Shown piece after piece: positions 1 through 64,000 of a stretch of DNA of 64,000 bases. Below the pieces are notes generated by a model. The model saw only the letters and a list, made by a program, of their open reading frames with translations. It did not search any database and was not told the DNA's origin. The stretch lies in the NCBI GenBank assembly GCA_012295275.1, contig CM022672.1, positions 7,006,001-7,070,000 of the forward strand, given 5' to 3'. The position numbers and the translations under genes are program-made. How positions within the stretch are numbered: the stretch's first letter is position 1; the number at the start of each line of letters is the position of its first letter. Origin of the DNA: Chrysomallon squamiferum (lineage: Eukaryota > Animalia > Mollusca).

Positions 1-1159
1 CTTCTCTTCCTGGTAAATGTCTGAGTAGTCATCGTTTTCTAGGAAAAGACGTTTTTAACTGGATAAAAACAATTCACGTGATTTCTTAGAAATTCTACTG
101 ATATTTAGGTGTATGTTCCATGCATATGCAACTTTATGTACCAGTCAATGTATGAAACGAGTTAGACAAGCGGTATTCGTACATTTTTTAGAGATTATTT
201 TAATAATTAAATATCAAAGGCAGTAAATGCACGTTTGATAAGCAGGCAAGCAAGCTGAACACTTATTATCTTCAAATATTAAAATAAAGTTTTGTTAACG
301 TTAGTTTTTTTGTTTTAAAATGTAAAATATCTGATATCATTAATTATCTATTTTATAGTTATTATAATAAAAAGTATAAAATCATCAGTAATGCAATATT
401 ATCCTTTATTAATTGACAGTATTAATAACAATAATACTGACATGATTTCTACAGTACAATTTTATTCCTTAGTAATGATTATCAATTCAACCTGTCGTAG
501 ATAGATGTAAAAGAATTTTACGCCGTTCTGCGAATTTATATATTTCAAGTTATCGGCCTTGAAGCGTTACTCTCGGGCGCCGCTTGTACGGTATGCAGTT
601 GACGGATTATTCGGGCTTACTAGAAGCTGTTTATCAGTCGAATGATCATTATTTCAAGGAAAAACGCTCAAGTGAAGCTAGCGAACATTTCCAGCGAACT
701 TTTAGAACCGTTACGTCAAAGAGTTATCGGTTGGTTAATGGAACACACTGTCGTTAGCAATAACTGTATGATCGAGTATTTGCTATTGTTTTTCCTTTTC
801 AGTTCCAACATAAATGTATAATAACCAGTAGGAGTATCGACTACGAAAAAAAAAAAAAAATAATAATAATAATAATAATAAATAAATAAATACTCTTTAT
901 TTATTTATTTATTTACTTATATATTTATTTATTGTCACATGCATTGTCATGCAAAAATAAAATAAAACAAAAAAGTAATAATAATAAGAAGAAGAAGATA
1001 AAATAAAATAAATAAGAAATGAAAAACCTGTAAAACTAAGGGTTTTTTTTTTGCTAAACTTTATTTACTGTCATCATTTCACTTTGCTTTGGTTTAAATT
1101 GTATTTCTTTTGAAAAATTCAAGCTTATCAATTATTTATTTATTTATTTATTTATGATT

Positions 1160-1162
1160 ATG

Positions 1163-1223
<61 letters not shown>
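1160..1223. repeat. (TAT)n microsatellite
   Basis: Direct reading; a similar tract lies at 50285-50342. Confidence 0.95.
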
Positions 1224-1224
<1 letters not shown>

Positions 1225-4101
1225 CATTCTATATATACTTTAATTTTATTTGAAAATTTATTATGTTGATTTGAATAACTAGAACTGAATTTTTAAGCTA
1301 TTTGAGGTTAATAAAGAATTTTGATTATTATTTTATAAACAATAAAATCTTATAATGATTTTTTATTAAATATTGTTTAGTGAGACAAAATGAAAGCAAT
1401 CACATATTTTTGCACATTATATATATATATATTATTTAAAAGAAATAACTTTAAAAAATAATTAGTTGTTTTTGGCATGATGGATCATATTAAAGGCAGT
1501 AAACAGCTGTCACCCACCATGATGGTCTGTATCATGATGCAGATAGTAATTTCAACATCCAACAATTATACTGTCAGTAAAGGTAAAATTTTCACAAGAC
1601 ATTCTCTCTGGAAATCTGTGAAAGTTCAATGCATTTCCTTTAGAATTTGTGCAAGAAAGTCTTAAAAAAAAAAAAAACATAAACAAATAAATAAATAAAT
1701 AAGATAATTTGTAATTTAAATTTTTTTTTGCTGTTGCTGAGTTTTTTGTTTTTAACTGACCTTTGCAAGAACAAGGGTCAAACATTTGTTTCAGAATGTG
1801 GGTTTTTTGGATAAATTTTGCTGCTTCCTGAAGAGCATCACCTATGTCTCAGATCATCAGCAGAAACATTCAAACATGGTGTACAAATTAGATGAACTGT
1901 TACATTTGTGATTTGTTGAGAATATAACAAATTATGTAATATTTGTATCGTGTTTTTTTTTTTTCTATTTACAATTATGTAGGCTTTGCTATACATTTTG
2001 TCACCCATAACAAATACTGTTTGTATTACTTTTTTTCTAATACCTTGAACCATTTGTGCAAAACATAGTTATGTCAACCTAGATTTAACTAGATAATGTA
2101 TTAAGGTATGCAACAGACATGGTATTTGATATACTGGAGTGGAGTTTAGATCATCTGATGAACTTGGTATCCATGATCAAACCTCCTCTGTGGACCTGAT
2201 TAGTGATGTAATACAAGAATGTAATGGTCTCTGAAACACGAACTCCTCAAAATTGTGCACCCAATAATTTAGAATTTATGTCATGTCACCAAACTGTAAT
2301 CAGGTACATCAATGAAGTTTCATTGTGTGAAACAAACAGAACAAGTGAGGTAACTCCTATCCCAGTATATCAGAATTGGTCTATTTGCACATGCATAATG
2401 CACACCTAAATATATTAATTCAGAATGGTTTACTTTGATTATAAAATGATAAGAAAATAACACAGAAATTTGTTTTAAAACCATTTATTTTGACATAATT
2501 TCACATGAATATAAACTTATTTCTGTAAAGTTATCAGTGAAGTTATAACTTTATATTTACATGGAAAGTATTGCATCATAAATATATGAGTAAAACAATT
2601 TCTGTCATGACAAATGGTTGGCTTGTTTGTTGTTGTTTTTTTCTTTTATTGTATGTAATAGGGTATAAAATAATTTTCAATATTATTATTATTATTATTA
2701 AGAAAGTTCCCTCTAAACTTTTAGTTAATCTGTCAGCAAATTTAAATGAATGTAAATACAATAACACAAGGTATGAAAACAACATGTAGTTAAATAAGAA
2801 AGTAATAAAATCAGTTATTTTTGGTGATTACAATCAGGAGGATCATTTTTGTTTCAGTGCATTCCAGTTAGACTCTCAACTTAGATTATGTAAATGATAT
2901 TAGAACTGAGTTCTGAAGAAACATATAACACAAGGCGTCAATAAACTACTTGAACACAGAAATTGTCTGACAGTGCTAATAATGAGGTAATCTGGAATTC
3001 ATAATGATCTTCAGTTATCTGCTACACAAACTGAACAGTCACAATCTGAAATATATGACAATTTCAAGCATTAAAAAACTATTATATATATTCATATCTT
3101 ATCATTCTTTAAAGTATCTGCAAACTGAAAAACACAACACATCATCACAGCAAACTTTTGCTTCTGTAAGTAGTTTACAATGTCCAAAATGTGTTCCAGA
3201 AAACCCCAAGAAACAAACCATAAAGAACATAATTAAAATCCCACCTCAAAAAACAAAAACAAAATAACAAAATAATAGAAATAAGAATTTTTTCAAAAAG
3301 AAATAAGACTATGAAACAAAATAATAATTAAGTGCATTTTAAAGAACTCAAATCAAATAAATAAATAAATAAATAAACCAAAATGGCTCCTCATTTGAGG
3401 TTATTGTATTCAGAAAAAAACTTACCAGTGGGTTAAATTTAAACAATTCCAAAATATAACCGATCATTTCTGGTCATTCTCATTCTAGTTTACTCAGTTT
3501 AACATGTAATGCAATGCTTCTTGAACAGAATTATGAAACAAAGCAGAGAATAATTTGGATGCTTGTAATCAATGTGGTTGTTTATTTATTGTCACTATTT
3601 CAGGTAAATCCTTCATCAACCTTATAGAATTTCAGATAAAATGCAAAGTATTTTGAATTGCTTTAGGAAATGGTTACAACCTACATTAATGATTTAGTAG
3701 ACAAAAATGTATAAAGTATAATGCAAGATGCTCTTAATTTCTGATTATTTGAAATACATCTAACTCTAAACTTCCAGAAAAACAATTAATCTAATGAATG
3801 GGTACTTTAATACTTTTGTTAAATTGTAAAATCTTGCCTTTGTTACTAATAATTAGCTAATTGCACAGAGCTGTTTGTTTCAACAAATTATGTTTAGCTA
3901 TCACGACACTCAAGAGTTAAATAGTGGTTTTCTTCATTTTCTACCTTGAGAGGCTCATAACAAAAAAACTTCAGTACAGACTATATGAGAAAATGCATTT
4001 AAATAATAATAATAATAATTACAGAAATGTAACACGTCACCTTGAAATTCCCTGCTGGAATCTGATTCATGTGATAATAACTCTAACTTTTGCAACTAAC
4101 T

Positions 4102-5099
4102 TTATTTCATTTTAAAAGAAACAATTTGTTTTCTGTTAAGATAATGCAGTATTTCTTTAACAATTTCATGTCTGTATAAAAATAAGTTTGGATATTTAGG
4201 AATACACTTATTAGTTAAAATAGCTTTTGCTACAGCACAAACACATACTCTGCAGCTACTGGTATCAGTATGTGTGGGAAAACCTGGCATTTCAGAGTAA
4301 TTAACAAAAGACCACAGGTGAGTTTAATGGTTTTCCATAATACATCATGTTCCAGCATTAAATACCTGAACATATGAAAAATAACTTCATTATTTTTTAC
4401 TCCCAAATGAATCACAGAACAGTACATTATTAGGTATGTCTATTTCTATCATTGTCCAATGAGTGTTTCTTTCATTCAAAGGTACAACAACATATTTGTA
4501 ATCAAACCATCTTTTACTTTTACTTTCTGCAATGTGACTACTATTAAGGCAGTTATCATGTTGAAGAATGTTGTTTAAGAAATCTGCATTTACTGTTACA
4601 CCATCAACGTTAGTGCTAACAAAATATTCCAGTGTTTGCTTCTTTATTGGATTATAATCAGTAAGGAGCCCTGTTTGTTTCTTAATCAATTTTTTTTACT
4701 AAAATGTAATGTCTCTAATGATACTCTGTTTATTATATTTTTGTTGTAAAATAAACACAATGATCTGCATGTTTGTAAATCTGTTACATTTATATCATTT
4801 ATTGGTTTCATTTCACCATTTTTTACTTCCATTTTTAGTAAACTGTCACCATCACAAGAAACAAGAATCCATTTTCTCTTCTTCACTTTTTCCCATAATG
4901 GGAAATTATTATCATAATCATCAGAGGTATCATATTCTGGTGTAACTATCTCATAAACATTGTCCTCAAAAACTTGCCCCTCCTCACAAGTCTGATCTTC
5001 AGCTGACATATCAGTCTGAAATGTTTTGTTAGTCTTGTTAAAAAAACACCACAGGATCTGACAAAAATTAACCTTCATCACAGCAAAGTACATGAACAC
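4102..5099 (-). pseudogene. Ulp1/SENP-family (peptidase C48) SUMO protease, frameshifted fragments
   Basis: ORF 4390-4689 has YKYVVVPLNERNTHWTMIEIDIPNNVLFCDS (catalytic His/Asp motif). ORF 4102-4290 has PTHTDTSSCRVCVCAVA, a degenerate PQQxDxxxCGVFV catalytic-Cys motif. The pieces lie in different frames. Confidence 0.75.
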
Positions 5100-6399
5100 T
5101 GTTCTTACATAAAAGTAAAAAAAAAAAAAAAAATAACTACCTGAAGTGTATCATTCCATCCAAATGTCACACCACAATACATCTGTGGATAAAGAATTTC
5201 AACAAATGATGGACATTTTCTACTTTTCATACACTGCAAAAATATAGTGAAGAAATATCTGAATTGCTACAACTTATTACAATATTATGAAAAACCTATA
5301 GAAACAATGATACCTAAGAAGCAAATATGGTTTAGACCACATAGAGATTTATGTCACAGCATTTAGTTCTGTCTAAAAAGAAGGTCAATATTGCCAATGA
5401 CGACTTACAGATACACTCTGGAAAACACCCCAATGCCCTTAAACCAAGTTTCTTGATGCACATGTCCATTCATTTTCTAAATGTGCTCTTATTATGGAAC
5501 AGACGATATACAGTTATTTATGTTATAGCATTTAATTGTCTGTTGGTCACAAATGAAATGGTTTATATAATCCATTTATAGAAGCATCCCTTATAGTTAA
5601 GACCTTTGTTGTTAAATATATTTTCAATAGCCAGACATAAGGTTATGATACACTGTTTGAAATAGGATTAACTTTAAACTTACGTGAAGGGCTTTGATTT
5701 TTGAAATGATACTTCTTCTGCCATCTCCTTTTAACAACCAGTGTCGAAAAGTAACGACTAGAATCTGAAAATAAAACAAATTTGCTCATTATCAAAAATG
5801 AAGTAAATATATCATATATCTGGATATTAAATGATTAGTGAAGTCAAGTGAAAAAAATTAACGTGGTAATTAGAGCAAGCTGTTGTGAAGCACGTCTACG
5901 ACGGGCACGTTTTCTGGCAGGTCAGCGGGCGTGTCCGTCGCAGAAAAGAGTTTTGGGTAAGGAAAGAGAATGGGTTCTCGTTACGATTGCAGGACACAAG
6001 GGAGTGTTCAGCATACCGGATCGTAACGACTCGGTTCCGATTAGAAATGGTGATTGAGACTATAGTAAACAGATAGTATAAATTTGATTTTCCTCAATCG
6101 CAGCTACTGAGCTAGCGAACAATATGTCCGATGCGGAATGATACATAACAAACACCATATTTCTCAAATAAACTGCATTACATATTTGAAATTTTAATTT
6201 TTCTACCGATTTCTAAAACGTATCCTTTTTTATAATAAAAGTGAGCATTTCTCATACCTTAGAAATTTAAACTTTTATTGAAACTGCGAACTATTTGTTT
6301 GAAAGAACTGACGTGCGATAAATTATTCACTGGCGTTATCGTTCACTGGTTACACAGCGGCTGGAATTGTTCGCTGTCTTTATTTCAGTAGGAAAAACA

Positions 6400-6417
6400 A
6401 CTTTCGGTTTTAATTTC
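6400..6417. promoter_or_regulatory. ISRE/IRF-like element upstream of candidate first exon of copy A
   Basis: ACTTTCGGTTTTAATTTC (reverse complement GAAATTAAAACCGAAAGT), conserved at 51278-51295. Followed by splice donor CAG|GTAAAC at 6485/6486. Confidence 0.45.
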
Positions 6418-7699
6418 CGCTCTGCTTTATATCTAGAGAAATATTCATCGTTATACTCATCTAAAAATTATTTTTCAACCAACAGGTAAACAAAAATATT
6501 TTAAATAATTATTACATTATAATTTATAGCAATAAGTGCGAAAACTTTTAAGAGTCAAAACAGTCCAAAGTCTTTTGGCTATACCCTGTATTTATAATCA
6601 CATCCATAATTCAAATATTTCCTATACTTTTTATACTTCGGTTATAATAATATTAATTAAAACACGATGAAATTTTAAGGGTAGGTTTCTTTGTTTGTTT
6701 TTAACAAATCTGAGCATTTATAATTACATGTTGTTTTGTTAATTGAATTAATTAACGATTAATTACCTAAATTAATGTATTTTACATTTATTTAGTCATA
6801 TATTTAATATAAAGTCATTCAGTCAATAAATGTTCTTGAAAAGGTAGAATTTTATAAATGGTTACCTCTAGTTTTATTAATGTGTTATTATTTTTTTATT
6901 TACTTTATTAATGAGCTAATATTTTGTGATGTATTTCTGAGAAAAATAACATATTCAGAGTTATCAGTTAAACACCAATACTTGGTTGGAGTTAGCATAT
7001 AAAATTCTGCTACAGACATTTACGTTTGATTTTATTTAATTTTTTTTATTTATGTAACTGATATATATTTTTTTAAAACAATATTTTTAATATATCAAAT
7101 TCAGGTTATTTATGTTTATTTTGTACAGATTATCTTTACATTGTTATTGTCTCTTTAATAATATCCAAAATAAAACATTATTAAAACAGAAGAACAATAT
7201 AACACATTATTTGAGAACATTTTGTTTTCCTTGATATATGATAATTATCAGAATAGAAAATTATTAAAACAGTATGAACTACTAATAATACAGAATTTAA
7301 GATAACTGTCTTTTCCTTGATATGAAAAGATAGTTTAAAAAATTCTTTGAAACTTATTTACTACATATTGTCTACTTTGTTTTTCAAAAATAGTATTCTG
7401 CTTAATAGCATTGATCATGGAACATGGAAATTATTATAATAATTTAATTTGGGTGTTTTCTAGTTAATTTTCCAGAATAACATCCATTTTACAATTAGAA
7501 AAATAAAAATAACTGTTTTGGATTTTCAAATATAAGTATGTAACCAGAGAAAATGAATTAAGTCACACACAAAATTCATTCACATTTCATATATAGCTTA
7601 TACAGAGAGTCTGCAGGATTTTCTTATATTATATTTTTAATAATTTTCTTCATAAAATGAAGTATGTATATGCTAAACCATCTATATAATATAATATAA

Positions 7700-10340
7700 T
7701 ATAATATAATATATACCACTATTTCTGCAGCTTACAAAAAATTTCAGATACAGGATTATTATTTTTTATAGAAATTGTTCAGTCTGGTCATGGAATCAAC
7801 AGCCACAGATGTCTCAGCCTAATGGTAAAATAATGTTATTTTACACAAAAACATTTTAAAATCTGAAACCAATCCTTAATGTCGTCTTTTTTTTTTTAAC
7901 CTCTTGAGACTTATTTTATTCCAAGCAAAATCATAAAATATTAATTATATTTATCACTATCTCTGTATGTCCATTTAAGTAAGAAACAGAGATATTACAG
8001 AATGTGTTGTTTTCAAGTAATTAATACAGTTGTTTCGGTCAATTATATTAAGAGTACAATTCATTATAATTCCATATTCTAGAATTTGAGAAAACAAATG
8101 TTTAAATATTACTGTAGGTATTCATGGTTAAATAAATCTGTGAACAAATATCTGCATATTGTCTTTGAATTTGACTTAAAAATAAAATGAACTTTTGTTG
8201 CATTCCAGTAGACTATTTTATATAGGATGTTTTAATTATTTCACTTGTTTAAAAAATCCAGTTTATTATTATTGTTGTTGTTGTTGTTGTTATTCAGTAT
8301 CATATCTTTGTTTGTTCAAAATCAGTTAATAATATAAAATTTTCGAAATTTAAACTAGAAAACTTGGTTTGAGTGTTAAAATAAAGAAAAGAATGAAACT
8401 AAAAGACAAAATATACAGTTACACCAAATATAATTATGCACCAGAATGTTAATTTATTATTAATACTTTTTTTTATCCTTGATTGCTTCAATCTTATCTT
8501 AATGAAATTTAAAACATGCAGCATCATCTATATTGATATAAAAAATTTAGTGAACATTTAAGATCAAGGCATCTGTAACACTGAAAATATTGAATTTGAA
8601 AATTTTTGGTTCAACTTCAAGTATAAATTAAATTTTAAAATATTTTTAGTGAACCATTGAAGAACAGATATTAATTTAAGTTCTTCCTTATTGATTTTCT
8701 AAATTAACACACCTACTTCACTGACTGGATTTAGAAAAATAAAGTTGATTTTATGTTGCAGTGTTAATAACAACACAAGGTTATTAATTTTTGTCATGTT
8801 GAACTTTTAGCAGCTCATTAGACTCTGGTAATGGACATCAGCAGACACACATGTCTCAGCCTAAAGGTAAAATAACTGATTATTTTAAATGAAAACATTT
8901 TTAAATTTTAAATCATTCCTTAAAGTTTTCTCGTTTTTTTTTTACTTTCTTAGACTTATTTTATTCTAAGCAAAATTATATAAATAATAATTATATTTAT
9001 CACTATCTCTGAATGTCCAGTTATGTATCAAACATAGATATTGAAAAATGTGTTATTTTTAATACACATTTTGCAAAGTCTGCAATTTATTAGAATTCCA
9101 TATTCTAGATTTTAAAAAACAAAACAAAATGGCAATGTTTAAATATTACTGTAGGTTTTCCAGTAAACAAGAACATGGATGAAAACACAGATCAGTCTCA
9201 ATCAGGACACATCAATGTGAATAAGTCTTCCAGTGTTCACACAAAACAAATTGCTGAAAATGCCAACAGGTTTGTACATTTTGCTTATCCAGTAAAATAG
9301 ATAATGTTTTTTTTATTAAATTGTTACTGGTGTCTGTCAGAATGTGGCAATGTATATTTTATTTGCTGGGTTGGACAAAGTTCATAGCATTTAAACCATT
9401 TCATCACTCAGAAAGATACCATGTTTTTGGAGGATGAAATCATGAAGCTGTCTCAAAGATAGTTGAAGAAAATACCACATGAGTCGTTAAATAAATCTAT
9501 GAAAAATATCTATATATTGTTTTTGAATTTCATTAAATATAAAATGAACTTTTGTTGCATTCCAGTAGACTATTTTATATAGGATGTTTTCATTATTTCA
9601 TTTATTCAAAAAATCCCATTTAAGATCAAGGCATCTGTTAAAAATGTAATAGTAACACTAAAATTATTGAATCTGAAAATAGATGATTAGAGTATAAATA
9701 ATTTTTTTAAATATTTTTAGTGAACCATTGAAGAACAGATATTAATTTATGTTCTTCCTTATTGATTTTCTAAATTAACACACCTACTTCACTGACTGGA
9801 TTTAAAAAAATAAAGTTGATTTTATGTTGCAGTGTTAATAACAACACAAGGTTATTAATTTTTGTCATGTTGAATTTTTAGCAGCTCATTAGACTCTGGT
9901 CATGGACATCAGCAGACACAACTGTCTCAGCCTAAAGGTATAATAACTGATTATTTTAAATGAAAACATTTTTTAAAATTTTAAATCATTCCTTAAAGCC
10001 TTCTCTTTTTTTTACTTTCTTAGACTTATTTTATTCTAAGAAAAACTATAAAAATGATAATTATATTTATCTCTATCTCTGAATGTCCAGTTATCTATCA
10101 AGCACATATATTTAAAAATGTGCTATTTTAAATACAGTTTGTATAGTCAATTAGATTAAGTCTGCTCTTCATAAGAATTCCATATTCAACAATCTGAAAA
10201 AAGTAATATTTTAATATTACTGTGGATATTCCAGTAAACGAGAAAAAGGATAAAAGCACAGATGAGTCACATTCAGGACAGATCAGTATGAATCAGTCTA
10301 CCAGTGTTGACACAAAACAAAATGCTGAAAATACCATTTA
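7700..10340 (+). repeat. ~1.05-kb tandem two-exon module encoding low-complexity S/Q/N/H-rich peptide repeats
   Basis: Exon X (..GHQQTHMSQPK, AG/GT flanked) at 7772-7824, 8811-8866 and 9882-9937. Exon Y (..MDENTDQSQSG..) at 9155-9269, with a damaged copy at ~10225-10340. Introns are also repeated. Confidence 0.7.
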
Positions 10341-13300
10341 GTGCATCTTGTGTATCAAATGTTTCTTTTTAAAAAATTTCTGTTTTCATGATGACATTTC
10401 CTGATGTGTTTTGAAATAGAAGTAATTCAAATTACATGACTTTAATTTATTTTTTCACTAAATCAGTTATCATTGCATTATTCTGACATCTGTTTGTAAA
10501 ACAGGAAATACCTCAACAGTAGCTGAATTGACAGACTCATTGCAAAATCTTTCACTTAAAGAAAATGTAACAGGTATATTTTAGTTTAATGAAAGTATTA
10601 ACATATTTTAATTTTAAATAAATAAAATTATCTTATTTATTTTTTGAAATCTGATGTGTGTTTTAGTGTTTTACTGTGTGATAAAATCACACTGTTACAT
10701 ATATTATGTTGAAATAGTGTAACAAATAGCCTACAATATTGTCTATAATTTCTTTATTAATTACATGATTTACTTAACCTTATTTTTGTTTTTGGTTTAA
10801 CAAATTTATATTTTTTACATAAAGATGAACCATTGACCATTTAGCCACTATTCTTACCTGGCAATGTTCATTTTATTTACAGATATGAAAACAGATGAAG
10901 AAAAGCAAGGACAGAAAGTCTATATTTATTTTCGTTATTATGTGGCTGGTAAAGAGGAAATTTTTTTGATCCGCAAGAATTAAAGCAGTTAAATTGTGAA
11001 CAGTTTCATCTCTTTACATGTTCAGAATATTTTAAAAAAAGTGAAAGTGAAGCTTCAAGAGAGAAGCTCACCAGATTTTATTATGGTCCTTATAAAAATG
11101 TGGATAAACAACTAATGGTAAAGACAGAAGAGTACACATTTGATACTCAAAAAGAAGCTGATGAATGGAAAAATAAAATCACTAATATTCTTACAAAACA
11201 TATGAATACTTATTCTGCTGGGAAGTTTGTCTCACAGCCAGCAGCAGAGTTTGGTTGTTGGACAACCTGTCAAAACCAGACTCTTCAGCTGATGTGTGGA
11301 GACCTGGATTTGGATCAGTGTGATGTTCTAGTGGTGCCTGTGCTAGAAACATCCAGCAGTCAGTTTACACCATCAGTCATAAAGACTGGTCTGTTTTTCT
11401 TTTTTAATTACAGCTGTTTTAATTTTATTCCATCTTTAGACTATGTTTTAGTGAATCTGTATATGTGATAGTCATAGTAAAGTTTTGTTTTAATGCAGTT
11501 TACTCAGTATATCTGTAAATCTGTTGTATCTTAGAACTCAGGGTAAAAGTTGAAATGTAAATGTTAATTGAAAATAAATATATTTACATAAAGACATAAA
11601 TTCAGACTAGGTTTCACAATAATTGTAATAATATTTTAACATGATGTTCAGCTGGAATAAGAGATGTACCAGAATTAGCATAATAACTATATTTTAATTT
11701 TCAGGAAAGTTTTCTGAATCTGTTGATAAAGCTTCAAGAGAAATAAACAAGAAAAAAACAAGTCAAATTGTTTGTAATGATCAAAACAAAAAACCTCATT
11801 TTTTTATTTTCACTCTTCTGCCTCAACAGTGGAATGATGGGAAAGAAAAAGAAAAAGAAAGAATTTCAAACTCCTTTAAAGATCTTTTTGTTTGTCTAAA
11901 GAAGGTTGAAAAAAAGACTTCAGTTAATTTGGTCATCATAGATCTCCAAGACTTAAATTCATTCCCATTCAAGAAAATTGTGAAGCCAATCATAGACTGT
12001 TTTAAAGACAGACTTTCAGAACTGCAAAGTTCATGTCATTTCATTTTGTCAGTACATGATCCTCAAAATGCTATAGAGTTTACCACAGTCTTTGATGACC
12101 TCACTGTGAACAATAAAGAAATACGGAAATTCTTTTTGAGTAAGTACCCAGGTGTCCTACTTGATCATTCAGTTATCTAAATAAAAACAAGAAAATACTG
12201 GAAATGGCTTTAAAGCATATAGCAAAAATTTCCAACATATTGATTATTATTTTGAAATTTTTATCTCCTTGTTGAAATTGATTTCGCACACCATGTTCCA
12301 TAATCTCGATTTCTATTATGTAGTCAAATTTATATTTACTAATCATTTTTGGAAAAGAAGATGATAATAAACACAGATATGAATTTAATTATTTTCAGTC
12401 AAGCAGCCTGATTTGTTAATTAGTAAATAATAGAATCTTGTGTTATTTTTGTAGTGATATGTATTGACAGCATTAGACAAAAATAGTTGTCTTTGCTTTG
12501 TGTTACATTATATTTTAATTGTAGAAAACATGATTTAAAAGTTTGCTTTGTAAACAATTCAGAAAACAATGTAATTTCATCCACATTTTCTCTTTATATT
12601 GAGCCATTTTCCAGAGTACAGGAAAATTCAGTTATAATTTGGAAACACACAGATGTATACTTACAGATGCATCAGTATCATTTTTTAAATTCTGTTAATG
12701 ATACCTGTATTATATCTAAGAAATAAAAAAATAAAACCACAATACTTGTATCTTTCTTTTTCTTCTGCAAGAGTTTAGTTTGTGTAACCTGACAATTTTA
12801 AACTGTTTGTTAACTAAGTGCTTCTTTCTGTTTAGTGTTAGCAATATTCAGAGTGTGTGCATTAAACAGCAATAACATTGTTAAACACATTTATACAAAG
12901 ATTCAAAAGAAAGAAAAAGTCACCTGAAAGTTTCCAATTTATAATGGCAGAAGGAAATGTTGTCCTCTAGAGAAAACACTAACAAGATTGTCCTTCATTT
13001 TTGACACATCCCAAAAACTATTTCTGGTTTCATTGCTGTTTCATTCTAAATTTGTATGAAATTTGTCTCCATTTCAGATGTCAGACATCGCCCATTGTCA
13101 AGAGTGAATGTCATACCTGGAGATATCAGCAAACTCGAGGTATGTCTTACTGAGTTAACTATGTCAGAATATAAAACAAATTATGTCTGTGAGCTTTATT
13201 TCAGTTAATATATGATCTACTTCATGCACTGACTAGGTGGTTTTTTTATGGTTCTTTGATAAACATGAAAACATGATTTATTAAAAATAGATAACACAAT

Positions 13301-16300
13301 AAGATCTCATATGGCCCATTTCGTGTTTTTCATGTGGCTACACATTTGCCATGTTTGCACTTTGTGGTAATAATCAGTCTACAGGGTTATTTCAAGAAGA
13401 CTGGGCAAAGCAAGAAGTGATGGTTCTTTTGTTAATAAATTTTGCAGTATAGTGAAGGTTGCTAGAGACATGTTTGAATATTCCATTTGTACCTATAAAT
13501 GCAGGTGAACATCTCCTTTAATTTGAAAGTATTATACAAGTACCTAAAACTTCCTTGCTCACTACACTAAACTTTTTCTACTGGTCAGTCTCATTATGTG
13601 CTTATAGAGTGTGTACTGTGATCTACTGGTGATGATCCTTCTATTTATATGTATCTGTTTGTTTATTTTACTTGCATTTGATGTTCACAGATATTAATAA
13701 ACCTCTTTGACTGGCACATATGATTCATTCACTCAGTTTACTTTGAATATTTATATACTTAATTTAATGTTTACAAGAATAAAGGTAATATGTAATCAGA
13801 AGGTCAAAAGTGTGTTATTAGAGCATCACAATGTTACTGTTAACCTTCATAAAATGCCTCAAAATGTGTGTTTGTATTAAGTTTGTATTCAAGAAAATCA
13901 AAATTTGAACTGTCCCAATGCTGATCAAGCATTCTTTTATTATTACCTATTTTTAGTTGCTTTTTACCTGAAATTTATTTTTATTTTAATTATTTTAATT
14001 TTTACATTTTAAAGAATGACAACTTTTCTGTAAAATGATATCATTAAAGTTAACAGTTAAGAAGAGAAGAATGTATTGATATTCAAATATGATCAAGACT
14101 AGGTTAGTGCTATTTACAAGAAAGTTTCCAACATCTGTAATTTAATGAATATGTTGAATTTAATCAGTAACTGTTAACCTAGATCTTTTAAAACAATATC
14201 TCATAAACATGATATTATAATTGTTTCAATCAGCCTATTATTGTTGTTGTTCCTTTATATATATTTGTTTAGGTCTTTTATTCTATTTTATTCATTTATT
14301 TAGTTAGTTAGTTACTTAGTTAGTTAGTTAGTTAGGTATTTATTTATTTATTTAAATAGTTAGTTAGGTATTCATTTAGTTATTTATTTCATTATTATTA
14401 TTATTATTATTTTTTTTTTTTTAAAGTGTGATGTAATTGTCAATACTGTTGATCCAAAACTGACCTTACAAAATGTAAATGTTTCAAAATGTATTCTGAA
14501 GGCTGCTGGAACTGGTGTACTTCAAGAATGTAAAAAGTATTATCCAGATGGTATAAAGTTTGGTGCAATTGCAAAGACAGGAGCTGGAAAATTGTCATCT
14601 TGTGATAACATCTACCTTGAGCTGTCTCCTGCTGATGGACATGAAGATGCATTAAAAGCAAGTATTTAACAACCTGAAATTGTTAGTCATGCCTGTACTT
14701 TATTATATATATTTAATAAATTTGTTAATATCTTTTTGTTATCATTAAACAGAGATTTGTATTTGTGTGTTTTAGTTAACATTATACTGATGTTTGTTAT
14801 ATTTGTGTTTTAGTTAACATTACACTGATGTTTGTTATATTTGTGTTTTAGTTAACATTACACTGATGTTTGTTATATTTGTGTTTTAGTTAACATTACA
14901 CTGAGGTTTGTTATATTTGTGTTTTAGTTAACATTACACTGATGTTTGTTATATTTGTGTTTTAGTTTACATTACACTGAGGTTTGTTATCTGTGTGTTT
15001 TAGTTAACATTATACTGATGTTTGTTATCTGTGTGTTTTAGTTTACATTACACTGAGGTTTGTTATCTGTGTGTTTTAGTTAACATTACACTGATGTTTG
15101 TTATATTTGTGTTTTAGTTAACATTACACAGATATTTGTTATCTGTGTGTTTTAGTTAACATTACACTGAGGTTTCTTATCTGTGTGTTTTAGTTAACAT
15201 TACACTGATGTTTGTTATCTGTGTGTTTTAGTTAACATTACACTGATGTTTGTTATCTGTGTTTTAGTTAACATTATAGTGAGATTTGTTATCTGTGTGT
15301 TTTAGTTAACATTATACTGATGTTTGTTATCTGTGTGTTTTAGTTAACATTACACTGATGTTTGTTATCTGTGTGTTTTAGTTAACATTATACTGATGTT
15401 TGTTATCTGTGTGTTTTAGTTAACATTACACTGATGTTTGTTATCTGTGTGTTTTAGTTAACATTACACTGATGTTTGTTATCTGTGTGTTTTAGTTAAC
15501 ATTACACTGATGTTTGTTATCTGTGTGTTTTAGTTAACATTATACTGATGTTTGTTATCTGTGTGTTTTAGTTAACATTATACTGATGTTTGTTATCTGT
15601 GTGTTTTAGTTAACATTATACTGATGTTTGTTATCTGTGTGTTTTAGTTAACATTATACTGATGTTTGTTATCTGTGTGTTTTAGTTAACATTATACTGA
15701 TGTTTGTTATCTGTGTGTTTTAGTTAACATTACACTGATGTTTGTTATCTGTGTGTTTTAGTTAACATTATACTGATGTTTGTTATCTGTGTGTTTTAGT
15801 TAACATTATACTGATGTTTGTTATCTGTGTGTTTTAGTTAACATTACACTGATGTTTGTTATCTGTGTGTTTTAGTTAACATTATACTGATGTTTGTTAT
15901 CTGTGTGTTTTAGTTAACATTATACTGATGTTTGTTATCTGTGTGTTTTAGTTAACATTATACTGATGTTTGTTATCTGTGTGTTTTAGTTAACATTATA
16001 GTGAGATTTGTTATCTGTGTGTTTTAGTTAACATTACACTGAGGTTTGTTATCTGTGTGTTTTAGTTTACATTACACTGATGTTTGTTATCTGTGTGTTT
16101 TAGTTAACATTATAGTGAGATTTGTTATCTGTGTGTGTATTAGTTAACATCACTGTGATGTTTGTTCGTGTATTTTAGAGTTTGTGTCATGTCATGAAAG
16201 CTTGTTTCGATGAAGCATCAACTGATAAGAAGAAAGCAATTGCCTTTCCAGTGTTGGGTACAGGAATTTTAAACTATCGAGTAGATGAAGTAGCAAAATG

Positions 16301-19300
16301 TATGTTTGATTGTGCTGAAAGGTTTTTCCTTGATAATGCACACTCATCAATTGAAAAGGTGCTGTTTGTGGTGCATCCTAAAAATGAAGATTGTATCAAA
16401 GTGAGGAAACTTTTTGTTTATTTTTGATCTCTTTCTGAATATTATCTTTAATTATGTGTAATAGGAGCTTGCTAAAAATTATTGTATAAAAAAAGAAGAG
16501 TTGAAACATAAAACTTTTTTATTTCTTCCTTTTACAGGTTAACAAATCTTTAATAAAATATTATAAAACTGAAAAATTCTGAAAGAAAACTTTGTATAGA
16601 TATTTTAAAGTAAATTGTATGTAATTTCAATCATCATATATTCCAATCTGTGTAACTCTTCATTAATTTCCTAACAGAAATATTGATATATTCACATGAT
16701 TGACCTTGCTAGGCTTTATCAAATGCATTTGTTCTGGTTCCTTGTGTTTGATTTTTTTTGTGGCTTTTTCACATTTTTCAGGTTTGTTCACAAGTCAGTA
16801 AGCTATCAGTGTGACATGTTAATTAAAATGTATTTATATGTATTTATATGTATTTACATGGCCTGCAGAAGGAAGAACCTGCTGCATGATACAGTTACCA
16901 AATGAAATAAATTTGAATACGTTATGTACTTGTTAACAGTGTTAATGAGTGAAATACTCTACAAAGCATGTGCTGAGCAATGAAAATGTATGAATATTTT
17001 TTTGTAGTATCCAGTTATAGCAGTTAGCCATATGCCTGGTAATTCATCATTTTGTAAATGCCATGTACCTGTTGATTTTAACATTTAATAGCTACCATAT
17101 ACCTGTTGATTCATCATCAAACTTGTTTGAAAGTGAGATATGACAGAAAGGCAAGCAATAATAAAAAATAATGAGTTGTTAAGTTGTATGTATAATACAA
17201 AGAGATTACTGCTGTTCTAAAGTTTTAAAACATTGAAATATCAAAACAGTTTTAAAAAAAAGTGTTGAACAAGTGTTACAGATCAGATTAACCTGGAGAA
17301 AAGTTTTCACATTTATCAGTCAGATATGCTATTACAAACAGGTTTTTAAAATAACGAAATAAAAAATACATTTATTAATGGAAGTACAACAATGTATTGC
17401 TATTTATACTTTTTATTTAATAAATACACTGTGATATGGATAATAAATCTTGGTGTCAAAATTATTTAATCCAGATTTAAAATCATGCTTCATAACAAAC
17501 TGTTACTTGAAGAAACAAATAAATACTGTTTAATATAAAAACCATTGATGCAGTTTGCCATTAATATGATATCATTCATTTTAATCATTTTTGATCAGTT
17601 TCTACTGTTTATTTACTTATTTATTTTTTTAAATTGTTATTTTTTATTTATTCAGTTATTTATTTGTTTGTAATCACATTTTAAGCAAGGTAAAGCTTTG
17701 ACTGTTGTTTGCAGGTTTCTATTGCTGAAGAAATAGCTCGGAGCTATGGACTACACAGCAGAATGTGTGAACAATGTAAGTACTGTTAACATTACTTCTC
17801 CTTCAGAAAATTCATTAAGTCATAAAGGTGATTAATATACACAGAGTGTCCCAAAAGTAAACAAAGTACAAACTTAAATAAAATTAGATGTTAAAAATAA
17901 CAAATTTAATTCCATCTTTTATGTCATTTTTATGTTATCTTTTGTACTATTCATTTACTTCTGTCAGTTGTAGTCTTTGGAATGGTTTTTGTTACCTGAT
18001 TGTAGTGTTCTTCGTGATCGAGACTTCTGTTCTAGCGCGCTGCTGGACTCTCCATGGTTTGACTTGAAATGGTACCCTCACTCTTAAAAATGCAGCGAAG
18101 AACTTTAGATTTAAACGAATGTATCTTCGTTATTAAGAATTACTATGCAATGACTAGCTACAAGCATGTTGAAGAAAGATGGGAAGTAAACTTTAGAACA
18201 CCTGTACCAAGTAAATCGACTATGTTCAATCTTGTATCCAAATTTGAAGTCAAATGCTCCTAAAAAAGGTCATCCAAAAACAGTTTGTTCACCTGAAAAC
18301 AAGGATCTGACACCACCTGATTTCTTTCTATGGGGAGTTCTAAAAAACGCAGTTTATGCTAATAAACCTAGGACCATTGATCAACTGAAACAAAGTATTC
18401 AGCATGAATGGAACCAAATTTCAGTGGAAACTTGGCAAAAAGTATGTCGCAGTGTTGTCAAAAGGTGTTGTGATTGTATTGAAGTTGAAGATAGACATTT
18501 TGAACATTTGTAAATACTAAATATACAGATTAAATTTGTTGTTTTTAATATCAATTTTTTTTTAAGTTTGCGTTTCAGTTACTTTTGGGACACCCTGTAT
18601 ATACACACACATGAATCTATATATTATGTGCATGTTTGTGTCATTTGCACTAATTAAAACATCAGAACTTGCCTGTATACTTCTTTCATGAAGGAAATCT
18701 TTCTTCCTCTGTTTTAGGACTGAATGATTGTGAATATCCTGTAAGAGTTTCTCATAGAGACATTTGTAACCTTTATCATAAACATTCTGATTTTAATATA
18801 TCTCTTTTTATATTTATATATATACATATATATATATATATCTTTTTATATCATTAAGCAAGTCACACATCACATTTCTATTTGAATATATGCAGCATCA
18901 GTAAATATTTTCTGTTTTCATTTTCATTGAAAAAATATGCATTATTTCTTTTTTTCTTCTTCTTTTTTTTTTGTAATTTATTATGTTATATATTTATTGT
19001 GTATTAAAAGAGCTATGTGGATCTGTTTGAGTTTTGTGACAAAGCCATATTTCAGATAACATATTGTGTGCTTACAGTGTCTGACAAAAAAGAACACCTG
19101 TATGTTTTTCATGACAATGTCATGCTTCAGATAATATCTGGTGATGACAGTGACTGCACAGCTACTAACAGTGGTGGAATCTGTGTCCTCAGTGAAGGTG
19201 ACATTTTTGAGTTACAGATTTATTATTCTGAGATGATTAGATTTCATTATCTGTATAAAGCATTTGTATTCTCAGTGTATACATGAACGGTTTCTGTTGT

Positions 19301-21054
19301 GAATATTAATTGCTTGTAAGAATTCAGTAGATCACAAAAACAATTTCTTATTTCATTGCAATATTTTCTGATATTTTCACATGCTATGCAGTTTGAGCTA
19401 TTTATCCATTCAATTCACATTAAACGTAGATTAGCATGTTAAGAAAACTATACCTCCACATCACAGCATGTAGGATATAAAAATAAACAAATCATTGTTT
19501 TGAGTATTTTATTGTTTGGCATTATAATAAATTTGCATATTTAGGTGACAGTGGATGGGAACAAAGTGCAGATTTGTTACCTGACAATAAAGAAGGTATG
19601 TACAGGAACTGTTCTGTTTGGAAAATGAGTAACTCATATTAAATTATGTGTCCTCATGTTTAAATGTAAACTGTACCCATTACACTCAAAATTGTTTGTT
19701 TTTTTATACATTATCATTTTCACAATGGTATTATGATTAAGGACTAAATGAAATATGTACTGGTTATTATGTATAATTATGTATATTATTACTTTTTTAT
19801 TATTATTTTACTTTTTCCAAGATAATTATCAAACTAGGTAATAAATACAAAGCTACTGTAACAAGTGACTTATCGTGCAGTGATTTTAAAGAAATAATTT
19901 TAAAGTAAAAATAAAACTGCAGTTATTCTAAACTAAATTGTTTCTTCTTTTTCAAACACTGGCAGAATTCATGACTTCCTTGCAGTCAGAAACACTTTTA
20001 AGGACACATCCATGTCCAGTACCCCTGGGTGTTGTTATACACTGCTGGGCAAAGAATAAGGATAAGTTGGAGGATGTAATTAAAAAGGGACTGAAAGACA
20101 TCGCAAAGGAAAAACTCCTTGCTGCTCAGATACTACTGTTACCCAGTAAATTTTTTGTTTTCAGTTCTTCTCCACTAACTCATCTCAACCTTTCATCTAG
20201 ATAGTCTTAAAAGTGAATTCTATCAAAAGTTTTTAAATGTTTATTTATTAATTAATTTAATTATTACAATTAATTTAAATGTTAGACTTAGTGGCAGTTT
20301 ATTTTATTTAAATGTTTAGTTTTTGCTATAAGAGATTTTACATACAATAGCATTTTAACAGTTCTTTCTACAGTGGCATGCCTTAGTTTGAAATGGTAAA
20401 TAAAACATTTCTGAAAATTAGAATGAGATTAAGAACAATACATTATTTTTATTTATTTGTTGTTGGACATAATCTGAGCATTAAACTAATCAATATTTCT
20501 ATTTATTTGTTGATTTTTTTTGTGTTTACATGTTGAAAGTAACTGGATTTACTTTTGTTTCTTTTTTTTTTCTTTGTTTTTAAAAATTTAATTATAATTA
20601 CTATTATTTATTTATTTATTTCTTCGTACTTTTTTTATTAAGTGTTTAAAGAAAATGAAATTTATGCAGTGGAAATGATCAACAGTATCATCAATGCAAT
20701 GACTAACAAGAAGAACAAGGCAGATACAGGGCTTCATCTTGTGTCACTCATCATCAGTGACCAGAACGTCTTTGATACAGTTACTGACAGTGTTAACACA
20801 CAGCTTCAACAGAAAGATGTCAAACTGAATAAAGCATCTGTCACATCATTCTCTACTTCATCAGGTGTGTGTTTATATATATATATTTAAATTCAGTTCA
20901 TATCTCTTATATATTGAAGATTTAAAAAAATAAAAAATGAAGCTTTGGAATATTTGTGTCTGTCTACATCAGACACACTATGAAATGTCCAGCATTGTTT
21001 CTTTGCTCTGTTAATCCTTTAGAATCTGATCTACACTGTTAATTATTTATTTGT

Positions 21055-21113
<59 letters not shown>

Positions 21114-24100
21114 TTCTTTGTTGGAATAATCAATAATTAATTACAGCAGAATAGTTACTCATGCTTGTAATTTGTTCATTCCTGTTAAATAAGAAAATCT
21201 GTAATTGTTCACTGTGAAATAAATAATTTGAAAATAATTCTTATCTCTTTCATCACTCCTCTTTTGTTTTTCTGTTTATGAACAACATCTGTTTTTTTTT
21301 TTCATTTTTATTTCATGTGAATTTCTGATTGTATTGATATTTGTTTATCAGATTCATATAAATGGTTTGAATCCGTATGGAACCAGAGTGACAGAGAAGA
21401 TGTAGTTTCAGTTTTTGGAGAAACAGAAGAAAACATCACTCCAGCTTTGGAAAAGATGAAAACCATTATTTGTCCAGTTTGTATTTACTTTTTTCAGTTT
21501 TTGTCTGCTTAGAAAGTTAGGATAATTTATGAGTACATATTTCTGGTTTGTTAGGAATTGAAACTATTACTTTTTATCATCAGATTAATGCAGTAAAATT
21601 TCTAAATGTAATTCTGTTTGATTGTTTGATCAAATTAGTTTACAATATTAAAGCCAGCATTAACCACTTGGATCACCCAAAGATGAACTTAAATAACACT
21701 GTTACAATTTTGTTTCATGCTTTATTACTATGAAAAGAACATAATGTAGCTTTCAGAATATAACTCCCACTTACAGACTGTACATTACATAAAAAATAAA
21801 ATACTTAAAAAATAGAAAATGTTAATCATCACAGGTGTTTACCAATTCTTTTCAATAACCATTGTCCAGTAACACAGAAATTCTTTATTTATAAATTTTT
21901 AACATCTAGAATAACAACGCTGATAAAAGTATAGGTTTTCTTTCTATAAAAAGTAATTACTTTAAACATTTGAAATGAATTTTCATTCAAAATGTTTTAT
22001 AAGTATGTCCTGTGCAGATTGAATTCTTTCAGTAACCTGGGTTTTTATTCACAAACACATCAGTAGAAAGTTTTAAAGGAAAAGCCACTGACCGTCTGAA
22101 TAGAAGTTAGAACAATGTGTTTTACTTCTTCTCCTAGGAAAGCAAAAATACGGATAGTGAAAATGATGTTGGTAGTTTTGAAATAATTGACAACACAGAT
22201 GAAGGTACTATGAGCTTATCATCAGTGAATCCAGAAAAAGTTTTAATACCACAAAACGGTAAGTAAACATTCCAGCACATAACATTTCTACTAGTAATGT
22301 CACGTTTGTGAAAACAGTGTTTACTAATCTTAACCACCAAAAATATTAACTCACATTAAATTCCGTAACTTGTTTTTTTTATCTCTGCATCAACAAAAAC
22401 TAATTTTTCAATTTTATATTATATTTGTTTTGTTGTTATTTTCACAGTGTTGGGTAATATCCCAGTCAGATAATCAGTTTGATGTAAATAACCTCTCATA
22501 ATTTCTTCATTTTTATTTATTTTATTTTTTTATATCATTATTGATCTCCTTTTCACTATTCATCATCTCACTGTATGAACACACATTTGACGTTTGGGAA
22601 ATATAAAATTTTTACTGTTATAAACATTTTAAACAAAATTTCTTGAGTGGATAAGTAACCTCCCAGAAAAACTCTAGCAAGTAAAAATGTGGTCAAAGGC
22701 AAGTCCTTAAATTAATAGTAACATTAGAACTTAAAATCTGTTACATTATTATTACTAATGATAAGTTCTAATCAACTGATTAATCAGAATGTGACCTTTT
22801 CATGTTGTAATGTGCTAATCACAAACACATAAACATGCATTACTTGTAGACAGTAATGGAAAAACTCTGTGAAGACATTTTCATAATGAAATAAATAGTG
22901 CACTGTTTCTTCTAATTAATGCAGTGTGAAAAGTATACAGAAAGTCAAGATAAAGTATAATGTGGTCTTTGAGAATATCTTAGTATGTTTCAGTTACATA
23001 AAACAATTGATCTGATTTTATAAACACATTTTAGTAAATTTAATGTACTTAATTTTTAAATTTTATTTCATTTTATTTTATTGCATTTTTAATGTGGAAT
23101 TTAACTCAAGGCTAATGCTCTCTGTTCTTTTTTCAGCAACTGTAACATGTGTTAAGCCTTTTCTCACATGAAGCTAAATTTTATAGTTACTTGTTCTTTT
23201 ACTAATTTCCTTTTTCCTTGTGTTCAGAACAGATAAACTTTTATAATGTAAATCTGAGTAACATGGATTCCAGTTTGGTTTTGAAAGAATTAACATGAGT
23301 ATATGTATGTTAAAATTGTCTAAGTTGTGGCCATCACAAAACTTAGAATGAACATTATTTGAAGTAAATATCCTCTAAATATAAAGAAATATATATAATA
23401 CAATTCAAAGTTACATGTACTTCAAGCTGAACCTTTACAGATCTTTTTAAATACATGTTTGAATAGGATACAATTGGATAGAAAATGGATATGTTAATGT
23501 TACATGAATAGACCTGAAGTGAAAAAAGAAAGACAAACTTGCTGTGAAGTAGATGTGTAAATGGTTTTTAATTTGTGTTTTGTCTGTTACAGTTCAGCAT
23601 GAAACAACATCTGAGTTACAAACGACTAAACAGTCCACAGGTGATCAGGAAAAGTAAGTAATAGTTTTATAATATTGGACACAATAAATGAGATAGTTAT
23701 AAATTTCTGTTGAATAGCAATCAGAAATGAGAGACAAATATAAATATGCCAGTTTGCACGATTGATTTAATTATGATATGTGTGTGTGTGTGTTTTGGAT
23801 TTTAACATTCTCAGTTAAAATATGTATTTTTCATTAAATTAAAGGTTTCTAGAACTATGTGGGTCACATGTTATTTGGTTAATAGTCATTTAGATAACCT
23901 TTTTTCTGGGTTTTTTTGTAAAACTTAGGTCTGCCTGTGAACCTGATGTGGAGTCCAGTGATCCTACCTGTATTTTGTTAGAAGCAGTCCAGTCACTTGA
24001 TGGAAATATGGATTCTTTGAGGGAAAAATTAGCTAAAAATAAACATACACCCGCTGCAATTTTGTATCCACACCCTATCAACTCGGAAGAGAAAGCAATA

Positions 24101-27100
24101 ATTGTTTTTGAAAAGTCAGAAGGTAAGAGATATCATACTATACTTTCATAATTGAATTACATTTTTATTGATGTGTTAAGAATATTCCTATCTTCATTCA
24201 TGTCAGACATGTTTGTTTTTATTTTAATGTTACTGTTATTTTTTAAATATTGTATTTCTTCAACACTGAAAAATAAAAACAATTTTAGAAAATCACCTAA
24301 AACTGTTAGGTCCTTTAACAAAATTACTATTATGGTTAAACTAAAAAATATTTTCTAAATATTTTATTTTATTTTTAAAAATTATCACAATGATTACAGT
24401 ATCAATAAATTTTGTCCAGCAAATTCTGTTTGGGTAGTGGAATGTTTTACTCACATGCAAACACACACTTGTACATACATTCACACAAAAACACATTATT
24501 TTGGGCCTGCTATTCCTACTAATAGTGTTTTTATTTACTGGAAAAATATCATCATTGGGTGTGTTTTATTTTCCCAGATGTTAAACAAATCTTGGACAAA
24601 AAATTACTTTCTGAACATGAGCCACAAAAACTGCAGCCAGTAAGAATATTACAATCCTCACATTTTCATTACAAAACATACCTCTCTTATGGACCTATTA
24701 GGTTAAATAAAATTTTAAATAAAATAGAATCAAATATCAAATACAAACATTTTCATTAAAGCTGGGTAATAAATTTTCAACATGAAATGTTACAAACTGT
24801 TCTTTAACTAGTGAGTTATATAATCATAATAAATTAATTTATCAATGTACATTGTACATGTTGTATTCTTCTTAGCATAAATATATATAATTTCTGTTTT
24901 TTAATTTCTGTAGCTATTTCATATTGTAAATATAAGAAGTGAAAAGTTATTCTAATAATTTATTTACTTTATTCTGTATATATGTCATATTCTGTGAATC
25001 CTCTTTTTAGCATCTCATAAACAGCAGCTCTGAAATCGACAGAAAAACATTTGAAAAGATATCTCAAGATGAAAAACTAAAAACAGAATTCAGAAAGAAA
25101 ACGGGTCTTGTTTTTCCCCCAAAAAATAAGATTACAGGTAACTTTTTTCAGCTTGTGGCTGCAGACAAATTCTTCCATCATATTTGTCCACCTAAAAATA
25201 TGAAAACAAAGCTTGAAATTGATTTGATTCTATCTGATGCCATCAAAAAGTTGAATATTACAGAAGAAGAACAGGTAGAATACATTCCACTTGACAATGA
25301 CAAAATTTCATTAATATTTGAATATGACACAGATGAAACTAAAATGATCCAAAACAGAATTGAGGCACTGATCAGAGAAAACATCAGCACAGAGAATGCA
25401 TCATTGAAACAAGAAGAGATCACATCAGTTGTAAACAGTTTACAAGATTCTACACAAGATGTTTACTGTGCTTATATTCCACATCAAAACATGGTCGCAG
25501 TTTTCAGTGAAGATAAAAACAAACTGGAAGACGTGAAAGCGAAACTTCAGGTGAAATTGGGACTAATAAAACAAAGAGGTCGATCTAATAGAAAATGTAC
25601 TGCTTCTAAAACTGTCAGCTCCGAAGAGAAGAATCAAGCAACATCATCCATTCAGAATGTGTCAGCATCCACTTCAACAACATTCAGTGTTCACCCACTT
25701 GTCAAAGGCAAACATCTTGACGTGATGGTGTACAAAGGTAATATCACTCAGCTGTCAGTTGAGGCTATTGTAAATGCTGCTAATGGTCATTTATCTCATG
25801 GAGCTGGAGTAGCAAGAGCAATAGCTGATGCAGCAGGAGAAGACTTGGTTAAAGAAGGAAACAAGTTTGTTAGAGAGCAAGGACAAATTGCTGTGACTGG
25901 TGTTGCTGTCACCACAGCTGGACGACTTCCCTATCACTGTGTACTTCATGCTGTAGGTCCTGCTTACAGTGATTACAAGGACAAGTCAGAATGTTTGGAA
26001 GATCTCTGTAAAACAATACTGAGATGTCTGTGTGAGGCCAGCAAAAAAAAAGTGAAATCTGTAGCAATTCCATCCATCAGTTCAGGTATTTAATTATTAC
26101 AACTATTTTACTTTGTTAAATAAAATAATGTGAACAGATATTAATTTGAAATAAGTTGTGTTTTTGATCTGATTTTCAGGTTACAACTTCAGAAATATTT
26201 CTTTCTTCACTGGTTGTAAAATTCAACCAGCTTAAATATTTCTTGGTTCAGTTGTCTACACATTTGCATACAGCTTGCCTAGCGAATCTGCCTGAAAAGT
26301 ACTTTTATTAGTATTTATTTTTAGAACTGTTTTTAAAAATTCTAATAATCATAGAAATATCCAAATACATATTTGTATTGGTATTAATATAAATGTTTTG
26401 TTATGTGAATTTATTTTATTTCAGGAATCTTTGGTGTTCCAAAGAAATCTTGTGCTGAGATGTATGTTAGAGCTGTCATTTCGTTTAACTCAGTAGTTTC
26501 TGGAGGAAGTCTGAAAGAAGTTCATTTTGTTGACATTAGTGACAACATGCTGCAGTTAATCACCAATGAGTTTGTGACAGAATGGAATAAAAAACTTGAT
26601 GAAAAAATTCTGGAAAGAGATAAAAGATTTATTGACGAGCATCTGCTTGCAAGTAAGTCTGTCTCAGCCAAACATGTGAATGCTGCAGCAGCAGGAGATA
26701 AAAATCACTCAACAACATCAACAGATAAGTGTGGCATTCAAGTCATTGTTTACCAAAAAGATATTTCTAAAGTTCATTGTGATGCAGTTGTCTGCTGGAA
26801 AGATCCCAGTTTTTCAGAAGAAGATCACACAATAGCAAGAGCAATATATCAACAAGCTGATCACGATTACAAAAAGAGGTTAAGAGAAATTAAACAGAAG
26901 ATCCCTTACCAGGAGCGTAATAAGACAGTTTTCACAGCTTATGCAGAGAAACATTTTCTGGTCATACATGGAGTGATTGAAAAGTTAAACCCAAGTATAA
27001 CTGATTTCCATGACGTTTTGACAAAAATTATTGTAAAAGCAGATAAAGACAGGATGCAATCAATTGCTATTCCAGTTTTTCAATGTTTCAAATCAGGTAC

Positions 27101-30094
27101 GTTAATTGTTTTTTTTTTACTTAAAAATATATATTACATTATGTTATTACCAACACTGGAATTCTTAAAAAGTTAGATATGCAAAGTAACATCTTTTATA
27201 TTATTTATTATGATAAAGCAAAAAGTAGTTCACAGTAAAAGAAATATGTTTTGTCATTTAGATGTTAAGTTTGACATAACAGTAGATGTGTTTTTAATTT
27301 TCAATATGAAATTCCTATTGTAATTATCTTACAGGTTATCTAACATTTGTGTACTTTAAAATCAGTTTAATTTAGTGATATTTTATTTTCGTTTTTGCAG
27401 ACAGTGTCGAGAAATTTGTAGAAGTATTTTGCAAGACTGTGAAAGATTTCACAACAAACAAAGAACACTTTGCTTTGAAGGAGATACATGTTGTTGACAC
27501 TGATGACAAAGTTGTAAGTTTTGTTAGCACACTTGTTGAAAACAGTGGAGTAAATGTCTGGGCTTCACGCAGTGAAACTGATGTCTACAAGAACGAAAGT
27601 TCTCCAGCACAACATGCACCATCCCAGCATTCAGATCATGTTAATCATGTTTGTCCAATTTGTCTGGATAAAATGTCAAATCCTCTGAAACTGAAAAATG
27701 TGGCCATAGTTTTTGTAAAGACTGTATTGATACACAAATGAAATACAAACCTGTTTGTCCAATCTGTGGAATGTTGTATGGTGTTCTCACTGGTAACATG
27801 CCTACAGGAAAAAAAATGCATGTTTATCATTATAAGAGTGGGGACTTCCTGGATACAAAGAATATGGATCTTATCATATCACTTACTGGTTTCCAGATGG
27901 ATTCCAAACTGTAAGTACTGTAGAATGTTTGTACAGCTGTTTCAGTAAGATGTTTTTCTAAATATAGATACAAACAGAGATGTCCATTTGCTTATATATA
28001 CTAGGTGTGACCTGCAATTAAGGATTTCTGGAACAAGTTTAATGTTTTCTTAAAATGTAAACTAAAAGTAATCAATGAAGGGATATTTAACAGATACAAA
28101 TTAAAACATTTATAAAGCTCATTTTTTCTTATCTGGTGAAGATTTTCAAGCAACACTTTGTCCATGGCTATACTCAACAACTGGTTTAAAAAAAAAAAAA
28201 AATTAATATGGGCACATTACTCACACTGTAAAAATTAATTGTTTTTAATAATACAAATAGTAGATTTAACAACATCATTCTTCTGAAAAACTAAAACCAT
28301 CTCTATTAAGTCTCATAAGTAAACCCAACTTTCTGAAATATACCAAAATAATTTTTTTTTTTGGGTTTTTTTTTTTTTTTTTTCTCATTATCAAATTGTT
28401 ATTAACTTATTGTGTTGACCTTTTAGACATGAAAATTACAGTACACTAGGGAAAATAATTTACATAAATGTAGAGAGATCCAAGATTTTTATATATATTA
28501 TTTTTATTAACACATATGGTTAATTCTTTTTAATAATAAAATTAATTTTATAATTATTGAATTTTTTATTTAATAATTTGGGAGCCCCTGAGGCAGAGGA
28601 TGTGGAACAGTTGCCTTTTTGCCCATTTTGCCCCCTGATAAATCTGTCCTGGTTTTCAATTTAAATTTAATCAGCACTGTTGGAATATTACTTATTAAAT
28701 GCTGCACTTTAGGTTGAGAATTTACATTTGTAACAAAACATTTAGAAATAAACTTGTTACTGACATGCTGAATATTCCTGCACTGGATAAATGAAATTTT
28801 TGTATGTTTAATTACTACTATTAATAATAATAATAAACATTCTATTGAAAATCTTGATGGTGTTCTACAATTTTTTCCCACAATTAATTTATATAAATTG
28901 TTTTTCAGAAAGAACATCCTGATGAAGGACAGTGGTATTATGGTATTACCCGCTATGCTTATTTACCAGATACACTAGAAAATCGCAAAATACTTGCCAT
29001 GTTACGTGTTGCTTGGGAACGAAGACTGACATTTACTATTGGAAGATCAGTCACAACTGGATATGATGGAGTCATAACATGGAATGACATTCATCATAAA
29101 ACAAACATGTAGTGGAGGCCCAGACAAGTAGGTTCTCATATAATCCCTTAAATAGGTAGACCATCTTAGTAGTAAAGTTGTCAGGTTTGTAATAATACAT
29201 CACCAGAAGCTTACTAAGTAAACCTTCCAGTGTGAATGTGTTTCTTTACCTCATTAAAAATGTTACTTTTAATATTTAGGCAAAATATTACTGAATTGAA
29301 GTTGATATAATTAATTTGTTTTAGGATACTTTAATTAGATAAAGAATGAATTGAAGTTGACATGATAAACTTGTTTTAGAAATTATTTTCATTGTATTAA
29401 TAGTGTCAGATATAATAATTCTATGAAAGAGTTTGCAGTATTTAAAATTTTAAACTTAGATTTAGTTGTAAAGGTTTTGTTGTGAAGATTAATCAGTATC
29501 TTATGTAGTGTTTATTTACATGCTACTGTGTGTTATTGTTTTGTTTTGCATGTTTAGACAATGTGTTGTACAACACAATTTACATAGGCTAAAGTGTTTG
29601 CCAGAAACACTGTCCTGTCATGACTGACCACTTCTCTTATCCATGCTTCTTATTTCTTCACTCTGAAACTTTGTATAAGAATATCAATCTATCCTGTACA
29701 TTCACAGTATATTCGTCTTACAAGTGAAATGATTTTGTTTTTGTAATAGGAGGCTATTATAATCTACAGAGGTTATATAATTATGTGTACATGTGTATTT
29801 TATTATTTATACACTTGTTGCTTCTTTAGAGTTAAGAATTTTTAAGCCAACATTAATAAAGTTTATATTGTTTTGAGATTATCAGTGAACTGTTTTGTGA
29901 CATAAATTTTTTTCATACACTATTTCAATTCTGTATTTTAATATAATATTAAAGTATTGTTTCTCTTTCTTTATAGATTTGGTTATCCAGATCCTGGCTA
30001 TCTAGATCGTGTGAAAGAAGAACTGTCAGCCAAGGGAATCACTGAAGAAAGTATTAAAGATCCAAAGTACAAGCAGCTCACTGGAACCTTTTAG
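7809..30094 (+). CDS. Multi-macrodomain RING-Deltex C-terminal (DTX3L-like) E3 ubiquitin ligase, copy A, ~1800 aa, multi-exon, with apparent frameshifts
   Basis: Phase-consistent exons: 10505-10573, 10883-11388, 11705-12139, 13078-13139, 14427-14657, 16179-16400, 17715-17775, 19078-19197, 19545-19595, 19966-20145, 20643-20864, 21352-21476, 22138-22258, 23593-23653, 23929-24122, 24578-24639, 25011-26085, 26425-27096, 27401-27910, 28909-29127, 29977-30094 (TAG). Start codon uncertain. Frameshifts at ~10961-10967, ~27694-27698, ~27835-27843 and ~29110. Confidence 0.75.
13078..16400 (+). CDS. PARP14/PARP9-type macrodomain of copy A (3 exons)
   Basis: GDISKLE|CDVIVNTVD..VSKCILKAAG..TGAGKL..|..AIAFPVLGTGILNY..IEKVLFVV. 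Exons 13078-13139, 14427-14657 (GC donor GCAAGT) and 16179-16400. Confidence 0.85.
14750..16165 (+). repeat. Intronic minisatellite, 36-38-bp unit, ~37 copies
   Basis: Unit TTTGTTATCTGTGTGTTTTAGTTAACATTAYACTGATG in head-to-tail array. Confidence 0.95.
17842..18597 (+). mobile_element. Internally deleted Tc1/mariner-superfamily transposon (rosa/DD41D- or Tc3-like)
   Basis: TIRs CAGAGTGTCCCAAAAGTAA / TTACTTTTGGGACACCCTG followed by TA. ORF remnants include an N-terminal HTH-like piece and DLTPPDFFLWGVLKNAVYANKPRTIDQLK..HFEHL. The DDD core is deleted. Confidence 0.9.
25011..27096 (+). CDS. KH-like region, MacroD-type macrodomain and second degenerate macrodomain of copy A
   Basis: VYKGNITQLSVEAIVNAANGHLSHGAGVARAI..TTAGRLP..VLHAVGP..SVAIPSISSG|IFGVP. 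Then VYQKDISKVHCDAVV..QSIAIPVF. Exons 25011-26085 and 26425-27096. Confidence 0.9.
27401..30094 (+). CDS. C3HC4 RING and Deltex C-terminal domain exons of copy A
   Basis: CPICLD..CGHSFCKDCI..CPICG (needs 1-nt correction), [55 protein letters not shown]. Confidence 0.9.
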
Positions 30095-32041
30095 CACATT
30101 TGACCACAGACTAAAACATTCATATTTGTACTTGTCATTTGTACTTGTTACATAAGATTTCTGTAATTTTTTAATTATTTGGTTGGTGTATTTTACTACT
30201 GGATACTTTTATTTTTTAGTGAATCTTTGGATCTTCTTAATTGTGTGGATATAATAATTAATTAACACCATCATCAATTACATATTCTGAATATTTTGAA
30301 GTATATTAATTAGTAATGGTGAGGTTTTATTTATCATTATTTTTATTCTATTTTCTTTCTGTTTTAATGTTTGCTTGTTTTAACTAGATTATTTATATTA
30401 CTGAAATTGATATTGCGTTGTTCAGAAACATATACTGAGACATTTCTTTCTCAGTGCCTTGTATTATGACTGCTTTGATTCTTTTAACATTTTATTTTAC
30501 ATATTTCTTTTTCTTTCCTTTACATTACAACCCACTGATCTTTCTTAATTTTATGTTCTGACATGTTTTTATTACTAACAGTGTAGATAGTTTTCAGATT
30601 TTTTGATGTTCTGATAAATCTAATGATGGTGAGGGGTTTTCTACATATTATTTACATTATTTGACTTTTTTATCATTTACTTTTAACTATGTTATGTATA
30701 TTTATTGTAGAAAATGTGGCAATTAATGTTAATATATTTAACAGCGTCTGTTACTGTATTATCTAATATAGTTAATAATATGTATTATTTATATTTTATA
30801 TATATATACACTATGCATGTATGTGTTCTTATAATAATAATTTTAAAAAGCACTAAATAAATTGAAAAATAAAGAAAAAAGCAGACAAACTGGAGAAAAT
30901 CAACAAATTACAACAGTAAAACTGGTCAAATGATAATAAATAAAACTGAGCCAAGCATTTTGTCTCTTAGAAATTGTAATCTGTCAGTAATATCAAAATA
31001 AATAATTTACATGTATATAAGTTTAATTTCAATCAAGTACAAAGGTGTTTAGACATTTCAAAACAGAAATGTCAAGTGTTGTTTTATCTAGAAAAGATGA
31101 ATTCTTCTTGACATGAGTTTTAATTCAAGTAGTGATAATTAAATGTTGACAATTAACTTGAAGATGTACTAATGTGACAGATTTTTTGATATCTCTACCT
31201 AATCACCTAAATACAGTTTCTTTACACACAACATGTAATCAACATTTCCTGACAGATTTCTGAAAACAAGAGTACAGTGATTTTGGTATTGAGTTAGAAA
31301 GTTATTTGATCCTGTACCATCATGTGACTGAATCAACTCTACAACAACAACTTAAGGGTAACTGCTGAATTTTATCTCTCAGTGTTATTGTATATAGGTG
31401 ATTAGTTCATATTGATGTTTTCAAGAAAGCAGAATGATTTAAACAAGATATTAATATATTGAATGTTTAATGTTGTTTTCTTTTTTTCTCTTTTTTTTCT
31501 TTTTTTTAAATTAATCTTTTGTAATATTGCATAGTATTTTAGTACACAAAGACAAATACATTCATTCATACACACATACACAGACATGCACACATGATAG
31601 ATACATGTAAATATATATAAAACTGTTTTATCATTTATACATCTGTTAAGAGTTTATTATATTATACTATCTGTGTATATACAAAATTTGATTACGCAGT
31701 CTTTAATATTTTTAAATCATGGACAACAAATAACTTCAAAAATGAAGATCTAATGAAATTGTTTTAAATCTAAATCAATTTTTAATAAAATATTTGAAAT
31801 TCGGATGTTCTTAATTTATTTACTTTTATAGCTGTTTATTATTTAAATTGAATATTGCTGAGAATTTTAAATTTTCTCTAAAGGTAACAGCAAACAGGCT
31901 GTAATTTTATGCTTGTTATTTGCATACATGGTTTTAATATTAAAGACATTGAAAAATTCATATTTATTAGTATCATCATTTATATTTAAGCAGAATGTTG
32001 TATTTAACATCTCTCTCTCATTCTAAATCTTTGTTTTTGCA

Positions 32042-32046
<5 letters not shown>

Positions 32047-32096
<50 letters not shown>
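32047..32096. repeat. (CT)n microsatellite
   Basis: Direct reading; shorter paralogous tract at ~61222-61237. Confidence 0.95.
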
Positions 32097-32101
<5 letters not shown>

Positions 32102-33181
32102 ATCGTTGTTTTTGCATAATGAGGAAATGAAAAAGGAAACCTGTTTCAGCCACTCCATATTTACCTTTAATGACTGTAACAAATGTTTTATATAAACCTT
32201 GACATAAACAGAAAATCTCATATCACAACTTTTATAATTTAAGTTTTGAAACAAAGTAATTAAACAAGACTTTTTCATTATTCTTGTAATTGCTATTAAT
32301 GGGTGAAAAGCTAAAACATGAAAACTGAAAGACGTATTATAAATGATCTTGTGTAGCTAGTGAAGAAGTGAAATGGGTTTTCTCTATGTCAGCAACAACA
32401 ACAAAAAATCACAGATTATTGCTTCTTTTAAACGTGTTTTTTGTTTGTTGTAGTTTCATCATTGTTGTTTTCTGTGTATGTCCTTTGTTTATTTTTTTTA
32501 GTTTATTTTTTTTAATTTCTTCTAGTTAAGCTTGATTAAACAACAAAAACATTTATGAAATGGTTTAATACACTTTTTCTTTGTTTGTTTTTAAATATTT
32601 AATTTTCTTTATTTTCTTTATTTTCCTTATTTTTAATTAATTTATTTATTCGTTTATTTATTTTATTTATTTTATTTTTTTTACTGATTTTCTTATAATA
32701 TATTACTATTTGAGTTTATTATTTCTGTACAATATTTATATATGAAAATATTCTGAAGAATATTTATTTATCTTTAATCTTCTATATAGTTTTAATAGTT
32801 TTAACTGTTAAATGAAAGAGTACATAGTTACCATAATTATTTATGAAACTATATTTTAAGAGGAGGCAAGATATTCTATACGGACTGGTTTGATTTGAAA
32901 CAAAATTATTTCATGTTGATCAGAAATATTTGTTTAGAAGATATGAAGAAATTTGAGTTTAAAAATCTTTTTAAAATAAATCAGATGAATAATAGTTCAT
33001 TAAAAAATGGTAAATAAATTCTTTCAAAGTTACTGAAACAATAGCATTAATTGAAACTTGATAAACAACGCTTTGAGAAAAATTACAATCCAGTCGTGCA
33101 TAAACATTTTACAGTGCAGTCATTTTCTTCACGTGTTTAGGAAATCTAGAAATTAAGATTGTAATATATATGTGTGTGTTT

Positions 33182-33780
33182 GTACTATTTTGGCATGTGA
33201 TCTACAACTTAAAGGGCAATCAACAGCAAAGAAATATATATATATACAGAAAATTTCTATAATATAAGAGGAAGATCTTAAAATCCTTAAAGATTAATGC
33301 ATGATACATCTATAAGAACATCATATCCAGGAAAGCTTTATTTCTGAGTACGTGTACGATTTTTTTTATTCATTCCGACAAATAGCCAGAATACTCCAAT
33401 TTAAATCGTCTAAATTTCCAATACTCAAGTACTTTGTATTTTGAACAAGATGAGAGGAGGAACCAAAGAACCTTCCAATCACAACTTGATTATTTCTGTT
33501 GGCTACAGATGAGGAAGAATGCTGAAGATGTTTTACCTGCGTTTCTAGCAGATGTTCGTTTAATTCATCGATAAAATTATTCAAATAATAAGTATTTTTT
33601 AGCCCTTGTTACTATAAATTATAAATATATAACAAAAAAAAAATATATGCCGTTTAATTTACGCCATGAAAAAAAAATAAATAAAAAAAATCAAAAATAA
33701 TAAATAATAATTAAAATAAGCGCGTAGATGACACATCTAAGTAAAATTTTGCACGTTGTAGATCACACGCCAAATATCAC
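33182..33780. mobile_element. MITE-like ~600-bp element bounded by inverted repeats (one per array unit; also 62206-62820)
   Basis: TTTGGCATGTGATCTACAAC ... GTTGTAGATCACACGCCAAA. No TSD recognised. Confidence 0.45.
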
Positions 33781-34345
33781 CGTTAATTAAAGTGATCAAT
33801 GTAATATCTGCTTTGAAAATTATAAAACGTTTAATTTCATCTGTATTTCATTACTTGGTAATAAAGATAACATATAGAAATTTGTGATTGACGTTTGTTT
33901 CTTAATTCACTGTTGCCGTTTCAATGTAACATGTAAACTATCTTGTAAAACTTGACTTAACTATTAAACGTCCCATATTTCATTTTCCTATGTGTTACAA
34001 TACAGCTTTAGTAATTACATAAATATCACATGTACCGGTGAATGAAATGTGCAGTACTTGTATATTTATATCACATTAACACATTTCTACTACTTTTTTC
34101 ATTTATTACTTTTTGGATCCACCGACTTCAATTCTGTCATCTACGAAAATAAAAATAATTGAGATTTGGTTATTATTAATTTTAATTTTTCCTGTCAATT
34201 TATATGTAGACAATGTTCCTATAAATTTCGAACATTTCTTTGCATTTAATCATTGCATTTCGGGATTGAAGTTGGTTACCAGTTTCTGTTCTTTGAAAGA
34301 TCTTGATTAAAACCGATTTCTTCCAGCAAAATGAACAAATCGAGT

Positions 34346-34361
34346 AAAACGAAAGTGAAAC
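34346..34361. promoter_or_regulatory. ISRE-like motif in inverted promoter fragment (also 36217-36232, 38093-38108)
   Basis: AAAACGAAAGTGAAAC within the B segment, which is a reverse-complement homologue of 41985-42183. Confidence 0.55.
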
Positions 34362-37300
34362 AAGGAAAAGACTTGCTATCGGACTTTGCTCGACTAAAGA
34401 CCGATAACTCCCAATTCCGAAAAACATTTATGAAATGGTTTAATACACTTTTTCTTTGTTTGTTTTTAAATATTTAATTTTCTTTATTTTCTTTATTTTC
34501 CTTATTTTTAATTAATTTATTTATTCGTTTATTTATTTTATTTATTTTATTTTTTTACTGATTTTCTTATAATATATTACTATTTGAGTTTATTATTTCT
34601 GTACAATATTTATATATGAAAATATTCTGAAGAATATTTATTTATCTTTAATCTTCTATATAGTTTTAATAGTTTTAACTGTTAAATGAAAGAGTACATA
34701 GTTACCATAATTATTTATGAAACTATATTTTAAGAGGAGGCAAGATATTCTATACGGACTGGTTTGATTTGAAACAAAATTATTTCATGTTGATCAGAAA
34801 TATTTGTTTAGAAGATATGAAGAAATTTGAGTTTAAAAATCTTTTTAAAATAAATCAGATGAATAATAGTTCATTAAAAAATGGTAAATAAATTCTTTCA
34901 AAGTTACTGAAACAATAGCATTAATTGAAACTTGATAAACAACGCTTTGAGAAAAATTACAATCCAGTCGTGCATAAACATTTTACAGTGCAGTCATTTT
35001 CTTCACGTGTTTAGGAAATCTAGAAATTAAGATTGTAATATATATGTGTGTGTTTGTACTATTTTGGCATGTGATCTACAACTTAAAGGGCAATCAACAG
35101 CAAAGAAATATATATATATACAGAAAATTTCTATAATATAAGAGGAAGATCTTAAAATCCTTAAAGATTAATGCATGATACATCTATAAGAACATCATAT
35201 CCAGGAAAGCTTTATTTCTGAGTACGTCACGATTTTTTTATTCATTCCGACAAATAGCCAGAATACTCCAATTTAAATCGTCTAAATTTCCAATACTCAA
35301 GTACTTTGTATTTTGAACAAGATGAGAGGAGGAACCAAAGAACCTTCCAATCACAACTTGATTATTTCTGTTGGCTACAGATGAGGAAGAATGCTGAAGA
35401 TGTTTTACCTGCGTTTCTAGCAGATGTTCGTTTAATTCATCGATAAAATTATTCAAATAATAAGTATTTTTTTTAGCCCTTGTTACTATAAATTATAAAT
35501 ATATAACAAAAGAAAAATATATGCCGTTTAATTTACGCCATGAAAAAATAATAACAAAAAAATCAAAAATAATAAATAATAATTAAAATAAGCGCGTAGA
35601 TGACACATCTAAGTAAAATTTTGCACGTTGTAGATCACACGCCAAATATCACCGTTAATTAAAGTGATCAATGTAATATCTGCTTTGAAAATTATAAAAC
35701 GTTTAATTTCATCTGTATTTCATTACTTGGTAATAAAGATAACATATAGAAATTTGTGATTGACGTTTGTTTCTTAATTCACTGTTGCCGTTTCAATGTA
35801 ACATGTAAACTATCTTGTAAAACTTGACTTAACTATTAAACGTCCCATATTTCATTTTCCTATGTGTTACAATACAGCTTTAGTAATTACATAAATATCA
35901 CATGTACCGGTGAATGAAATGTGCAGTACTTGTATATTTATATCACATTAACACATTTCTACTACTTTTTTCATTTATTACTTTTGGATCCACCGACTTC
36001 AATTCTGTCATCTACGAAAATAAAAATAATTGAGATTTGGTTATTATTAATTTTAATTTTTCCTGTCAATTTATATGTAGACAATGTTCCTATAAATTTC
36101 GAACATTTCTTTGCATTTAATCATTGCATTTCGGGATTGAAGTTGGTTACCAGTTTCTGTTCTTTGAAAGATCTTGATTAAAACCGATTTCTTCCAGCAA
36201 AATGAACAAATCGAGTAAAACGAAAGTGAAACAAGGAAAAGACTTGCTATCGGACTTTGCTCGACTAAAGACCGATAACTCCCAATTCCGAAAAACATTT
36301 ATGAAATGGTTTAATACACTTTTTCTTTGTTTGTTTTTAAATATTTAATTTTCTTTATTTTCTTTATTTTCCTTATTTTTAATTAATTTATTTATTCGTT
36401 TATTTATTTTATTTATTTTATTTTTTTTACTGATTTTCTTATAATATATTACTATTTGAGTTTATTATTTCTGTACAATATTTATATATGAAAATATTCT
36501 GAAGAATATTTATTTATCTTTAATCTTCTATATAGTTTTAATAGTTTTAACTGTTAAATGAAAGAGTACATAGTTACCATAATTATTTATGAAACTATAT
36601 TTTAAGAGGAGGCAAGATATTCTATACGGACTGGTTTGATTTGAAACAAAATTATTTCATGTTGATCAGAAATATTTGTTTAGAAGATATGAAGAAATTT
36701 GAGTTTAAAAATCTTTTTAAAATAAATCAGATGAATAATAGTTCATTAAAAAATGGTAAATAAATTCTTTCAAAGTTACTGAAACAATAGCATTAATTGA
36801 AACTTGATAAACAACGCTTTGAGAAAAATTACAATCCAGTCGTGCATAAACATTTTACAGTGCAGTCATTTTCTTCACGTGTTTAGGAAATCTAGAAATT
36901 AAGATTGTAATATATATGTGTGTGTTTGTACTATTTTGGCATGTGATCTACAACTTAAAGGGCAATCAACAGCAAAGAAATATATATATATACAGAAAAT
37001 TTCTATAATATAAGAGGAAGATCTTAAAATCCTTAAAGATTAATGCATGATACATCTATAAGAACATCATATCCAGGAAAGCTTTATTTCTGAGTACGTG
37101 TACGATTTTTTTATTCATTCCGACAAATAGCCAGAATACTCCAATTTAAATCGTCTAAATTTCCAATACTCAAGTACTTTGTATTTTGAACAAGATGAGA
37201 GGAGTGAACCAAAGAACCTTCCAATCACAACTTGATTATTTCTGTTGGCTACAGATGAGGAAGAATGCTGAAGATGTTTTACCTGCGTTTCTAGCAGATG

Positions 37301-39849
37301 TTCGTTTAATTCATCGATAAAATTATTCAAATAATAAGTATTTTTTTTAGCCCTTGTTACTATAAATTATAAATATATAACAAAAGAAAAATATATGCCG
37401 TTTAATTTACGCCATGAAAAAATAATAACAAAAAAATCAAAAATAATAAATAATAATTAAAATAAGCGCGTAGATGACACATCTAAGTAAAATTTTGCAC
37501 GTTGTAGATCACACGCCAAATATCACCGTTAATTAAAGTGATCAATGTAATATCTGCTTTGAAAATTATAAAACGTTTAATTTCATCTGTATTTCATTAC
37601 TTGGTAATAAAGATAACATATAGAAATTTGTGATTGACGTTTGTTTCTTAATTCACTGTTGCCGTTTCAATGTAACATGTAAACTATCTTGTAAAACTTG
37701 ACTTAACTATTAAACGTCCCATATTTCATTTTCCTATGTGTTACAATACAGCTTTAGTAATTACATAAATATCACATGTACCGGTGAATGAAATGTGCAG
37801 TACTTGTATATTTATATCACATTAACACATTTCTACTACTTTTTTTCATTTATTACTTTTTGGATCCACCGACTTCAATTCTGTCATCTACGAAAATAAA
37901 AATAATTGAGATTTGGTTATTATTAATTTTAATTTTTCCTGTCAATTTATATGTAGACAATGTTCCTATAAATTTCGAACATTTCTTTGCATTTAATCAT
38001 TGCATTTCGGGATTGAAGTTGGTTACCAGTTTCTGTTCTTTGAAAGATCTTGATTAAAACCGATTTCTTCCAGCAAAATGAACAAATCGAGTAAAACGAA
38101 AGTGAAACAAGGAAAAAGACTTGCTATCGGACTTTGCTCGACTAAAGACCGATAACTCCCAATTCCGAAAAACATTTATGAAATGGTTTAATACACTTTT
38201 TCTTTGTTTGTTTTTAAATATTTAATTTTCTTTATTTTCTTTATTTTCCTTATTTTTAATTAATTTATTTATTCGTTTATTTATTTTATTTATTTTATTT
38301 TTTTTACTGATTTTCTTATAATATATTACTATTTGAGTTTATTATTTCTGTACAATATTTATATATGAAAATATTCTGAAGAATATTTATTTATCTTTAA
38401 TCTTCTATATAGTTTTAATAGTTTTAACTGTTAAATGAAAGAGTACATAGTTACCATAATTATTTATGAAACTATATTTTAAGAGGAGGCAAGATATTCT
38501 ATACGGACTGGTTTGATTTGAAACAAAATTATTTCATGTTGATCAGAAATATTTGTTTAGAAGATATGAAGAAATTTGAGTTTAAAAATCTTTTTAAAAT
38601 AAATCAGATGAATAATAGTTCATTAAAAAATGGTAAATAAATTCTTTCAAAGTTACTGAAACAATAGCATTAATTGAAACTTGATAAACAACGCTTTGAG
38701 AAAAATTACAATCCAGTCGTGCATAAACATTTTACAGTGCAGTCATTTTCTTCACGTGTTTAGGAAATCTAGAAATTAAGATTGTAATATATATGTGTGT
38801 GTTTGTACTATTTTGGCATGTGATCTACAACTTAAAGGGCAATCAACAGCAAAGAAATATATATATATACAGAAAATTTCTATAATATAAGAGGAAGATC
38901 TTAAAATCCTTAAAGATTAATGCATGATACATCTATAAGAACATCATATCCAGGAAAGCTTTATTTCTGAGTACGTGTACGATTTTTTTATTCATTCCGA
39001 CAAATAGCCAGAATACTCCAATTTAAATCGTCTAAATTTCCAATACTCAAGTACTTTGTATTTTGAACAAGATGAGAGGAGTGAACCAAAGAACCTTCCA
39101 ATCACAACTTGATTATTTCTGTTGGCTACAGATGAGGAAGAATGCTGAAGATGTTTTACCTGCGTTTCTAGCAGATGTTCGTTTAATTCATCGATAAAAT
39201 TATTCAAATAATAAGTATTTTTTTTAAGCCTTGTTACTATAAATTATAAATATATAACAAAAGAAAAATATATGCCGTTTAATTTACGCCATGAAAAAAT
39301 AATAACAAAAAAATCAAAAATAATAAATAATAATTAAAATAAGCGCGTAGATGACACATCTAAGTAAAATTTTGCACGTTGTAGATCACACGCCAAATAT
39401 CACCGTTAATTAAAGTGATCAATGTAATATCTGCTTTGAAAATTATAAAACGTTTAATTTCATCTGTATTTCATTACTTGGTAATAAAGATAACATACAG
39501 AAATTTGTGATTGACGTTTGTTTCTTAATTCACTGTTGCCGTTTCAATGTAACATGTAAACTATCTTGTAAAACTTGACTTAACTATTAAACGTCCCATA
39601 TTTCATTTTCCTATGTGTTACAATACAGCTTTAGTAATTACATAAATATCACATGTACCAGTGAATGAAATGTGCAGTACTTGTATATTTATATCACATT
39701 AACACATTTCTACTACTTTTTTCATTTATTACTTTTTGGATCCACCGACTTCAATTCTATCATCTACGAAAATAAAAATAATTGAGATTTGGTTATTATT
39801 AATTTTAATTTTTCCTGTCAATTTATATGTAGACAATGTTCCTACATCT

Positions 39850-41749
39850 CGAAAATAATTTTTCGCATTAGTTATGTTGTCGTCGTCCACATTGTGAAAT
39901 TAATTTCCGTTTAGTATGTAAACAGTAAATTCACTTTTAATGAATGTTAGAAGAGTTAATGAGATGGGTGGTGTTGCATACCATGAAGCAGCGATTCAAT
40001 GTCAGCGGAAAAGAAATGCGGAACGTATCATTTAATTCATCATTGCATTGCGTATCTACCAACTCTATATGCAAGGAAGCTGTTTAATCAGCCACTGGGA
40101 ATTCAAAAGGGGTGCTAAACAATTTGAAATGTGCAGATGGTGATCGGATACCTCCCAAAACGGGAGACAAATTCTTTCCGCAGTGAGGTGATGACTGCAG
40201 CACAAGTCTTCAAGACGATATCAAGAAATGAACAAGCAGCAAGACGAGTAAAATGCTGAAATTGACCATTAGACAACAGGGATTCCCACAAGCGTAGTTT
40301 CACTTCAAATGCTGTGAGTACATACATCAGCTTGCAAACTGACACTGACAATTTTGAGGTGTGTGGTGATATGCGTGAGAAAAGCCAAGCGGGAAAGCCA
40401 TTTTTAGTCTGTAAAATTATCAGCATAAGGGAGGTTCTTCTGATGATGAAAGGTGAAAATTACTTGTTGCAAGTCTCCTACACGAGACAGCGTGGCTCCA
40501 CGACTCAGCCAGCGCACTTCAGAAAAGTAGGTCAGGTCTCCGTGGTGCGCATTGACTTCGTATATCAGTACATACCAGGAACTGGCGATATTTCAGACTG
40601 TGAGAAAGTTCGGAATTGACAACCTTCACTACAGTTGACATGACAAAGAGTTCAGACTTGGCGCACACAGATTCTTGGTGGATGATGCAGTGCAGTTTAT
40701 GGATGGTCTGATTGTGTCCAAGAGCCTCACAATGGCGAACGAGCAAAGAAGCCGCACCTTTATTCTCTCCGATCATTGCCGGTGTCCCATCAGTTTCCAC
40801 ACTTAGAAGACAGGAGAGATCAAGAGATTGATGCTCCACACACTGAAGTAAGGCACTGATCATGTCTTTTCCACTGGTGGTGTCATGTAGTGGATCAGTC
40901 TCCAAGAACTCTTCTCAATCACCTCGAGGGCAGAAGTGACACCACGTATGAAAATAGCCAGTTTGGCTGTGTCTTTCATATCAGTGCTCTCGTCAACAGC
41001 AAAAGAGAAGGCGACAAAGGTTGAGTACTTACTCTTTAATGAGTCTTACAAAATGTCTGACATCTTCTCAACTCAGCGACCAATAGTACGAGACGACAGA
41101 CTCATATTTTCCATGACTGAACGTTGTTCTGGGCAGACAGAATTCACCACAGTCATGAGACATTCCTTGACAGAGTCTTCATCAGGAAATGGCTTCATCC
41201 TTTGAGCAGGGAGTAGTGAAACTTCGTAACTGCCCCGTGCCACTTTTTCATGCTGAGATATCTGTTTACGAAACATCAACGTGCCCTTTTCGAAATTGTC
41301 TGACAGTTTTGCGATGGTATCCTTTTTCTCCGTCCACTTAGAGTTGAATATTCGACTTTCCATATCCACTTTTCTCCGTTTTAAATGCGAGGTTGCGGAC
41401 ATGACTGACTGGGGGAAAATGATAGACAGTAAAAAGTAAAAATGCAAAACCCAGTTCTGTTCGTGACAGCAAGAAGTTAGCGTTGTTCAATTCGGCAGCG
41501 TGTGTAAATGAGACATCGTTATAGTTTGCATATTTTCAACTGAGTGAAGCAGGCAGCCATTAAAAATTCGGATGCGGGCACTACTGATTCGACGAGCACC
41601 TTCTAGACGCCTATTTTAATCCTGAAGGCGACTTGAATAAAAAAAATAGCTACGTCAACTGATTTATTTCATTCACTTTTATTTTGCCGGATGGCAATGT
41701 TGATTGTGAACACTTTGGCGGGAAAGCCAGTAAAGTTGGCCCGCCACTG
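39850..41749 (-). mobile_element. Degenerate hAT transposon (Charlie/Buster/SPIN, GTF2IRD2-like transposase)
   Basis: Fragments KRRKVDMESRIFNSKWT, FSFAVDESTDMKDTAKLAIFIRGV, TDGTPAMIG, HCIIHQE and AFEVKLRLW. Terminus CAGTGGCGGGCCAAC (minus strand) abuts GTCTAGAT, matching the NTCTAGAN Charlie target. Other end not found. Confidence 0.9.
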
Positions 41750-42041
41750 GTCTAGATAAATAAATAAATAAATAAATAAATAAAGGGAAATAACTGCCCT
41801 TTAAAATATTTATTTCTGTGAAAGGTAAATAAAATTTAATATACTTCTTGATTTCGTAAATTGCCCCACTTTCTATGTGTCACTCAGGTGTGTGTGAATG
41901 TGTGTGTGTGTGTGTGTGTGTTCGTATAAGAGCGCTTCTGAAATTTGAATTTACCGCCCCAAATTCGATAATTATGTTGATTTCCGGAATTGGGAGTTAT
42001 CGGTCTTTAGTCGATCAAAGTCCAATACCAGACTTTTCCTT

Positions 42042-42057
42042 GTTTCAGTTTCGTTTT
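42042..42057 (+). promoter_or_regulatory. ISRE/IRF element in the promoter of the PARP14-like gene
   Basis: GTTTCAGTTTCGTTTT (three tandem GAAA-like half sites) about 65 bp before donor CAG|GTAACT (42123/42124) of a candidate 5'UTR exon. Confidence 0.6.
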
Positions 42058-42816
42058 ACTCGATGTGTTCATTCTGTTGGAAGAAATCGGTTTTCATCAA
42101 GATCTTTCAAAGAACAGAGACAGGTAACTAGTTTTGTTCCCGAACTGTAATTATTAAATTCAAAAAAGAATTAGAAATTTATATGCTTCTCGTGAAAGTG
42201 TTTTGGTCAGACTGAAGAAATCTGCTTGTGAAGACGAAGCTAATCAAATTTCCATTAAACAGCAGTATTTTGTTTAAAAATTATCATTTTCAATAACGTC
42301 TGTCATTAATTATTTTCAACTTGTTATCATTTATTTATTTATTTATTAAATTTGGAATAGCAGTTTAAAATATTACTACAGGTTATGTCAAACTGCATTC
42401 ACATACAGTATTTAACAATGTTATTAATGTATTGAAGGCAAAATATAAACACATGTAATAATACTTTATTGTTTATGTAGACTAATCTTGGCTGATGAAT
42501 GGGTATTTTTTCCCCATAGCACTTTGTTTATATTTTTTCTCTCTCCCTCTTTTTTGTTTGTTTGTTAACTTGTTATTTTCTAGATTTGTGTTTCTTTTGT
42601 AATACTAAATGATATAGACTGTTTATCACAAAGTCTCTCTTGGACTTCTTTATCCTGCTTCCGAAAAACCATTTTTATTATTATACAAAAAGCAGTATAT
42701 GTTGAAAAATGACAATAATGAACATTTTTGAAACAAGCAGCAAGTCTTCTCGGCACAACAGATTAACAAATTAAAATGTTTATTTTATATGTTTACATCC
42801 CTATTTTTAGGTTGTC

Positions 42817-45800
42817 ATGATGAGCAAGTGGGATGTAATGTTGTTTTCAGAGTACAGTATTTATTGTTTATATTCATTCCAACATAAAATTACAGCACAT
42901 TATCTACATAATTGTGCTTGGTTTCAGCATATGATGGAATGTTTTGTGAAGCACAGAAATACAGAGTTATTTTATAGTGAACACAAGACCATCGAGGTCC
43001 GAGGTTTCCCAGCAGAAACAAGTGATGACACACTTAAATGTTATTTTGAAAATCCTAGGAAAGGTGGAGGAGAAATTGCAGACTTCCTCAGGCTTGATGA
43101 TGATAAAGTTGCCTACATCACCTTCAGCAATGCTCAGGGTAAATAAGTATTACTGTCTTTTACTATATGTACTTCAGTTATATATATTGGTTGTTTTTGT
43201 CTGTGTACTGGTAAACAAATAACCAGCAGGACTTTTTTCTGCCAAACTCTATATGATAATAAACTTACATTGATTATAAAGAAATAGATTATAAACTCTT
43301 TAATTGTTTCTTCACTATTTTATTGTGACTGAAGTAACATTATTATTTCTTTTAATTTTGAAATGTATTATATCATTTTCATTGTTCTTCAGTTGCCAAA
43401 AATATTGTTGGACAAGCTCACAAGATTAATAATGTTGGACTTCAAGTACAGCTTATCAACCAACCTGCTAAAGAAAAACCTGTCCTGAACAATGACAGGT
43501 TATTAATTAGTGGTATTAATGAATCTACTACAAAAGATTGTTTGGTAAATTATCTGGAAACCAGAAGTCAGTGTGACATTGCTGATAACAACATTGTGTT
43601 TGGAGACAAGAAGGGACATGCAGTTGTCATATTTGATCAAATTCCAGGTGAACTTTCTGTTGTTACATATTCAGTATAATGTGCTGAGAGTTTTTTCTTC
43701 ATTAGTATGTTGTGTCTTATTCCTTTATCTTTTCCTTTTTTTATTTTTACCCAATTGTACTTTTCTCAGAGTACTTGAGTGAAAATACTAGAAATCTATC
43801 AACAGAGATAGGAATGTATTTGACAGCTTTGTGAAAAATGAAAACTGACTGAAAATATTTTTGCTTTTTAAAACATAAGTATTTCTGTTTGATTAAATGA
43901 TATATAGCTTTCCCATTTTGTGAGTAAAACATTTTAATTTGTATTTCTTTATGATTAAGTACAACGTTACTGTTTCTCACTACTTGTTGTTCAAATCAAA
44001 TATAAATGTTTATATAATGTTAAAGAATCCTCTAGCTGGTCTGTTGATGTGAGTTCAGTAACTTTGTGAACGTCAGAAATTCTCATATTTCAGTGAAATT
44101 CTTTCCATGATACAGGTCATCATAGGTTGATATTATGTGTCAAAAGCTGCATGATTCGTGTTTGTAATAACATAGTAACTTGGCTCAAGATTGAGCTGGA
44201 TAGGTAATTATTGACTGATGAAAAAAAGAATTAAGAATTAAAATTAAAAATCTAAGAATGTGGATTGGCTAAATAAGTAAAGTTTGGTATCTCAGAAAAA
44301 AGAAAGAAGAATGATGATGATAATAATGCTTACACACATGTACACATGCTAATATGTAAGTTGAAAGATTTTCAGAGATAGTACATTTTAAAAATTTGGT
44401 CAGACTGATAGTGATGATACATGTGCTGGAAGATATAATGTATTGAAAATCTGAATGACCAATGTTGTAGAAGAGAAAGTTTACAATGAATGACCCAATT
44501 GTAGCTGTGGTTTTTGATAATTATTATTTCTTCTGTTATTATTAATTTTATAATCATTATTTTGTAAATCAAAGTGGTACACTACATTGCTTTTTGCCTT
44601 CTTCAGACGTGGAGAAACTACAAGAAAAATGTGCTAAAAAGTCACTAGAAGGATTCCAGATTGGAGTAAATCCTGTGATGATTGTGCGAGGTCTAAGTGA
44701 GAACACTGATGAAGAGACGCTGTGTAACTATTTTCAAGGGAAACGTTCGGGGAATGTGGCAGGTGCTGAGGTTGACAAAGTGAAGATGATGTTTGATGAA
44801 GGTTACTGCCTTGTGTATTTCAAAGACTATTCAGGTAAAATCATTCAATTCACTGAAAGACCATAGTTTCAGTTGCATATCTTAACTTATGATAAGCATT
44901 TTCTATTTGTTGTTATATGCAAATTGCATCTGAAATATTTTAATTCATATCTGAAATGACACGTACTGTCTTTCCAGTAACTGAACAGATCCTGAGTGTG
45001 GATAAAGATAAAGGTCACAGGCTTAACGATGCTCATCTCGATGTTTCTGTTTTCTACGAATGTCTCTTTGTTAAACATGATGATGACAAGTCATTTACGA
45101 GACCAGCTCCACTGGTGATTAAGAATCTTGATAAATACAAAGTGAATTTTTTTGAAGAATCAAAATTATCAAAACAACTACTTGAGAAAGACCTTGAACT
45201 TTGCCATGCAGATTTGTGCTGGTCAGATGGAGATGACACTTCTGTTATGCTAAAATGTATCCTAACAGACAAGATCAAAGACGCTCATCTGCTTTCACAA
45301 AACTGGGCTGATAATGCAGAGAAAACTCTAGAGAAACACTTCAGTTCTCTGCTAGTTGAAACTATTTCTGTTTCACAAGAGATGATGGATGAATTGGTAA
45401 AAAATCTTGATACATCCCGAACTGAAGATGTCAGAATGTTTGTTTTGAAAGAACTTTCAACAATAGTTGTTGTTGGACACTCAGACCCTGCTCTAAAATT
45501 AGCTGAACAACTGAAATTCACAATTAAAAATACAGAAGATGCATATCAAAGCAAAAAACAAATTAAAGAAATTATTCGTGATCTCAGTATAATTGAGTTA
45601 CAACTACTCCAGGTCAGTGGTTTTCCTCAAAAGATAATGAACACATTTTCTTCACTGACTGTTGACATCTGCACTGAAAAAAGTGAAATATCATTTAATG
45701 GAACACAAGTGGATATTCTTAAAGCTGTTGCTGATATGTACAAAGCATTTAAGGATATAAAAACATCCACAATAAGCAGTTTCTCTGACAACCAATTGCA

Positions 45801-47442
45801 ACTGCTCCAGAAGAAAACTGTCCATGAATACATTGAAAAGAAAATATTTGGAAAAAATCTAGTTGGGGTATGGGAGCTGTCTGATGGTCAGGTTTCAGTG
45901 TTTACATTCAGTGATGCTGATGAACTTGCAAGGCTGATTAAGGAATCAGTAGTTGAGAAGAGTCTGGACCTGGAAGCTGAAGCTGTTACTCTGCTATCAT
46001 TAGACAGATGGGAGGTCTTTACAACAGAACTGTCAGAGTAACACGACGTAGAAATCCTTCACAAACATGATGAAGACACTATTACTGTTACCTCCACAGA
46101 GAATGGAATTGAGGTTGTAATTGACAAAATACATCAGTTCATTTCAGACAATGCTCTATTCAGTCAAACTCTCAAGTTTGACTTGGGAATTCAGCACTTC
46201 ATTCAGCAGTTTTGTCACACTGAAATAAATGAGATAATGTCAGACTTGAAAGGTCTGCTGGTACAAACTCTCAAGTTTGACTTGTTCATTCAGCAGTTTT
46301 GTCACACTGAAATAAATGAGATAATGTCAGACTTGAAAGGTCTGCTGGTACAAACTCTCAAGTCTGACTTGGGAATTCAGCACTTCATTCAGCAGTTTTG
46401 TCACACTGAAATAAATGAGATAATGTCAGACTTGAAAGGTCTGCTGGTACAAACTCTCAAGTCTGACTTGGGAATTCAGCACTTCATTCAGCAGTTTTGT
46501 CACACTGAAATAAATGAGATAATGTCAGACTTGAAAGGTATGCTGTCTCAAGTTTGACTTGGGAATTCAGCACTTCATTCAGCAGTTTTGTCACACTGAA
46601 ATAAATGAGATAATCAAACAAATACTACAAAGAAACAGGAATAAGTTCAGCAGTGAAAAGTGTGTTTTGGCCAATACAACTGAAAGCTGTGCAGTGAAAA
46701 ACTGTGTGATTTGGCAGTCAAACAGTACAGCAGTGAAAAGACTGTGTGATTTGGCAAGTACAGTCAAACAGCTACAAAGAAGGGAATAAGTTCAGCAGTG
46801 AAAAGACTGTGTGATTTGGCCAGTACAGTCAAACAGAAAAATCATACACACAAAATGCCAGGAGTAACAAAAGTTCTCCAGTCACAGAGAGGAATTCAGT
46901 TTATTGCTGGTCTTGAACAAAGAGAAAGGTGCATTATTCAAGTAAAATGCAACAGCAGTATAAACATATCTGAAGAAAATCCTCAAATTATATGTTTGAC
47001 AACTTCCACAAGTACAGATGCTAGAGGTAATGTTCTTTTGTCTGAAATACATTATAATTATATTATTATTATTATTATTATTATTATTAAAAGAAAAAAA
47101 AAGAACTGAACTTGCAAAATAATATAAATTTTCTTCTAGTTTACAGTTTAATGCAATTTCACATTTTAAAAGTTAATAAACAAATAATAATTTAAAAAAT
47201 CTCTTTATAGTATCTTTATTTATATTTTTCTGAACATTTTTATTCTTGTTGTTTGTTGTTCTTTAATGTAATTTACATATGGCTAATTTCTTAATGTCAG
47301 AAAATATTATTTTCTTGTTAAATTTCTTTCACTCCAAACAGTGATAGATTTTTCTATAAATGTTTTTACTGTAGAAATGCAGGAGTTGTCTGATGTGGCT
47401 GGTATAAAGCAGCTTGATTTTCAACATGAGAAGACAGTAGAG
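42817..47442 (+). pseudogene. PARP14/PARP10-like N-terminus (3 RRM + KH-like array), disrupted; remainder lost at the gap
   Basis: Exons 42979-43138 (TIEVRGFP..LKCYFENPRKGGGEI..AYITF), 43393-43647 (LLISGINESTTKDCLVNYLE..AVVIF), 44607-44834 (IVRGLSENTDEETLCNYFQGKRSG), 44978-47026 (large exon with TAA at 46039-46041, repeats and frameshifts), possibly 47375-47442. No macro or ART domain is seen, so the PARP14 call rests on the RRMs. Confidence 0.7.
46165..46614 (+). repeat. 99-bp (33-aa) coding tandem repeat, ~4.6 copies
   Basis: QTLKxDLGIQHFIQQFCHTEINEIMSDLKGLLV repeated. Unit starts at 46165, 46264, 46351 and 46450. Confidence 0.9.
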
Positions 47443-47683
47443 GTATGGATTCTGCTTACTTTTTAAATGTGTTAATCTTTTATAGTTGTCTACTTTCAAA
47501 CTGTGATGTTTTTCTAAATTATTTAGGTTCATTTGTTTCAGTTTTTAATTGTGTCCAAGCAGAACGAGTTTCTGTCTCACTCACTAATGAAAGACAAAAC
47601 CATAAACAGACAACAAATATTAAAAACAAAATAATTGTTTGTCATATTTTATATCTAGAAAAAAAAACAGGTTTATGTATTAT

Positions 47684-47883
47684 NNNNNNNNNNNNNNNNN
47701 NNNNNNNNNNNNNNNNNNNNNNNNNNNNNNNNNNNNNNNNNNNNNNNNNNNNNNNNNNNNNNNNNNNNNNNNNNNNNNNNNNNNNNNNNNNNNNNNNNNN
47801 NNNNNNNNNNNNNNNNNNNNNNNNNNNNNNNNNNNNNNNNNNNNNNNNNNNNNNNNNNNNNNNNNNNNNNNNNNNNNNNNNNN
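47684..47883. other. Assembly gap (200 N)
   Basis: Run of N. Confidence 1.
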
Positions 47884-49912
47884 TTATTTTATCATACATA
47901 TTCAGTCAGTTCAAATATAAATCTTTGGAAATTTAGATATAAAAACTTTGATTGTTAAAATAAAGATAAGAATGAAGCTAAAAGGCAAAATACAGTTACA
48001 CTTAAATATAATTACCAGAATTATATACCTTAATTGCTTCAGTCTTATCTTAATGACATTCAAAACTATTATCTCTATAGATACAAAATGTTTAGTGAAC
48101 TTTAAAAAAAAAAAATGCATCTGTGAAAAATCTAATAGTAACACTAAAAATATTGAATCTGAAAATAGTATAAATTAATTTTTTAAATATTATTAGGGAA
48201 GCATATTAATTTGAGTTCTTGCTTATTGGTTTTCCAAATTAACACACCTACATCAGTAATTGGATTTAAAACGTAAAACTAAAGTTGATTTTATGTTGCA
48301 GTGTTATTAACACAGGGTTACTAATTTTTGTCATGTTGAATTTTTAGGAGATCGTCAGAGTCAGGTCATCGACATCAGCAGACACAGAAGTCTCAACCTA
48401 AAGGTAAAATAACTGATTATTTTAATGAAAAACATTTTTAAAATTGAAATCATTTCTTTAAGTTTTCTCTTTTTTCTTTATGAGACTTATTTTATTCTAA
48501 GCAAAACCATAAAACTATTAATTATTATTATCTTTATCTCTGAATGGCCAGGTATGTATCAAACACAGATATTAAAAACTGCGTAATTTTTATTAGAGTT
48601 TGTTTATTCAACTAGATTAAGTCTTCGATTCATTAGAATTCCATATTTTACAATTAGGAAAGAACAAATTCTTAAATATTACTGTTGATGTTCCAGTAAA
48701 CAAAATTATGGATAAAAACACAGATCAGTTCCAGTCAGCACAGAGCAGTGTGGGTCAGTCTACCAGTGTTTACACTAACCAAGTTGCTAAAATTACCAAA
48801 GGGATTGTATTTTTTACTTATCTAGTAAAATAAATAATGGGTTCCTTTTCAAATCACGTTATTAAATTGTTGCTGTTGTCTGTCAGAATGTGTCAATGCA
48901 TATTTGATTTGCTGGATTGGAACAAAGTTCATAGCATTTAGACCATTTCATCAGTCAGAAAGATACCATGTTCTTGGAGGATGAAGTCATGAAGCTGTCT
49001 CAAAGATAGAGGAACAATATACCACATGGTTAAATAAATCTCTGAACAAATATCTAAATATTGTCTTTGAATTTCACTTCAAACTAAAATGAATTTTTGT
49101 TGTAACCCATAGGTTAATTTGTATAGGATGTTTTAATTTTTATTTAATTTTTAAAAAAGGAACAGCATATTATTATTGTTGTTCTTGTTGTTTACTGATT
49201 TTCATAATTAACACTCCTACTTCACTGAGTGGATTAAAAAAAAACACGATTAATTATTATTATCACTGGGTTATTATCATTTGTCATGTTAAATTTTTAG
49301 GAGACCATCAGAGTCTGGTTATGGACGTCGAAATACACAGATGTTTCAGCCTAATGGTAAAACAACTGATTATGTTACATAAAAACATATTTTTAAATCT
49401 GTAATCAGTCCTTAAAGTTTTCTCTTTTTTGACTTTCGGAGACTTATTTTATTTTAAGCAAAACCATGAAAAAAATTAATGATATTTATTACTGTCTTTG
49501 TCAAGTTATTCATGAAACACAGATGTTAAAGAATGTGTTGTTTTTAATACAGTTTGTGTAGTCAATTAGATTAAGTCTCAAATTCATTAGAATTGCATAT
49601 TTTAGAGAGAAGGACCCATTGCTGTGCCTAGTGTTTGTCACCACAGTTGGACAGCTTCCCTATCACTATTTATTTCGTGCTGTAGATTCTGCTTACTATG
49701 GTTAACAATTAACTGCAGCAGAATTGTTACTGATGCTTGTAATTTGTTCATTCCTGTTAAATAAGAAAATCTGTAATTGTTCAGTGTGAAACGATAAATG
49801 ATTTGAAAATAATTTTTATCTGTTTCATCACACCTCTTTTCTTCCTTTTATTTATTAGCATTTTATTGACATTTGTTCATTAGATTCAGATAAATGCATT
49901 GAATCCGTGTGA
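47884..49912 (+). pseudogene. Scrambled relic (copy B) of the DTX-like gene
   Basis: X/Y module copies (~48347, ~48690, ~49301), joined to a decayed macrodomain fragment (49610-49704, homologous to ~25878-25975), then to sequence homologous to ~21145-21380. Confidence 0.7.
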
Positions 49913-50283
49913 TACCGGACCATCCTGGGAGACCTGTTCATCCCCTGAATCTGCTGTAGCCCTTAGTAGCCCTGGCTGTTTGTAAACTGTAAACAAGACA
50001 CTGTTATTTCACTCACAGGTTTGAAAAGCCTTTTCTGATGAAGCTCTAAACAATTAATTGTGTATATTTGATAGTGCTATTTCATCATCTTCTGTATACT
50101 GTTTGTTTAATTAAAAAAATCAGATATTCAGAACTACCTCTGAATATGTGAAAAATAATTGTTCGGTCTAAGTGTATATAGACAGATAGATTGATAAACA
50201 GTAAAATTATTTTTATATATTTATTCATTAGTTTTGGGGGAAATCATTATTTAGAAACGATTTTGTTATATCCAGTTTTTAGA

Positions 50284-50343
<60 letters not shown>

Positions 50344-50604
50344 TTGAACAATCGTTAGATACCAAACTGTAGCAAAATATTTAGTAAAACATCAGCTGAG
50401 AAATGTTGATTTAAAACTGCAACAGTTCATGATTATCAAAATGTTATATTAAAATTATAGTTACTTTTTATTCTTGTTAGGGAAATATACAGGTAGACCT
50501 TTAGTGGTTTGAAAAGCAATGTAAAATTCCACTTACGTTGTGTTTCAAACGTCTTATTGACCCAAATTAATGAAAACGCAGAAAAAAGTTAAATTAATAA
50601 AATC

Positions 50605-50616
50605 GAAAGTGAAACT
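50605..50616 (+). promoter_or_regulatory. Canonical ISRE/IRF motif
   Basis: GAAAGTGAAACT. GAS-like TTCTAGGAA (50659-50667), TTCTTAGAA (50705-50713) and TTCAAGGAA (51264-51272) follow. Confidence 0.55.
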
Positions 50617-53301
50617 TTCCGTCTTCTCTTCCTGGTAAATGTCTGAGTAATCATCGTTTTCTAGGAAAAGAGGTTTTTAATTGGATAAAAACAATTCACG
50701 TGATTTCTTAGAAATTCTACTGACATTTAGGCGTATGTTCCATGTACAAGCAACTTTCTGTACCAGTCAATATATGAAAAGAGTTAGACGAGTGTTTTTC
50801 GTAAATTTTGTGTAGAGATTATTTTAATAATTAAATATCAAAACACAACATGCACATCTGATAAACAGACAAGCAAGCTTCATACTTACTGTCTTGAAAT
50901 ATTAAAATAAAGATTTATTAATGTTAGTTTTTTTGTTTTAAAATGTAAAATATCTGATATCATTTATTATCTATTCTATAATTATTATAATAAAAAGTAT
51001 AAAAACATCAGTAATGCAGTATTATCCTTTATTAATTGACAGTATTAATAACAATAACACAGACATGATTTCGAAAGTATAATTTTATTCCTTCGTAATG
51101 ATTAACAATTCAACCTGTCGTAAAAGAACTTTACGCCGTTCTGTGAATTTATATATTTCAAGTTATCGGCCTTGAAGCGTTAATCGGCAGCCGCTTATAC
51201 GGTATACAGTTGACGGATTATTCGGGCTTACTGGAAGCTGTTTATCAGTCGAATGATCATTATTTCAAGGAAAAACAACTTTCGGTTTTAATTTCCGCTC
51301 TGCTTTGTATCTAGAGAAATATTCATCGTTATACTCTTCTAAAAATTACTTTTCAACCAACAGGTAAACAAATATTTTAAATAATTATTACATTATAGTA
51401 ATAATTGATTTCATGTTTTGGTGGGGACGTGCGAAAACTTTTAAGAGCCAAAACAGTCCAAAGTCTTTTGGCTATACCTTGTATTTATAATCACACCCAT
51501 AATTCAAATATTTCCTTATAAACAGTTTTCAGTTTACAAATCACCTACAGAGTGAGAAAGAAAATTATAATCTGAACACCAGAGAGAATGTGTAATGAAC
51601 TTGGACATGGTGCATTTTATCCCATGACGGATATTAAGACATGCCAATCTGAAACGTAAATTTGTACTTAAAGTTTATTGTTTTACAGTAAAACTTGGAG
51701 GAAAAATGTGACCTCCAAATCAAGTTTTTATACTTCTGTTATAATAACATTATTCATATTATTTAACAAACAAAAAAACATGAAATAATAACGGTAGGTT
51801 TGTTTGTTTGTTTTTAACAACCCTGTTAAGTAGCAATTAATTACCTAAATTAAATATTAATGTATTTTACATTTAGTCGTAAATTTAATATAAATTCATT
51901 CAGTTATTAAATGTTCTTGAAAAGGTAAAATTTTATAAATAGTTACCTTTAGTTTTATTAATATCTTTAATGAGAAAAAACTTATTTTTTATTTACTTTT
52001 TTAATGAGCTAATATTTTTGGATATACTTTTAAGAAAAATATCATATTCAGAGACCTCAGTTAGGTGGGAGTTAGCATTTAAAATTCTGCTTTGGATATT
52101 TATGTTTGATTTTTTGTATAACTCATATATACTTCTGTTTATATTGTACAGTGTAAACATACACTGTCCAACATAAACAGAAATAACAAATTTATTGTCT
52201 GTTTAATACTTTTCAAAATAAAACATTGTAAAAACAAAAGTACCACAAATAACACATGATTTGAGAACATTTTGTTTTGCTTCCATATGATAATAATTTA
52301 CACAATAGAAAATTATTAAAACAGTATGAACTACTAATCATACAAAATTTGAGATAATTGTCTTCTCATTGGTATGCAAAGGTAGTTTCAAAAATTCTTT
52401 GAAGCATATTTATTATATATTACTACTTTGTTTTTTGAAAACAGCTTTCTGCTTAAAAGCATTGATTATGGAACATGGAAATTATTATCAAAACTTAATT
52501 TGGGTGTTTTCTACTTAATTTTCCCAAATAATACCTATTTTATAATTAGAAAAAGAAAAAGAAAACAACAAGTTTTGGATTTTCAAATATAAGCATGTAA
52601 CTAGAGAAAAGAATTTAAGTCAACACAGATTTCATATATAGCTTATACGTACTGCAGGATTTTCTTATATTAGATATTTTTATAAATTTTCTTCAATTTT
52701 CTCCTTACAAAACATTTCATAAAATGGATTCTTATTTATTACAGAAAATCTACAGTCTGGTCATGGAATCAACAGCCACAGATGTCTCAGCCTAATGGTA
52801 AAATAACTGATAATTTTAGACACAAACATATTTTTAAATCTGATCCTTCTTTACTTATTTTATTCTAAGCAAAACCATAAAAATATCAATTATATTTATT
52901 GCTATCTGTATGTCCAGTTACATATCAAATGTCGTTATTAAAAAATGTGTTATTTTTAATAGTTTGAGTACATATCTTAGAATTTGAAAAAAACAAATGT
53001 TTAAATATTACTGTAGATGCTTCACTATACAAGAATATGGATACAAACACAGATCAGTCCCTTTCAGTACAGAGCAGTGTGAGTCATTCTATCAGAGTTG
53101 ACGACACAAAACAAGATGATGAAAATACTAACATGTTTGCATCTTTTGTTTACATCATTAAATTGTTGCTGTTGTCTGTCAGAATGCGGAAATACTTATT
53201 TTATTTACTGGGCTGGAACAAAGTTCATAGCATTTAGACCTCGTCATTACCCAGAAAGAGACCATGTTCTTGGAGGAAGAAATCACAAAACTGTCCCAAA
53301 G

Positions 53302-53336
<35 letters not shown>

Positions 53337-54821
53337 GATTATTATTTAGTATAATATCATTATTTGTTCAAAATCAGTTCAAATATACAACTTTGGAAAT
53401 TTGAATATAAATAGTTTGTTTGATTGTTAAAATAAAGATAAGAATGAAGCTGAAATGCAAATTACAGTTACACTGAAATATATTTATGTACCAGAATGTT
53501 ACTTTGTTACTAATATCTTCTTGATTGCTTCAATCTAATATTAATGACCCTTCAAACATGCACCATCATCTCTATTGATACAAAATGTTTAGAGAATTTA
53601 TAAAATAAATGCATTTATCAAAAATTTATTGTAGAGCTAAAATTATTGAATCTGAAAATAATAGTTTAGAGTATATATTAAATTTTTAAAAACTGTTATT
53701 GAAATGTTGAACAACATGGATATTAATTCGAGTTCTTGCTGATTGATTTTGCAACTCAACAAACCTACTTCACTGATTTGAGTTTCTTAAAAATAAATCT
53801 TATTTTATGTTTCTGTGTTATAAACACAGGATTACTGATTTTGTTATGTTGAATTTTTAGATCATCAAAACCAGGTTATTACCATCAACAAACACAGATG
53901 TCTCAGTCTAAAGGTAAGATGACTGATTATGTTTCATACAAGTGTCAAATCATTCCTTTAAATCTAAATTTTGTTAACTTTCTGATACTTATTTCATTCT
54001 AACCAAAATAGTGAAAATATTAGTTACAAATTTCTCTATCTGAAACACAAATGTTAAAGAATCAGCTGTTTCCAAGTAATTAATCGACTTATTCTAATCA
54101 ATTAGGTTAAGTCTGTAATTCATTAGGATTCCATATTCTAGAATTTGAGAAAACAAATGTTTCAATATTACTGTAGATATTCCAGTAAAGAATAATATGG
54201 ATAATAATGCAGATCAGTCTCATTCAGCACAGAGCCGTATGGGTCAGTCTGCCACTGAAAATGCCAACAGGTGTGTATGTTTTGCTTATCTAGTAAATAG
54301 ATATTGGGTTTCTTTTGAAACCAAATTACTCAGTTGTTGCCGTTTTCTGTCAGAAAGTGGCAATACATATTTTATTTAGTGGGTGGAGCAAAGTTCATGG
54401 CATTTAGACCACTTCATCACACAGAAAGCTATGATGTTCTTGGAGGAAGAAATCATGAAGCTGTCTTAAAGATAGTGGTACAAAATACTTCAAGAGTGGT
54501 TAAATAAATCTATGAACAAATATGTAAATATTGTTTGAATTTGACTTAAAAATGATATGAACTTTTCTTGCAACCCAGTAGACTATTATAGATGCAATGT
54601 TTTCTTATTTATTTCATTGAAAACAAAAAAGAATTTAAAAAGAAAGCTATTATTGTTATTATTAGTGTTGTTGTTATTTAGTATAATATCACTATTTGTT
54701 CAAAATCAGTTCAAATATAAAACTTTGGAAATTTAAATATGAATAGTTGGTTTGATTGTTAAAATAAAGATAAGATTGAAGCTGAAAGGCAAAATACACA
54801 GTTACACTTAAATAAACTAAA

Positions 54822-59301
<4,480 letters not shown>

Positions 59302-62174
59302 CACATTTAACCACACACTAAAACATTCATATTTGTTATATAAGATTTCTGTAATTTTTTGATTATTTGGTTGGTGTATTTAACTATTGGATATTTTTAT
59401 TTTTTAGTGAATCTTTGGATCTTCTTAATTTGTGTGGATATAATAATTAATTAACAATATCATCAATTACATATTTTAAATATTTTGTATAATAATTAGT
59501 GATGGTAATGGTTTGATTTTATTTATCATTATTATTATTATTATTGTTATTATTATTCTTTTATTTTCTTTCTGTTTTAATGTTTGCTTGTTTTAACTAG
59601 ATTATTTATATTACTGAAACTGATATTGTGTTGTTCAAAAACTTATACTGAGACATTTCTTTCTCAGTGCCTTGTATTATGACTGCTTTTATTCTTTTAA
59701 CATTTTATTTTACATATTTCTTTTTCTTTATTTTAAATTACAACCCACTGTTTTTTCTTAACTTTATGTTCTGACTTGTTTTTATTAACCTTATATTAGC
59801 ATCATATGAGACTTACTGTTTGGATTGAATCAGTTTGTTTATTTATTGATTATATCACTTTTATTTCTTTATTTTTAACTGTTTCTTAAATGATATAAAT
59901 AATTTCACCTTTTTATTTAAAATGTGCAGTGTCAGATATTGTGCAACTGAAGTAAGAGATAACTAAAACAAAATTGTTTTCATGATTGCTAAAGATTATA
60001 CCAAATGTTTAATTCTAGTTTTATGCTTTGTGAGAAGGTTGAAGTCTACTAACAGTGTACATAGTTTTCCCATTTTTTTGATGTTCTGATAAATCTAATG
60101 ATGGTGAGGGGTTTTCTACATATTATTTACAAAATTTGACTTTTTTTATCATGTACCTTTAATTATGTTATATATATTTATTGTAGAAAATGTGGCAATT
60201 AATGTTAATATATTTAACAGCTTCTGTTACTGTATTATCTAATACAGTCAATAATATGTATTATTTATATTTTATATATACAGACAATGCATGTATGTGT
60301 TCTTATAATAATAATTTGAAAAAAAGAACTAAATAATTTAAAAATTAAAGAAAAAACAAGACAAAGTGGAGAAAATGAACAAATTACAACAGTAAAACTG
60401 GTCAAAATTTAATAAACTGAGAAAGCCTTTTGTCTCTTAGACATTGTCATCTGTCAGTAATATCAAAATAAATAATTTACATGTATATAAGTTTAATTTC
60501 AATCAAGTACAAAGGTGTTTAGACATTTCAAAACAGAAATGTCAAGTGTTGTTTTATCTAGAAAAGATGAATTCTTCTTGACATGAGTTTTAATTCAAGT
60601 AGTGATAATTAAATGTTGACAATTAACTTGAAGATGTACTAATGTGACAGATTTTTTGATATCTCTACCTAATCACCTAAATACAGTTTCTTTATAAACT
60701 ACATGAAATCAACATTTCCTGACTAATTTGATGCTGTGAGTCAGTGAAAACAAGAGTACAGTGATTTTGGTATTGAGTTAGAAAGTTATTTGATCCTGTA
60801 CCATCATGTGATTGAATCAACTCTACAACAACAAATTAAGGGTAACTGCTGAATTTTATCTCTCACTGTTATTGTATATAGGTAATTAGTTCATATTGAT
60901 GTTTTCAAGAAAGCAGAATGATTTAAACAAGTTATTCATATTTTTAATGTTGTTCTTTTTTTTCCTTTTTTTTAAATTAATCTTTTGTTATATTGCATAG
61001 TATTTAAGTGCACAAAGACACTTGCATTCATTCATACATACATACACAGACATGCACACATGACAGATACATGTAAATATATATAAAACTGTTTTTTCAT
61101 TTATACATTTGTTAAGAGTTTATTATATATTAAAGGTTATAACATATTAAAGACATTGAAAAATTAATATTTATAAGTATCATCATATATATTTAAGCAG
61201 AATGTTTAACATCTAAAAGAGTCTCTCTCTCTCTCTCATTTTAAATCTTTGTTTTTGCAAATGATGAAATGAAAAAGGAAACCTGTTTCAGCCACTCGAT
61301 AATTACTTTTAATGACTGTAACAGATGTTTTATATAAACCTTGACATAAACAGAAAAACTCATATCACAAGTTTTGAAACAAAGTAATTAAATAAAACTT
61401 TTTGATTATTCTTGTAATTGCTGTTATTGGGTGAAAAGCTAAAACATGAAAACTAAACTTTTTAGGATTACTGTTTTGCTACACACTTGATTTTGACTAA
61501 TGTAGAACAGACCCTTTATTTACCATTTCAAATCAGAATGAGTTATGATGGGCAATAGTACCAGTATGTGCTTTACTGTTAAATGAAAGATGTATTATAA
61601 ATGATTTTGTGCTGCTAGTGGAGAAGTGAAATGGCTTTCCTCTGTATCAGCAACAACAAAAATAAAATCACAGAGTTTTGCTTCTTTTAAAGGTGATATT
61701 TGTTTGGTGTAGTTTCATTATTGTTGTTTTCTGTTTATGTCGTTTTTTTTTTTTTTTTTTTTTTTTTTTTTCTTCTAGTTAAGCTTGACAAGACAACAAA
61801 AACATTTATGAAATGGTTTAATATACTTTTTTTGTTTGTTTCGGTTTTTAAAATATTTAATTTTCTTTCTTTAGTGACTTTATTTATTTTCCTTATTTTT
61901 TATTTATTTATTTATTTATTTATTTTTTATTATTATTATTTTTATTTTTTATTTTTTATTTATTTTTTTTACTGATTTTCTTATAATATATTACTATTTG
62001 GGCTTATTATTTCTGTACAATATTTATACCTTAAAAAAATCGGAAGAATATTTATTTATATTTATATTTATATTTAGCATGACTTGCAACTTTATAAACA
62101 ATGCTCTGAGCAAAATTAAACCAGTGCAGTCATTTTCTTCCGGTAATTAACAAATGTAAAGAAATTAAGATTGC

Positions 62175-62208
<34 letters not shown>

Positions 62209-63210
62209 CTACTTTGGCATGTGATCTACAAGTTAAAGGGCGATCTACAGCATTAAAAAACAAACAGAAAAACGTATATCTAGGAAATTTCTATAATAAA
62301 AGAGGAAGATCTTAAAATACTTAAGGATTAATGCATGATACACATGTAAGAACATCGCATCAAGGCAAACTTCATTTCTGAGTACATATATGATTTTTTA
62401 TTCATTCCGACGAATAGCCTGAATACTCAATTTTAAATCGTCTAAATTTCCAATACTCAACCAATTCAAAGAACCTGGTCGGATTTGAAAATTCGTACTT
62501 TGAACAAGATGAGAGAAGTGAACCAAAGAACCTTCCAATCACACCCTGAATATTTCTGTTGGCTACAGATGAGGAAGAAGGCTGAAGATGTTTTACCTGC
62601 ATTTCTAGCAGATGTTCGTTTAATTCATCAATAAAATTATTCAAATAATAAGTATTCTTTTTACACCTTGTTTCTATAAATTATAAATATATAAGAAAAA
62701 AATTAATATATGCCGTTTAATTTATGCCGTGAAAAAAATAACAAAATAATAATTAAAATAGCGCGTAGATGACACATCTAAGTAAAACTTCCATGGTGTA
62801 GATCACACGCCAAATAGCACTGTTAATTGAAGTGATCAATGTAATATCTGCTTTGAAAATTATAAAATGTTTAATTTCACCTGTATTTCATTACTTGGTA
62901 ATAAAGATAACATAAAAATTTGTGATTCACGTGTTTCTTAATTCACTGTTGCCGTTTCAATGTAACATGTAAAGTATCTTGTAAAACTTGACTTAACTAT
63001 TAAACGTCCCATATTTTATTTTCCTATGTGTTACAATACAGCTTTAGTAATCAGATAAATATCACATTAACACATTTCTACTACTTTTTTCATTTATTAC
63101 TTTTCGGATCCACCGACTTCAATTCTATCATCTACAAAAATAAAAATAATTGAGATTTGGTTATTTTTAATCTTAATTTTTCGTGTCAATTTATATGTAG
63201 ACAATGTTTC

Positions 63211-64000
63211 TACATCTCGAAAATAATTTTTCGCATCAGTTATGTTGTCGTCGTCCATATTGTGAAATTAATTTCCGTTTAGTATGTAAACAGTAAATTC
63301 ACTTTTAATGAATGTTAGAAGAGTTAATGAGATGGGTGGTTTTGCATACCATGAAGCAGCGATTCAATGTCAGCGGAAAAGAAATGCGGAACTTATCATT
63401 TAATTCATCATTGCATTGCGTATCTACCAACTCTATATGCAAGGAAGCTGTTTAATCATCCACTGGGATTTCAAAAGGGGCGCTGAACAATTTGAAATGT
63501 GCAGACGGTGGTCGGAGACAAATTCTTTCCGCAGTGAGGTGATGACTGCAGCACAAGTCTTCAAGACGATATCAAGAAATGAACAAGCAGCAAGACGAGT
63601 AAAATGCTGAAATTGACAATTAGACAACAGGGATTCCCACAACCGTAGTTTCACTTCAAATGCTGTGAGTACATACATCACTGGAACAAGAATGTCCTTA
63701 CCTTTCAAACTGACACTGACAATTTTGAGGTGTGTGGTGATATGCATGAGAAAAGCCAAGCGGGAAAGCCATTTTTAGTCTGTAAAATTATCAACATAAG
63801 GGAGGTTCTTCTCATGATGAAAGGTGAAAATTACTTGTTGCAAGTCCCCTACACGAGACAGCGTGGCTCCATGACTCAGCCAGCGCACTTCAGAAAAGTA
63901 GGTCAGGTCTCCGTAGTGCGCATTGACTTCGTGTATCAGTACATACCAGGAACTGGCGATATTTCAGACTGAGAAAGTTCGGAATTGACAACCTTCACTA
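63211..64000 (-). mobile_element. Second copy of the degenerate hAT transposon (runs off the window)
   Basis: Homologous to 39845-40630. ORF MAFLMHITTHLKIVSVSLKGKD..AFEVKLRLW. Confidence 0.9.

What the first reader, a model, noticed from the sequence alone, without database searches (positions are those of the whole stretch)
7809..30094. Single-chain multi-macrodomain + RING-DTC protein resembling a natural PARP9-DTX3L fusion
Seen: exon phases chain from up to five macro-like folds through KH/RRM-like segments to a C3HC4 RING and DTC. One macrodomain has the NAAN/GAG/GIFG motifs of MacroD-type ADP-ribose hydrolases. Established: in vertebrates the macrodomains (PARP9) and RING-DTC (DTX3L) sit in separate proteins that heterodimerise, and DTX RING-DTC modules can ubiquitylate ADP-ribose. 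Inference: one polypeptide here could read or erase ADP-ribose and ubiquitylate it, acting as an invertebrate antiviral effector. Similar architectures may already exist among unannotated mollusc proteins.
Basis: partly seen in the sequence, partly recalled or inferred. Interest (0 to 1): 0.8.

Follow-up and report, generated by a model that had tools for sequence, protein, structure and literature searches.

The report
Five-macrodomain Deltex ligase, frameshifted copy
This likely snail gene is predicted to join up to five ADP-ribose-binding-type domains, one likely an ADP-ribose remover, to a Deltex ubiquitin ligase in one chain, a design already on record in invertebrates rather than a PARP9 fusion, and the copy as assembled carries four frameshifts.

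Summary

- **Gene model:** 24 exons (7809-30094) chain in phase into 1831 aa, but only with X at four frameshifts, one inside the RING.
- **Macrodomains:** B, D and E are clear by profile. A and C are degenerate and rest on predicted folds of relatives. Only D has hydrolase motifs.
- **Ligase:** RING ligands and the DTC catalytic His and Glu are present.
- **One gene:** abalone records tile across the proposed 23 kb split, and the only promoter-like CpG-rich stretch lies upstream of exon 1.
- **Already known:** Macro+RING+DTC occurs in 10 of 26 hits, from snails to amphioxus. A 2026 preprint notes a macrodomain in early DTX3L, lost when PARP9 arose. PARP9 is reported only in jawed vertebrates.
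- **Apparently new:** an extra PARP14-like three-macro cassette in front.

No reads were laid, so splicing and the breaks (assembly error or recent decay) are untested.

The parts
5750..6485 (+). CpG-rich, promoter-like stretch and likely non-coding first exon (donor at 6485); IRF-element-like 11-mer at 6400-6410
   Evidence: CpG 4.0-4.8 per 100 nt against 0.33 mean in the gene body; donor and motif also in copy 2; the motif consensus is recalled
7772..10573 (+). Short exons 1-4 (ATG 7809) among duplicated micro-exons; low-complexity N-terminus, exact path uncertain
10883..12139 (+). Exons 5-6: degenerate macro A (about aa 215-385); frameshift in a T run at 10959-10965
   Evidence: 37% identical to Gigantopelta P0029, E 1e-29; Atlas model of P0029 TM 0.74-0.78 to macrodomains; break
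13078..16400 (+). Exons 7-9: macro B (aa 406-562), outside the macro-1 and macro-3 groups of the tree, no hydrolase motifs
   Evidence: Pfam, own profile 105 bits, quick tree
17715..21476 (+). Exons 10-15: degenerate macro C (about aa 600-765) and a following segment, possibly KH-like
   Evidence: aligned to H. rubra P0027 and P0005; Atlas model of P0027 420-660 TM 0.50-0.59 to macrodomain and macro-PARP rows
22138..24639 (+). Exons 16-19: linker and a segment shared with abalone proteins, fold unresolved
   Evidence: score 58 against P0027, 0 of 300 shuffles; 43 against P0005, 23 of 300
25011..25600 (+). Exon 20, first half: predicted KH-like domains
   Evidence: model of the abalone relative, best Z 7.9, KH rows frequent but not decisive
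25722..26550 (+). Macro D (aa 1205-1367), the only one with hydrolase-type motifs NAAN, HGAGV, GIFG; it has GNI in place of the usual GDI
   Evidence: Pfam E 3e-28; best PDB matches PARP14 and PARP9 macro 1; motifs
26742..27514 (+). Macro E (aa 1432-1586), degenerate, no hydrolase motifs
   Evidence: 74 bits; confident macro-type fold in the model of relative P0002
27652..27770 (+). C3HC4 RING, all eight ligands present, interrupted by a frameshift in an A run at 27694-27698
27800..30094 (+). DTC domain over exons 22-24; His and Glu matching DTX3L H707 and E733, Phe at Y719; frameshifts near 27838 and 29107; stop at 30092-30094
51000..59300 (+). Tandem paralogue (copy 2): lacks the stretch matching about 10.4-25.3 kb; macro D, macro E, RING and DTC exons in frame, but NAAN reads NDAN and the catalytic His reads Arg

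Best explanation
This is likely one gene of the macrodomain-bearing DTX3L kind, extended at its front by a likely PARP14-type cassette of three macrodomains, and an intact product would likely bind ADP-ribosylated targets and either remove the ADP-ribose or attach ubiquitin to it. Shown: the exon chain, three clear macrodomains, the RING and DTC with their catalytic residues, and the same domain order in relatives. Inferred: (1) a separate PARP14-like enzyme writes the ADP-ribose; (2) macro B and E, which lack hydrolase motifs, and the KH-like domains bring the protein to modified proteins or RNA, while A and C are probably structural relics; (3) macro D hydrolyses Asp/Glu-linked ADP-ribose as PARP14 and PARP9 macro 1 do; (4) the RING holds E2-ubiquitin and the DTC His/Glu pair transfers ubiquitin to ADP-ribose or a nucleic-acid end, as in DTX2 and DTX3L; (5) the domains are flexibly linked; (6) expression is immune-induced. 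In this reading the four frameshifts are mostly assembly errors or belong to one haplotype.
For: Open phase chain over 22 exons with one break. Tiling by relatives: Gigantopelta P0029 covers aa 200-401, H. rubra P0027 covers aa 327-689 and also matches exon 18, and H. rubra P0005 aligns from aa 731 to 1819. P0027 and P0005 are 76% identical where they overlap. Batillaria P0012 holds a macro-A-like stretch (score 79, 0 of 300 shuffles) in the same record as macro, RING and DTC. No CpG-rich stretch between 21.5 and 25 kb; the one blip at 18 kb lies inside an element with inverted ends. Macro D matches PARP14 and PARP9 macro 1 best and meets the motif criteria of PMC10221186. The DTC matches DTX3L best, 89.8 against 73.5 bits (run with the copy 2 exon; copy 1's last exon). 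DTX3L H707, Y719, E733 and DTX2 H582, E608 are from PMC11460948. The RING shows 1 replacement against 2 silent changes between the copies, where about 6 replacements are expected if both were neutral, P 0.016, so neither copy is long dead. Three of four breaks lie in or beside single-base runs, and near-identical repeats in this window differ more by short indels than by substitutions (6 against 4, 6 against 1). A model of P0002 has confident domains but pTM 0.41, which fits free linkers. An Aplysia DTX3L-like transcript is co-expressed with antiviral gene orthologues (PMC8195618).
Against: No single record with all five macrodomains and RING-DTC was found: 0 of 8 hits in the search for longer relatives of P0027 carry a DTC. 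No reads were laid on any joint or break. About 4 kb of other coding sequence in the window (copy 2 and the 5' exons of the PARP14-like fragment) has no frameshift, where about 3 would be expected at copy 1's rate, P 0.05, and three of the four breaks crowd into about 420 coding bases. Overall pN/pS between the copies is 1.0, which fits relaxed selection as well as diversification. Copy 1 has Asn at a position that is Gly in 9 of 9 relatives in the DTC. Macro D has GNI rather than GDI, which may weaken adenine binding (recalled). The IRF-like motif is weak: 6 matches against 1.4 expected, two of them the same duplicated site and three inside coding exons.
Confidence: 0.52

Rival explanations
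1. Same gene and ancestry, but this copy is a recently broken pseudogene or null allele in a fast birth-and-death cluster. The break near 10960 would end the protein after about 120 aa, and the RING break would remove the ligase.
For: Four frameshifts, one of them a gain of a base not clearly in a run. No frameshift in about 4 kb of other coding DNA, P 0.05. The neighbours look damaged: copy 2 has a 15 kb deletion and changes at invariant residues, and the PARP14-like fragment has an in-frame stop near 46040. pN/pS is 1.0.
Against: No premature stop by substitution in 5494 coding bases. The RING is almost unchanged between the copies. No significant excess of derived changes on the copy 1 side after the RING break: 8 against 8 with the nearest outgroup, 12 against 8 with all eleven, P 0.42. 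All splice sites are kept.
Confidence: 0.32
2. Two transcription units: an upstream PARP14-like fragment with three macrodomains, and a downstream two-macro DTX3L-like gene.
For: No full five-macro record found. P0029 and P0027 are annotated as separate proteins without RING-DTC. Copy 2 exists without the upstream part.
Against: P0005 spans the junction in one record. Phases match across exons 14-20 and no upstream exon ends in a stop. There is no CpG-rich start between 21.5 and 25 kb. Copy 2 lost the part by a deletion ending inside exon 20, at a short shared sequence.
Confidence: 0.12
3. A true fusion of a PARP9 orthologue with DTX3L.
For: Macro D resembles PARP9 macro 1, E 5e-21.
Against: PARP14 macro 1 scores higher. 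PARP9 was found only in jawed vertebrates (PMC10221186). No PARP catalytic domain in the window. In a quick tree the first macrodomains of all ten DTC-bearing relatives and macro D fall in one 17-row group (SH-aLRT 81, modest) apart from PARP14 macro 1, which points to an old joint history (no PARP9 row was in the tree).
Confidence: 0.02

Closest known systems
Macrodomain-bearing DTX3L orthologues of non-tetrapod animals (bioRxiv 10.64898/2026.04.23.720386, results section on DTX3L origin; records such as Gigantopelta XP_041360710.1, Haliotis rubra XP_046558137.1, Branchiostoma XP_078587612.1)
   Same: Macrodomain(s) directly before a C3HC4 RING and DTC in one chain; 57% identity over 686 columns to the Gigantopelta protein.
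   Different: Three further macro folds in front; no RRM shown at the N-terminus; four frameshifts as assembled. The preprint's figure and supplements could not be seen, so its species and domain counts are unknown to me.
Human DTX3L (PDB 3PG6) and the DTX3L-PARP9 heterodimer
   Same: DTC closest to DTX3L, His and Glu kept; KH-like domains predicted; a hydrolase-type macro 1 and a RING-DTC brought together.
   Different: One chain instead of two; no PARP catalytic domain; Phe at the Y719 position; PARP9 itself is reported absent outside jawed vertebrates.
PARP14 (three macrodomains between KH domains, then WWE and ART)
   Same: The upstream A-B-C cassette has the same count, with the middle one intact and nearest to second macrodomains of PARP14-like proteins.
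   Different: First and third macros degenerate; no WWE or ART found after them; followed by a DTX3L-like body.

Membership tests
Deltex E3 ligases (DTX3/DTX3L class) | C3HC4 RING directly followed by a DTC domain at the C-terminus | tested here: met
   Pfam zf-C3HC4 and DTC above cut-off; read across frameshifts with X; in frame in copy 2
Deltex E3 ligases (DTX3/DTX3L class) | Catalytic His and Glu in the DTC (DTX3L H707, E733) | tested here: met
   IHHKT and EEL align with 3PG6; numbering assumes the chain ends at residue 740 (recalled); copy 2 has Arg for His
Deltex E3 ligases (DTX3/DTX3L class) | DTC closer to DTX3L than to DTX1 and DTX2, and no WWE domains | tested here: met
   89.8 against 73.5 and 73.2 bits (copy 2 exon); no WWE hit by Pfam or tblastn; DTX3 itself was not compared
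DTX3L | N-terminal RRM and KH-like domains | tested here: inconclusive
   no Pfam hit; KH-like fold in a relative's model, Z up to 7.9; RRM region poorly modelled
DTX3L | Intact, expressed reading frame and E3 activity on ADP-ribose | not testable with these tools
   four frameshifts as assembled; no reads laid; activity needs an assay
PARP9 | C-terminal ART (PARP) domain after two macrodomains | tested here: not met
   no PARP hit in 31 ORFs by Pfam or by tblastn with PARP-bearing proteins
PARP14 | RRMs, three macrodomains, WWE and ART in one chain | tested here: not met
   only a three-macro-like cassette; no WWE or ART
Hydrolase-type macrodomain (PARP14/PARP9 macro 1) | Asn/Ser and Gly flanking loop 1; hydrophobic plus aromatic residue in loop 2 | tested here: met
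   macro D only: NAAN, HGAGV, GIFG; criteria from PMC10221186; not met by A, B or E; C could not be aligned

The most novel reading that the evidence does not exclude
Gastropods keep the ancestral one-chain form of the DTX3L-PARP9 machine and have extended it by grafting PARP14's three-macrodomain cassette onto it. This gives a five-macro reader-eraser-ligase whose DTC surface diversifies between tandem copies (23 replacement against 1 silent change in its first half, while the RING is conserved), as expected of an antiviral effector in an arms race.
Probability: 0.35. Interest if true: 0.55.

Novelty: new variant of a known kind. Interest (0 to 1): 0.33.

Why it matters
A single chain holding a hydrolase-type macrodomain and a Deltex RING-DTC is a natural test bed for how erasing and ubiquitylating ADP-ribose are balanced, a question now studied with the two-chain human DTX3L-PARP9 complex. 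It also supports the view that this coupling predates PARP9. The value is limited: the basic design is in databases for many invertebrates and is mentioned in a 2026 preprint, an intact orthologue such as the Gigantopelta or abalone protein would be a better reagent, and this copy may be dead. I found no biochemical test of such a protein in the nine paper searches that ran, which cover an open-access library only.

Tried and rejected
No whole genome is held, so other copies and the PARP9/PARP14 complement of this species were not searched.

RNA: four RNA runs of one study hold 22-27% of sampled words of 24500-30500, and a fifth run of unknown kind holds 30%. Exons make up 48% of those words and exonic words shared with copy 2 only 10%, which hints at copy-1-like transcripts. 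No reads were laid, so I do not count this as evidence; joints and breaks stay untested.

Searches for relatives: exon 5 against 1.84 billion representatives gave 2 hits, one a repetitive artefact (P0028, dropped) and one real (P0029). The P0005 N-terminal region gave only itself and P0027. Longer relatives of P0027 gave 8 macro-rich or PARP14-like proteins, none with a DTC; the tool calls such absence weak.

Folds: the model of the linker, RRM and KH region had mean pLDDT 51 with 8 rows, and only residues 255-375 were usable. The first half of exon 5 had no significant match to P0029 (247 of 300 shuffles) and the late part of macro C none to P0027 (79 of 300).

Tree: the careful search did not finish; the quick tree (84 rows, 162 columns; P0028, P0030 and P0031 left out; macros A and C not alignable) gives modest support only.

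Decay test: no significant asymmetry between the copies. The excess of replacements in the first half of the DTC (Fisher P 0.03) is post hoc, one of six regions, and not corrected.

The 18 kb CpG blip was rejected as a promoter. PMC8166818 and PMC11354881 hold nothing on this architecture. PMC8218723 and PMC4602278 did not give an IRF consensus.

Full report
What is there. The window is AT-rich animal DNA (GC about 0.23-0.37 over the gene). The closest proteins come from gastropods, so the organism is probably a snail; this is an inference. I rebuilt the gene by hand: 24 exons from 7809 to 30094, every internal acceptor AG and every donor GT except one GC donor at 14657. Read straight, the chain stops at 10981. 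With one frame change in a run of seven T near 10960 it stays open for 1662 codons. Three more changes (about 27695 in the RING, 27838 and 29107 in the DTC) are needed to reach the stop at 30092, giving 1831 aa with X at four places. The first 80 residues run through duplicated micro-exons and are uncertain.

Domains. Pfam finds Macro, C3HC4 RING and DTC. A profile built from about 60 macrodomains of stored hits finds B (aa 406-562, 105 bits), D (1205-1367, 199 bits) and E (1432-1586, 74 bits), a marginal A (4.8 bits) and no C. The Atlas model of the Gigantopelta relative of A matches macrodomains at TM 0.74-0.78. The model of the abalone relative of C matches macrodomain and macro-PARP rows at TM 0.50-0.59, below the bar for a name. 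So there are three clear and two degenerate macro folds. Only D has the loop-1 Asn and Gly and loop-2 Ile-Phe that PMC10221186 links to hydrolase activity, and its best solved matches are PARP14 and PARP9 macro 1. It has GNI where GDI is usual (recalled as adenine-binding). The DTC is closest to DTX3L (run with the copy 2 exon) and keeps the His and Glu that match H707 and E733, with Phe at Y719 (residue roles from PMC11460948). KH-like folds are predicted for the region before D in an abalone relative (best Z 7.9, not decisive). An RRM was not shown.

One gene or two. The end of macro E and the RING lie in one exon, so Macro plus RING-DTC is not in doubt. For the upstream cassette the evidence is indirect. 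H. rubra P0005 aligns from aa 731 to 1819, across the 23 kb point. H. rubra P0027 covers the end of A, B and part of C (E 5e-35) and also matches exon 18 (0 of 300 shuffles). Batillaria P0012 has an A-like stretch with macro, RING and DTC in one record. The only CpG-rich stretch near the gene start is at 5.75-6.5 kb, there is none at 21.5-25 kb, and the blip at 18 kb sits in an element with inverted ends. Against this, no record with the whole five-macro chain was found, and no reads were laid.

Alive or dead. For assembly error: three of four breaks sit in or beside single-base runs; near-identical repeats in this window differ by 6 indels against 4 and 1 substitutions in two of three comparisons (the third, 3 against 10, includes a unit end); there is no stop by substitution; and the RING is conserved between the two copies (1 replacement, 2 silent). 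For real decay: about 4 kb of other coding DNA has no frameshift (P 0.05); three breaks crowd at the 3' end; overall pN/pS is 1.0; and both neighbours are damaged. Polarised changes show no significant asymmetry. I put an intact gene at roughly 60 to 40.

How it likely works. By analogy with PARP14 macro 1 (hydrolase; macros 2 and 3 readers; PMC10499325) and with DTX3L (ubiquitin onto ADP-ribose or single-stranded nucleic acid; PMC11460948), an intact product would bind ADP-ribosylated targets through B and E, erase the mark with D, or cap it with ubiquitin through the RING-DTC. It has no writer domain, so a PARP14-like enzyme must act in trans. A model of the two-macro relative P0002 has confident domains (mean pLDDT 73) and pTM 0.41, with best solved matches PARP14 macros, Deltex RING-DTC and PARP9 macro 1; that fits free linkers rather than a fixed interface. 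An immune role rests on analogy, on a weak IRF-like motif beside the first exon of both copies (consensus recalled), on a DTX3L-like transcript in an antiviral co-expression module of Aplysia (PMC8195618), and on a post hoc excess of replacements in the first half of the DTC (23 against 1), a region the preprint finds fast-evolving in mammals.

Compared with what is known. Macro, RING and DTC occur together in 10 of 26 hits: Gigantopelta, two abalones, Batillaria (2), an oyster, Lingula (2), amphioxus and one unnamed assembly. In a quick tree their first macrodomains and D fall in one 17-row group with modest support (81), beside PARP14 macro 1. E falls in the same wider group (93), so it may be a copy of D. 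B lies outside, nearest to second macrodomains of PARP14-like proteins. [quoted passage not shown] So this is the older one-chain state, not a fusion of PARP9. The added three-macro cassette is the part I did not find described; searches are.

What I saw of each paper. bioRxiv 10.64898/2026.04.23.720386: abstract, passages, the results section on origin, and part 1 of 2 of the discussion; its figure 1d and supplements, which list the architectures, were not visible and may already show a multi-macro form. PMC10221186: passages and results section 3.1. PMC10499325, PMC11460948, PMC12687431, PMC8195618, PMC8166818, PMC11354881, PMC8218723 and PMC4602278: passages only.

Verdict. Observation partly confirmed, interpretation partly supported. 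A new variant of a known kind, possibly a broken copy. Interest 0.33.

Noticed in passing
window 51000-59300: Tandem paralogue, 92-96% identical in exons, that lost about 15 kb by a deletion ending inside exon 20; its remaining exons are in frame but NAAN reads NDAN, a RING Pro reads Ala and the DTC catalytic His reads Arg.
   Followed up: yes
window 42900-47030: PARP14-like N-terminal half (RRM and KH exons, 43-52% to Gigantopelta P0003) with an in-frame stop near 46040, a 99-bp unit repeated 4.7 times and no macro or ART exons before the gap at 47.7 kb; looks like a pseudogene between the two DTX3L-like copies.
   Followed up: partly
window 7772-10345, 48348-49356, 52745-54271: Repeated pairs of 53-56 nt and about 106 nt micro-exons encoding low-complexity Ser/Gln/His peptides; a third set at 48-49.4 kb, with short scraps of other parts of the gene at 49.6-49.9 kb, suggests a third decayed copy.
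   Followed up: partly
window 6400-6410 and 51278-51288: IRF-element-like 11-mer about 80 bases before the first donor in both copies; another match at 50606-50616.
   Followed up: partly
window 32545-39869: Four near-identical 1.87 kb tandem units (about 99%), differing largely by one-base indels in runs; related DNA at 62-64 kb.
   Followed up: partly
window 17846-18593: Element with 15-base inverted ends and an ORF piece at 18190-18510 that resembles a Tc1/mariner transposase end (recalled; no Pfam hit).
   Followed up: partly
window 14733-16166: 38-bp minisatellite, about 38 copies, inside the intron that splits macro B, which also has the GC donor.
   Followed up: no
window 4393-4695, minus strand: ORF piece with a Ulp1-type protease hit (PF02902, E 2e-5), probably from a transposon.
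   Followed up: no
window 40118-41486, minus strand: Broken ORF pieces that look like a hAT-type transposase (recalled; no Pfam hit), partly repeated at 63.4-64 kb.
   Followed up: no
proteins P0001, P0003, P0007, P0018: Macro-D-like domains sit in other shuffled settings: after WWE (P0001), after PARP14-like RRM/KH without ART (P0003), after RING and B-box (P0007), and inside a retrotransposon polyprotein between RNase H and integrase (P0018, scallop). Some may be gene-model joins.
   Followed up: no
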